Part shown: positions 1-32,000 of the stretch, one piece after another
How positions within the stretch are numbered: position 1 is the first letter of the stretch
How the letters are laid out: every line of letters starts with the position of its first letter
Assembly (NCBI RefSeq): GCF_000025925.1
Contig: NC_014033.1
Coordinates: forward strand, 2,070,001 to 2,102,000
Reading direction: 5' to 3'
Origin: Xylanibacter ruminicola 23
GTDB taxonomy: Bacteria > Bacteroidota > Bacteroidia > Bacteroidales > Bacteroidaceae
DNA: 32,000 nt
Position numbers and translations under genes: made by a program
The notes under the pieces: generated by a model
The model's input: the letters and a program-made list of their open reading frames with translations, nothing else
What the model was told of the DNA's origin: nothing
Database searches by the model: none

Positions 1-104
1 CCGATCAGTCCGGCCACCTTATGCTGCATCTTCATGCCAGCCAGTCCAAGAACAATGAACGACAGCAGTGGCAGAAGCATGATAAAGATTGTATATCCAA
101 ACAT
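1..104 (-). CDS. nuoL: NADH-quinone oxidoreductase subunit L, N-terminal fragment (continues beyond window start)
   Basis: Not in the ORF track because it is truncated. The reverse complement from ATG at 104..102 reads MFGYTIFIMLLPLLSFIVLGLAGMKMQHKVAGLIG, a hydrophobic TM start. It lies directly downstream of nuoK in canonical nuo order. Confidence 0.6.
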   Translation of the reverse strand, partial: MFGYTIFIMLLPLLSFIVLGLAGMKMQHKVAGLI

Positions 105-106
105 AA

Positions 107-141
107 TGTTTACTGTTTAATCTTTAATGTTTAATGTTAAA
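107..141. repeat. Heptad-periodic leader array (5 units) between nuoK and nuoL
   Basis: TGTTTAC TGTTTAA TCTTTAA TGTTTAA TGTTAAA in exact 7-nt phase. Confidence 0.75.
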
Positions 142-450
142 CTATCGTTTCATATTCTGGATAGCCTCAACACTATCACTCTTGAACTTGCGATACACGT
201 TGATGATAATAGCGATGGCAACTGCGCTCTCGGCAGCAGCTACACCAATCACGAAGAGTGTCATGAACATGCCCTCCATACCGTTTGGATAAAGCAAGCG
301 GTTGATAGCGGCAAAGTTGATATCCACGGCGTTCAGCACCAGCTCAACCGAGATGAGCATGGCAATCAGGTTGCGACGTGTAGTGAAACCATATACACCG
401 ATAAAGAACAACAGGGCACTCAGTGCGAAATAACATTCTACTGGAATCAT
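142..450 (-). CDS. nuoK: NADH-quinone oxidoreductase subunit K
   Basis: 102 aa, three TM segments, with a conserved NuoK-like core (RRNLIAMLISVELVLNAVDINF). Overlaps the nuoJ stop by 4 nt. Confidence 0.9.
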   Translation of the reverse strand: MIPVECYFALSALLFFIGVYGFTTRRNLIAMLISVELVLNAVDINFAAINRLLYPNGMEGMFMTLFVIGVAAAESAVAIAIIINVYRKFKSDSVEAIQNMKR

Positions 451-962
451 GCTTTATCCTCCTTTCTTGCTACAACCAAGCCACCGATGATACATGCCAG
501 CAGGAATACTGAGATGAACTCGAAAGGCAGTACATACTGATATTTACCCGAACCAACGAGAGCAGTACCAATCTCCTTCATAGGTACCTCTACGCCAGCA
601 ATCTCCTGTGTATAGAAACCAGTCTTAAGCAGAATCAATCCTACTACCACCAGTCCGGCCAGGGCGGCCAGGGCGCCAGTAATCATCTTGCTACTCTTAA
701 CTCGCTCCTCCAAACCCTGAAGTGTGCGCTTGCTTACCAACTGGATGGCAAACACATAGATCATCGTAACGCCACCGGCATATACGCTAATCTGAGCGGC
801 TCCAAGGAAGGTGTAATCCAGCAGGAAGTAGATACCTGCTACACCAAAGAGCACAAACAACATGAATGTTGCGGCTCGCATAATCTTCGTCGTGGTCACA
901 CACATCAGTGCCGAAGCAATGATGAATACCGCGAGAATGATAAACATAACTGTATTACCCAT
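447..962 (-). CDS. nuoJ: NADH-quinone oxidoreductase subunit J
   Basis: 171-aa polytopic membrane protein between nuoI and nuoK. Has a NuoJ-like GAAQISVYAGGV segment. Confidence 0.85.
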   Translation of the reverse strand: MGNTVMFIILAVFIIASALMCVTTTKIMRAATFMLFVLFGVAGIYFLLDYTFLGAAQISVYAGGVTMIYVFAIQLVSKRTLQGLEERVKSSKMITGALAALAGLVVVGLILLKTGFYTQEIAGVEVPMKEIGTALVGSGKYQYVLPFEFISVFLLACIIGGLVVARKEDKA

Positions 963-968
963 AATGCG

Positions 969-1514
969 TTACTTGGTTTTAGTGTTAAACTTACCGACCT
1001 GCCATTCGGCACCACCCTCAATCAGGTTAGGCAGAGAGCCACCAGCGTAAACCTCCTCGTTCAAGTGCAGTACCAGACGAGAGCGGTCGAACACAGCGTT
1101 CTCAAAGTCGTTTGTAAACTCGATGGCGTCAAAGTTGCAGGCGTTGGTACACAACTGGCAGAACATACAGTCGCCCAGGTCGTACGCATAATCGTCCAGC
1201 ACCTTCTTTTTCTTGCCTGTCTCAGGATCCTCAGCCATATGGGCAGTAATCTTGATGGTTCCGTTAGGACAGGCCTTTTCGCACAATGTGCAAGCGGTAC
1301 ACTTGTAGCTGCCATCCTCGTTGCGCTTAAAGGTCAAGCGACCACGGTGACGCTTTGATACGTGCAGTGTAGTCTTGCGGTTTTCGGGATACTGCTCTGT
1401 CGACTTATTGGTGAAGAAATCCTTGAAATACTCCTTCCAAGTAATCTTCATACCTGTAGCCAAAGTCTTCAGGCCGTGTCCGATTTCTCCGAAATATGTT
1501 TTGTTATCTTCCAT
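969..1514 (-). CDS. nuoI: NADH-quinone oxidoreductase subunit I (2x[4Fe-4S] ferredoxin)
   Basis: Two ferredoxin-type cysteine clusters, CTACTLCEKACP and CMFCQLCTNAC. Positioned between nuoH and nuoJ. Confidence 0.9.
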   Translation of the reverse strand: MEDNKTYFGEIGHGLKTLATGMKITWKEYFKDFFTNKSTEQYPENRKTTLHVSKRHRGRLTFKRNEDGSYKCTACTLCEKACPNGTIKITAHMAEDPETGKKKKVLDDYAYDLGDCMFCQLCTNACNFDAIEFTNDFENAVFDRSRLVLHLNEEVYAGGSLPNLIEGGAEWQVGKFNTKTK

Positions 1515-1523
1515 TGCTATACC

Positions 1524-2612
1524 TTATTTAATATATAGGCCCAGGGCCACAACAACAGTCATAATTACCAGGTTGATAAGTCCCAGAGGCATCAAGTACT
1601 TCCACTCCAGCTTCAGGATCTGGTCGATACGCAAACGTGGGAAAGTCCACTTCACCCACATCAGCAACCAAACCACCAGCAGGGTCTTGCCAAAGAACCA
1701 TACGATACCGGGGATGTAGTTCATCACGGTATCAAAGGCATCCACACCAATGTTGATAGGAGCCCAACCACCCAGGAATACAGCCGAAGCCAGTCCAGCG
1801 ATGATAAACAGGTTCAGGAACTCAGCCAGGTAGAAGAAACCGAAGCCCATACCCGAGTACTCAGTGTGGTGACCGGCAGTCAACTCACTCTCAGCCTCAG
1901 CCATATCAAACGGACCACGGTTAGCCTCGGCATTACCAGCAATCAGGAACACTACAAAGGCGATGATGGCAGGGATATGACCCTGGAAAATCAACCACTT
2001 AAAGGCACCTGTCTGAGCCTCAACGATACCACTCATCTGCATGGTACCTGTCAGGATCACAGCGGTAATCAGACAGAGGCAGAGCGACATCTCGTACGAG
2101 ATCATCTGAACAGCAGCACGCATGGCCGAAACCACCGAGTACTTATTGTTCGAACCCCAACCAGCCAGGAAGATACCTACCACACCAATCGATGAGATAG
2201 CAGTTACCAGGAAGATACCTACATTAAAGTCAAGCACTTGGGCACCATTGTTCCAAGGCAGGAAGCTGAAGGTTCCTACCGACGCAATGATTACCAGCAG
2301 TGGAGCTACAGCATACAGCAGCTTATCAGCACGATCCACGAAGAAGATCTCCTTCACGAGCATCTTCAGTACATCGGCAAAAATCTGCAGGGTACCGTGG
2401 AAACCTACACGGGTAGGTCCCAGTCGGCACTGGAAATAAGCGCATACCCAGCGCTCCATCATAATCATCAGCATGGCAATCAGCGCATATCCAGCCAGGA
2501 TACCAGCGCCAACCAGCACGCATTCAATCAATATCGACCAGAAATCTCCTAAGCCAAGTGTATCGCGCAGGAGAGCGTCGAACCATGTTGTAAATATAGA
2601 AAAGTCGAACAT
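1524..2612 (-). CDS. nuoH: NADH-quinone oxidoreductase subunit H
   Basis: 362-aa polytopic membrane protein with NuoH/ND1-like motifs (RLGPTRVG, EAESELTAGHHTEYSGM). Confidence 0.9.
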   Translation of the reverse strand: MFDFSIFTTWFDALLRDTLGLGDFWSILIECVLVGAGILAGYALIAMLMIMMERWVCAYFQCRLGPTRVGFHGTLQIFADVLKMLVKEIFFVDRADKLLYAVAPLLVIIASVGTFSFLPWNNGAQVLDFNVGIFLVTAISSIGVVGIFLAGWGSNNKYSVVSAMRAAVQMISYEMSLCLCLITAVILTGTMQMSGIVEAQTGAFKWLIFQGHIPAIIAFVVFLIAGNAEANRGPFDMAEAESELTAGHHTEYSGMGFGFFYLAEFLNLFIIAGLASAVFLGGWAPINIGVDAFDTVMNYIPGIVWFFGKTLLVVWLLMWVKWTFPRLRIDQILKLEWKYLMPLGLINLVIMTVVVALGLYIK

Positions 2613-2616
2613 AATC

Positions 2617-2645
2617 TTTACTTTTTACATTATTACATTTTTACA
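2617..2645. repeat. 8-nt periodic leader array between nuoCD and nuoH
   Basis: TTTAC TTTTTACA TTATTACA TTTTTACA. Confidence 0.65.
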
Positions 2646-2651
2646 TTTCGA

Positions 2652-4217
2652 CTATCTGTCGATATCAGGAATTACAACGTCAATAGCAGCACAAGTCGCA
2701 ATCAGGTCGGCAATCTTCTGACCACGCAGCATGGGGTCGAAAGCACCTACCAGCGAGAGTCCCATGGGTCGCATCTTCATGCGGTATGGACTCTTGTCGC
2801 CACGCGAGTCGAGATAAACACCAAACTCACCAGCCACACCCTCAACCGAGTAGTACCACTGTCCCTCGGGCACCTTGATGATAGGCTTCTGCTTCACGTA
2901 GAAGTCACCCTCAGGGATATTGTCGATGAGCTGCTCGATAATGTTCAAGCTCTGGTACATCTCGTTGATGTGAACCAGGTAGCGGTCCATAGAGTCGCAA
3001 CCAGTCAGTGTGCACTGCTCCCACTCTACCTTGTCATACATATCATATGGGTGGTTCTTACGCACATCACTCTTCCAACCCGAAGCACGTCCGGCAGGAC
3101 CGGTCACTGCATACGAGATACAGTCCTCCAGGCTCATTGGTCCGCACTTCTCCAGTCGGTTGTGTGTAATCACGTTATCACCAAACACATCCATGTACTC
3201 CTGAATCATGGGTCGCAGGTACTTCACCAGTGCCTTTACGTTCGATACAAAGTTAGGATCGATATCATCCTGCAGTCCACCTATTCTATAATAGTTCTGA
3301 ATCAGGCGTCCACCGGTGGTCTCCTCCATACAGTTCAGCACATGCTCACGATCGCGCATACCATACAGGAAGGCAGTCAGAGCGCCCAAGTCCTGAGCCA
3401 CACACGAGGTGTACAGCAGGTGACTGTCCAAACGCTGCAGCTCATCCATAATGGTACGGATGTACTTAATGCGGTCGGTCAGCTCAACCTCCATGGCCTC
3501 CTCAATCACACCTACCAATGCATGACGATGCTGCATGGCACCCAGGTAGTTCAGTCGGTCGGTCAGAGCCAGTGTCTGAGGATAGGTCATACCCTCCCAC
3601 ATCTTCTCGATACCACGATGAATATAACCAAAGTGAGGATAGATGCGCTTCACGGTCTCACCGTCCAGCACAGTCTGCAAACGCAGCACACCATGGGTAG
3701 CAGGGTGCTGGGGACCAATGTTAATCACATAGTCGTCGGCCTCAAACAGCTTGTTCTGCTTGCACTGCAGCTTACCCTCCTTGTCCAGATAGTACTCCAG
3801 ACCGTAGTCAGGCTCTACGTCATCCTCCAGGGTGTACTTGTCGTTAAACTCCCAGTCCTTACGGAAGGGGTGACCCTTAAAGTCGGTACGCAGGAACAGG
3901 CGACGCATATCCTTATGACCCAGGAACACGATGCCAAAGAAATCGTAAACCTCGCGCTCCAGCAGGTCGGCCACCTTCCAGATATCTGATACAGTAGGGA
4001 TATAAGGCGTGTCGTTTTGAGTCTGGGCCAGCTGCTTCACAGCACAACGCTCGTGGGTGTTGGTATTCTCAAGGATATACACACAACCCAGACCTTCTTC
4101 TCCACCAAAATCCTCACCTACGATAGTTACAAGATAGTCAAAGCCTTTCTTGCTCTTCAAGTTCAGCATCTCCGAGGCGAACTTCTCAAAGTCGAATGAT
4201 AAAAATTCTAATTTCAT
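2652..4217 (-). CDS. nuoCD: Fused NADH-quinone oxidoreductase subunits C and D
   Basis: The N-terminal part has the NuoC motif LLEREVYDFFGIVFLGH. The remainder has the NuoD motif GPQHPATHGVLRL and ends in DIDR. ATGA overlap with the nuoB stop. It is followed directly by nuoH, with no nuoEFG. Confidence 0.9.
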   Translation of the reverse strand: MKLEFLSFDFEKFASEMLNLKSKKGFDYLVTIVGEDFGGEEGLGCVYILENTNTHERCAVKQLAQTQNDTPYIPTVSDIWKVADLLEREVYDFFGIVFLGHKDMRRLFLRTDFKGHPFRKDWEFNDKYTLEDDVEPDYGLEYYLDKEGKLQCKQNKLFEADDYVINIGPQHPATHGVLRLQTVLDGETVKRIYPHFGYIHRGIEKMWEGMTYPQTLALTDRLNYLGAMQHRHALVGVIEEAMEVELTDRIKYIRTIMDELQRLDSHLLYTSCVAQDLGALTAFLYGMRDREHVLNCMEETTGGRLIQNYYRIGGLQDDIDPNFVSNVKALVKYLRPMIQEYMDVFGDNVITHNRLEKCGPMSLEDCISYAVTGPAGRASGWKSDVRKNHPYDMYDKVEWEQCTLTGCDSMDRYLVHINEMYQSLNIIEQLIDNIPEGDFYVKQKPIIKVPEGQWYYSVEGVAGEFGVYLDSRGDKSPYRMKMRPMGLSLVGAFDPMLRGQKIADLIATCAAIDVVIPDIDR

Positions 4218-5005
4218 GCCTTGTCCTCCCCTTTGTTAGATTGAACATTGACCATTGAACATTGACCATTATTTGCAGCACCACTGACCTCCGAATGGTC
4301 AATGGTCAATGGTGAATGGTCAATGGAAAAATCCTCGGGTACATCTGTTACAACGATGGGTTCTCTACGATGATCACCCAGGTTGTTACGGAATGTCAAC
4401 TCCTCGTTCGATACACCCAGCTCGCGCTCCTCAGCGTCCTGCTTGTGGTTAGCACCTCCAAAGAATTTCTCTACCTTCACCTTACGCTGCAGCTGCATCA
4501 TACCATACATGATAGCCTCTGGACGTGGGGGACAGCCAGGGATGAACACATCCACGGGCACAATCTCCTCGATACCCTTTACCACATGGTAGCTCGACTT
4601 GAAAGGACCACCGCTGATGGCACATCCACCAACAGCTACCACATACTTAGGCTCAGCCATCTGATCGTACAAACGCTTCAGGGCTGGGGCCATCTTGTGG
4701 GTGATGGTACCTGCACACATAATCAGGTCGGCCTGTCGTGGTGAGTTACGTGTTACCTCGAAACCAAATCGGGCAAAGTCGTAACGTGAGCAACCACAAG
4801 CCATAAACTCAATACCACAGCATGATGTAGCAAAGGTCAGCGACCACAGTGAGTTACTACGTCCCCAGTTAATCAACTGGTCGAGCGAACCTGTCACCAC
4901 GTTTACGCCACCCTCATGCAGCTCGTCGATAATCTTCTCCAACGACTCGTTGTCGTTCCACTCCTCGTAAGGAATGCTCTTGATGTGGGGCTTTCTTACT
5001 TCCAT
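4214..5005 (-). CDS. nuoB: NADH-quinone oxidoreductase subunit B with an unusual ~35-aa C-terminal tail
   Basis: NuoB motifs SCCGIEFMA and GCPPRPE. The tail SIDHSPLTIDHSEVSGAANNGQCSMVNVQSNKGEDKA is encoded by the heptad inverted repeat at 4241-4326. Confidence 0.9.
   Translation of the reverse strand: MEVRKPHIKSIPYEEWNDNESLEKIIDELHEGGVNVVTGSLDQLINWGRSNSLWSLTFATSCCGIEFMACGCSRYDFARFGFEVTRNSPRQADLIMCAGTITHKMAPALKRLYDQMAEPKYVVAVGGCAISGGPFKSSYHVVKGIEEIVPVDVFIPGCPPRPEAIMYGMMQLQRKVKVEKFFGGANHKQDAEERELGVSNEELTFRNNLGDHRREPIVVTDVPEDFSIDHSPLTIDHSEVSGAANNGQCSMVNVQSNKGEDKA
4241..4326. repeat. Inverted pair of heptad arrays inside the nuoB 3' end
   Basis: Left arm TTGAACATTGACCATTGAACATTGACCATT (4241-4270). 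Right arm GAATGGTCAATGGTCAATGGTGAATGGTCAATGG (4293-4326). About 27 of 30 positions are complementary, with a 22-nt spacer. Confidence 0.75.
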
Positions 5006-5346
5006 TCGAGATCTCCTTTCCGCCAGGCATAAGCCAAGCCTAATACCAGAACTACTAAGAAGAAGCCGATGCTAAGCAGAGCCATTGCGCCGAACTCCTT
5101 CACTACCACAGCCCATGGATACAGAAACACCGTTTCCACATCGAACATGAGGAACAAGATGGCAAAGAGATAGAAACCTACCGAAACAGGCAACCATGAG
5201 CTGCCGCGGGTAGGAATACCGCTCTCATACGGCTCACCCTTGACCTTTGCGTAGGACCTTGGTCCCAACAGCTTGGCCAGCACGTAAGCCGCTACCACCA
5301 ATGTAATAGCCGTCACCAAGACGGTAATTAACAAAGTAAAGTTCAT
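4996..5346 (-). CDS. nuoA: NADH-quinone oxidoreductase subunit A
   Basis: 116 aa, three TM segments, NuoA-like FDVETVFLYPWA motif. First gene of the nuo cluster. Confidence 0.85.
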   Translation of the reverse strand: MNFTLLITVLVTAITLVVAAYVLAKLLGPRSYAKVKGEPYESGIPTRGSSWLPVSVGFYLFAILFLMFDVETVFLYPWAVVVKEFGAMALLSIGFFLVVLVLGLAYAWRKGDLEWK

Positions 5347-5400
5347 AAAAAGCTAACTATAATTATTTATTAATGTTTTAATTATTCCATTATCAAGTAG

Positions 5401-6912
5401 TTACTCACCCATCACCTCTGTAATAGGCTCACCCACACAGGCGTTTGGCTGCTGTATGTGCAGCTTCTGGCACACGGTAGGTGCTATATCGGTAATATGC
5501 ACTTCGCGACTGGTGGCCCCATGCTTCACCTGCCAACCGTAGAACAGCAGGGGGATATGGGCATCGTAGGGATTCCACTCGCCATGAGTGGTGCCGATGG
5601 GCGACGAGCCCTTGCCAAATCCGTACCAGCCTGGCTCCAGCATAAAGATGATATCACCCGAACGGTCGTGATGATACCCCTTCAGGGCACGCTCTTTCAG
5701 CATCTCAGGCACGGGAGCTGTGGCAGCCTTCTTGAAATCAAAGGCGAAAGCAACATGTGGTGTCTTCAGTAACTCCTCTACCACCACCTCGCGCACTTTC
5801 TCCTCGTCGAGCCCCTGCTCACGGATAGCCTCTTTGTCCAGCACCAGACGGTAGTCCAGACAGTCTTTGATGATATTCTTAGTCAGGTGCAGTCGCTCCT
5901 GCAAGCGCTTAGCAGCCTCGCCGCTATACATCTCGTCGAACATAAACGGACCTCCGCCCAAACGGTGGTCTTCCATGAACTTAAAGTTATGCGCAGCGCC
6001 ATGGTCGGCAGTCAGGAATACCAGGTAGTTACCCTCGCCCACCTGTTCGTCGAAAGCCTTCAGCAGTTTGGCGATATCCTTATCCAGCTCCAGGTAAGCC
6101 TCGTCGGTATGCTCGCCACGGGTGCCGTACTCATGTCCGATCACATCTGTCTGCGAGAAGCTGATACACAGCATATCCGTCTCTTCGCCCTTACCAAGCT
6201 GTTCGCCTTTTAAAGCAGCAATGGCCATATCAGCAGTGATATGACCACACAATGGATACAGTCCGACGTTCTTACCTACCTTCTGTAGCTCTTTGTTTTT
6301 CTTCAGCTGGGCGTTATACTCCTTGGCCCATTTAGGCAGTTCCTGCATATACCAGGTGCTGCTGATAAACTGTCCGGCCTTGGTATCAATCCAATAGGCA
6401 GCATTGGCACTTCGTCCGGCAGGCAGAATGGCTGCACGGTCCTTGTAGCTCACACCAATCACCTTCGACTTAAAGTCGGTATGCAGTCGCAGCTGGTCGC
6501 CAATGGTGTTGGCCAACAGGTTTACGGGCGACGAGGCATCTTTCTTGTTACTACCCACGGTCGTTACGTCGTGATCCTCGCAACTGCTGATCTTCACGCC
6601 GTTCTTGTAAAAGGCGTTACCGCAGATGCCATGAAAAGCGGGAGTTGTACCTGTGTAAACGCTGGTATGTCCGATGGCAGTTACGGTGGGCAGATAATTA
6701 ATAAGGCAGTTATTACATGAGTATCCTTGGTTAATGAGGCGCTTCAGTCCGTCCTCCTGATACTGATTGTAATATCTGCCCAGATAATCCCAACGCATCT
6801 GATCAACTACGATTCCTACCACGAGCTTAGGGCGCTCGTTAAACTGCGTTTGTGCCTGACTGTCAACAACATAGCACAACGCCAATGCAACGAATAGTAT
6901 CAATCTTTTCAT
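5401..6912 (-). CDS. Secreted alkaline phosphatase / nucleotide pyrophosphatase (NPP, PafA-like) family protein
   Basis: Signal peptide MKRLILFVALALCYVVDSQAQ. NPP-type nucleophile region PTVTAIGHTSVYTGTTP, plus DQMRWDY and LTADHG metal-site motifs. Start trimmed from the ORF-track TTG (6924) to ATG at 6912. Confidence 0.8.
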   Translation of the reverse strand: MKRLILFVALALCYVVDSQAQTQFNERPKLVVGIVVDQMRWDYLGRYYNQYQEDGLKRLINQGYSCNNCLINYLPTVTAIGHTSVYTGTTPAFHGICGNAFYKNGVKISSCEDHDVTTVGSNKKDASSPVNLLANTIGDQLRLHTDFKSKVIGVSYKDRAAILPAGRSANAAYWIDTKAGQFISSTWYMQELPKWAKEYNAQLKKNKELQKVGKNVGLYPLCGHITADMAIAALKGEQLGKGEETDMLCISFSQTDVIGHEYGTRGEHTDEAYLELDKDIAKLLKAFDEQVGEGNYLVFLTADHGAAHNFKFMEDHRLGGGPFMFDEMYSGEAAKRLQERLHLTKNIIKDCLDYRLVLDKEAIREQGLDEEKVREVVVEELLKTPHVAFAFDFKKAATAPVPEMLKERALKGYHHDRSGDIIFMLEPGWYGFGKGSSPIGTTHGEWNPYDAHIPLLFYGWQVKHGATSREVHITDIAPTVCQKLHIQQPNACVGEPITEVMGE

Positions 6913-6921
6913 AATTGGTTG

Positions 6922-6929
6922 CAAAGGTA
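6922..6929 (-). promoter_or_regulatory. Bacteroidota -7 promoter box TACCTTTG (TAnnTTTG) upstream of the phosphatase gene
   Basis: Plus strand caaaggta, reverse complement TACCTTTG, 10 nt upstream of ATG 6912. The -33 element was not verified. Confidence 0.4.
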
Positions 6930-6931
6930 AG

Positions 6932-6970
6932 AAAAATCCGCCAAAGTTCCAAATTCTCTGGCGGATTTTT
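6932..6970 (-). terminator. Rho-independent terminator after the mannan operon
   Basis: aaaaatccgcca (6932-6943) pairs with tggcggattttt (6959-6970), giving a 9-bp GC-rich stem AATCCGCCA/TGGCGGATT. It is flanked by A and T runs and lies immediately after the epimerase stop (6971-6973). Confidence 0.75.
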
Positions 6971-8245
6971 TTATCTCTCTATGATTTCTAGACACATGCG
7001 CGAATTGTGATACGGACATTTCCAGAAACCGGCTTTGTCATCTTTTGTGTTCAGCAAGCCGTTGGCATGCCTGCTCCAGTACCACTCACCGTGTTCGTAA
7101 TCAATCAGCTGTTTTTTGATATAATGCCAGCATTTTTCAGCACGATTCAGGGCCTCTTCATCGCCGAAATGCTGCCAGATATTATACCAGCCCACCACGT
7201 TCTCGGCCTGTACCCACCAGTGCAGATCATCATCCACATAGCCCGTATCCAGATTAGCCTCGTGTATCAGCGAACCATCGGGTCGCAAACCCTTCGCCGA
7301 TGCCTGTGCAACCGCTTGTACAATGGGTTCCACCTTGTTCAGCACCTGCTGGTCGCCCAGCACCAGAGCCGCCTCGTGCAACAGCCACGAGCACTCGATA
7401 TCATGACCGTAACTCTCCAGGTGGCCGGCCCCACGCGTCCAGTCCATTCCAAAGAACAGATCCAGGTGATTGGTCTCCTTGTTCAGTATCTTCTCTGTAA
7501 AGATATCTACCAAGTTTCTCAGTGCCCCTTCCACCTCGCTGATGGTCTGTGGCGGCACACTGATACCCACAGGCAGCACAGAGCCGATGGCCGACACATA
7601 GTCGCACGACTCCTGCACCTGCGCCTCTTTCAGACATCTCAGCAGGTTAGTATAAGGCTCGATAATATGCAAGTGGGTGTTCTGCGATTTGGGGTAGTTG
7701 GCATCCAGGTCCGACAGACGCATATCCGCTATCTCGCCCCACTCGCGCGTGCAGGCCTCGATATAGCCGTTATGTTCCCTGTCGAAGGCATGTTCCTCGA
7801 TACAGTCATACAGGTCCAGCGCATAGTCCAGTGCCTCTCTGTCGCCCGTTGCTCGGGCATATTCCGTCAGTCCGTAAATCATAAAGCCGATGGCATAAAA
7901 CTGCTTCTTGGTGTCCAGCGGGTTCCCCTCGCAATCTACGCTCCAGTACACGCCTCCATACTCCTGATCGATAAAATGCTCAATGATATAGTCCTTGGCT
8001 CTGGTAGCCGCTTCCAGATACTCCGGATGTTTCAGCACACGGAAAGCCGCCGAGAACGCCCAGAGGATACGGGCATTCAGGATAGCCCCCTTCTCGGCCT
8101 CGGGATGCAGTTCGCCGTCATGGGCCATGCGCCCGTAAAAGCCCCCATGCTCATAGTCCATCATCTGGTCGAGCCAGAAACGCAGGATGTTATTCTCCAG
8201 CACGTCCTGCATCTCGCGCTTCATCATATCAACACGTTCGTTCAT
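6971..8245 (-). CDS. N-acylglucosamine 2-epimerase (AGE) family protein, probable cellobiose/mannobiose 2-epimerase
   Basis: 424-aa AGE-fold-like sequence. Context matches the described Bacteroides fragilis mannan pathway (GH26, GH130, symporter, epimerase). ATGA overlap with the symporter stop. Confidence 0.8.
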   Translation of the reverse strand: MNERVDMMKREMQDVLENNILRFWLDQMMDYEHGGFYGRMAHDGELHPEAEKGAILNARILWAFSAAFRVLKHPEYLEAATRAKDYIIEHFIDQEYGGVYWSVDCEGNPLDTKKQFYAIGFMIYGLTEYARATGDREALDYALDLYDCIEEHAFDREHNGYIEACTREWGEIADMRLSDLDANYPKSQNTHLHIIEPYTNLLRCLKEAQVQESCDYVSAIGSVLPVGISVPPQTISEVEGALRNLVDIFTEKILNKETNHLDLFFGMDWTRGAGHLESYGHDIECSWLLHEAALVLGDQQVLNKVEPIVQAVAQASAKGLRPDGSLIHEANLDTGYVDDDLHWWVQAENVVGWYNIWQHFGDEEALNRAEKCWHYIKKQLIDYEHGEWYWSRHANGLLNTKDDKAGFWKCPYHNSRMCLEIIER

Positions 8246-9585
8246 TTCTTAATCGGATAAATCCAAGTCAGTACAATAATCAATCCTGCGATGATAGCAG
8301 GGAACAGCGAAAACAGGCTCCATACCATCGAGAGTACCGAACTGGTAATCGAGGCAGGGTCAACCATGGTGTTACCCATCTCATCCGTAATCATACTGGC
8401 ACCAGCCAGACCTAAGAAGAGGGCTACCAGCGAGCCCGAGATGGCCGTACCGAACTTCTGCGCCATGGTACCCGACGAGAAGATCAAGCCAGTCGATGAC
8501 GTACCGTTTTTCTCCGTAGCATAGTCGGCCACATCAGCATACATACTCCACAGCAGGGGCGAATACAAGCCGATGCCCACCGATGTGAGCACCACCAGTG
8601 CCACCATCACCCAGATATAGGCGGGATCCATGGGCACGAAGAAGAAAGCCACCGAAAAAACTACACAAATCAGCGCAGCCGCCATAAAGGCATTACGCTT
8701 CGAGCCAATCAGTTGGGTGAACTTTGGCGACACACCACCGAAAATCATACAAGTCAGCTCGCCAAAGGTCATAAACACGGTGTAGTTGATAATCAGTCCG
8801 CTCACCGTTACATCCCCATGCAAGCAGTATTCCAACAGATAGCCAGCCACAGCGTAGCGGAATCCGTTAAAAAAGTTTGTACAAATACCAATCAGTGTCA
8901 GGATAATCCAAGGCTTGTTCTTAAACAAGTCGCCAAACTGCTTAAACGAGAATTTCTCGGCGCGTACCGGCTTCAGACGCTCCTTGGTCAGGAAGCCGCA
9001 GGCCAGCGTTCCGGCAGCTGCCAGCACACCAAAGAAAGCACCCAGCACCGCATACTGGTGCTGCTCGGTGCCACCCACCAGACGCTGCAGGTAAGGGAAC
9101 GACAGCAGGGTCACAAATCCCATGGCATAGGCACCCACCATACGGAAACTCGAGAACTGGTTCTTCTCGTTGTCGTCATCCGTCATCACACCCAGCAGCG
9201 AGCCATAAGGCACGTTCACGGCAGTGTACATCGCCATCATCAGCAGATACAGACTGTAAGCCCAGATGCGCTTGCCCGTCAGTCCGAAGTCAGGCGTATA
9301 GAGCAGCAGGGCAAACACCAGTCCGAAGGGGATAGCGCCAAATATCAGCCAGGGGCGATAGGTGCCCCATTTGCTCTGTGTACGGTCGGCGAGCGATCCC
9401 ATCAGCGGGTCGGTCACCACATCAAACATACGTGCTATCAGCATCAGTGTCGCAGCATCAGCAAACGTCAGTCCAAACACATTTGTAAAAAACAGCGGGA
9501 AGGCAATCGACATAATTTTCCATGTAATACCACCAGCAGCCGCATCGCCCAAGGCGTAACCTATTTTCTCCTTTAAACTAGCCAT
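8242..9585 (-). CDS. Glycoside-pentoside-hexuronide (GPH):cation symporter family sugar transporter
   Basis: 447 aa, about 12 TM segments, GPH-type N-terminus (KIGYALGDAA...MFDVVTDPLMGSLADRT). Confidence 0.85.
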   Translation of the reverse strand: MASLKEKIGYALGDAAAGGITWKIMSIAFPLFFTNVFGLTFADAATLMLIARMFDVVTDPLMGSLADRTQSKWGTYRPWLIFGAIPFGLVFALLLYTPDFGLTGKRIWAYSLYLLMMAMYTAVNVPYGSLLGVMTDDDNEKNQFSSFRMVGAYAMGFVTLLSFPYLQRLVGGTEQHQYAVLGAFFGVLAAAGTLACGFLTKERLKPVRAEKFSFKQFGDLFKNKPWIILTLIGICTNFFNGFRYAVAGYLLEYCLHGDVTVSGLIINYTVFMTFGELTCMIFGGVSPKFTQLIGSKRNAFMAAALICVVFSVAFFFVPMDPAYIWVMVALVVLTSVGIGLYSPLLWSMYADVADYATEKNGTSSTGLIFSSGTMAQKFGTAISGSLVALFLGLAGASMITDEMGNTMVDPASITSSVLSMVWSLFSLFPAIIAGLIIVLTWIYPIKK

Positions 9586-9641
9586 ATAATTAATAATTAA
9601 TGTTCAATGCTCAATGTTCAACGCTCAATGTTCAATGTCTT
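9586..9641. repeat. Heptad-periodic array (8 units) spanning the GH130 stop and the symporter leader
   Basis: ATAATTA ATAATTA ATGTTCA ATGCTCA ATGTTCA ACGCTCA ATGTTCA ATGTCTT in exact 7-nt phase. Confidence 0.8.
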
Positions 9642-10796
9642 TCTGTTTTTGTCTATCAACTTGTTGATGGTCAAAACAGAAGCCGCGGTATAATAGCCAT
9701 CCTCAGGGGTGTTCATACAGTAATCGATCAGTTTATCGATGGTCGATGTAGCCACGTGCATACGGGTGTCGGCCGAGGCATAGTAGATAAACACCTTACC
9801 ATCCTCGTCGGCAATCCAACCATTCGCAAAAGCCACGTTCATCACGTCGCCATAATACTCGTTACCCTCAGGCACCAGGAAATAGCCACCAGGACGTGCG
9901 ATTACCTTTGTGGGGTCGTCGAGGGCAGTCATATACATATACAGCACGTAGCGCAGACCGTCGGCAGTGGCACGCACACCATGCGCCAGGTGCAACCAGC
10001 CCTTCGGTGTTTTGATGGGGTGCGGACCCTCACCGTTCTTCACCTCGGTGATGGTGTGGTATTTGCGCTCGTAGATAATCTTTTCTTCCTTAATCTCTGC
10101 GTGCGTGATGTCGTCCACCAGCGCCCAACCGATACCGCCGCCGCTACCAGTATCAATAAAACCATCCTGCGGACGGGTGTAGAAAGCGTATTGCCCAGCC
10201 ACAAACTCAGGGTGTAGCACCACATTACGCTGCTGACTCTTGGTTTTCAGGTCAGGTAGTCTATACCAGGTTTTCAGGTCTTTGGTACGGGCGATGCCAG
10301 CAGTGGCTGTGGCAGCACTCAGGTCGCCAGGCTGCGAGTCGTCGTGACGCTCAGCACAGAACACGCCGTATATCCAGCCATCCTCATGCTGTGTCAGTCG
10401 CATATCATAAACATTGGTAGCAGGCACCACATCATCCGGCATGGTGATAGGCTCATCCCAGAAACGGAAATTGTCGATACCATTCTCGCTCTCGGCCACG
10501 GCAAAGTAACTCTTGCGGTCAGCCCCCTCAACACGCACCACCAGACAGTATTTCCCCTGCCATTTAATGGCACCTGCGTTCAGCGTGGCATTACACATAA
10601 TACGCTGCATCAGGTAAGGGTTGTCATGCTCATCAAAGTCGTACTTCCACTCCAGGGGCACATGTTCAGCCGTCACCACCGGGTTCTTGTACTTCTCGTA
10701 AATACCATTTCCCCACTCCAGGGGTTCGTTCTTTCTCGCAAGCAGCTCCTCATGATGTTTTCTCAGAGCCGCTACCTTCTGTTCAAACTCGCTCAT
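9618..10796 (-). CDS. GH130 glycoside phosphorylase, probable 4-O-beta-D-mannosyl-D-glucose phosphorylase
   Basis: 392 aa. The N-terminal region NGIYEKYKNPVVTAEH and overall pattern resemble the GH130 mannosylglucose phosphorylase. Operon context with epimerase, symporter and GH26. Confidence 0.8.
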   Translation of the reverse strand: MSEFEQKVAALRKHHEELLARKNEPLEWGNGIYEKYKNPVVTAEHVPLEWKYDFDEHDNPYLMQRIMCNATLNAGAIKWQGKYCLVVRVEGADRKSYFAVAESENGIDNFRFWDEPITMPDDVVPATNVYDMRLTQHEDGWIYGVFCAERHDDSQPGDLSAATATAGIARTKDLKTWYRLPDLKTKSQQRNVVLHPEFVAGQYAFYTRPQDGFIDTGSGGGIGWALVDDITHAEIKEEKIIYERKYHTITEVKNGEGPHPIKTPKGWLHLAHGVRATADGLRYVLYMYMTALDDPTKVIARPGGYFLVPEGNEYYGDVMNVAFANGWIADEDGKVFIYYASADTRMHVATSTIDKLIDYCMNTPEDGYYTAASVLTINKLIDKNRKTLNIER

Positions 10797-10797
10797 A

Positions 10798-10832
10798 TAA
10801 TGTTTAATGCTTAATTTTTAATGTTTAATATC
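10798..10832. repeat. Heptad-periodic array (5 units) spanning the GH26 stop and the GH130 leader
   Basis: TAATGTT TAATGCT TAATTTT TAATGTT TAATATC. Confidence 0.8.
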
Positions 10833-13127
10833 ATTTAAGAACATCACGTTTTTGGCCTCCTTAAACGCTTTGCGGTAGTCATCCCCACAGGGTGTGCCCG
10901 GCACTGGTCCGAACCATTCCTTCTCGTAGTTACGCCACAACAGGAAATAGCTGATGGGATATTTATCCATCTGCGGTTTCAGCACTCTGCTGAACCATGT
11001 GGCGTCAGGGATATTCTTAAAGCCACACTCCGTCATCGCCAACAGTTTACCGTTATTCTTGGCAAACTGTGTCAGGAATGTCAGGTCGCTGTTCACGGCC
11101 TTGATAAAATCCTGCTCCGAGCCCCACTGATAGGCATCCTCACCTATCAGCGTCACGCGGTCGTTACCCGGGTAGCGCTGCATAAAGCGCTCCAGTGTCC
11201 AGCCACCATCCAGATTAGGTGAGTAGCTCCACAGCAGGTTACTGAACCCACGCGCGTTCATTTCATCCTGTAGCAGGTTCCAAAGCGCCATGAATTCACT
11301 GTCGCTGCACAGTTTCTGTCCCCACCAGAACCACGAGCCGTTGTTCTCGTGCCAGGGTCGGAAGATGATGGGCACTGGCTGTCCGGTTTCATCCTTCAGA
11401 CTTTCGAGGAAGTCGGCCAAGCGGGCCATCCACACTTTAAACAAGTCCGCCTTCACACCACCAGGCAGAATGCTCTTCACCACCTTGTTGCTGGTCACAT
11501 CCCAGGCCGTTCCGCCCGTCAGCGGGTTACGTGGATGCCAACTGATAGTCACCACGCCCCCACGCTTCACATGGGCCAACAGTTCATCGTGTATGCGGGT
11601 AAAGGGCACGCTGTCCAGGTTCTTCTCGTCACCCATCTCTATGCCACCCAGCTCAAAGCCCATCACAGCAGGATAGTCGCCAACGGTCAGCTTCACATCG
11701 CTCTTTCCATCCTCGTAGGCCCAACCGATACCGTAGAACGGATCGTCCTGATGCCCGGCCATGTAACCTTTCTGTTGCAGACTCGTCAATCTGTCGGCCA
11801 ACTGCGTCGCAGTCGTCTGTTTCAACTCTTTCAGCAACCAAGCCTCCCAGGTGTCCCACTGCTCCTGATGCCAGAAGTGCCAGGTAGCCTGATAAGGCTT
11901 TATCTCCTTCGGACCTTTCACGATATTATAGGTAGCCCAGGCACTGGTAGGTGGCACCACATCATCATTATAGCCAAACGAGAACCAGCCCTTCTGCCCC
12001 TCATCAATCAGCCGCGCAAAATTCACCCCATCATAATATCGAGAAGTAGTAATTTTTGTATCATCTAATTCTTCAATTTTTACATTTTTCCATTTTTTAA
12101 TTTTTGCATTTTCATAAAAGTAGTGCGGCCATCCGCAGGCAGCCCCTTTCAACGAGTTGGTATGATCGCAAAGAGCCGCATGCACAGGTGCATAGCAGGT
12201 GATGCGTTTATCCAGTCCAGCTGTCACTAAGGTCAGGAATCCCCCTTGACTCGATCCAGTCACACCAGCCTTCTGTCCGTCCCAGGGTGTGTACTGCTCG
12301 ATATAGTCCATCGCACGGATACAGCCCATAATCACATGGTGATAGTAGTGCTTTTCGCGGTTGTCCATATTAAACTCCCAGTACCCCTGCAGGGCGCCAT
12401 TGCCCAGGTTGTCGTACACCCCTTGCTCCATCGTCACAGGAATGCCGTGGATACCAATCTCCAGGGTTATCACACCTTGCGAGGCCGTATATACATCGCC
12501 ACCATAGGGTCGTACGCCAGCACCAGGCACACGCAACAAGGCCGGATATTTCCCTTCGCGCACAGGCACGCACAATATACCATAGGTACGCGAGCCCCAG
12601 CGTTCGTTGTTAAAGCTCACTTCGTACACGTTTACGTCCTTCGTACAACGCTCAGGCAGCAAACGCTTGGTAGGGTTCAGGTCGGTTTTTCGTGCTTCGG
12701 CAATGCTCTTTTGCCAGAACTGCTCAAAATCCTGTGGCATCACGGTCGATGGTTGCAGTTTCTCCGGACTAAACGCAGCGCCGCATGCCCCGCGGTAATC
12801 CTTGCCATTCACATGGGCAGTCACATCCAGTCGGTAGAATCCCGGTTTCGCCATCGTACCCTGCAGTTTCAGACTACCGTCTTTCAGGGTCACGCTTTTG
12901 CGAATGTCCTGATACATCTCAGGTCCCATCGCATAATCTATAGCAACGTTTTTAAGTAATGTACCCTCCTGGCGCACCTCTACAGTAAAGTTCACCTTTT
13001 CGCCTGTGTTGTATCGCCAGTCAGCATGGTCAGGTTCAACAGTCACCACCACACTATTTCCACGAATCTGTGCCTGCAGCATCACCGCAGTCGCCACACA
13101 AAAAAAGAAAGTAAGCAGTCTTTTCAT
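10818..13127 (-). CDS. Secreted bifunctional protein: CE7/AXE1-like acetyl esterase (N) fused to GH26 beta-mannanase (C)
   Basis: Signal peptide. Esterase nucleophile elbow GSSQGG and distal DDVVPPTS...H region. GH26 catalytic motifs RPWHENNGSWFWWG and MTECGF. Confidence 0.8.
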   Translation of the reverse strand: MKRLLTFFFCVATAVMLQAQIRGNSVVVTVEPDHADWRYNTGEKVNFTVEVRQEGTLLKNVAIDYAMGPEMYQDIRKSVTLKDGSLKLQGTMAKPGFYRLDVTAHVNGKDYRGACGAAFSPEKLQPSTVMPQDFEQFWQKSIAEARKTDLNPTKRLLPERCTKDVNVYEVSFNNERWGSRTYGILCVPVREGKYPALLRVPGAGVRPYGGDVYTASQGVITLEIGIHGIPVTMEQGVYDNLGNGALQGYWEFNMDNREKHYYHHVIMGCIRAMDYIEQYTPWDGQKAGVTGSSQGGFLTLVTAGLDKRITCYAPVHAALCDHTNSLKGAACGWPHYFYENAKIKKWKNVKIEELDDTKITTSRYYDGVNFARLIDEGQKGWFSFGYNDDVVPPTSAWATYNIVKGPKEIKPYQATWHFWHQEQWDTWEAWLLKELKQTTATQLADRLTSLQQKGYMAGHQDDPFYGIGWAYEDGKSDVKLTVGDYPAVMGFELGGIEMGDEKNLDSVPFTRIHDELLAHVKRGGVVTISWHPRNPLTGGTAWDVTSNKVVKSILPGGVKADLFKVWMARLADFLESLKDETGQPVPIIFRPWHENNGSWFWWGQKLCSDSEFMALWNLLQDEMNARGFSNLLWSYSPNLDGGWTLERFMQRYPGNDRVTLIGEDAYQWGSEQDFIKAVNSDLTFLTQFAKNNGKLLAMTECGFKNIPDATWFSRVLKPQMDKYPISYFLLWRNYEKEWFGPVPGTPCGDDYRKAFKEAKNVMFLNDIKH
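12066..12114. repeat. Leader-like 7-8 nt periodic A/T array embedded in frame in the esterase domain
   Basis: (C/A)ATTTTT units recur at about 12076, 12084, 12091, 12099 and 12107. The array encodes ENAKIKKWKNVKIEELDD. Confidence 0.55.
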
Positions 13128-13174
13128 TTTTTAATTATCGATTGTCGTTTTATTTAATTTTAAGTTTACGGCTG

Positions 13175-13182
13175 CAAAGTTA
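13175..13182 (-). promoter_or_regulatory. -7 promoter box TAACTTTG upstream of the mannan operon
   Basis: Plus strand caaagtta, reverse complement TAACTTTG, 48 nt upstream of ATG 13127. Confidence 0.4.
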
Positions 13183-13242
13183 CGACATCTTTCTTAAACT
13201 GCAATACTTTTTTTTGCTCAATCATTACACTTTTCCACCAAT

Positions 13243-13526
13243 CCCCGCTCGTCGGGGCTGTCTGCCCCTTGCCGCTGGGCGTTCCCCGAGTGTTTTAGCA
13301 TGGTATTAGATAAAGGCCCTATGGGCCGCTGCTCAAAGAGCAGCATAAACAATATAGGCCGAAGTCCCGGCCTACCAAAACATAGCATGGATTTGGGTCT
13401 TCCCAAATCCAGGATTTAAGCCCCTTGCCAAAGATTGGCGAGGGGTTTGGAGAGTGGTTTGAAGCCCTCCTTAGGATGAAGGAGGGTTGGGTGGTTGTGA
13501 AAAAAGGGGGTGGGGATTGTATCCCC
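13243..13526. other. Non-coding cluster of at least 8 short GC-rich hairpins (REP-like elements or structured RNA)
   Basis: Stems read directly from the sequence. CCCCG/CGGGG at 13243-13257. GGCCC/GGGCC at 13315-13327. GCTGCTC/GAGCAGC at 13328-13344. AGGCCG/CGGCCT at 13356-13373. GGATTTGGG/CCCAAATCC at 13389-13410. CCCCTTGCCAA/TTGGCGAGGGG at 13421-13445. CCCTCCTT/AAGGAGGG at 13465-13486. GGGGAT/ATCCCC at 13512-13526. Confidence 0.5.
13500..13526 (-). terminator. Possible sodB terminator
   Basis: On the minus strand: GGGGATACAATCCCC, then ACCCCC, then TTTTTT. It starts 10 nt after the sod stop. The T-run is not directly adjacent to the stem. Confidence 0.35.
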
Positions 13527-13535
13527 TGGCAGAAA

Positions 13536-14120
13536 TTATCCAAATCGTTTCTCGATAACCTGCCAGTCAATAATCTGCCACAAGGCAGCGAGATGATCGG
13601 GCCGACGGTTCTGATAATCGAGATAGTAGGCATGCTCCCAGACATCGAAAGTAAGCAACGGTTTCAAGCCCTTCTGCACAGGGTTGGCCGCATTCGTTTC
13701 CTGCGTGATAACCAACTTACCGTCTTTATCAGCAGAGAGCCACACCCATCCAGAACCAAACAACGTAGCCCCGGCTTTCTGGAATGCCTCCTTGAAAGCC
13801 TCAAACGAGCCAAAGTCACGAACGATTGCCTCTGCCACCTTTCCGACAGGCTGATTGTCAGCCTTTGGCGCAGTAAACTGTCCGAAGTACAACTCGTGAT
13901 TCAGTATCTGCCCAGCATTGTTAAGGATACCACCCGTTGCCTGACAAACGATTTCTTCTAATGCCAGGTCGGCCATCGGATTTCCTTCCAGCAAACCATT
14001 CAGGTTATTCACATAAGCCGCCAAGTGCTTCCCGTGATGAAAAGCAATCGTTTCGCGACTAATCACCGGCTCCAAGGCCTCAGGCGCATACGGCAGCGCC
14101 ATTAATTCAAACTTTCCCAT
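13536..14120 (-). CDS. sodB: Fe/Mn superoxide dismutase
   Basis: MGKFELMALPYAPEALEPVISRETIAFHHGKHLAAYVNNLN and C-terminal DVWEHAYYLDYQNRRPDHL are the classic Fe/Mn-SOD signatures. Start trimmed to ATG 14120. Confidence 0.92.
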   Translation of the reverse strand: MGKFELMALPYAPEALEPVISRETIAFHHGKHLAAYVNNLNGLLEGNPMADLALEEIVCQATGGILNNAGQILNHELYFGQFTAPKADNQPVGKVAEAIVRDFGSFEAFKEAFQKAGATLFGSGWVWLSADKDGKLVITQETNAANPVQKGLKPLLTFDVWEHAYYLDYQNRRPDHLAALWQIIDWQVIEKRFG

Positions 14121-14147
14121 ATCGTTTCCATTTATTGGTTTCGGTTG

Positions 14148-14155
14148 CAAATATA
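14148..14155 (-). promoter_or_regulatory. -7 promoter box TATATTTG upstream of sod
   Basis: Plus strand caaatata, reverse complement TATATTTG, 28 nt upstream of ATG 14120. Confidence 0.45.
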
Positions 14156-14195
14156 CGAATTAATTTCTATCCACCAAGAGATTTAAGAAATCTTA

Positions 14196-14236
14196 TAAAA
14201 AAATTGAGCCGCAAGCATTTCTGCCTGCAGCTCAAT
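14196..14236 (-). terminator. Rho-independent terminator after the beta-barrel/PAP2 gene
   Basis: Arms 14203-14216 and 14223-14236 pair at 12 of 14 positions, with a 6-nt loop. On the minus strand the stem is followed by a T7 run (A-run 14197-14203). Confidence 0.6.
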
Positions 14237-14280
14237 TCCTTTTTCCGCGGATGTCAGGGACCTGTCCCCTAGCAGGGGAA

Positions 14281-16059
14281 TTAGAAGTTGTAGGTGACAT
14301 CAACGGTTTGACCGGTGGTGGTGAGGGCAACCTTCGAACCGGAGCCTAAGAGTTTGTCACTCAGGTACCAAGCCAGCTCTGCGGCACCGTAGCCTACAGC
14401 AGCACCGGCAACTACGTCGTACCAGTGGTGCCTGTCGTTAGCCACGCGCTCTATGCCTACAGCTGTGGCTGCAGCATAACCAGCTATGGGAATCCAAATG
14501 CTCTCTTTTCTGAATTCTTTATCAATCGAACGGGCAGCGGCAAACGCCATAGCAGTATGCCCCGATGGGAACGATTTGTTATCCGAATGGTCAGGTCGCT
14601 CCTCTTTTACCATCGCCTTCAGCGCTGTTTTGCCAATATACGCCACACCTACCGATGCAATCGTGTTCACAGCAAACCTGGGCCAGTTATGTCCTGCTAC
14701 AGGCTGTGCATACGCCTTTTTCTTGGTCTCTTCATCACGATAGAACTTGTTTCTGCCCAAGTCATATCTCACACCAAAGTCGATGTCAAAAAAGCCATTA
14801 CTACCAGCCGACACATCCATGCCCGTGGTACTTACGCCCATACCTTCACTGGTAGATACCTGATACCCAGCTGCACCAAACAGGCTCCATTTATCATTCA
14901 GTCGGTAGGTTTCTTCAAGTCCTACGCCCATCAATGGCGATCCCGAGCCCTCCACAAACTGCGTAATAATACCAGCTCTTACATAGCCAGTAGTATGCCA
15001 TTTCCTTTCGGGATCATAGCCAGTTATCACGTTCGTCAGATTCAGCATGGCATCAATGGCGATGGTAGCCAGTCCACCTTTCTTGTAGTTCTGTCGTGGA
15101 TCCTCCACAGGTGGCACCCACTCCACGCTGTTATTCGGAATCAGTCCATTCTCCCACTGCACGCGTCCACGCAGTCCGTATTCCGGTGTAAACCATTTTC
15201 CCAGTGCACCATTCAGTCCAAACGTCATGCCCTTTGGAATCACCTTACCAAAATTGCAACCGTAAGGGTTCATCAGACTCATATCCATGCCCGCCTGTAC
15301 AAACCAGTTGTCCCAAATCCCGTTCGAAAGCACCGAAAGGTCATCTTGCATTTTTGCATTTTTCAATGCTTTAATTTTCCCCAGCTCCACTTGTGCGCCA
15401 ATGCCAAACGTCAGATATCCGTTGCTATTCGATCCTGTACCGGTATCCGCCTTCGACTCCTTTCCCACGAATCCGCTACCAGTCATGATATAAGCAACAT
15501 CACCATACACGCTCCACCTGTCACTGATGCGATACGTGTTCAGCAGACCGATGCCCGCCAACAGCGAGCCTTTGCTTACACCAAAGTTATAGTTGATGCC
15601 AATTCGCGGATACAAACTCGTGTTCCATTTCCTTTCTGGACGATACACGCCAAACAGATTGTGCAGATTCAGCAGCGCATCACCATACACAGCGATGTAA
15701 CCACCTTTGCGGCGATTCTCACCAGGCTGATAAAATGGTGCCAACCAGTTAGCATGTCCATTCTCCAACAGCGGTAATTTGTTTTCCCAATTAAACTTTC
15801 CGCGCACACCCACCTGATGGGTAAACCATTTGCCTACCGCCAAGTCCAGTCCGAACGATTTTCCATTGGGGAACACTTTTGAGAAGTCATATCCGTATGG
15901 GTTCTGCAGCGTCATGTCCAGTCCCATCTGCACAAACCAGTTCTCCCAGAACCCCTCCGTTCTCACCGTTCTTGGTTCCTCCCCCGGCTCAAACACCTGT
16001 GCCTGGGCACCAATGGTCGTCCATGCCAATATTATCGCAAATACAATCTTCTTTATCAT
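14281..16059 (-). CDS. Outer-membrane-type protein: two tandem homologous beta-barrel-like modules fused to a C-terminal PAP2 phosphatase domain
   Basis: Signal peptide. Internal duplication: FWENWFVQMGLDMTLQNPYGYDFSKVFPNGKSFGL versus IWDNWFVQAGMDMSLMNPYGCNFGKVIPKGMTFGL, with further matches downstream. PAP2 motifs KEERP, PSGH and RVANDRHHWYD. Confidence 0.75.
   Translation of the reverse strand: MIKKIVFAIILAWTTIGAQAQVFEPGEEPRTVRTEGFWENWFVQMGLDMTLQNPYGYDFSKVFPNGKSFGLDLAVGKWFTHQVGVRGKFNWENKLPLLENGHANWLAPFYQPGENRRKGGYIAVYGDALLNLHNLFGVYRPERKWNTSLYPRIGINYNFGVSKGSLLAGIGLLNTYRISDRWSVYGDVAYIMTGSGFVGKESKADTGTGSNSNGYLTFGIGAQVELGKIKALKNAKMQDDLSVLSNGIWDNWFVQAGMDMSLMNPYGCNFGKVIPKGMTFGLNGALGKWFTPEYGLRGRVQWENGLIPNNSVEWVPPVEDPRQNYKKGGLATIAIDAMLNLTNVITGYDPERKWHTTGYVRAGIITQFVEGSGSPLMGVGLEETYRLNDKWSLFGAAGYQVSTSEGMGVSTTGMDVSAGSNGFFDIDFGVRYDLGRNKFYRDEETKKKAYAQPVAGHNWPRFAVNTIASVGVAYIGKTALKAMVKEERPDHSDNKSFPSGHTAMAFAAARSIDKEFRKESIWIPIAGYAAATAVGIERVANDRHHWYDVVAGAAVGYGAAELAWYLSDKLLGSGSKVALTTTGQTVDVTYNF
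15346..15380. repeat. Leader-like periodic A/T array embedded in frame at the junction of the two beta-barrel modules
   Basis: TTGCATT TTTGCAT TTTTCAA TGCTTTA ATTTTCC. It encodes GKIKALKNAKMQDD between module 1 and module 2. Confidence 0.55.
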
Positions 16060-16066
16060 TCGCTAA

Positions 16067-16094
16067 CTGTCAATTATCAATTGTCAATTATCAA
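16067..16094. repeat. Heptad-periodic array (4 units) between the sugar transferase and the beta-barrel/PAP2 gene
   Basis: CTGTCAA TTATCAA TTGTCAA TTATCAA. Confidence 0.8.
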
Positions 16095-16095
16095 C

Positions 16096-17571
16096 TTAAT
16101 AAGCATTCTTATCATGAATAAATATCGTTTTAGCTGTTAACCAGATAATGCGGATGTCTAGCCAGATGCTCCAGTGCTCCATATACCAGATGTCACGCTT
16201 CACGCGACCTTCCATCTGCCACAATTCCTTCGTTTCGCCGCGGAATCCCGTTACCTGTGCCCATCCTGTCAAGCCAGGTTTCACAAAATGGCGCACCATA
16301 TACTTATCTATCAGTGCCGAGTACTGCTCTGTATGTGCCAGCATGTGCGGACGCGGACCTACAAAACTCATATCGCCCTTCAGCACATTCAAGAACTGCG
16401 GCAGCTCGTCGATGTTCGTCTTACGCATGAAGTTGCCGAATGGGAATTTGCGCGGGTCGTTCTTCGTTGCCTGCAGTCGGTCGGCATCCTTATTCACGTG
16501 CATCGATCTGAATTTCAGCATCATAAATGTCTTGCCGTCGATACCTGTACGCGCCTGTTTAAAGAAGAGCGGACCTGGGCTCTGAATCTTGATTATCAGC
16601 CAGATAAATGGGAACATCAATGCCGTCGGAATCAGGAACACCAGCGAACACACGATATCAAACAGTCGCTTCACTGCTCTGTTACAGATATTCTCCAGAG
16701 GATTCTCGTAGGTGGTAAACACCTCCATATCATCCAGCATCTCACGTTTCAGGTTCAAGCCGATATACTCCACGCTCACAGGCACATAGTAAAACCTGAT
16801 CACCTTATGGTCGCAGAATCTCGAGATACGTTTGATGATATCTCGATCGCGACGCGACAAGCTCACATACATCTCATCCCCCAGCTTCAGCTCCTCAGGG
16901 TTCTCTTTCATCAGTCGCATAAAATCCTGCAGCGTGCCCAGATGTGTCAGCGTCTTATTCTTATCCTCCTCTACTGCGGCATTCTCATCGGCCTCTATTC
17001 CACTATCTTTTTTGTGCGAGTGCGTCCAGTCGCCCAATGGCTCATCGGCATAATAGCCCAGCACTTTATATCCCATGGTCTGGTCGCTGATCAGTTTCCG
17101 GTAAAGGTTCACCAGTTCCGGGTCGTTACCCACCAGCGTCACTATTCTGGTGTTTCTACCCGCCTGGCGGTATAACTTCACAAACCAGCGTTCTGCAAAT
17201 CGTTTAAAAAGCAGACATACAAAGAAGGCCGTTCCAAGCCAGAACTGCAGCCATCCTACAGGCAGATGGTAGTCAAACACCCTCACCAGCACAAAAGCAA
17301 GCACACACTGCAGTGCCGATAGTCCTACTGTTCGTTGCACAACATCTCCACTACTCACCAGTCGTTGATGAATGATGGTACAATATCTCAGTTGGCTCAA
17401 TATCAGCGCAATATTGTTCACAAGGATAAATATTTCCAAGCCTCTGTCTGGCCAATGCTCAACCCGCCAAGAGTGCCATGCTCCTGCCAATATAATCGCG
17501 TTCAGCAACACAAAGTCGCCTATAATCACCAGCCACTTGATTAATTCGTTTGATTGATTATTACTTCTCAT
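16096..17571 (-). CDS. Polyprenyl-phosphate hexose-1-phosphate transferase (WbaP/WcaJ bacterial sugar transferase family)
   Basis: N-terminal TM bundle. C-terminal sugar-transferase core KRLFDIVCSLVFL...PGPLFFKQARTGIDGKTFMMLKFRSM...DELPQFLNVLKGDMSFVGPRP. Confidence 0.85.
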   Translation of the reverse strand: MRSNNQSNELIKWLVIIGDFVLLNAIILAGAWHSWRVEHWPDRGLEIFILVNNIALILSQLRYCTIIHQRLVSSGDVVQRTVGLSALQCVLAFVLVRVFDYHLPVGWLQFWLGTAFFVCLLFKRFAERWFVKLYRQAGRNTRIVTLVGNDPELVNLYRKLISDQTMGYKVLGYYADEPLGDWTHSHKKDSGIEADENAAVEEDKNKTLTHLGTLQDFMRLMKENPEELKLGDEMYVSLSRRDRDIIKRISRFCDHKVIRFYYVPVSVEYIGLNLKREMLDDMEVFTTYENPLENICNRAVKRLFDIVCSLVFLIPTALMFPFIWLIIKIQSPGPLFFKQARTGIDGKTFMMLKFRSMHVNKDADRLQATKNDPRKFPFGNFMRKTNIDELPQFLNVLKGDMSFVGPRPHMLAHTEQYSALIDKYMVRHFVKPGLTGWAQVTGFRGETKELWQMEGRVKRDIWYMEHWSIWLDIRIIWLTAKTIFIHDKNAY

Positions 17572-17607
17572 TCTTATCCCTAAAAGTTTGCTTTAAGTTA
17601 TTGGCGG

Positions 17608-17615
17608 CAAAGGTA
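17608..17615 (-). promoter_or_regulatory. -7 promoter box TACCTTTG upstream of the sugar transferase gene
   Basis: Plus strand caaaggta, reverse complement TACCTTTG, 37 nt upstream of ATG 17571. Confidence 0.4.
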
Positions 17616-17710
17616 CTGCTATTTTTGCGAAAAACTAAATTTTCATTAAAGTTTTTCCATTATTTAACCAAACTTCGACTGAATTCACCTAAAAATTGTT
17701 TAAATCACAC

Positions 17711-17768
17711 CAAAAAAGCCAAAAATTAAGCGCCTGATGGTAGCCTCAACGCTACTCACCAGGCGCTT
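17711..17768 (-). terminator. Rho-independent terminator closing the RloB/ATPase operon
   Basis: 9-bp outer stem AAGCGCCTG/CAGGCGCTT (17728-17736 / 17760-17768) plus 5-bp inner stem GTAGC/GCTAC. On the minus strand it is followed by AATTTTTGGCTTTTTTG. Confidence 0.7.
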
Positions 17769-17802
17769 GTTATTACTCGTACTGGTTCTTTCGCTTATGA
17801 TG

Positions 17803-18384
17803 TCACGAACCTGTCCCTTGGCTTTTTGACTCATCCTTTTTCAACAACTCTATTAATTTATATACCCCAGTGGATGGGTTCTGCAACTCCTTAAGATTCA
17901 TTGCCCTTGCAGTTGCTGTATCAATATTGCTCTTCAAAAAAGCTTCTTGCGTATCAGTAAAGTCCGTCTTCGAATAATTCCTCCAAACAGTCGCACTCTT
18001 CTTTAGTTCTTTAATGAGCGCATCTGTCGAAATAGCACTCTTTTGATCTTTTGCATGAAGCAGTATCCATATCTCGAAACAAGGATTACTAAGCAGCATC
18101 TCAGCTTTGCATGCCAATAATTTCTCATTAATAGATGGTACATCCATGTCATACATCAGGAACGTGTGTACCTTATCATATTTTGAGAGCTTGAGTTCCC
18201 TAGTGCGATTGTCTACAAGAGACTGCGTAATTTTAGTTCCTTCAATATGCGACACGATTCTAATTGGCGACTTATACCACTTCTTCAGGAGGTTTATATA
18301 GCGTTCTTCTGTTTCGCCCTCGCAGATTACAAGAGCAATTTTGCGCATCCGCATGGATGGGGATGGTTCTCTTTTACTTGCCAT
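17803..18384 (-). CDS. RloB-like (Toprim-like) protein, AbiLii-like partner of the upstream ATPase
   Basis: N-terminal IALVICEGETEERYINLL and central LLSNPCFEIWILLHA match my recollection of the RloB family signature. The ATG at 18384 lies 2 nt after the ATPase stop. Confidence 0.75.
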   Translation of the reverse strand: MASKREPSPSMRMRKIALVICEGETEERYINLLKKWYKSPIRIVSHIEGTKITQSLVDNRTRELKLSKYDKVHTFLMYDMDVPSINEKLLACKAEMLLSNPCFEIWILLHAKDQKSAISTDALIKELKKSATVWRNYSKTDFTDTQEAFLKSNIDTATARAMNLKELQNPSTGVYKLIELLKKDESKSQGTGS

Positions 18385-18386
18385 AG

Positions 18387-19616
18387 TCAACCTTCCAATA
18401 ATTGTTTGATACTAGAAACCGATGAATCTACATATGGTACAGCATCAAAACGCCCCTGCAAATAGCCCTTTTCGGCATCCATATTCTCGCGAAAATCCTT
18501 AAAGTCGTATAGTGAATATACATCTGTCGCTCCCTCTTCAGTCTTATTCACAAACACAATCTGGTCACGTCTCAACCTCCTTACATCAATTAGGTTCGTA
18601 TTGTGCGAGGTAAACAGTAATTGACTACTTTCGGAAGCGTGAATCAAATCCAGGATAAAATCAGCAAGGCGAGTATGAAGTCCCATATCAAACTCGTCCA
18701 TGATAATGCCTTTCTTATTCTTCACAACATCCAGCAAACGGATAAGAATCTGGAACAACTTTCGTGTACCATTAGATTCTTCCATATCCATGTCGAACAT
18801 AACATCCTTCTGATTGCGGTGGAATGTCTTAAATCTAAGTACATCCACTAACTTATACGACATCTCTGGTTGCCCAGGAATAGCTACAGGGGCAGGTACC
18901 TGTTCCTTTCTTGCCTCTATATCAGTAATATCTGTATCGCTTATCTCCAGAGCCTTAAGGATAACCTTTTTGTAAGTATTAAAGCTATCCAGCATCATCA
19001 TATCATTTACATTCACAAGTCCAAGAAGGAACTGATTCATGAAATAGCGATAAAGCTTTTGAGCAATCTCACGATTCATAGAACTGGCACGACTAAGGAA
19101 AAGATTCTTCACGCTCGTATTAGTGGCAACATCCGAAGGCTTTACCATTACGCCGGTACCAAAGCTATATTTCCCCTCGGCGTCACGAACAAAAACTTTT
19201 GCCCTCCTACCAACAGGATAATAATACAGACTTTCACTAAGAATACGCTCGCGAGTAAGTTCAAAGGAATATTCGTATTCCACATCCTCACATACAAAAT
19301 CAATCAAGAATTTGCTTGGTTTATTCTGCCATCCATCAAACTTAAATGGCTCGAAATTAAAGGTCACGCCCTCATTATGTAGGTGCGACTCAAGAATCAT
19401 TCTACAGCAAAAAGTGATAGCTTTCAGGATATTTGACTTACCTGAAGCATTAGGGCCAAACAGCCCAATCGATTTAAGCACAGGCACACCTTTCCACTCC
19501 ATAACATTGTGACTCAGCTCTCGAGCAAGTGCTGTATTAATGCTTGCAGCCCTAAAGTCAATCCTGATTCTGTCTCTGATAGAGAAGAAATTCTCAAATT
19601 CGATTTTAAGTATCAT
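18387..19616 (-). CDS. AAA_21/ABC-type ATPase, AbiLi / PARIS AriA-like
   Basis: N-terminus MILKIEFENFFSIRD, Walker A GPNASGKSN, Walker B IIMDEFDMGLH, and downstream LLFTSHNTNLID. Start trimmed from the ORF-track TTG 19646 to ATG 19616. Confidence 0.8.
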   Translation of the reverse strand: MILKIEFENFFSIRDRIRIDFRAASINTALARELSHNVMEWKGVPVLKSIGLFGPNASGKSNILKAITFCCRMILESHLHNEGVTFNFEPFKFDGWQNKPSKFLIDFVCEDVEYEYSFELTRERILSESLYYYPVGRRAKVFVRDAEGKYSFGTGVMVKPSDVATNTSVKNLFLSRASSMNREIAQKLYRYFMNQFLLGLVNVNDMMMLDSFNTYKKVILKALEISDTDITDIEARKEQVPAPVAIPGQPEMSYKLVDVLRFKTFHRNQKDVMFDMDMEESNGTRKLFQILIRLLDVVKNKKGIIMDEFDMGLHTRLADFILDLIHASESSQLLFTSHNTNLIDVRRLRRDQIVFVNKTEEGATDVYSLYDFKDFRENMDAEKGYLQGRFDAVPYVDSSVSSIKQLLEG

Positions 19617-19643
19617 TACATCATTGATTTTGTAGATTTTCTG

Positions 19644-19651
19644 CAAAAATA
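19644..19651 (-). promoter_or_regulatory. -7 promoter box TATTTTTG upstream of the ATPase/RloB operon
   Basis: Plus strand caaaaata, reverse complement TATTTTTG, 28 nt upstream of ATG 19616. Confidence 0.45.
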
Positions 19652-19742
19652 CAACTTTAATTTGATTTTTGTACAGTTTTACATAAAAAAGTAGTTACAA
19701 CACACCTATTTTTAACAACGGTTAATAATTCAACAATATTTT

Positions 19743-19973
19743 TTATTCATATTGATTCTTACGTTTATACTCTTCCATTAGCGACAAGAGTCTTCTAAAC
19801 ATTTCAAGTCGTTCTGGTTTCATTTTACCAGCATTAAGAGCCTTCCTATTCGCCTTTAGCCAGTTAAGCATATCATGATCTTCAATCCGATGGCGGGATG
19901 GATTGCGGTGGTTGCTATCTATGTAATCAACCACCTCATTGTATCTTGTCAACCAACGTTCGTCTTGCGTCAT
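19743..19973 (-). CDS. Helicase-associated (HA) domain minigene
   Basis: 76 aa. The W...Y...V..Y...N.RNPS.......L.NWL..NRK..NAGKM..ER...F..LL pattern fits a single HA-domain repeat. Confidence 0.6.
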   Translation of the reverse strand: MTQDERWLTRYNEVVDYIDSNHRNPSRHRIEDHDMLNWLKANRKALNAGKMKPERLEMFRRLLSLMEEYKRKNQYE

Positions 19974-20052
19974 ACTTCAAACAATCAACTTCAGACTTCT
20001 AGCTAATGCCCCCTTAGCTACGTAGACTTCTGAATTGACCGTTTACTCAACT

Positions 20053-21024
20053 TTAATTAGCACCCTCTTTATCTGAAGATTTATATAATAGGTAATACTT
20101 GTTAATTCGTCGGACTTTAAAAAACACAATTATTATTGTTGGCAATAAACCAATTGCCAATGGAACGCTTAATCCTAATAAAAATGACATAGAACGAAGA
20201 TTCATCCGCTTATATTGAAATACAGGAACATACCGTTTTCTAAATTCATCAATATTAATTTTTTTCGGTCGTAATTCAAGACAAAAATCTTTTATTGAAC
20301 GACTATTAAGTTCTATCATATTATCATCAGAAACCATACATGAATATTCCATTCCTGTTTCGCAATCTTTATAAATCACATCATCAGAATTATCGAATAG
20401 CAACACGCCTCCATAAAACAAAGACAAAACTATTACATTTGCTAAAACTAACAAATAAAAACGTCTCATCGGGATATAACTACGCAACTCATCCCCTTTT
20501 TCAACATCACATGTATTTTGAATACGATGAGAAAAAGTAATCTTGCGATGTAAGTCATTTAAGGAAGACAATTTCTTCTCATTCTCATATTCCACAAGTG
20601 CTTGGAGCTTTATATATTCATTAACACGAAATAAACCAAAACACAAAGAGGCATTTCTGTTGGTTTCATTTGTTATCGAGAATTGAGCATCAACACCCTC
20701 GGAACAAGAATCTATCTTAACATCTAACCACTTATAACCTTCTGGAAGACACATATGAACCACGTTATTACTTCCTGTCAAATCGGCATCACCATTACAA
20801 GAAATGATTCCACTCAGTAATATTACATTATTTCTTATTGGTTTGTCATTCTTAAGGACCTCTATACTATCAAAACCCTTGATCAAGTTCCAATATATAT
20901 TGATTGTTTCAGAAGGATAATATGTCAACTTGCATGGTCGACGCTTTCTCTTAAACAAATCAATAGATAAAACTCCAAAAACAATTGTCGCAATTAAACC
21001 AAGTATTCCAATAATCATTTCCAT
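20053..21024 (-). CDS. Hypothetical membrane protein with three predicted TM helices
   Basis: 323-aa ORF in very AT-rich DNA. Hydrophobic segments IIGILGLIATIVFGVLSIDLF, FYLLVLANVIVLSLFYGGVLLF and FLLGLSVPLAIGLLPTIIIVFF. No family recognised. Confidence 0.6.
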   Translation of the reverse strand: MEMIIGILGLIATIVFGVLSIDLFKRKRRPCKLTYYPSETINIYWNLIKGFDSIEVLKNDKPIRNNVILLSGIISCNGDADLTGSNNVVHMCLPEGYKWLDVKIDSCSEGVDAQFSITNETNRNASLCFGLFRVNEYIKLQALVEYENEKKLSSLNDLHRKITFSHRIQNTCDVEKGDELRSYIPMRRFYLLVLANVIVLSLFYGGVLLFDNSDDVIYKDCETGMEYSCMVSDDNMIELNSRSIKDFCLELRPKKINIDEFRKRYVPVFQYKRMNLRSMSFLLGLSVPLAIGLLPTIIIVFFKVRRINKYYLLYKSSDKEGAN

Positions 21025-21224
21025 CTATTCAGATATTAATACTATTAATTTAAAAAAATGCTACTAAATCAAAATGAAAGAACCAGCCCCTAAGGCATCT
21101 ATAAGTACCTGTATCATATCCGTAAATCCAAACATTCTCATTATTCGTAATACTCGTAGTCCCTTATTGATTTCCGATATCAGAAACTCTCCTCCATCCA
21201 TCTCCTAAAGAGAGGAAACGGCCA

Positions 21225-21503
21225 TCATTTCTCATAATACCCCTTTTCGCTATACTGAGACCAGCGGAGGTACATCTCTTGATAATGTTCCTTGATAAAC
21301 TCAGAGATTTTGGAAATCTCACGGTCATTGAGAATGCCGCGATTCTGGAGAACGGTATCACCGTTGTTCTTAACGAAGAATTTTGCTGATCCACCCTCGG
21401 TTAGCTTACTGTCACTAGCATGCACATGCATACACTCCACAACACAGAAAGAAGTAAAATACAAGTAATAACCTGCCACTTTAAAATCATAGTACTTCGG
21501 CAT
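21225..21503 (-). CDS. DUF4160-like small protein
   Basis: 92 aa. MP start, aromatic beta-strand region and the MHVHA His motif resemble DUF4160. Starts 3 nt after the preceding gene. Confidence 0.55.
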   Translation of the reverse strand: MPKYYDFKVAGYYLYFTSFCVVECMHVHASDSKLTEGGSAKFFVKNNGDTVLQNRGILNDREISKISEFIKEHYQEMYLRWSQYSEKGYYEK

Positions 21504-21506
21504 CGT

Positions 21507-21728
21507 TCAGTCCTCCATAAATTTAAGATTCTGTTTGAGGTAACGACTGGCTATGGATAGTTCGATATCGTCCATAGTAGTTTCCAGCACCTCACCATCC
21601 AAACTGAACACAACAGCCTTATCAGGACTGTTCAGGTTAAGCACATGTATACAATCATCCTTGCGGGTAAATGCATACCCATTAACAATTATATCTGCCC
21701 CATCGGCAATGCTCTTAATATCAGGCAT
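21507..21728 (-). CDS. Hypothetical small protein (73 aa)
   Basis: Tightly packed between the two neighbouring genes: 8-nt overlap upstream and 3-nt gap downstream. No family recognised. Confidence 0.5.
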   Translation of the reverse strand: MPDIKSIADGADIIVNGYAFTRKDDCIHVLNLNSPDKAVVFSLDGEVLETTMDDIELSIASRYLKQNLKFMED

Positions 21729-22029
21729 AAGCTATACGTACTTTTTTTATTGGTTTTAAAAAGGTTTCTGAATCGATATATAATCCCTCGAGAATTGGCT
21801 TCAAGTCAATGTACTCCTCCTCGGGTTCTGCATTATGGATATACTTGGCCAGCACCACCAGATAGCCATTATCCCACTTCACAACATCCACATACCTTTC
21901 CAAGCTATATGGTGCTTTGAAACGGATATGATACCCTCCAAAGCAGAAAGCAGTAAAGCCATCCGAATTACTAAGAATAGCTTCATTACTACAACTGGTA
22001 GAGTTTTTTGATATCGATGTTGTTACCAT
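21721..22029 (-). CDS. Hypothetical small protein (102 aa), first gene of a three-gene mini-operon
   Basis: ATG at 22029, preceded by a TATCTTTG box. Overlaps the next gene by 8 nt. No family recognised. Confidence 0.5.
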   Translation of the reverse strand: MVTTSISKNSTSCSNEAILSNSDGFTAFCFGGYHIRFKAPYSLERYVDVVKWDNGYLVVLAKYIHNAEPEEEYIDLKPILEGLYIDSETFLKPIKKVRIAYA

Positions 22030-22061
22030 AACAATATTAGCCTTTCGTATTATTTTCGTCG

Positions 22062-22069
22062 CAAAGATA
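22062..22069 (-). promoter_or_regulatory. -7 promoter box TATCTTTG upstream of the small-gene trio
   Basis: Plus strand caaagata, reverse complement TATCTTTG, 33 nt upstream of ATG 22029. Confidence 0.45.
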
Positions 22070-22080
22070 ATAATTTATTC

Positions 22081-22165
22081 TCAAAATTATAGCATCTTAT
22101 ATTCAAAATACGCCAAAATTATATCAAATTATATTAAAAACATCAAAAATTATACTAAAATTATA
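22081..22165. repeat. Five direct copies of (C/T)AAA(A)TTATA within 85 bp, just upstream of the trio promoter
   Basis: Copies at 22081-22091, 22114-22123, 22125-22133, 22144-22154 and 22155-22165. Several reverse complements read TAATTTTG, which itself matches TAnnTTTG. Confidence 0.6.
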
Positions 22166-22213
22166 GTAGGTTATCCCATTTTTAGAAGTTCACTTATATT
22201 TCAAACACCCCGC

Positions 22214-22239
22214 AAAAAAGAAAACCAGCACTCATGCTG
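22214..22239 (-). terminator. Weak terminator candidate after the Abi-alpha operon
   Basis: On the minus strand: CAGCA-TGAG-TGCTG (5-bp stem) followed by GTTTTCTTTTTTG. Confidence 0.35.
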
Positions 22240-22309
22240 CCTTTCCTTTATTCAATTCGTATTGAATCTTCCGTTTGCGCCTTGGCATCCAACGATTTTC
22301 TTGCATCAT
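22232..22309 (-). pseudogene. Internally deleted remnant of an HA-domain minigene
   Basis: Translates to MMQENRWMPRRKRKIQYELNKGKAA. The 5' end ATGATGCAAGAAAATCGTTGG resembles ATGACGCAAGACGAACGTTGG of the 19743-19973 gene. The 3' end AAACGGAAGATTCAATACGAAT resembles its AAACGTAAGAATCAATATGAAT. Confidence 0.5.
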
Positions 22310-22349
22310 AGAAAGAGAGTATCATTATAACATTTGTAGATTGTTCGTC

Positions 22350-23132
22350 TCATTCAATACACGCATTCAGAAAAAGTCTGCCAAAAGGCGTTAAGCGAAT
22401 AAAACTTTCCTCAACATCTATCGATTTAAACTTTTGGGGAACAAGTTCATTTCTTAAATCGTCTAACCCATTTTTCTTATTAATAGCATCATAGTTTTCC
22501 CTGTATATCTTATATTCACCAGACATATCTACGAGAAGCCCCAGGCTTATAAGATTATAAATATACGCATTCATATTTTGGGGAAATGTAATTTTCGCAT
22601 TATCATCCAGCAATGTCAAATGTTCTTTCAGTTTAACAAACCCTTCAGCATCATTCAAATTTGCATTGTAAGAACAATATTCCCAATCTCTTTTATACTG
22701 AAAGCATCTCATTATCCTCGCTTCATCTGGAGAGATTCTCTCTATAATTGATACAAAAGATGGGTGTGCAGTATTAACCATATCCACACTTGAAGCATTA
22801 GCCAACAAAGTTGTAAACATGTCGGCAATTTCTTCATTTGTTGTGTAAGTAAGCTTCTCAATAATTGGTGTTCCTAATTGGGGATGAACCTTACATCTCT
22901 TTTCCTCAGGAATCTTTTCCAATTTTTCTTTATAATCATCAAGATTCTTTTTAAAAGTCATTTTCAACTTCTCATTTTTCAACTTTAAAGGTAACAATAT
23001 TGCAGTACTAAACTCAAATACAGTACCTAAAGCATTACCAATGGCCCTCACACTTGGCTGTGCCAAATCTTTATAGATCTCTCCCAGAATATTTGGGGTT
23101 GCTTTTACTATGTCAACTATTTCATTTTCCAT
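22350..23132 (-). CDS. Abi-alpha (DUF4393) family abortive-infection-like protein
   Basis: 260 aa. The N-terminal region (IVDIVKATP...YKDLAQPSVRAIGNALGTVFEF...IPEEKRCKVHPQLGTPIIEKLTYTTNEEIADMFTTLLANAS) follows the Abi-alpha family pattern as I recall it. Starts 1 nt after the upstream gene. Confidence 0.7.
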   Translation of the reverse strand: MENEIVDIVKATPNILGEIYKDLAQPSVRAIGNALGTVFEFSTAILLPLKLKNEKLKMTFKKNLDDYKEKLEKIPEEKRCKVHPQLGTPIIEKLTYTTNEEIADMFTTLLANASSVDMVNTAHPSFVSIIERISPDEARIMRCFQYKRDWEYCSYNANLNDAEGFVKLKEHLTLLDDNAKITFPQNMNAYIYNLISLGLLVDMSGEYKIYRENYDAINKKNGLDDLRNELVPQKFKSIDVEESFIRLTPFGRLFLNACIE

Positions 23133-23133
23133 T

Positions 23134-23793
23134 TTATATTTTATCTCTATTGTTGATTGATTTTTTTACTGAATCTGGTAAGATTTCGTACAACGACTCG
23201 ATTTCTTTTGGTTCAGAAATCATACGTTCAGTAATCATATTAATAAGGTGCATTAACGTAATTGCAGTATTCATATCATCAACATCGAAAGATATCACAC
23301 CAGGGTGAACAGCTTTATTACCCACAACACGGACTACATCCAATGCTTGTTGAATGATCTTTGGAAGCCCTTTCATAACAAGAGCACCAATATTATTATT
23401 AATATCTCTATCTACTTCTCCAAGCTCATTACATAGTCTATCTATCGCCAAACGCAATAAAGCGCAAGCAGCCCTAGGAGACTTATTATATATAAGTCCA
23501 GCTTCATTGTAGAGTTGTTTCACCCTTTCGGGCATATCAACATTAGGTTCTTCAGCAATAATATCAGGATACACATAGGTATTGTTAACCCAGATAATCT
23601 TTTTCCCACAGCTAACACATCTTGCTATAGATAGTTGATTACTGTATTCTACTATATTACCGTCCTTTGTAAAGACATTACTAGTATCCTCATTAAAATA
23701 ATGAGTAGCCCAGGTCATTAATGACAAAGTATGGCAATGAGGACACGTAAAGGATTTCTTCCTTTTCTCTGGTGCGACATATAAATTTCTCAT
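23134..23793 (-). CDS. Zn-ribbon + DUF4145 (HEPN-like) domain protein
   Basis: N-terminal CPHC...(41 aa)...CVSCG cysteine pairs. DUF4145-like core PRAACALLRLAIDRLCNELG and an R-x2-GN-x3-H motif (VRVVGNKAVH). Confidence 0.65.
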   Translation of the reverse strand: MRNLYVAPEKRKKSFTCPHCHTLSLMTWATHYFNEDTSNVFTKDGNIVEYSNQLSIARCVSCGKKIIWVNNTYVYPDIIAEEPNVDMPERVKQLYNEAGLIYNKSPRAACALLRLAIDRLCNELGEVDRDINNNIGALVMKGLPKIIQQALDVVRVVGNKAVHPGVISFDVDDMNTAITLMHLINMITERMISEPKEIESLYEILPDSVKKSINNRDKI

Positions 23794-23835
23794 ATCACAA
23801 ATGATTACAATCGCAAATTAAAATCACAAAAAGCA

Positions 23836-24273
23836 TCAAATCATCCCAAACAACTTTTCAGCCAGTCTCTTATTTGCTTCCTTCTGACCTATTGCATCCA
23901 AGTCATCATTATAATTTTTCTTTATCCATACCAGTTCGGCATTTATACTCTTGGCATAATTATCCAAAGCCTTACGTCCCCTCCCCTTTGTTCTTGTAAC
24001 AGTAAAAAGGATATCACAAGGATTCTGCTCAACAAACTGAATATTTGCTTTAACAATATCATCAGTATCTCCAGGAGGACATATATCCACAACGATTCCA
24101 TGTCTATCAACAGACTCACACATATCCTTATCTTTACCGAACTTCACTTCTGCATCAGAAATATTAATACCATGAAGCAGACTTCTAAGAAATATTCCTA
24201 GCGTCTCACTTTTCCCACATTTCCCTCTACCGTATAATCCAATAATCTTCATATATTTTTTGTTTTTTATCAT
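23836..24273 (-). CDS. Small P-loop NTPase-like protein (145 aa; start may be the second Met at 24252)
   Basis: Walker A GRGKCGKSE near the N-terminus and a candidate Walker B IVVDICPPGD. Lies 42 nt upstream of the DUF4145 gene. No family recognised. Confidence 0.55.
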   Translation of the reverse strand: MIKNKKYMKIIGLYGRGKCGKSETLGIFLRSLLHGINISDAEVKFGKDKDMCESVDRHGIVVDICPPGDTDDIVKANIQFVEQNPCDILFTVTRTKGRGRKALDNYAKSINAELVWIKKNYNDDLDAIGQKEANKRLAEKLFGMI

Positions 24274-24287
24274 TCTATTTTCCGAAG

Positions 24288-24295
24288 CAAATTTA
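24288..24295 (-). promoter_or_regulatory. -7 promoter box TAAATTTG upstream of the P-loop/DUF4145/Abi-alpha operon
   Basis: Plus strand caaattta, reverse complement TAAATTTG. It lies 15 nt upstream of ATG 24273 and 36 nt upstream of ATG 24252. Confidence 0.45.
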
Positions 24296-24485
24296 AGAAA
24301 AAAAACCTATACTTCCAAATTAAATGCGCGAAAAATTGCTAAAATACGGCATAATATCGCTCCATCCGGGGCTTTTACTCTAAAATTTACAGCAAATTAA
24401 TCTCGATTACAAAGAGAATTCACCTTTTATTATTAAAAAAGCATTATTTTTATCCACAATCGCGAAGAATCTGAAGATTTTTATG

Positions 24486-24493
24486 TAATTTTG
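24486..24493 (+). promoter_or_regulatory. -7 promoter box TAATTTTG upstream of the M42 peptidase block
   Basis: taattttg lies 10 nt upstream of ATG 24503, which implies a very short leader. Confidence 0.4.
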
Positions 24494-24502
24494 CAAATTG
24501 AT

Positions 24503-25537
24503 ATGGAATCATGGTTGAAAGACATATTGCACAAGATGCTACTGACAGCAAGTCCGTCAGGCAGCGAAGAGCAAATCACAGCGCTCTTTGCTGAGCAGTT
24601 ACGTCCCTTTGTAGATGAAGTAACCACCGACGTCAATGGCAACTGCATTGCCCACAAACAGGGCACTGGGCCAAAAGTTATGATCATGGCGCATGCCGAT
24701 GAGATTGGCTTAATGATTAGTTACATTGATGATCGCGGTTTCCTATATTTCAAAGAAATTGGCGGTATCGACACAAATCTTCTCCCCGGTCAGCGTGTAA
24801 ATATCATGGGGCAGCAAGGCCTTGTAACAGGCGTTATAGGCAAGAAGCCCATACATCTTCAGGACAAATCCGAGAACACCAAGCAGCTCGAACCAGAAGA
24901 CCTTTGGATCGATATTGCCGCCAAAGATAAATCAGAAGCACAATCCAAGGTTCAGATTGGTGATGTAGCCACTCTCCAAGGAAATCCTGTACAACTTAAT
25001 GACACCCTTCTCATGTCCCGATCACTAGATGACAAAATCGGTTTGGCAGTCTTGATGGGTCTGGCACAGAATTTGCAGTCCCTGCAAACAGATAAGGACA
25101 TCTATTTAGTGGCCTCCGTACAGGAAGAATTAGGTGCACGCGGTGCAAAAATGATAACTGAGGCTATACGCCCAGATATAGGCATTGCCATTGATGTAAC
25201 CCATGCCACTGACTATCCCACCATGTCACCCACAAAAGATGGTGACATCAGCCTAGGCAAAGGTGCTGTCATCCCTATGGGGCCTAACATGAGTAAAGGT
25301 ATCAACCAGCAGCTCATCAGCTTGGCAAAATCCAATGGCATCCCCTATCAGATAGAGGCCATTGCCCGCCCCACAGGCACCGATGCCCGCGAGATACAGG
25401 TTGCCGGCACTGGCATCCGAACAGGATTGATCAGCATTCCCTGCCGATATATGCACACCCCTTCGGAAGTTGTATCATTGGCAGATGCAGATAGTGCAAT
25501 AACCCTATTGTCGGCTTATTTGCACACTCGAGAATAG
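24503..25537 (+). CDS. M42 family metallopeptidase (FrvX/YsdC-type aminopeptidase)
   Basis: SPSGSEE near the N-terminus, MAHADEIGLMI, SRSLDDKIG and VQEELGARGA are M42-type motifs. Start trimmed from TTG 24491 to ATG 24503. Confidence 0.8.
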   Translation: MESWLKDILHKMLLTASPSGSEEQITALFAEQLRPFVDEVTTDVNGNCIAHKQGTGPKVMIMAHADEIGLMISYIDDRGFLYFKEIGGIDTNLLPGQRVNIMGQQGLVTGVIGKKPIHLQDKSENTKQLEPEDLWIDIAAKDKSEAQSKVQIGDVATLQGNPVQLNDTLLMSRSLDDKIGLAVLMGLAQNLQSLQTDKDIYLVASVQEELGARGAKMITEAIRPDIGIAIDVTHATDYPTMSPTKDGDISLGKGAVIPMGPNMSKGINQQLISLAKSNGIPYQIEAIARPTGTDAREIQVAGTGIRTGLISIPCRYMHTPSEVVSLADADSAITLLSAYLHTRE

Positions 25538-25572
25538 ATAACATTATGTCAAACTAAAAAACGATTGAAAAG

Positions 25573-25683
25573 ATGAAAGAGAATTTTTCTATTTCTTTCG
25601 ATTGGGAAGTTAAGACAGCTGAAGATACAGAGCGCATAGGCGCCATGTACTGCTTCAAGCGCTGCGACGTAAACCAGAACTAA
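25573..25683 (+). CDS. Candidate RiPP precursor peptide (36 aa), absent from the ORF track
   Basis: ATG at 25573 to TAA at 25681-25683 translates to MKENFSISFDWEVKTAEDTERIGAMYCFKRCDVNQN. It has an acidic leader-like N-half and a C-terminal CxxxC. It lies about 100 nt upstream of an RRE+SPASM radical SAM gene. Confidence 0.5.
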   Translation: MKENFSISFDWEVKTAEDTERIGAMYCFKRCDVNQN

Positions 25684-25730
25684 TCCCCTGATCAAGGATT
25701 AGCTTTACCAGCAGCATTATCCCAATTGGG

Positions 25731-25763
25731 TTGAGGTGACAGCAGAGACTGGTGTCACCTCAA
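25731..25763 (+). terminator. Perfect 11-bp hairpin (attenuator or terminator candidate) between the peptide ORF and the radical SAM gene
   Basis: TTGAGGTGACA (25731-25741) and TGTCACCTCAA (25753-25763), with an 11-nt loop, followed by TTATTAAATTT. Confidence 0.5.
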
Positions 25764-25786
25764 TTATTAAATTTGAACCACATGAC

Positions 25787-27124
25787 ATGAGGCAGCATTC
25801 TCAACTACAAAGCACCGACCACCTCATCTTTCCTGATGAGATTATTTTCCGACCATGCGATGAAGGATGGTTGGTTATTTCTGTGCTTACTGCCAACTGG
25901 TTGGTCATAAAATCTAACTTTCAAAAACATCTTCTACAACAGTTGATTAATGGCCACTCTATTGGCGAAGTCTATACATCTTTGCAAACCCAAGACGAAC
26001 AGACTCAATTCAAGCAACTTCTGGCTGCTATCACCGCCCGTAGTTTCGCAGGTATCAACACTGCCCCAGTTTCTCAGTACTTAGAGGGTTATCGCATGCT
26101 TAACATCTACCTCACCAATGCCTGTAATCTGCGATGCGAGCACTGTTTCATGCGCTCAGGTAAGCCATTAGACAACGAACTACCAAAGACAGAGTGGCTT
26201 CGCATCCTTACCGAGTTTCAACACCAGGGAGGTAAAAGTGTAACTTTTTCTGGAGGAGAGCCTCTGATGAACCGCGATTTTAACGACATCCTTATACATG
26301 CATCAACACTTGGTTTAGAAACCACAGTGCTATCTAATGGCATCCTTTGGACCGAGGATCGCATTAATCAGCTCGCCCCATATATCAGTCAGATACAGAT
26401 TAGCATAGATGGTTTCGACGAGGCCTCCAATGCCAAGGTGAGAGGTAAAGGACATTTCGACCGAATTGTGCATAACGTCATACTCTTCGCTAACACAGGT
26501 GCCCGCACATCTGTAGCCACCACCTTTACATTCCAGAATCTCCAGTACGATGCAGCCGAGCGTTATCAGCAGATGGTTAGTTACATCAAGAACCAATGTC
26601 AGCACTCAGTATTCTTCAAACTCAGCAAGAAGGTACTTCAAGGACGCAACACTCACTACACTGAAGCTCAGAACAAGGAGTTTTTCATGCGTATTATGGA
26701 AATTGAGCACGCCTTAGATCCTGATGCCAAGTATAATAACTTCATGGAAGGTCATACCCCTAATCTAATTGAGCGCAACTGTGGCTTTGGCGGTATCTCC
26801 ATAGGTGCCGATGGCGAGGTGTATTATTGCAATCGCATCTCTGAGGTCGATAGCTATGGTAATATCAATGGCAGACCGATAAAACCATTTATGGAAAAAG
26901 GCCATCAGCTCCACCTGCAAACTTCGGTCGATAATCTCATCCCCTGCCGTACTTGCCATCTGCGTTTTATCTGCTGTGGTGGCTGCCGCATTGACGAATG
27001 CAACTTCCAAGGCAAGCTTCAAAACCATACTGGAGCACTTCGACAGGTAAAATGTAACGATGACCAAATACACCGTATGGAACGCAAGATGATAGATAGT
27101 TATTTATTTTATTACAAATTCTAG
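25787..27124 (+). CDS. Radical SAM / SPASM-domain peptide-modifying enzyme with N-terminal PqqD-like RRE
   Basis: CX3CX2C motif NACNLRCEHCF. C-terminal Cys-rich SPASM-like region CGFGG...YYCN...CRTCHLRFICCGGCRIDEC. The N-terminal ~90 aa (GWLVISVLTANWLVIKSNFQKHLLQQLINGHSIGEVY) look like a PqqD/RRE fold. Start set to ATG 25787, because the ORF-track GTG at 25736 lies inside the hairpin. Confidence 0.8.
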   Translation: MRQHSQLQSTDHLIFPDEIIFRPCDEGWLVISVLTANWLVIKSNFQKHLLQQLINGHSIGEVYTSLQTQDEQTQFKQLLAAITARSFAGINTAPVSQYLEGYRMLNIYLTNACNLRCEHCFMRSGKPLDNELPKTEWLRILTEFQHQGGKSVTFSGGEPLMNRDFNDILIHASTLGLETTVLSNGILWTEDRINQLAPYISQIQISIDGFDEASNAKVRGKGHFDRIVHNVILFANTGARTSVATTFTFQNLQYDAAERYQQMVSYIKNQCQHSVFFKLSKKVLQGRNTHYTEAQNKEFFMRIMEIEHALDPDAKYNNFMEGHTPNLIERNCGFGGISIGADGEVYYCNRISEVDSYGNINGRPIKPFMEKGHQLHLQTSVDNLIPCRTCHLRFICCGGCRIDECNFQGKLQNHTGALRQVKCNDDQIHRMERKMIDSYLFYYKF

Positions 27125-27128
27125 ACCT

Positions 27129-29366
27129 ATGATATATCGGTTACTTTGCATCTACGAAACATACGGAAACAGCACCATCCCTCAACTCCGTATCGAAGTC
27201 AATCTGGATGGCAAGAGTTCCTCTTTGGCACCTTTCCAACGCAAGGTAACACTTAGCGACCTTCTGGCCGATGCATCCACAAATGGGCTCCACCCCTCAG
27301 CGCTATGCCAACTAATAAACCATGCAGGCCTTATCAGCCAACCATTCTGTATTGACAGCAGGCTTGTTTGTCACCCGCTTGTTCAGCGCATACTCCAGGA
27401 TCATCCCTATTCTTATGTTAAAGCCACCCCAAAATCCAGCCTCAAGCGCATCGCTAATCCACCTTCTTTCATCCATCCATCGTCTATCGTTTCAAATCTC
27501 GCATCATCCGTTCCATCAGGAGTTCTCTATATAGATAATCCCGCTTCGTGGCACCGCAACATCAAAGTACGTTTTCACTATAACGATGCACTCAGTGATT
27601 TCTATCCCACATACTCACCTCTCCCATATCTTTCTAGCTTAGGTTCGCTCATGCAGCGCAACGAACAGGCAGAAATCGAGCTCTTGAATATGTTAGGCGA
27701 GGATTACAATTCTGCCACAGCCACATTATCATTTAAGGATACAGATACCGAGAGTCTCGCAGAACTCACTAAAAAAGGCTGGACACTCTACGTATCCAGC
27801 CCCAACAAAGCCGCATATAGGCTGTATTACCATCACGAATCATCAGGCATCAACTGGTTCTCTACCGATCAAGATGTTGACCAATCCGAGTTTGCCCATC
27901 AACTCCTTGATGGCTATCTCCATCGTCGCAACTATCATGAGTACGATGGACATATAATATTGTTCAAGAAAGAGGATGCCACGATATCTGATGACAAGAC
28001 ATTGGCTCAGCAGTTAGATGCTTCCTTCGATGTACGTCAACTATATGCCGATTCCCTACCACTCACTAATGCCGAGATAAATGACATTAAAACGACTCTT
28101 ACTAATCAGCTACACGCAACACTGCGCCCCTATCAACTTGATGGAGTTATGTGGTTGCAGCAACAACGTAAAAACAATCATGGTTGCCTCTTAGCTGATG
28201 AGATGGGCCTTGGCAAAACCATTCAGATTATTGCCCATCTATGTTGTTTGGGTAATGATAGACAGCACCTGATAATTGCCCCCACCTCTTTAATATATAA
28301 TTGGCAGAACGAGGTTAGTAGGTTTGCGCCGCAATTATTACAACAGCTCACCTTTGTAAGTTACGATATGCTGCGCATACATCTTTATGAATATCTGCCA
28401 GTGTTTTACGATACAATTATAATCGACGAGGCTCAAGTGATAAAGAATCGTCAAACCAAGAAATATCAGGCCATTAGCCAATTACATTGTAAACACAAGA
28501 TAATCCTTACAGGCACTCCTATCGAGAATTCCATTGATGAGCTTTGGTCGCATTTCATCATGCTCATGCCCCCTATGCAGTCACTCTATCATCACTTGCA
28601 TGCATTGGGTATTCAAGCTGTGCCCGAGGTATATATCACTCTATCCAGCAAGTTTCTAAAGCCTTTCATACTTCGTAGAGAAAAGCAAATGGTACTACAA
28701 GATTTGCCAGACCGTATTGAGAAGACTGTATATATTGAACTTAACGAATCCGAACGAATCAAATATAAACAGGTGCATGCCACTATACTCCAAGCATTCG
28801 CTTCAGGAATAAGTGGCCGTATTAGTAGTTTGGCCTTAGAGGGCCTTCTTCGTTTACGCCAGGCTTGCATCGCTCCTAAGTACCAAACAGTTATCGACTA
28901 TATTGAGACGTTTCGTTCTGAGGGGCGCAAGGTTTTACTTTTCTCTCAATTTGTCAGCGCACTTCACGAGTTAGAGGCACGTTTGTCATCAGCAGACATT
29001 CACTTTGTAACTCTATATGGAGACACCCGTAATCGCGACATCCCTGTACGCCAGTTCCAAAGCGATTCTTCTATCACTGTATTCCTTATCAGCCTTAAGG
29101 CTGGTGGTTTCGGCCTCAATCTCACCTCTGCCGATCGAGTTATTCTTTTAGACGACTGGTGGAATCCTGCAGTCGAAGACCAAGCCATGGCACGTGCTCA
29201 TCGCATCGGCCAGAAGAACAATGTTCTTGTTCTCCGATTAGTCTGCAAAGACACTGTCGAAGAAAAAATTCTTCAACTTCAAGCTCAAAAGCGCCAAACC
29301 GTCGATCTCTTCAACAACACCTCAGAGAAGCTAACTTTAGAAGAGATTCAAGCCCTGATTACCTAG
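27129..29366 (+). CDS. SNF2-family helicase/translocase with bacterial SNF2-associated N-terminal region
   Basis: LRPYQLDGVMWL, LLADEMGLGKTIQ, DEAQVIKN, LTGTPIEN and SLKAGGFGLNLTSADRVILLDDWWNPAVEDQAMARAHRIGQ. The N-terminal part includes a GINWF...DGHIILF segment like the SNF2_assoc domain. Starts 4 nt after the radical SAM stop. Confidence 0.88.
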   Translation: MIYRLLCIYETYGNSTIPQLRIEVNLDGKSSSLAPFQRKVTLSDLLADASTNGLHPSALCQLINHAGLISQPFCIDSRLVCHPLVQRILQDHPYSYVKATPKSSLKRIANPPSFIHPSSIVSNLASSVPSGVLYIDNPASWHRNIKVRFHYNDALSDFYPTYSPLPYLSSLGSLMQRNEQAEIELLNMLGEDYNSATATLSFKDTDTESLAELTKKGWTLYVSSPNKAAYRLYYHHESSGINWFSTDQDVDQSEFAHQLLDGYLHRRNYHEYDGHIILFKKEDATISDDKTLAQQLDASFDVRQLYADSLPLTNAEINDIKTTLTNQLHATLRPYQLDGVMWLQQQRKNNHGCLLADEMGLGKTIQIIAHLCCLGNDRQHLIIAPTSLIYNWQNEVSRFAPQLLQQLTFVSYDMLRIHLYEYLPVFYDTIIIDEAQVIKNRQTKKYQAISQLHCKHKIILTGTPIENSIDELWSHFIMLMPPMQSLYHHLHALGIQAVPEVYITLSSKFLKPFILRREKQMVLQDLPDRIEKTVYIELNESERIKYKQVHATILQAFASGISGRISSLALEGLLRLRQACIAPKYQTVIDYIETFRSEGRKVLLFSQFVSALHELEARLSSADIHFVTLYGDTRNRDIPVRQFQSDSSITVFLISLKAGGFGLNLTSADRVILLDDWWNPAVEDQAMARAHRIGQKNNVLVLRLVCKDTVEEKILQLQAQKRQTVDLFNNTSEKLTLEEIQALIT

Positions 29367-29367
29367 A

Positions 29368-29706
29368 TTACAAATTCTCCTTCACATAGATTGCCACACT
29401 GATTCGTTTATTTTCATCAGCTTTTTCATCAAAACGACAGACTTTACATAGGAACAACTTATTATCATTCCATCCTGCCTCTAAAAACTTCTTAATGTCT
29501 ATCGCATCATTTTTATTCAGAACGCCAATTTTTTTTGCATCCTCCGGATTTTGAGCTTGAGTGTAAAGTGACACTTCCTTCCCGTCTTCATTAACATCCA
29601 ATTTGAAAAGAAAATTTGTTCCTAATTCTTTTATTTCCTTTAAAACCTCTAGTGCCTGGAACTGGTTAGTTTTTTCCAAATAACATTCTTTCAAATATAT
29701 ATCCAT
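29368..29706 (-). CDS. Hypothetical 112-aa protein co-transcribed with the deaminase (weak HIRAN-like resemblance)
   Basis: Starts 11 nt after the deaminase stop. The segment VSLYTQAQNPEDAKKIGVLNKNDAIDIKKFLEAG...RISVAIYV loosely recalls the HIRAN pattern (NPxD, IGxL, basic/hydrophobic C-terminal strand). This is a low-certainty call. Confidence 0.5.
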   Translation of the reverse strand: MDIYLKECYLEKTNQFQALEVLKEIKELGTNFLFKLDVNEDGKEVSLYTQAQNPEDAKKIGVLNKNDAIDIKKFLEAGWNDNKLFLCKVCRFDEKADENKRISVAIYVKENL

Positions 29707-29717
29707 AATTTCAATAA

Positions 29718-32000
29718 TTAATGTTTAAACCTTTGCTCTAATGACATTTGACGTACACGATCAAGCCAGTCAACGATAGCCCTGGGTGAATTCTTATGAT
29801 TCTCTGTCTGATTCCATTCTAAAGCCAATGCTAATAAAGAATATTCTCTTTCCAAAGATGTTGAAAACACGCCCTGATCATCAGTATTAATGGACACTGC
29901 AATATCGTGACGAGGATAAGGTGTAGAAAGCCCATAGTTAAAAAACTTCACTATAGGATGTTCATCGTAACGTTCTATCTCGCCAATCTTGTAGTTGGAT
30001 GAAGGATTGCATTCGATGGCAATATGCCTATTTTCAATCTTTTCTAACAATTGTTCCTGTATTTTTTCAAGCAATCTTACCCACTCTTCCCTATAATCTA
30101 GAGGAATTGTTAGAGTATCACCAACATTCCCCTTATCTGCATATCTATCAGAATGATATGCATCGTAAAGTCGTTTTGCGCGTTCGTTGCGTAGTGCGAC
30201 CTCAGTCCATTCATGATGATTGATGGCTGCCTTAACCCAAAGATAATCAATACCAGTCAAACTATTAAGATTCTTTGGTTCTAGATCCACACCAATTTTA
30301 GGAGAATGGCCTCTTAACAACCATGATAAGTAATAGTCCCGTATATCATCCGATAGTTCATCTTCATTTTCTTCTGTAAAAAAGGAATCAATGATGCTCT
30401 CACCTTCTTCCTCGTGATTCCTGTATATTTCTGTAAAATACTTCAAGAACATAATCTCTAACCACCCACATAGCTGTGTATATCCTGTCAAACGAATGCA
30501 TTTATGGTAAAGCCAAGCAAGATTATCCAACACGACCTGTTTACTTGCACAGATAGAGAAGCTACGCTTTGTATAATACTTAAGCACATCTGTTCCAAGA
30601 ACAAGAGCGTGGCCTAATCTGTCTCCATTCTTCAAATTTAGGAATATAAGCGCTTCTTCCACTGCTCTTAATCCATCTGCTATATCCATAAAATCCTCAC
30701 CTATATGATAAGTAACGTTTAGGTCGTCAGGATAACTATCCACATTATTATCATTCTCGATTTTATGAGATCTAAGAAATCTAAAAGCCTGCGCATACAC
30801 TTCTGGTCGGCAGAATATCTCAGAATTGGCAGCATCTAAGCCAACCACTTTACCTACCAGACAATTACCGTCTTTCCAATTATCCTTGTTACACCTAAAC
30901 TGATATATAGCATAAGCCTGTCTTTTTATTTGCTGGCGCAGATCATAATGCCTATATGATTTGTTTTTCCTCTCATCTCGCTGTTTAATAAAATGGAATA
31001 TAAAATCATAGTTATCAGTATATTTAGGATCTATCTCTTTACATATATCATTAAGCATTTTCACTATACCTGCTTCGGTTTCTTTGGGTACAATTCTAGC
31101 CTCCAAATGTCGCTGGTTATTTTTATCCTTTTCCAAAAAGCCTTCTATGGCAGCTTTGTATAGCAGATGATAATATTCATCTTGTATGAAATCTGTTTTC
31201 TTCTCTTCATAACTGGCAAAGTTAGCAAAGCCTACACGTTCATTAAGCTGCAGAATGTCATTTCTAAAGTAATTCTTATATGCCAAATATGCAAAGAAAA
31301 GAGTCGCAAGGTCCTGCTTTTCATTCGTTTTATCATTAAATAAGGTTTTAAATACCATATACATTAATTTTCTCTCCGAAGCAAGAACTTTGTTTTCAAT
31401 AGACTCACCACTATAATGACTAATAGGTATATAATCTAGGACGTCTAATTCAGTCAGATTATCTTTAATGTTGGGATTTGTTTTCAACTTATTAAACTCC
31501 TCAATACTTTTCACTTGATTGCATTTCCTTGCTTCACTAACTAACCCAAATACATCTACCGGCTCTTGACTCTTAGTTTTATCGTAGGTAACGTTATTCA
31601 ACTCATTACATAATTGGCCTAATGTAATTATCTCTTTCACACAGCCTACGGCTCCTGCCAAATAATAGCGGATAAGTGCCGCCTTTCGCATCTTCTCATA
31701 TAAGTCCTTATCGCTATCTCTATATTTATGGAATGGATACTCCTTCTCAAAGTGGCGCTGCATACACCAAATATTATTCATCATGCATTGCCAACTCAAA
31801 TCGAAATTAAACGACGAACCCTTCAAATGCATATGGAGTTCCGCCATAGGCTTTTCAAAAAGGAAGTTAAGTTCTTTGCTGTTATGGCCCAAGAATGCAT
31901 CCCAATCAAAACTCTTACGTTCATATTCTATGGCCAAGTCTCTTGAAGCCAAGAAAGAAGTTGTCAGTAAATCCTCCCCGACCAACGTTGTTAGCAGATG
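29718..32000 (-). CDS. Giant adenosine/AMP-deaminase-fold protein, RdrB (RADAR)-like; 5' end outside the window
   Basis: Ordered metal-dependent deaminase motifs ELHMHLKGS, TYHIGEDF, RLGHAL, ECNPSSN and SINTDDQGVF. About 390 aa separate HxH from HxGE, against about 200 in canonical ADA. The ORF-track start is TTG at 31985, but the frame stays open to 32000 (HLLTT upstream). Confidence 0.8.
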   Translation of the reverse strand, partial: HLLTTLVGEDLLTTSFLASRDLAIEYERKSFDWDAFLGHNSKELNFLFEKPMAELHMHLKGSSFNFDLSWQCMMNNIWCMQRHFEKEYPFHKYRDSDKDLYEKMRKAALIRYYLAGAVGCVKEIITLGQLCNELNNVTYDKTKSQEPVDVFGLVSEARKCNQVKSIEEFNKLKTNPNIKDNLTELDVLDYIPISHYSGESIENKVLASERKLMYMVFKTLFNDKTNEKQDLATLFFAYLAYKNYFRNDILQLNERVGFANFASYEEKKTDFIQDEYYHLLYKAAIEGFLEKDKNNQRHLEARIVPKETEAGIVKMLNDICKEIDPKYTDNYDFIFHFIKQRDERKNKSYRHYDLRQQIKRQAYAIYQFRCNKDNWKDGNCLVGKVVGLDAANSEIFCRPEVYAQAFRFLRSHKIENDNNVDSYPDDLNVTYHIGEDFMDIADGLRAVEEALIFLNLKNGDRLGHALVLGTDVLKYYTKRSFSICASKQVVLDNLAWLYHKCIRLTGYTQLCGWLEIMFLKYFTEIYRNHEEEGESIIDSFFTEENEDELSDDIRDYYLSWLLRGHSPKIGVDLEPKNLNSLTGIDYLWVKAAINHHEWTEVALRNERAKRLYDAYHSDRYADKGNVGDTLTIPLDYREEWVRLLEKIQEQLLEKIENRHIAIECNPSSNYKIGEIERYDEHPIVKFFNYGLSTPYPRHDIAVSINTDDQGVFSTSLEREYSLLALALEWNQTENHKNSPRAIVDWLDRVRQMSLEQRFKH

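Follow-up and report, generated by a model that had tools for sequence, protein, structure and literature searches.

Three genes lie close together on the minus strand of the window, the stretch of 32,000 nucleotides of the Xylanibacter (Prevotella) ruminicola 23 genome that was analysed here: g1 (24273..23836, 145 aa as called), g2 (23793..23134, 219 aa) and g3 (23132..22350, 260 aa), which are separated by spacers of 42 nt (23835..23794) and of a single nucleotide (23133), respectively. A putative Bacteroidota-type -7 promoter box, TAAATTTG, is present 5' of g1 at 24288..24295 (minus strand). It is the sole minus-strand TAnnTTTG box between positions 22350 and 24300, so that there is none between the three genes, and it is kept in three related contigs, as TAAATTTG in L075 and L084 and as TATATTTG in L074. 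Across the whole window, the motif is not enriched (29 found versus 23.4 expected), and the single match is therefore weak evidence; a scan for sigma-70-type promoters is uninformative in Bacteroidota. A putative terminator 3' of g3, the hairpin CAGCA-TGAG-TGCTG followed by the T-run GTTTTCTTTT (22216..22239, minus strand), may close the three-gene unit. Moreover, the three genes are atypical in composition in the same way, with a GC of 0.34-0.37 and a GC3 of 0.28-0.30 as compared to a GC3 of 0.5-0.6 for core genes. The preliminary description had presented the locus as an operon of three minus-strand genes packed behind one upstream box, and each of these elements was recovered. The genes are real and, as far as can be judged from the sequence, probably located on one shared transcript, making the proposed operon plausible.

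The protein encoded by g2 (23134..23793, minus strand) is a full-length homologue of RAZR as judged by its profile and alignment matches. RAZR of E. coli UMB1727 (PDB 9y9c), a ring-activated zinc-finger RNase, was formerly called PD-T7-4 (Nature 2026, PMC13017515) and was first found by Vassallo et al. in 2022 (PMC9519451). The PADLOC model PD-T7-4 matches g2 over the full length (6.2e-71, residues 4-218), the RAZR chain of 9y9c matches it over both domains (E=7.5e-40, residues 12-218), and the DUF4145 domain is recognised by Pfam (4.8e-16). The four cysteines of the predicted zinc ribbon (C17, C20, C59 and C62, forming two CxxC pairs) align with the CPHC...CSHC of the RAZR chain, and the predicted catalytic residues R155 and H163 of the motif R155-VV-GN-KAV-H163 align with R146 and H154 of RAZR with an identical R-x7-H spacing. 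The cysteines as well as R155 and H163 are invariant in the g2 family (21 homologues). Both proteins are of equal length and share the same two-domain plan: Cys4 zinc ribbon, linker and DUF4145/HEPN domain can be aligned end to end. They differ in that g2 comes from a host of another phylum, the Bacteroidota, and in the oligomerisation pair D179/D180, which is T-E in g2 according to an alignment judged by eye. The contexts are different as well: the E. coli gene often overlaps an integrase gene, whereas here and in the Bacteroidales in general RAZR is found in restriction-modification (R-M) operons or defence islands, often with Abi-alpha downstream of it. The E. coli RAZR is a single-protein zinc-ribbon plus HEPN RNase that recognises phage ring proteins on its own, with no need of an NTPase partner; for this protein, the formation of a higher-order oligomer around the phage ring proteins, the cleavage of ssRNA and an abortive infection phenotype have been reported (PMC13017515).

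The g3 protein (22350..23132, minus strand) can be assigned to the Abi-alpha family (DUF4393; PF14337; PDC-S47 in PADLOC) by its matches to the Pfam model (7.2e-46, model positions 3-196 of 196) and to PDC-S47 (1.6e-99, residues 1-259). Its AF2 model, which is of moderate quality only (pLDDT 73.6, with residues 1-46 of low confidence), matches PDB 3H35 (Foldseek E=7e-07, probability 1.00). The founder of the family, EF2833 from prophage 6 of Enterococcus faecalis V583, confers abortive infection alone, by premature lysis, and 3H35 is a relative that is named for EF2833 too (PMC6356687). The Pfam model covers g3 and EF2833 alike over its whole length, the two are similar in size (260 and 272 aa, respectively), and g3 shares 3H35 as a distant structural relative; in PADLOC, Abi-alpha is a single-gene system. 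In contrast to the prophage-borne EF2833, g3 is found on the chromosome of a Gram-negative bacterium, and about 40-50% of the g3 clade is linked to RAZR and lies within type I R-M operons. The structure gave no functional lead for the mechanism of Abi-alpha, as the uncharacterised 3H35 is the only match, and no mention of PDC-S47 was found in the papers searched. DUF4393 has been reported to be enriched among inversion targets (PMC9881135). We rejected a programmed inversion around g3: the inverted repeats are short and imperfect (16-17 nt, 88-94% complementary), and none of them brackets the gene.

For g1 (23836..24252, minus strand), the second ATG at 24252 is most likely the start codon, resulting in a protein of 138 rather than 145 aa, since the NCBI gene model and nearly all homologues (133-140 aa) begin with MKII. 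The protein contains a Walker A motif, GRGKCGKS, and a Walker-B-like VVDICPPGD, with G8, G13, K14, S15 and D56 invariant across 20 homologues. In the AF2 model (pLDDT 86), strands 2-8 and 53-57 precede Walker A and D56, respectively; Walker A thus comes after strand 1, and the acidic residue of Walker B closes a hydrophobic strand, as predicted for a P-loop protein. Taken together, the domains that had been called in the three proteins, i. e. a P-loop, a zinc ribbon with a DUF4145/HEPN-type RNase domain and Abi-alpha, were correct, and the motifs that had been picked out in g1 and g2 are invariant in the family alignments. The membership of g1 in a described P-loop family was rejected, because sequence and fold searches pointed to a generic P-loop only: there was no match to the Pfam, NCBIfam, PADLOC and PHROG models, the g1 profile found nothing below E=0.5 among the PDB sequences, and the best Foldseek matches of the AF2 model in the PDB (E of only 0.0099, to BchL, MobB and SRP54/FtsY-type folds) are weak and of the SIMIBI type. 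Similarly, no Pfam family emerged from ten remote relatives, fusions included.

The g1 family is large (915 clusters at 50% identity) and carries no annotation. About ten different cargos are located downstream of g1 homologues: on the same strand, these include Gabija, Pycsar with TIR, an AAA_15/DUF3696 gene, an RdrB-like deaminase, NACHT with OLD, an AbiJ/DarT island, GmrSD and RAZR, at distances that range from 42 to 317 nt. A distant member, found in more than 100 contig blocks, resides inside a polysaccharide locus with no adjoining defence gene. Polysaccharide genes flank most g1 contexts, which fits a boundary or framework gene. Defence-island hotspots that are bounded by conserved framework genes are a general concept. 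The g1 locus resembles them as different defence systems are present behind g1 in different strains and species; it differs in that g1 has the atypical composition of the island rather than that of core genes, and is tied to polysaccharide loci. In the window, the remainder of the low-GC defence island (17803..22029, minus strand) lies outside the operon and contains, all on the minus strand, a DUF7724-DUF7723-DUF4160 trio (21225-22029), a 323-aa TM-like ORF (20053-21024), AbiLi (18387-19646) and AbiLii (17803-18390), as indicated by Pfam, PADLOC and the GC profile. There were no convincing direct or attachment repeats in the window that might mark the borders of a mobile element, and no integrase was found among the window ORFs scanned. 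73-aa genes that recur near g1 homologues (L001, L007 and L164) were considered as DUF7723, and this was rejected as there was no tblastn match.

[quoted passage not shown] The assignment to anti-phage defence is borne out by the family identities of RAZR and Abi-alpha, whereas the three-component system fails: the families of g2 and g3 act singly, RAZR senses its triggers itself, and the cargos 3' of g1 are about ten in number and unrelated to each other. In the neighbourhood survey, g1 was present in none of the 60 RAZR loci and in one of the 80 Abi-alpha loci, and the g1 profile HMM detected it in 1/140 RAZR/Abi-alpha loci, the positive one being a near-identical relative of the window. The trio is thus conserved in near-identical relatives only: in L075 and L076, g1 is about 90-96%, g2 87% and g3 96-97% identical. 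In L084, which is 92-93% identical to the window, RAZR carries a 525-nt in-frame deletion and Abi-alpha is intact, and in L075-77 and L084 g1 is frameshifted whereas Abi-alpha is intact. These frameshifts could be assembly errors, as they concern short homopolymer runs in low-coverage metagenome assemblies. The g1-RAZR junction is also present in L074, at 74-78% protein identity. According to these comparisons, g1 does not appear to be tied specifically to either RAZR or Abi-alpha.

The suggested combination of a DUF4145 protein with Abi-alpha, on the other hand, did recur, with the mini P-loop protein dropping out as the third partner. We identified a recurrent RAZR-Abi-alpha tandem in gut and rumen Bacteroidales (40 pairs, 26 dereplicated lineages), and this is a new result: no description of the pairing or of RAZR neighbourhoods was found in the RAZR paper (PMC13017515) or in Vassallo et al. 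(PMC9519451). The gap between the two genes is 1-21 nt in all 40 pairs, the two proteins co-diverge (r = 0.74 in the 26 dereplicated lineages, a value reached in 0/2000 permutations), and pairs are still seen at identities as low as about 50% (g2) and 39% (g3). HsdS is encoded 5' of 30/36 pairs and an HsdR-sized gene 3' of 27/34; the remaining pairs follow type IIG enzymes, g1 or other genes, and for the pair of the window no hsd genes were found within the window. With 11 out of 56 downstream neighbours, Abi-alpha is the commonest single follower of RAZR. It follows RAZR in 11 of 60 species-representative genomes and is missing in the other 49 loci, and RAZR is present upstream of Abi-alpha of this clade in 33/68 loci; among 42 Abi-alpha clusters at 90% identity, 15 are with RAZR, 24 without and 3 mixed. 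Of the viral contigs, two carry the pair, four Abi-alpha alone and six RAZR alone. Each gene is on its own in about half of the cases or more, and the pairing is recurrent, not obligate. AbiH, SIR2, HNH and Schlafen genes lie just as close to RAZR, and tight packing is therefore not specific to RAZR and Abi-alpha.

PrrC (EcoprrI) and RloC are anticodon nucleases that are encoded inside type I R-M operons, and PrrC becomes active when it is released from its R-M complex. In the relatives, the RAZR-Abi-alpha pair usually has a similar setting, in that the gene for an abortive infection RNase is placed between hsd genes. RAZR differs in being switched on directly by phage ring proteins and in belonging to an unrelated protein family, and the pair in the window lacks adjoining hsd genes. 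A survey of HEPN proteins from 2013 already lists DUF4145 as 'in operon with R-M' (PMC3710099).

We consider it fairly probable that the locus consists of separable modules that share one promoter by chance, in a horizontally acquired island of X. ruminicola. This reading draws on homology, gene order, co-occurrence statistics and composition, from which we infer co-transcription and any role of g1. By homology, RAZR in this host would idle as an oligomer; its zinc-ribbon domains would bind ring-shaped phage proteins, e. g. portals or ring-forming recombination proteins, the assembly round the ring would activate the HEPN site (R155/H163), and the resulting cleavage of tRNA, rRNA and mRNA would stop translation and abort the infection. 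Abi-alpha, whose phenotype we likewise infer, would be a second and autonomous abortive infection effector. The two genes would form a tandem cassette, passed on as one block in the Bacteroidales, that normally has its place in type I R-M operons: a position between hsdS and hsdR suggests that restriction acts first, with abortive infection as a backstop. Here, the cassette would instead have come to lie behind g1, a gene at the border between a polysaccharide locus and a defence island that fronts whatever cargo has inserted. The 1-nt junction between g2 and g3, the significant co-divergence and the mobility of the pair among at least three contexts count against stacked modules; they would also fit a functional coupling of RAZR and Abi-alpha. 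Moreover, the equal GC3 (0.28-0.30) and the lack of an internal promoter box suggest that the three genes may have arrived together and may be co-expressed.

A functionally coupled two-gene system of the Bacteroidales, with g1 as a bystander, in which Abi-alpha might come into play after RAZR activation, adjust the oligomerisation of RAZR or widen its range of triggers, seems rather unlikely to us. The invariably short gaps, the co-divergence across lineages, the retention of the pair at low identity, its occurrence behind HsdS, type IIG enzymes, g1 and other genes and the top rank of Abi-alpha among the RAZR followers are in favour of this idea, but both families have been found to function singly, be it in a heterologous or a native setting (PMC13017515, PMC6356687), each gene is frequently found without the other, and vertical inheritance would be expected to give co-divergence to any two neighbours. 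Moreover, there are the three mixed clusters, the recent loss of RAZR from L084 with Abi-alpha being kept, and the tight packing of RAZR against other genes. A role of g1 as a general accessory for any downstream defence cargo, for example as an NTP-dependent regulator or chaperone, is improbable, even if the same-strand position of g1 5' of many such cargos, the low GC3 common to g1 and the island and the invariant Walker A motif and D56 would fit this role: the distance to the cargo varies, g1 is frameshifted in close relatives with intact cargo, the distant member in the polysaccharide locus has no defence gene at its side, and the polysaccharide flanks fit a boundary gene. To our knowledge, Gabija, Pycsar, RAZR and like systems all work elsewhere without a g1-type gene. 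Finally, an obligate three-gene abortive infection system, with g1 as the sensor/NTPase, the DUF4145 RNase as the effector and Abi-alpha as the third component, is highly improbable, and the co-occurrence data largely refute it. The single promoter box, the close spacing, the one terminator and the common composition would agree with such a system, as would its recurrence in L075/L076 and, minus RAZR, in L084. These recurrences are, however, confined to near-identical relatives, the other 139 RAZR/Abi-alpha loci lack g1, the cargo of g1 is variable, RAZR senses its trigger directly (PMC13017515), and relatives that keep Abi-alpha have g1 frameshifts and a RAZR deletion.

Since two of the three genes belong to known single-gene systems, one of them with a solved mechanism, the locus is mainly an annotation result. 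It is conceivable, if doubtful, that RAZR and Abi-alpha of gut and rumen Bacteroidales are a cooperating two-protein abortive infection module that is usually nested between hsdS and hsdR and makes up an immune operon of three layers, in which Abi-alpha executes or amplifies the RAZR response, or the reverse. If true, this would provide the first mechanistic handle on Abi-alpha. The Bacteroidales tandem offers a natural setting in which to test the cooperation of stacked abortive infection modules and to probe the mechanism of Abi-alpha. Separately, the g1 family could be an unrecognised marker or accessory of a polysaccharide/defence-island hotspot: together with the DUF7724-DUF7723-DUF4160 trio, the mini P-loop family marks the place where polysaccharide loci meet variable defence islands in the Prevotellaceae, and a g1-type marker could help to search rumen and gut metagenomes for novel defence cargo.

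The three genes are tightly packed on the minus strand: gene 1 occupies positions 24273..23836 (145 aa), gene 2 23793..23134 (219 aa) and gene 3 23132..22350 (260 aa), with spacers of 42 nt between the first two and 1 nt between the last two. A putative promoter box, TAAATTTG, recognized by sequence match, lies upstream at 24295..24288 (-). ORF and sequence reading bore out the layout given in the preliminary description. Proteins matching at 100% identity assign the DNA to Xylanibacter (Prevotella) ruminicola. The true start of gene 1 is probably the second ATG at 24252, which would give a protein of 138 aa, since NCBI's model and nearly all homologues begin there. The TAAATTTG box, which is kept in related contigs, is the only TAnnTTTG on the minus strand across the three genes, and further boxes occur only past a terminator-like hairpin with a T-run, read from the sequence at 22239..22226 (-); across the whole window, the motif is not enriched (29 found versus 23 expected). 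All three genes are part of a low-GC island (about 17.8-24.4 kb) that ends in the window at a Bac_transf gene: their GC3 is 0.28-0.30 as compared to 0.5-0.6 in core genes.

Judged by its sequence, gene 2 encodes a member of a known family, PD-T7-4, now named RAZR. RAZR works as one polypeptide that combines a Cys4 zinc ribbon with a divergent HEPN RNase domain. Ring-shaped phage proteins, i.e. T7-type portals and Gp77 of SECphi27, become surrounded by a RAZR 24-mer, and the assembled protein cuts single-stranded RNA, thus stopping translation and aborting the infection (PMC13017515). The DUF4145 assignment proposed earlier passed the profile search (Pfam, 4.8e-16), PADLOC PD-T7-4 was matched over the full length (6.2e-71), and both domains could be aligned to the RAZR chain of PDB 9y9c (E=7.5e-40). 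R155 and H163 of gene 2 have the same R-x7-H spacing as the catalytic residues R146 and H154 of RAZR (PMC13017515), and they are invariant in 21 homologues, as are the four cysteines. Every RAZR membership feature that could be tested was found in gene 2, whose family is very large (>5,000 clusters at E≤1e-10).

Gene 3 likewise belongs, on the evidence of profile matches, to a known family: the Abi-alpha assignment held, with the entire Pfam model covered (7.2e-46) and a match to PADLOC PDC-S47 (1.6e-99), and the testable membership features of Abi-alpha were present. Its AF2 model (pLDDT 73.6) is good for residues 130-260, and the sole structural match is the uncharacterised 3H35, as has been reported for EF2833. 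The latter protein, the founder of the family from E. faecalis prophage 6, on its own causes abortive infection with premature lysis (PMC6356687). Genes of this family (DUF4393) are reported to be strongly enriched as targets of programmed inversion, with an odds ratio of 23 (PMC9881135); this may be linked to neighbouring invertible hsdS genes. No inverted repeats bracketing gene 3 are present in the window.

Gene 1 is outside every described family: no match was obtained in Pfam, NCBIfam, PADLOC or PHROGs. By motif and structural model it is a P-loop protein. Neither its Walker A motif nor a VVDICPPGD motif varies in the homologue alignment, and the confident AF2 model (pLDDT 86, pTM 0.81) has weak matches only, to SIMIBI-type folds (BchL/NifH, MobB, SRP54/FtsY) and designed P-loop proteins. 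A profile search revealed a family (P0266-P0414) of about 915 clusters at 50% identity, for which neither a Pfam model nor a source annotation exists. Nearly all of its proteins stand alone and measure 135-145 aa; fusions to longer proteins are few and include one of 563 aa with a metallo-beta-lactamase domain.

The preliminary description had regarded the trio as a candidate new abortive-infection system composed of a sensor/NTPase, an RNase effector and an Abi component. The compared loci speak against this idea. Gene 1 was present in none of 60 species-representative genomes with RAZR relatives and in one of 80 metagenome loci with Abi-alpha relatives of gene 3's clade; when all ORFs of these 140 loci were searched with the gene 1 profile HMM, only L084 matched, a metagenome contig (OCTW010665392.1) whose DNA is 92-93% identical to the window. 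The trio is restricted to such close relatives (L075/L076, L084), and at L074, with 74-78% identity, the junction of gene 1 and RAZR occurs without Abi-alpha. In L084, a clean in-frame deletion of 525 nt (window 23247-23771) has removed most of RAZR, while a frameshifted gene 1 and an intact Abi-alpha are retained. The frameshift in L084 results from another insertion than the 1-nt insertion in gene 1 of L075-77; both are located in short homopolymer runs and may therefore be assembly errors. Since gene 1 accompanies RAZR or Abi-alpha in one of 140 loci and the trio occurs in close relatives only, the proposal of a conserved system falls, and a genuine three-gene system is highly improbable.

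What stands behind gene 1 homologues differs from locus to locus: an RdrB-like deaminase set (L001), a 410-aa gene with Pycsar and TIR (L004), an AAA_15/DUF3696 gene (L007), Gabija (L010-13), a 119-aa gene close to a Mu-like transposase (L078-83), an AbiJ/DarT island (L164), a 551-aa gene with NACHT and OLD-TOPRIM (L165), a Metallophos/WD40 giant (L173) or GmrSD (L175). One might imagine that gene 1 is a general accessory for whatever cargo is downstream. We consider this improbable: a distant member (L167-172) lies within a polysaccharide locus with no adjoining defence gene, and polysaccharide genes flank gene 1 in most contexts.

RAZR and Abi-alpha are associated much more often. Abi-alpha is directly behind RAZR in 11 of the 60 genomes, and RAZR is upstream of Abi-alpha in 33 of 68 evaluable metagenome loci (90% clusters of Abi-alpha loci: 15 with RAZR, 24 without, 3 mixed). 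The gap is 1-21 nt in all 40 intact pairs. The pair lies behind HsdS in 30/36 and ahead of an HsdR-sized gene in 27/34 cases; the remaining pairs stand behind type IIG Eco57I-like enzymes or other genes. After dereplication to 26 lineages, the pairwise identities of the two proteins were correlated (r = 0.74, reached by 0 of 2000 label permutations), and the two genes are therefore passed on together as one block. These data would suit a cooperating pair, a module nested in restriction-modification operons. Yet the pairing is non-obligate: in the same operon position, RAZR has equally tight followers (AbiH, SIR2, HNH, Schlafen/AlbA, unknown genes), and among the RAZR loci L014-L073 its passenger in type I restriction-modification operons of Bacteroidales varies between Abi-alpha, AbiH, SIR2 (with a 4-nt overlap), HNH, Schlafen/AlbA_2 and a 134-aa unknown protein. 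Poribacteria have RAZR between a methylase and HsdS, solitary Abi-alpha after HsdS also occurs, and viral contigs carry the pair (2), Abi-alpha alone (4) or RAZR alone (6). Cooperation thus seems rather unlikely to us. The arrangement resembles that of PrrC-type Abi nucleases inside type I operons; unlike in that setting, the window itself is without hsd genes. DUF4145 genes in restriction-modification operons were already noted in the 2013 HEPN survey (PMC3710099), and no account of the tandem was found in the RAZR paper (PMC13017515) or in Vassallo et al.

The same low-GC island contains an AbiL-type pair (17803-19646, -), in which an AAA_21 ATPase (PADLOC AbiLi, 3.9e-81) overlaps an RloB-like protein (AbiLii, 1.6e-22), and a 323-aa ORF (20053-21024, -) with hydrophobic N- and C-terminal segments, the window's GC minimum (0.315) and no match in Pfam, NCBIfam, PADLOC or PHROGs. 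After the operon follow the small overlapping genes DUF7724, DUF7723 and DUF4160 (21225-22029, -); upstream of the DUF7724 gene, two 32-nt tandem units (22082-22145, 75% identical), each with a TAATTTTG box, lie beside a TATCTTTG box at 22062-22069. In L175 (995-1826), these genes are immediately upstream of a distant gene 1 relative and adjoin GmrSD and a polysaccharide flippase; perhaps they form another framework element in such islands. Divergent from gene 1, one strand (24491-29366, +) encodes an M42 aminopeptidase, a radical SAM/SPASM protein weakly similar to sactipeptide maturases and prokaryotic viperins, and a 745-aa SNF2 helicase (PADLOC DpdE/ZorD-like, 4.6e-96); this unusual combination is possibly a further defence or RiPP module. 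On the opposite strand (29368-31985, -), and convergent with this helicase gene, lie an RdrB-like adenosine deaminase gene (2.7e-30) and a 112-aa ORF. In L001 (6980-10417), the gene 1 homologue is directly followed by the same set of deaminase, small ORF and SNF2 gene; the window and L001 seem to carry a single region in rearranged form.

We regard it as moderately probable that the operon comprises three separable genes under one promoter, with RAZR and Abi-alpha independent of each other and gene 1 as a framework gene. The common promoter would drive expression of all three. RAZR would, as in E. coli, sense ring-shaped phage proteins, and the HEPN RNase of the activated protein would shut down translation; Abi-alpha would be a second, independent effector of abortive infection. 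Gene 1 would belong to the border between polysaccharide locus and defence island, with no specific tie to RAZR or Abi-alpha.

Follow-up and report, generated by a model that had tools for sequence, protein, structure and literature searches.

Among described peptide maturases, those closest to the locus analyzed here are the radical SAM (rSAM) enzymes SkfB, StsB, CteB/SCIFF, SuiB and PapB. Their genes lie directly downstream of a short Cys-containing precursor gene that has a hairpin at its 3' side, and the proteins combine an N-terminal RRE-like domain, a CX3CX2C motif and a seven-Cys SPASM region. PQQ (PqqA/D/E/F) and mycofactocin (MftA/B/C/E) follow a similar logic, in which a small peptide conserved at its C-terminus meets an RRE and an rSAM/SPASM enzyme, a peptidase liberates the modified C-terminal piece, and there is no export. 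Intact SNF2 motors are known from Zorya (ZorD), Dpd (DpdE), DISARM (DrmD) and BREX (BrxHII), and RdrB-type deaminases from RADAR. Peptide-processing systems (VMAP) have also been predicted to be attached to vWA-MoxR conflict systems, placing a short peptide, a metallopeptidase and an rSAM-SPASM enzyme inside a biological-conflict system (Kaur, Burroughs, Iyer and Aravind, 2020; PMC7159879).

In a 32,000-nucleotide stretch of Xylanibacter ruminicola 23 DNA (the window), a plus-strand block carries an M42 peptidase, a short peptide, a hairpin, an rSAM enzyme and an SNF2 ATPase; all five parts, which an initial annotation had read in this order, were located. That annotation knew of no described system coupling such a maturase to an SNF2 motor, and none was found among curated families or in the literature searched, nor was the system as a whole. 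An SNF2 ATPase is an obligatory partner here but in none of the SkfB, StsB, CteB, SuiB and PapB systems; the cassette also lacks exporter and immunity genes, and its peptide core is invariant across phyla. Unlike the PQQ and mycofactocin pathways, it has no PqqB/C or MftD/F-type tailoring enzymes and no dependent oxidoreductases among its conserved neighbors; its partners are a DNA motor and a deaminase, and it is distributed on islands or mobile elements. VMAP systems, likewise only predicted, differ in their peptide motifs (FxSxx, RxD, acidic), in their peptidase, in their vWA/MoxR NTPases in place of SNF2 (no locus examined here has a vWA or MoxR gene), in having no deaminase, and in occurring mainly in multicellular bacteria (PMC7159879).

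The precursor peptide and its predicted processing enzymes

The block was compared across 38 distinct rSAM relatives (34-100% identity), and the counts below use evaluable loci only. The 36-aa peptide MKENFSISFDWEVKTAEDTERIGAMYCFKRCDVNQN (25573..25683, plus strand), first noticed in the initial annotation, is conserved in all loci, and a peptide gene of 31-43 aa lies 5' of the rSAM gene in 36/36. Its leader is variable and carries an I-S-F-x-W motif, whereas the C-terminal core is invariant at Cys27, Cys31 and the terminal Asn, and four deep lineages share the pattern R-x-GAMYCFK-x-C-x-x-N-x-N-stop. The final 17 codons occur in 29 DNA versions, in which 5, 5 and 16 of 17 sites vary at the first, second and third codon position, respectively, and codon differences are almost only synonymous (2831 synonymous vs 521 non-synonymous). 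Judged by this codon pattern, the ORF is a translated gene under protein-level selection. The peptide matches no Pfam or NCBIfam family, and its conservation exceeds that of every cassette enzyme. The core is also far better conserved than the N-terminal domain of the SNF2 protein (24-35% identity between lineages), a gap explained no worse by chemical constraint on the product, or by a universal target, than by co-evolution with a receptor.

The perfect hairpin described earlier is present as a 7-bp stem over the peptide stop codon (25680..25702, plus strand), and its sequence, CTAATCCCCTGATCAAGGATTA, recurs in loci L002 and L006 despite rSAM proteins there that are 59-67% identical. A second, stronger stem-loop of 11+3 bp (25731-25763) is followed by a U-rich run (together 25731..25776, plus strand; folding z-score -2.7). 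Every clade has a strong stem-loop and U-run in the gap between peptide and maturase genes, differing in sequence between clades, and z-scores of -3 to -4 were obtained for all but one (L012, -0.8) of five further loci folded. The element at 25731-25776 resembles a terminator or attenuator, as far as can be read from its predicted fold.

The rSAM enzyme (25787..27124, plus strand; Radical_SAM PF04055, E 2e-23) has 445 aa. A GTG start at 25736 was rejected, as it falls inside the second hairpin and ATG 25787 gives the 445 aa of all homologs. The CX3CX2C motif proposed for it reads CNLRCEHC, with C113, C117 and C120 invariant in 16 relatives. The Cys-rich C-terminus was likewise correctly recognized as SPASM: seven Cys are invariant in the alignment (C332, C348, C387, C390, C396, C400 and C423, with spacing CX2CX5CX3C), and the Pfam SPASM profile (PF13186) matches 11/16 relatives and fails to match the window protein. 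For the suggested PqqD-like N-terminus the picture is mixed. Pfam PqqD (PF05402) matches 0/16 family members, but about residues 15-85 form a putative RRE-like domain, to judge from their topology in the AlphaFold model (three strands then three helices, 19-84; pLDDT about 90) and from alignments with CteB, SkfB and SuiB. Profile alignment with CteB spans residues 18-430, and PDB profile searches returned SkfB and CteB. The best Foldseek structures were SkfB, SuiB, CteB and TigE, of which the first three match over the full length, those to SuiB and CteB extending over 440-468 columns.

These nearest relatives and the predicted architecture are those of RiPP thioether or cross-link enzymes, and the precursor that adjoins the gene in 36/36 loci, with its two invariant Cys, would be the cognate substrate. 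Curated profiles all score below their cutoffs, the top two being StsB (134 vs 625 bits) and SkfB (95 vs 300), with the SCIFF maturase (65 vs 425) and PapB (63 vs 340 bits) lower still; PqqE and MftC are also far under theirs. By these scores the enzyme belongs to a separate, uncurated family.

The M42 (TET-type) aminopeptidase named in the initial annotation is confirmed by PF05343 (E 2e-95, positions 1-292 of 292). Its ORF is open from TTG 24491 to 25537 on the plus strand, with ATG 24503 the probable start (24503..25537), and it has no equivalog among the named NCBIfam aminopeptidases. The gene lies 5' of the peptide in 33/34 loci and is an integral part of the system. The Nautilia-like loci L048/L096 have a non-homologous aminopeptidase of the M17 type in its stead (PF00883, E 1e-88 in L048). 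The proposed role of the M42 enzyme is to shorten the peptide N-terminally; aminopeptidases with a precedent in RiPP maturation are BotP (M17) and AplP (M1).

The SNF2 motor and the deaminase

The SNF2-family ATPase (745 aa; 27129..29366, plus strand; PF00176, PF00271) starts at an ATG 4 nt past the rSAM stop and is full-length, as had been claimed, with GLGKT and DEAQ motifs intact here and in 20 relatives. SNF2_assoc (PF08455), a profile that the initial annotation had named as a check, has no match in the protein. Profiles of ZorD, DpdE, DrmD and BrxH from PADLOC and NCBIfam match its C-terminal 420 aa (about 320-745), which is the helicase core only and far under the equivalog cutoffs. Foldseek matches of the AlphaFold model (pLDDT 82), ZorD among them, are restricted to this ATPase core, and the ZorABC, DpdA-K, DrmABC and PglZ/X partner genes are not part of the cassette. 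Residues 1-320 (27129-28088, plus strand) form a family-specific N-terminal domain that corresponds to no Pfam family and sets the protein apart from the Zorya, Dpd, DISARM and BREX helicases. Only 36 relatives of this domain were found among 1.84 billion representatives; in those of 726-788 aa, presumably full-length, it is N-terminal, and shorter matches look like fragments. On this search the domain is exclusive to the cassette family.

Is the pairing of maturase and motor an accident of gene packing? In 36/36 loci, the gene directly 3' of the rSAM codes for an SNF2 protein, and the trio with the peptide persists in lineages whose identity has dropped to 34% for the rSAM and to about 25% for the SNF2 N-domain; in distant lineages the stop and start codons of cassette genes overlap. 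The alternative first raised, of two unrelated genes packed together, is excluded by this synteny (36/36 for motor and for peptide, down to 34% rSAM identity) and by the synonymous bias of the peptide core. The coupling is not due to chance. Two outcomes that the initial annotation had named as refuting it, rSAM orthologs seldom adjoining SNF2 genes and a peptide ORF lacking conservation, were checked, and neither was observed.

The system is larger than first thought, as it also contains a deaminase and a small protein. The initial annotation had placed the block between two minus-strand defense cassettes; the left one stands (AbiL, PDC-S47/Abi_alpha and PD-T7-4), whereas the right one accompanies the block itself as a conserved partner. 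The RdrB-like adenosine deaminase (29718..32000, minus strand; PF00962) is open to the window end, where the gene is cut; relatives have about 880 aa. It matches the NCBIfam RdrB profile (E 5e-48) at 164 bits vs an equivalog cutoff of 800, its PDB relatives at E<1e-3 are RADAR RdrB only (8fnv, 8fnw, 8hr7; E 3e-27), and it keeps the motifs HxHLxGS, TYHVGEDF, DRLGH and DDxGxF. Among loci collected from rSAM relatives, the deaminase adjoins the block in 26/30. Of the exceptions, three reflect a truncated copy or the end of a contig, and the remaining one, the Nautilia-like L048, lacks a deaminase.

The cassette resembles RADAR in its defense-island setting and in a deaminase homologous to RdrB over its whole length, with catalytic motifs retained, if well below the equivalog cutoff. 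However, RdrA is lacking in the window and in nearly all loci, the SNF2 protein is the only ATPase, and a peptide-maturation branch and the small protein are added. The latter (112 aa; 29368..29706, minus strand) always follows the deaminase gene and adjoins it in all three gene orders seen. It is tentatively HIRAN-like, from weak PF08797 matches in 10/23 members (best E 1.7e-4) with no other family recurring. The window protein itself has no PF08797 match, a PDB profile search gave nothing significant, and an hhalign comparison with an HLTF HIRAN sequence is not significant (E 0.046, probability 1%).

Genomic context and a proposed pathway

The cassette occurs patchily and varies between strains; it lies on mobile elements and in islands, and some copies have decayed. 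Integrase, RteC and MobC genes neighbor L006-8, and loci of the Phocaeicola vulgatus type have BREX and PLD-helicase genes nearby, although BREX is not conserved with the cassette. Nautilia-like loci lie beside the rpsL-rpsG-fusA operon, lack the deaminase and include a pentapeptide-repeat protein, so that the output would not always be deamination nor the context always an island.

On balance, the whole block is probably one conflict system, most likely anti-phage, centered on a ribosomal peptide. In a first step, partly shown, the peptide gene would be transcribed in excess of the enzymes because the terminator-like hairpin separates it from the maturase gene. Family resemblance suggests that the RRE domain of the rSAM/SPASM enzyme then binds the leader at I-S-F-x-W, and that the enzyme cross-links the invariant core GAMYCFKxCxxNxN, most likely through thioethers formed by the two Cys. 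Digestion of the leader from the N-terminal side by the aminopeptidase (M42, or its M17 counterpart in another phylum) would then run until the cross-link blocks it, and a small macrocycle from the C-terminal end, its ...N-x-N carboxy-terminus free, would remain. This macrocycle may be the dedicated ligand, as cofactor or licensing signal, of the family-specific N-domain of the SNF2 motor. In Bacteroidales the motor would work with the small, putatively DNA-end-binding (HIRAN-like) protein and the RdrB-type deaminase, which by analogy with RADAR could convert (d)ATP to (d)ITP and so abort infection.

Phage-borne peptides and alternative readings

The peptide also occurs without the cassette on about 40 phage or prophage contigs. 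Leaders there match the host lineage, Bacteroidales-like or Nautilia-like, and the core is under purifying selection (774 synonymous vs 97 non-synonymous differences), but the last two residues are altered in 36/40 phage loci vs 0/62 cellular loci. Each phage peptide type adjoins a phage-specific enzyme or protein, either a GNAT, in some cases together with a Cfr/RlmN-like rSAM, or a 125-aa protein with a Cys/His motif. The altered peptides are candidate decoys, and this distribution suggests a last step in which copies that keep leader and core, with a changed end and a paired enzyme, jam or mis-feed the pathway.

Phages can carry mimics of the antitoxin RNA ToxI (pseudo-ToxI), and here too a small regulatory component of a host system is copied without the rest; the copied component differs in being a RiPP-type precursor, mostly altered C-terminally and paired with an enzyme or protein. 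The copies could thus be agonists, in the manner of antitoxin mimics, rather than antagonists. The modified peptide would then be a short-lived, antitoxin-like inhibitor that keeps the SNF2 motor and deaminase off; the aminopeptidase would make it labile, shut-off of host expression by a phage would deplete it and fire the effector, and phage copies would keep the system silent as pseudo-ToxI does. Purifying selection on phage leader and core is expected if these are still matured and bind the same partner, the operon holds a degradative exopeptidase, the hairpin may imply high, continuous peptide expression, and four phage loci retain the cellular ...QN end. Yet the 36/40 copies that change residues constant in cells are easier to understand in an antagonist than in a faithful mimic, and the aminopeptidase precedents BotP and AplP lie in RiPP maturation. 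A reversal of sign is considered unlikely.

A further question is whether the two sub-blocks belong together, or whether a peptide/rSAM/aminopeptidase/SNF2 unit merely shares hot spots with an independent RADAR-like pair of deaminase and small protein. They shift relative to each other in three gene orders, other defense genes are inserted between them in L017/19/20, in the Nautilia-like lineage the first unit occurs with no deaminase, and L099-L103 (short contigs) hold only peptide, rSAM and SNF2. The deaminase of L041 is accompanied by an RdrA-like ATPase (46 bits), alone among the loci. Separate systems are nevertheless unlikely: all Bacteroidales loci with enough sequence carry both sub-blocks, at rSAM identities of 46-100% and with unrelated flanks, and gaps are of a few bases or the genes overlap, as in orders B and C (20 nt between small protein and M42 genes in L005; an 8-nt gap between SNF2 and deaminase in L009). 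Moreover, as RdrA has no match among the cassette proteins, an independent deaminase would be without its known activator.

It is very improbable that the peptide is a RiPP toxin with self-immunity, one that, like microcin B17 or albicidin, poisons a DNA enzyme and serves bacterial competition or abortive killing, while SNF2 clears the poisoned complexes and the Nautilia pentapeptide-repeat protein also protects the producer. The pentapeptide-repeat fold is that of McbG, AlbG and Qnr, which confer immunity or protection, and an aminopeptidase freeing a C-terminal warhead recalls microcin C processing. However, the loci examined contain neither an exporter nor an ABC transporter nor a leader-cleaving export peptidase, the core is invariant and not diversifying, and a conflict with phages is indicated by the island setting and the copies on phages. 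Hardly credible is a PQQ- or mycofactocin-like cofactor for a housekeeping DNA-remodeling enzyme with no defense role, for which extreme core conservation across phyla, the combination of peptide, RRE-rSAM/SPASM and peptidase and the adjacency of the Nautilia-like locus to ribosomal genes might speak, given the patchy, mobile and decaying distribution, the lack of oxidoreductase or tailoring genes and the altered copies carried by phages.

The defense role first proposed for the block gains support from the island contexts and the phage-borne copies. Because its parts travel together in defense islands of gut Bacteroidales and phages carry look-alike peptides, the combination of peptide, rSAM enzyme, aminopeptidase and SNF2 motor, here with a RADAR-type deaminase, looks like an anti-phage system controlled by a modified peptide, which we infer to be the ligand of the SNF2 motor.

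Genomic setting and linkage of the cassette

The window is chromosomal Bacteroidales DNA, with nuo subunits and a GH26/GH130 mannan-utilization set over 1-17.5 kb; the closest genome is that of Xylanibacter ruminicola D31d, whose block proteins are 89-92% identical. The G+C content falls from ~17.6 kb onward, where the defence genes (AbiLii/AbiLi, PDC-S47 (Abi_alpha) and PD-T7-4) start. The two-gene AbiL system (17803-19646, minus strand; AbiLii of 195 aa and AbiLi of 419 aa, PADLOC E 2e-22 and 4e-81) forms the left border of this low-G+C island. PDC-S47 (Abi_alpha, E 2e-99) and PD-T7-4 (DUF4145, E 6e-71) lie 1 nt apart at 22350-23793 on the same strand, and these neighbours may be a functional pair. 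No family match was obtained for the minus-strand ORFs at 20053-22029 and 23836-24273; among them are one whose 323-aa product has predicted membrane segments, three small ones of 92, 73 and 102 aa that overlap or abut, and one whose 145-aa product contains GRGKCGKSET, which resembles a G-x-x-G-K-[ST] motif.

On the plus strand, the initial annotation had placed an M42 peptidase, a 36-codon ORF, a radical SAM enzyme (rSAM) and an SNF2 ATPase, and ORF listing and profile searches bear this out. The M42 aminopeptidase gene occupies 24491-25537 (PF05343, E 2e-95), with a probable start at ATG 24503, and is followed by the 36-codon peptide ORF (25573-25683). The rSAM gene starts at ATG 25787; GTG 25736 was rejected as a start because the 120 listed homologues are all ~445 aa long. 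The SNF2 gene begins at ATG 27129, 4 nt past the rSAM stop. The sequence TAATTTTG at 24485-24492, just 5' of the probable M42 start, fits the Bacteroides -7 promoter box (TAnnTTTG), and its position directly before the ATG suggests an operon transcript with a very short leader.

Homologous loci were gathered in four ways (one genome per species, metagenomes, exact-protein look-ups and viral contigs), and synteny was counted over 38 distinct near-full-length rSAM sequences of 34-100% identity. The SNF2 gene lies immediately 3' of the rSAM gene in all 36 loci with enough downstream sequence, a short peptide gene lies 5' of it in 36 of 36, and an M42 gene is found upstream of the peptide gene in 33 of 34. 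The coupling of peptide, maturase and SNF2 motor first proposed from the window is thus real. The genes to the right had been regarded as a cassette separate from the block, which they are not: an RdrB-like adenosine deaminase and a small protein of 100-130 aa are joined to the block in every sufficiently long Bacteroidales locus. Three gene orders occur. In the window the arrangement is convergent (order A), with the small protein gene (29368-29706, minus strand) behind the deaminase gene. Order B runs deaminase, small protein, M42, peptide, rSAM, SNF2, and order C runs M42, peptide, rSAM, SNF2, deaminase, small protein; in both of these the genes abut or overlap. The flanks vary between loci. 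Linkage kept despite rearrangement classically marks genes that function as a unit.

Decayed copies of the cassette (L032, L046, L051, L054 and L056) are also found, as is usual for defence genes. At the Phocaeicola vulgatus-type loci L051-L056, the cassette occupies a hot spot between BREX genes (BrxC/PglY, a PglX-type methylase, PglZ, a BrxHII-like helicase and a BrxA-like protein) and a DUF6361/PLD/helicase set, and damage here includes loss of M42 (L051), a split SNF2 gene (L054) and a truncated deaminase (L056). At L017:13617-15435, and also in L019 and L020, two genes encoding a PDC-M29A-like AAA_15 ATPase and a 193-aa protein are inserted between SNF2 and the small protein, so that one defence system is nested inside another. 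A fourth lineage (L101:4997-6801, G+C 49%) carries the peptide-rSAM-SNF2 trio and, 3' of it, genes for a methyltransferase-fold protein resembling mad2 and for a PDC-S31-like protein, again a defence-type neighbourhood. A megablast search of E. coli genomes with the 5-kb block gave no match.

Precursor peptide, maturase and aminopeptidase

The peptide gene is encoded at every locus. The N-terminal half of the product is variable yet retains a hydrophobic I-S-F-x-W-type motif, and almost no variation is seen in the C-terminal part, which reads R-[VIAL]-G-A-M-Y-C-F-K-x-C-x-x-N-x-N-stop. The last 17 codons occur in 29 DNA versions, with 5, 5 and 16 variable sites at codon positions 1, 2 and 3 and with 2831 synonymous versus 521 non-synonymous pairwise codon differences. 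The codon-position bias and synonymous excess indicate that the peptide is translated and under strong purifying selection, and the codon-position pattern led us to reject the conserved stretch as an RNA element. In conservation the peptide exceeds every cassette enzyme (61-97% identity in comparisons that give 40-92% for the enzymes). A Pfam "HEWD" match of the peptide (16 bits, cutoff 27) was taken as chance, and a literature search for HEWD yielded nothing. In a sequence search with a 40-aa version as query, one variant, annotated as "hypothetical protein" in Phocaeicola vulgatus, was present in 5397 indexed blocks of an assembly collection, which indicates that the system is abundant in the human gut.

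A strong stem-loop with a U-run lies 3' of the peptide gene in every clade, the sequences being unrelated. Such a stem-loop after a precursor gene is a common means of over-expressing RiPP precursors relative to their enzymes. Between the peptide and rSAM genes of the window lie the 7-bp hairpin seen in the initial annotation (25680-25702) and a stronger hairpin with a U-rich run (25731-25763). The non-coding bases right after the peptide stop (AGAAYTAATCCCCTGATCAAGGATTA; window 25676-25702, L002:5886-5912 and L006:8888-8914) are nearly identical among these loci despite rSAM proteins that are only 59-67% identical, suggesting that the RNA holds, besides a simple hairpin, some further element, for instance a site of processing or one related to the ribosome.

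The CX3CX2C motif and seven SPASM cysteines of the rSAM protein are invariant and the Pfam SPASM profile matches 11 of 16 relatives, in keeping with the SPASM domain originally assigned. As to the PqqD-like recognition element proposed for the N-terminus, the Pfam PqqD profile matches none of 16 family members. In the AlphaFold model (pLDDT 76), residues 19-84 form three strands and three helices at high confidence, and the closest structural matches, over 400-470 columns, are the RRE-containing RiPP maturases SkfB, SuiB, CteB and TigE. A PDB search with the family profile retrieves SkfB and CteB, the alignment to CteB spanning its recognition domain through SPASM. The top NCBIfam profiles are those of the sactipeptide maturases StsB and SkfB, with all scores far under the cutoffs.

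In a distant variant (L048 and L096), the rSAM protein is merely 34% identical. Besides peptide, rSAM and SNF2, these loci encode a pentapeptide-repeat protein and a leucyl aminopeptidase of the M17 type, and they contain neither M42 nor the deaminase. Ribosomal protein S12 of the variant groups with Nautilia and other Campylobacterales, and the two loci are a variant of the system in Campylobacterota. Both (L048:9137-15582 and L096) lie beside rpoC-rpsL-rpsG-fusA, not in an obvious island. That an exopeptidase not homologous to M42 takes its place is an argument that the pathway includes trimming of the peptide from its N-terminus, and that an aminopeptidase would be required as an activity, not as a lineage.

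The SNF2 protein and the RdrB-like deaminase

All helicase motifs of the SNF2 protein are intact. The defence helicase profiles DpdE, ZorD and DrmD match the motor portion only. The N-terminal 320 aa adopt a confident AlphaFold fold, for which Pfam searches with eight relatives at E values up to 5 returned just scattered chance matches; Foldseek with the whole model found matches to the ATPase core and none to the N-domain. Only 36 relatives of this N-domain were found among 1.84 billion representatives. It is located at the N-terminus of relatives of 726-788 aa, which are presumably full-length, and the shorter matches look like fragments. Two of the most distant SNF2 relatives (~25% identity, from two further lineages) have an overlapping rSAM gene and a peptide upstream, and these peptides (...TRAGAMYCFKSCEANQN and ...SRVGAMYCFKNCSANQN) share the same core. 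Since distant lineages keep the trio, the universal core of the system is peptide, rSAM and SNF2. The lineage-specific additions are M42 with the deaminase and small protein, M17 with the pentapeptide-repeat protein, or others.

Structures of RADAR RdrB are the sole relatives of the deaminase in the PDB at E<1e-3 (E 3e-27); the alignment is collinear and retains the metal and catalytic motifs. The score against the RdrB equivalog is 164 bits, versus a cutoff of 800. RdrA is absent from the cassette of the window. In a single locus (L041:13627-19361), SNF2 and the deaminase are separated by a 227-aa protein, whose PycC-like match is weak, and by an RdrA-like ATPase of 839 aa, and the small protein is missing; this locus may represent an intermediate form linking canonical RADAR to the cassette. 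The small protein gives a weak HIRAN match in 10 of 23 members and no other family recurs, but a PDB profile search and hhalign were both non-significant, so that HIRAN identity is a tentative lead.

Phage-borne peptide copies and a possible immune role

Back-translated patterns of the peptide core were scanned against IMG/VR, with two chance matches set aside. On viral contigs (IMG/VR and Logan; L057-L087, L094, L095, L104-L106, L108, L109, L111 and L112) there are 40 genuine peptide loci that lack the cassette rSAM, SNF2, aminopeptidase and deaminase; a tblastn search of GenBank phages with a phage-type peptide gave no match, the copies being known only from such contigs. The contexts are those of phages or prophages, with an integrase beside host genes, DNA polymerase, primase-helicase, a Sak4-like protein, dUTPase, DNA methyltransferases, terminase and portal. 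The phage versions differ by 774 synonymous versus 97 non-synonymous changes, the core being under purifying selection. Each leader is similar to that of the presumed host, being of Bacteroidales type in most copies; three low-G+C contigs have the Nautilia-like leader K-I-x-I-K-I-K-K-R. Cellular peptides end in [Q/E/R]-N in all 62 loci counted, and in K-N in L021, versus QT, FM, VD, VN, IN, KN or QK in 36 of the 40 phage loci.

The phage copies have their own partners. A GNAT acetyltransferase gene is always directly 3' of the QT-type peptide (L062:656-2451 and 17 others like it). Next in line in 8 of the 18 loci (9 counting a shorter copy in L077) is a 361-aa Cfr/RlmN-like radical SAM gene, of which an 87-nt remnant is seen elsewhere; a DUF4406 gene comes after the GNAT or radical SAM gene wherever the sequence extends far enough. 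The FM and VN types are followed, in every locus reaching beyond the peptide, by a conserved protein of 125 aa (L078:12888-13271, L094:8108-8485 and comparable loci). It bears the motifs NSGGCCY and GKHYC and is perhaps a small enzyme of the Cys/His kind. None of these partners (GNAT, Cfr/RlmN-like radical SAM, DUF4406 or the 125-aa protein) occurs in the cellular loci. Artefacts at prophage-integration junctions were rejected as a source, because the copies sit inside phage gene arrays with conserved partners and diverge across phage lineages mostly by synonymous change. Frequent carriage of the full system by phages was also considered and rejected, since a single 18-kb "viral" contig has it and equals the cellular locus L021 in size and identity. 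Judged from this distribution, the phage modules are candidate anti-defence genes that would act by precursor mimicry.

What might the peptide do inside the cell? A tentative reading is that the RiPP, cross-linked by the rSAM enzyme and trimmed by the aminopeptidase, is an obligatory intracellular ligand that arms or gates the SNF2 motor and thereby the RdrB-type deaminase, and that phages of two bacterial phyla disarm the system by means of precursor mimics whose C-termini are altered and which phage enzymes make or modify. In the best-supported chain, the precursor would be over-expressed, its leader bound by the RRE and its Cys-containing core cross-linked, most likely by thioethers to judge from the nearest families. 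The aminopeptidase would then trim the N-terminus as far as the cross-link, and the small C-terminal product would serve as ligand for the N-domain peculiar to this SNF2 motor. In Bacteroidales, output would be via the RdrB-type deaminase, with a DNA-end-binding helper. What was observed directly is which genes are present and linked, how selection acts on the peptide, which domains and catalytic motifs the proteins have, where in the genomes the loci lie, and that phages have copies; every biochemical step and the sign of the peptide's action we infer.

That sign would differ in one main rival reading, in which the peptide is a labile inhibitor and the phages mimic it. In another, the deaminase pair is an independent RADAR-like system. 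The peptide may also be a toxin to which the SNF2 or pentapeptide-repeat protein provides immunity. Lastly, the peptide could give rise to a housekeeping cofactor. Two observations fit the favoured ligand model less easily, namely that the core is conserved far more strongly than the proposed receptor domain and that the Nautilia-like loci adjoin ribosomal genes.

Parts of the system resemble RRE-rSAM/SPASM RiPP pathways, the logic of PQQ and mycofactocin, RADAR (in the deaminase only) and SNF2-containing defence systems, but by their membership tests it falls within none of these. Neither the peptide nor the rSAM family nor the SNF2 N-domain is represented by a model in PADLOC 2.0, NCBIfam 20.0 or Pfam. 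Of the published ideas found, the closest is a module of vWA-MoxR conflict systems that is predicted to process peptides (PMC7159879); its partners and peptides differ from those of the cassette. No description of the system was found in the literature covered, outside which lie many subscription-journal papers, making an earlier description possible, and Sberro et al. (10.1101/494179) do not mention it. We rate the system as new as a whole, assembled from known kinds of parts.

If the ligand model is true, this would be the first RiPP chemistry used as intracellular immune signalling and the first precursor-peptide mimicry used as anti-defence. The logic of immunity would be new, with a modified peptide internal to a helicase/deaminase system rather than a secreted antibiotic, and RdrB-type deaminases would appear to operate without RdrA. 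The cassette gives a testable function to an uncharacterized rSAM/SPASM family and to a family of bacterial SNF2 proteins whose N-terminal domain is all their own. The peptide copies of phages provide candidates for anti-defence genes whose action could be read out clearly by experiment. So common is the cassette in the human gut that it may shape phage-Bacteroidales dynamics, and may be relevant to phage therapy and microbiome engineering.

Follow-up and report, generated by a model that had tools for sequence, protein, structure and literature searches.

The DNA that we analysed (the window, 32,000 nucleotides from Xylanibacter ruminicola 23) runs out inside a gene for a large adenosine-deaminase-fold protein, and sequence profiles together with a predicted model identify this protein as a true relative of RdrB, the deaminase of the RADAR anti-phage system. 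On balance, the evidence favours a divergent RdrB that belongs to an RdrA-less Bacteroidales lineage and is part of a conserved six-gene module. The module consists of the deaminase, a HIRAN-like small protein and four further genes that we refer to as the quartet (M42 aminopeptidase, 36-aa peptide, radical-SAM/SPASM maturase and SNF2 helicase). It looks like an undescribed variant of RADAR in rumen and gut Bacteroidales; we found no published description of a deaminase, a HIRAN-like protein and the quartet in one arrangement. It would most likely function as a RADAR derivative that does without RdrA and deaminates (d)ATP. The genes are:

24503-25537, plus strand: 344-aa M42-family aminopeptidase, encoded by the first gene of the convergent operon (gene call from locus L099; the longest ORF starts at 24491)
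25573-25683, plus strand: 36-aa precursor-like, Cys-containing peptide, MKENFSISFDWEVKTAEDTERIGAMYCFKRCDVNQN, a conserved ORF between the M42 and radical-SAM genes
25787-27124, plus strand: 445-aa radical-SAM/SPASM enzyme resembling peptide maturases (Pfam Radical_SAM and Fer4_12; the longest ORF starts at 25736)
27129-29366, plus strand: 745-aa SNF2-family helicase (Pfam SNF2-rel_dom and Helicase_C) with a family-specific N-terminal domain of ~320 aa
29368-29706, minus strand: 112-aa protein, predicted to be a divergent stand-alone member of the HIRAN superfamily, starting 11 nt after the deaminase stop
29718-32000, minus strand: protein with an adenosine-deaminase fold, assigned to the RdrB family with the help of its translation and motifs; residues 124-883 of 883 lie in the window

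The deaminase is a divergent relative of RdrB

The deaminase stop codon lies at 29718-29720 on the minus strand, and 760 codons can be read through to position 32000 without a stop, which bears out the initial annotation of an open frame of at least 760 aa. The full-length protein has 883 aa (from L099 and the protein sequence P0001), so the window covers the C-terminal 760; in L099, the start codon is reached 369 nt after position 32000. A TTG start at 31985 given in the ORF list was rejected as a window-edge artefact. The translation contains, in this order, ELHMHLKGS (H56/H58), YHIGEDF (H432, E435), LGHAL (H464) and INTDDQ (D707/D708). The adenosine deaminase signatures HMH, HIGE, GH and TDD are thus all present in the order first described, whilst the spacing between the first two, put at ~390 aa, measured 374 aa. 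In E. coli RdrB, the catalytic residues are the zinc-binding H152, H154, H498 and H530 and the catalytic E501 (PMC9994260). Aligned to these are H179, H181, H555, H587 and E558 of P0001, respectively, and the His tetrad, the Glu and the DD residues showed no variation in 24 family members.

The NCBIfam RdrB model (NF041744) matched the deaminase with E = 5e-48 and 164 bits, pairing residues 188-756 with model positions 248-845 of 850. This score does not reach the equivalog cut-off of 800 bits, so the substrate specificity and oligomeric state of the deaminase could differ from those of RdrB. The PADLOC RdrB model also matched (E = 3e-30, 103 bits), and the PDB sequence match was again RdrB (8fnv/8fnw, E = 5.5e-25), in four colinear HMMER segments. 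With an AF2 model of moderate confidence (pLDDT 78.6), the only significant Foldseek matches were RdrB chains (E = 2e-24, TM 0.67-0.77); the predicted structure shows the RdrB-specific architecture, with its three large insertions into the deaminase fold and similarity along the whole chain. Neither Cad1, AMP deaminase 2 nor ADA gave a significant match, either with sequence profiles or with Foldseek among solved structures. The comparison against RdrB, Cad1 and AMP deaminase that the initial annotation had proposed therefore selects RdrB alone, in keeping with its assignment of the protein as RdrB-like and not a housekeeping ADA.

Linkage of the deaminase and the quartet

The quartet was present in all deaminase-seeded loci with enough flanking sequence. 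Conversely, the deaminase was present in 33 of the 35 loci seeded with the SNF2 N-terminal domain and in 11/11 loci seeded with the peptide; overall, in 44 of these 46 loci, none of which was seeded with the deaminase, an RdrB-type module filled the slot beside the quartet, and never was it filled by another system alone. The adjacency was seen in all informative loci and in three gene orders. In one of these (order b), intact loci have an SNF2-to-deaminase gap of between -8 and +30 nt, in most cases ≤18 nt, and a deaminase start that overlaps or lies near the SNF2 stop implies one operon. In the window, the SNF2 gene is convergent with the deaminase operon, and the stop codons of the two units are 1 nt apart.

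The quartet was absent from all ~30 canonical RADAR loci that we examined. In the deaminase tree, canonical RADAR is followed by a quartet-linked grade that has RdrA, and then by a monophyletic RdrA-less clade that has the small protein. The basal, RdrA-bearing relatives adjoin the quartet and lack a HIRAN-like protein; linkage to the quartet thus does not depend on a HIRAN-SNF2 partnership.

Quartets with 95-96% identity to one another are accompanied by deaminase modules that share only 43% identity, from which it follows that the module has been swapped, always for one of RdrB type. Between L099 and L105, the SNF2 proteins are 91% identical and the deaminases 68%, and the quartet and deaminase phylogenies disagree. 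At two loci (L104 and L108), unrelated systems (PDC-M29A-like) lie between quartet and deaminase. The quartet radical-SAM enzyme is found in three X. ruminicola genomes, two of which also have the SNF2 protein, which suggests that the quartet is near-core in this species. The linkage could reflect a conserved chromosomal anchor next to a slot that is prone to swapping, and need not mean biochemical cooperation.

These same observations, together with the convergent operons of the window's arrangement, speak for an alternative in which the system comprises two genes only (the RdrB-like deaminase and the HIRAN-like protein), and the quartet is a separate entity marking a preferred site of integration or exchange. 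The quartet would then be some other defence or peptide-biosynthesis cassette, or a block conserved at the species level. Against this stand the RdrB-type occupancy of the slot in the independently seeded loci, the persistence of the adjacency across three gene orders with a single operon implied in order b, and an association with the quartet that is older than the loss of RdrA. In addition, a scan of 185,579 species genomes found the quartet-linked clade in only ~22; this rarity indicates that the quartet is not a general housekeeping block. We regard the two-gene alternative as unlikely, whilst giving it real weight.

The quartet and its candidate peptide product

The M42 protein matched Pfam Peptidase_M42 with 320 bits, and scored below the cut-off for all NCBIfam aminopeptidase families. 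Downstream of it, the 36-aa peptide ORF is found between the M42 and radical-SAM genes in all loci having both, with one exception, and it is directly upstream of the radical-SAM gene in about 50 loci. Its core, ER[VI]GAMYCFK[RNH]CDVNxN, is near-invariant and was found in 29 DNA versions; pairwise codon differences (2904 synonymous versus 441 non-synonymous) indicate purifying selection. The peptide is annotated as a gene in public assemblies, and it matched no Pfam, PADLOC or NCBIfam family.

The radical-SAM protein has a CNLRCEHC motif (CxxxCxxC) and a C-terminal Cys cluster in its translation. Its best NCBIfam match was the sactipeptide maturase StsB (134 bits, covering almost its whole length), below the cut-off of 625. 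The cluster motif, the SPASM cysteines and the adjacent short Cys-containing precursor together are those of a radical-SAM/SPASM peptide maturase. The SNF2 protein is 100% identical to X. ruminicola WP_080517188.1. PDB sequence-profile searches with its N-terminal domain returned noise only, an hhalign comparison of this domain with the small protein was not significant, and a wider protein search with its profile (alignment A2) returned 10 fragments. A scan for promoters and terminators gave counts near the shuffle expectation, with models that are ill-suited to Bacteroidota.

The module has no conserved exporter or immunity transporter, and its flanks differ from locus to locus. Peptide, maturase and aminopeptidase probably make a cross-linked peptide product that is intracellular. 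A strongly conserved Cys peptide, a radical-SAM/SPASM maturase and a peptidase would also be expected of a RiPP natural-product cluster, in which the deaminase and the HIRAN-like protein would serve producer self-protection or regulation. We consider this very unlikely given the missing transporters and the variable flanks; moreover, the peptide core is near-invariant across genera, unlike typical bacteriocins, and the partner deaminase belongs to a validated anti-phage effector family.

Genomic setting and distribution

The GC content is 36-39%, compared with roughly 50% for the core genes between 1 and 17 kb, which agrees with the original description of the gene as AT-rich. The defence neighbourhood noted at the outset is also real: the stretch from 17.8 to 23.8 kb of the window contains AbiLi/AbiLii, PDC-S47 and PD-T7-4, and the module is flanked by known defence genes. 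The RdrA-less clade comprises >790 protein clusters at 90% identity, from rumen and human-gut Prevotellaceae and Bacteroidaceae.

This low GC, the defence-island setting and a patchy distribution speak against a metabolic deaminase of purine salvage (adenosine, adenine or AMP) that has acquired lineage-specific insertions. In its favour, the Pfam A_deaminase and NCBIfam adenosine-deaminase models do match the protein; however, they do so only over residues 648-738, the C-terminal ~90, and far below cut-off, whereas over the whole chain both sequence and fold point to RdrB alone. With AMPD2, Cad1 and ADA not significant, we rejected the metabolic reading as highly improbable.

Absence of RdrA and presence of a HIRAN-like small protein

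The initial annotation expected rdrA directly upstream, past the window edge, and proposed extending the contig beyond 32000. Locus L099 provides this extension, as it is 100% identical to the window from 16065 to 32000 and runs 3.7 kb further. Upstream of the deaminase it encodes an unrelated protein of 412 aa, on a divergent gene, followed by one of 343 aa and an amidase, and no RdrA-like ATPase; the 412-aa gene had no RdrA, PADLOC or NCBIfam match. At a second locus (L002), the upstream gene is likewise divergent and unrelated. We also built an RdrA HMM from 28 upstream ORFs that resemble RdrA (26 canonical and 2 quartet-linked). It matched all ~30 canonical loci in which the upstream gene is retained, and gave no match in the window, in L099 or in any main-clade locus (about 65 loci). 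An rdrA in the immediate neighbourhood is thus refuted, and a canonical RADAR operon with rdrA just outside the window, however well it would suit an RdrB-like protein and the ~30 canonical loci and basal quartet-linked grade with RdrA immediately upstream, is the least probable of all the readings that we considered.

The window's clade has lost RdrA and has the HIRAN-like protein instead. The partners of the deaminase are found inside the window, downstream and convergent, rather than beyond its edge, and the evidence favours what had been offered as a fallback, a differently partnered deaminase system. The small-protein ORF lies 3-49 nt downstream of the deaminase gene, an arrangement conserved in 49 loci, and the small protein is present throughout the RdrA-less clade. 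Separately, we asked whether the 955-972-aa deaminases of four loci (L069-L071 and L074) were fusions of deaminase and small protein; BLAST placed the extra length internally, and an RdrA-like gene is present at these loci instead.

The HIRAN-like assignment of the 112-aa protein is indirect, combining transitive homology with a predicted fold. The small protein had no direct Pfam, PADLOC or NCBIfam match; with Pfam HIRAN (PF08797), the window protein gave none at E≤0.01 and three variants gave none at E≤1. However, 4 of 10 distant matches to the small-protein profile (P0338, P0335, P0336 and P0333) pass the Pfam HIRAN gathering score over overlapping coordinates. An AF2 model of moderate confidence (pLDDT 72) has a HIRAN-like beta-barrel fold; the best Foldseek match was 3k2y (TM 0.68/0.73, probability 1.0), which we take to be a HIRAN protein, and K. 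lactis Rad5 was third-best. An hhalign comparison of the small-protein profile with a manually entered HLTF HIRAN sequence was negative, and PDB sequence-profile searches with the small protein returned noise only. Almost all matches in an exhaustive search with the small-protein profile were stand-alone proteins, and no informative fusions with deaminases or helicases came up.

Proposed mechanism and significance

Our model is that, upon phage infection, the deaminase would convert ATP/dATP to ITP/dITP as RdrB does, and that phage replication would thereby be blocked. The HIRAN-like protein would take over the sensing and licensing role of RdrA, possibly together with the adjacent SNF2 helicase, and the peptide product may be a regulator, a cofactor or a separate antiviral arm. 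A more specific version, which we put forward as possible but tentative, would have all six genes acting together against phage, with HIRAN-like/SNF2 sensing in place of RdrA and a modified peptide in control of the RdrB-type deaminase. In that case, the HIRAN-like protein and the SNF2 helicase would sense phage DNA ends or replication intermediates; the peptide, cross-linked by the radical-SAM enzyme and trimmed by the M42 protein, would act as an intracellular regulator or cofactor; and the modified peptide would either license or restrain the RdrB-type (d)ATP deaminase. If this is true, a ribosomally made, modified peptide would be an internal component of an immune system and not a secreted product.

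To our knowledge, the signal sensed by RdrA in RADAR is not known, and a large, natural RdrA-less clade offers a contrast for how RdrB-type deaminases are switched on. The PADLOC definition of RADAR as two genes (RdrA plus RdrB) would overlook this clade, as probably would that of DefenseFinder; RADAR-type immunity in Bacteroidales has therefore probably been under-counted. Furthermore, the linkage of an immune effector to a maturase and its near-invariant 36-aa peptide, with no exporter present, gives a lead towards an intracellular role for a modified peptide.

Comparison with known systems

The closest known proteins are the RADAR RdrBs (E. coli P0304799.3 and Citrobacter rodentium; 8fnv, 8fnw and 8hr7), of which the deaminase is a homologue over the whole length. 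It shares with them the His tetrad and Glu, the large fold insertions (on the predicted model) and the defence-island setting, and RdrA is still encoded in those basal relatives that adjoin the same quartet. It differs in that it is only ~17% identical to RdrB in the structural alignment and about 85 aa longer, its gene is followed by a HIRAN-like gene, and it is linked to the M42/peptide/radical-SAM/SNF2 block. Its system also has no RdrA, whose ATPase activity and docking to RdrB are essential for RADAR defence (PMC9994260).

Two other immune proteins have an adenosine-deaminase fold. Cad1 of type III CRISPR systems also uses this fold to act on adenine nucleotides in antiviral immunity; however, it is fused to a CARF domain, which the window deaminase lacks. 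The PADLOC CARF_ADA match of the window deaminase is weak and C-terminal (45 bits), and the Cad1 structure was not a significant fold match. KomA of Kongming is reported to be an adenosine-deaminase-fold protein that acts on adenine nucleotides in antiviral immunity (10.1101/2024.12.20.629578); there are no Kongming-type partners at the window deaminase.

For the quartet, the nearest parallels are the sactipeptide/ranthipeptide, PQQ and mycofactocin pathways, which similarly combine a short precursor with a conserved C-terminal Cys core, a radical-SAM/SPASM enzyme and a peptidase. As in the PQQ and mycofactocin cofactor pathways, no exporter is conserved. Unlike known radical-SAM/SPASM peptide pathways, the module reaches no curated family cut-off and its peptide has no NCBIfam or Pfam family; nor did we find in the literature a description of such a cassette coupled to an SNF2 helicase and an RdrB-type deaminase.

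In HLTF and Rad5, the HIRAN fold binds DNA 3' ends and is fused to an SNF2 ATPase. The window module likewise brings together a predicted HIRAN-fold protein and an SNF2 ATPase, here as separate genes in convergent operons, with a small protein that has no direct Pfam HIRAN match and an SNF2 protein that carries an unrelated N-terminal domain of its own.

Deaminase of the RdrB family

The RdrB-like deaminase at the end of the window is almost certainly a member of the RdrB family that has no RdrA. It adjoins a gene for a HIRAN-like protein and a quartet of genes.

Genes of the deaminase module
29718-29720 (stop codon; frame open to the window end), - strand: deaminase, 760 codons
29368-29706, - strand: HIRAN-like protein, 112 aa, 11-nt gap after the deaminase
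Quartet, first product: M42 aminopeptidase, from family searches
25573-25683, + strand: 36-aa peptide, MKENFSISFDWEVKTAEDTERIGAMYCFKRCDVNQN, between the M42 peptidase and radical-SAM/SPASM genes
Quartet: radical-SAM/SPASM enzyme (rSAM), with CNLRCEHC and a C-terminal Cys cluster
Quartet: SNF2 helicase, 745 aa, of which about 320 form a private N-terminal domain

As the initial annotation had stated, the four catalytic motifs occur in order in the in-window translation: ELHMHLKGS, YHIGEDF, LGHAL and INTDDQ. Its minimum length of 760 aa also held (a full-length relative, P0001, is 99% identical and has 883 aa), but its ~390-aa insertion did not, since 374 residues separate the first two motifs. 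The start codon lies 369 nt past the window end in L099, a contig 100% identical to window 16065-32000.

The Pfam A_deaminase match was limited to the last ~90 residues. The NCBIfam RdrB model NF041744 aligned residues 188-756 with model positions 248-845 of 850 (164 bits, E 5e-48), PADLOC RdrB models scored about 100 bits, and the sole real matches among all PDB sequences were to E. coli RdrB (8fnv, 8fnw, 8hr7 and 8hrc; E 5.5e-25), in four colinear segments across the chain. P0001 residues H179/H181, H555, E558 and H587 align with H152/H154, H498, E501 and H530, the catalytic residues of E. coli RdrB (PMC9994260), and the catalytic residues are invariant in 24/24 family members. An AlphaFold2 model made from the family alignment (pLDDT 78.6, pTM 0.79) provided the structural comparison that had been proposed: Foldseek against the PDB was significant for RdrB chains only (E 2e-24, TM 0.67-0.77), with Cad1, AMP deaminase 2 and classical ADA all at E > 0.1. 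The RdrB-type active site and architecture are intact, and profiles, PDB sequences and fold all pick RdrB over a generic deaminase, as originally suggested.

Absence of RdrA

An RdrA ATPase had been predicted immediately upstream, beyond the window. Extending past position 32000 with L099 showed no large same-strand ATPase: a 270-bp gap is followed by a divergent 412-aa ORF, a 343-aa ORF and an amidase gene, none of which has a match to RdrA or to a family in PADLOC or NCBIfam. The upstream gene in L002, a 95% identical locus, is also divergent (310 aa).

A survey with one genome per species (185,579 species genomes) returned two groups of deaminase. The more remote homologues of RdrB (scoring 90-170 bits with the family profile; Proteobacteria, Flavobacteriia and others) each had a same-strand ORF of about 880-1150 aa, or fragments of one, directly upstream, except for L061, which is cut at a contig end; those ORFs spot-checked were RdrA. 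An RdrA-sized upstream gene was absent from every surveyed locus of the close family (>1200 bits; Prevotella, Segatella, Xylanibacter and Bacteroides). An RdrA HMM, made from 28 RdrA-like ORFs, recovered all canonical ones and had no match in the window, L099 or any locus of the main clade, the close family that includes the window. In a neighbour-joining tree, crude but with clear groupings, canonical RADAR lies outermost, followed by a quartet-linked grade with an RdrA-like gene (in L069, 86 bits to NCBIfam RdrA and 59 bits to PADLOC) and then by a monophyletic RdrA-less clade that has the small HIRAN-like protein and includes the window. RdrA has been lost in the main clade. The fallback of the initial annotation, a differently partnered deaminase, is the better supported reading, with the HIRAN-like gene and the quartet as the probable partners.

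The RdrA-like gene of the grade is often accompanied by a PycC-like gene, which encodes 241-248 aa directly upstream (L069 234-959, L074 12372-13103, L113 10633-11379) and scores 54-85 bits against the Pycsar cyclase PycC in PADLOC, over the full model length in L113. We know of no description of this PycC-like/RdrA/RdrB trio.

The HIRAN-like protein

Every main-clade locus has a 100-190-aa ORF 3-49 nt downstream of the deaminase. Direct searches of family databases with the small protein gave no match. In its AF2 model (pLDDT 72) it folds as a small beta-barrel plus two helices; the top fold match was 3k2y (TM 0.68/0.73, probability 1.0, E 6.5e-3), and K. lactis Rad5 was also matched. An exhaustive profile search yielded 121 representatives, stand-alone proteins nearly throughout, and 4/10 distant matches exceeded the Pfam HIRAN gathering score at the same site as the profile match. 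From the fold matches and these distant matches, we take the small protein to be a divergent HIRAN-superfamily protein that stands alone.

The top profile match, P0221 (6164 aa), has 32 stretches matching profile positions 57-99, probably through repeats or composition. A second case of a HIRAN gene next to a radical-SAM gene, independent of the first, occurs on the unrelated 2.5-kb contig L114 (455-2306), where 2 nt separate a 226-aa radical-SAM gene from the start of P0338 (389 aa, Pfam HIRAN), which is distantly related to the small protein.

The quartet and its peptide

The quartet operon is convergent with the deaminase operon and ends 1 nt from the stop codon of the small ORF. This single base between the SNF2 (+) and HIRAN-like (-) stop codons (29364-29370) leaves no space for an intergenic terminator. 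The best family for the rSAM enzyme was the StsB sactipeptide maturase, under cut-off. The peptide matched no Pfam or NCBIfam family and was found, with one exception, in every locus with both M42 and rSAM genes. Its C-terminal core, ER[VI]GAMYCFK[RNH]CDVNxN, is near-invariant across Prevotellaceae and Bacteroidaceae, even where the SNF2 N-domain is at 25-50% identity. Pairwise codon differences among 29 DNA versions were 2904 synonymous versus 441 non-synonymous, in a set whose collecting pattern pre-selects matching peptides. The peptide beside the rSAM enzyme is translated and strongly constrained.

Linkage of deaminase and quartet

The quartet was present in every deaminase-seeded locus with enough flank; the five without it all stop at a contig edge. 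Seeding metagenomes independently with the SNF2 N-domain recovered the deaminase in 33/35 informative loci, the exceptions being L080 (low coverage, fragmented) and a 1-kb contig, and seeding with the peptide recovered it in 11/11 places. Three gene orders occurred (31, 29 and 8 loci); in intact co-directional loci the SNF2 stop lies -8 to +30 nt from the deaminase start, mostly <=18. No canonical RADAR locus had the quartet. Adjacency of the deaminase to the HIRAN-like gene and quartet is obligate, and the six genes probably form one functional module.

Alternatively, the quartet may be a stable anchor beside a slot, with no biochemical cooperation between it and the deaminase. The deaminase module is exchangeable, since L107 and L113 have quartets 95-96% identical and modules only 43% identical (one deaminase+HIRAN, the other PycC-like+RdrA+deaminase), and the unrelated genes between module and quartet in L104 and L108 are compatible with such an arrangement. 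Those genes, a two-gene cassette (L104 13800-15612, L108 11173-12988) of a 412-aa AAA_15 ATPase (PADLOC candidate PDC-M29A, 225 bits) and a 192-aa protein, indicate that the SNF2-deaminase junction tolerates insertions. A generic hotspot fits less well than a two-part system, as the slot, though exchangeable, is filled by an RdrB-type module every time.

Genomic setting

Positions 1-13 kb hold nuo (NADH dehydrogenase subunits) and, for mannan utilisation, a GH26/acetyl-xylan esterase fusion, GH130, an MFS transporter and an epimerase, all at about 50% GC. GC drops sharply from about 50% (1-17000) to 32-43% from ~17 kb onward, which marks an island boundary. The quartet has 39-46% GC and the deaminase 36-39%, in line with its earlier description as AT-rich. 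The defence neighbourhood noted at the same time is evident from 17 kb onward:

Defence genes in the window
17803-19646, - strand: AbiL-type pair, a 419-aa AAA_21 ATPase (PADLOC AbiLi, 271 bits) and a 195-aa RloB-like protein (AbiLii, 79 bits)
22350-23793, - strand: two adjacent single-gene candidates, Abi_alpha (PADLOC PDC-S47, 331 bits) and DUF4145 (PD-T7-4, 236 bits)

Beside the latter pair, at 20.0-22.0 kb, are small DUF4160, DUF7723 and DUF7724 genes and a 323-aa ORF without a match. In other genomes the module is flanked by KAP NTPase, putAbiC, Qat, SLFN/Fic, AbiH and reverse transcriptase genes. The main clade is accessory, being present in only ~22 species genomes out of 185,579 surveyed. 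Its members are all Bacteroidales except three loci (L010, L012, L024) in 'Lachnospiraceae' and 'Gastranaerophilales' MAGs, which reflect mis-binning or else horizontal transfer. Xylanibacter (Prevotella) ruminicola has proteins identical (100%) to the rSAM and SNF2 proteins of the window, whose source is this species or a very close relative, and public names of the module genes are generic throughout.

Proposed mechanism and comparison with RADAR

In HLTF/Rad5, the HIRAN domain is fused to an SNF2 ATPase and binds 3' ends of DNA; rSAM/SPASM enzymes cross-link short precursor peptides. On such established knowledge, the deaminase would be the effector, the HIRAN-like protein, perhaps together with the SNF2 helicase, could take RdrA's place as sensor or licensing factor, and the peptide cassette may yield a product, presumably intracellular as no exporter is conserved in the module. 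The matches of the module proteins in PADLOC 2.0 and NCBIfam were all generic or sub-threshold, and the literature searched, with most subscription journals outside it, contained no RdrB without RdrA, nor RdrB with HIRAN, SNF2 or rSAM partners. Overall, we lean towards an RdrA-less RADAR-type module, whose deaminase has ~17% identity to RdrB by structural alignment and, at 164 bits, falls far under the 800-bit NCBIfam equivalog cut-off for RdrB.
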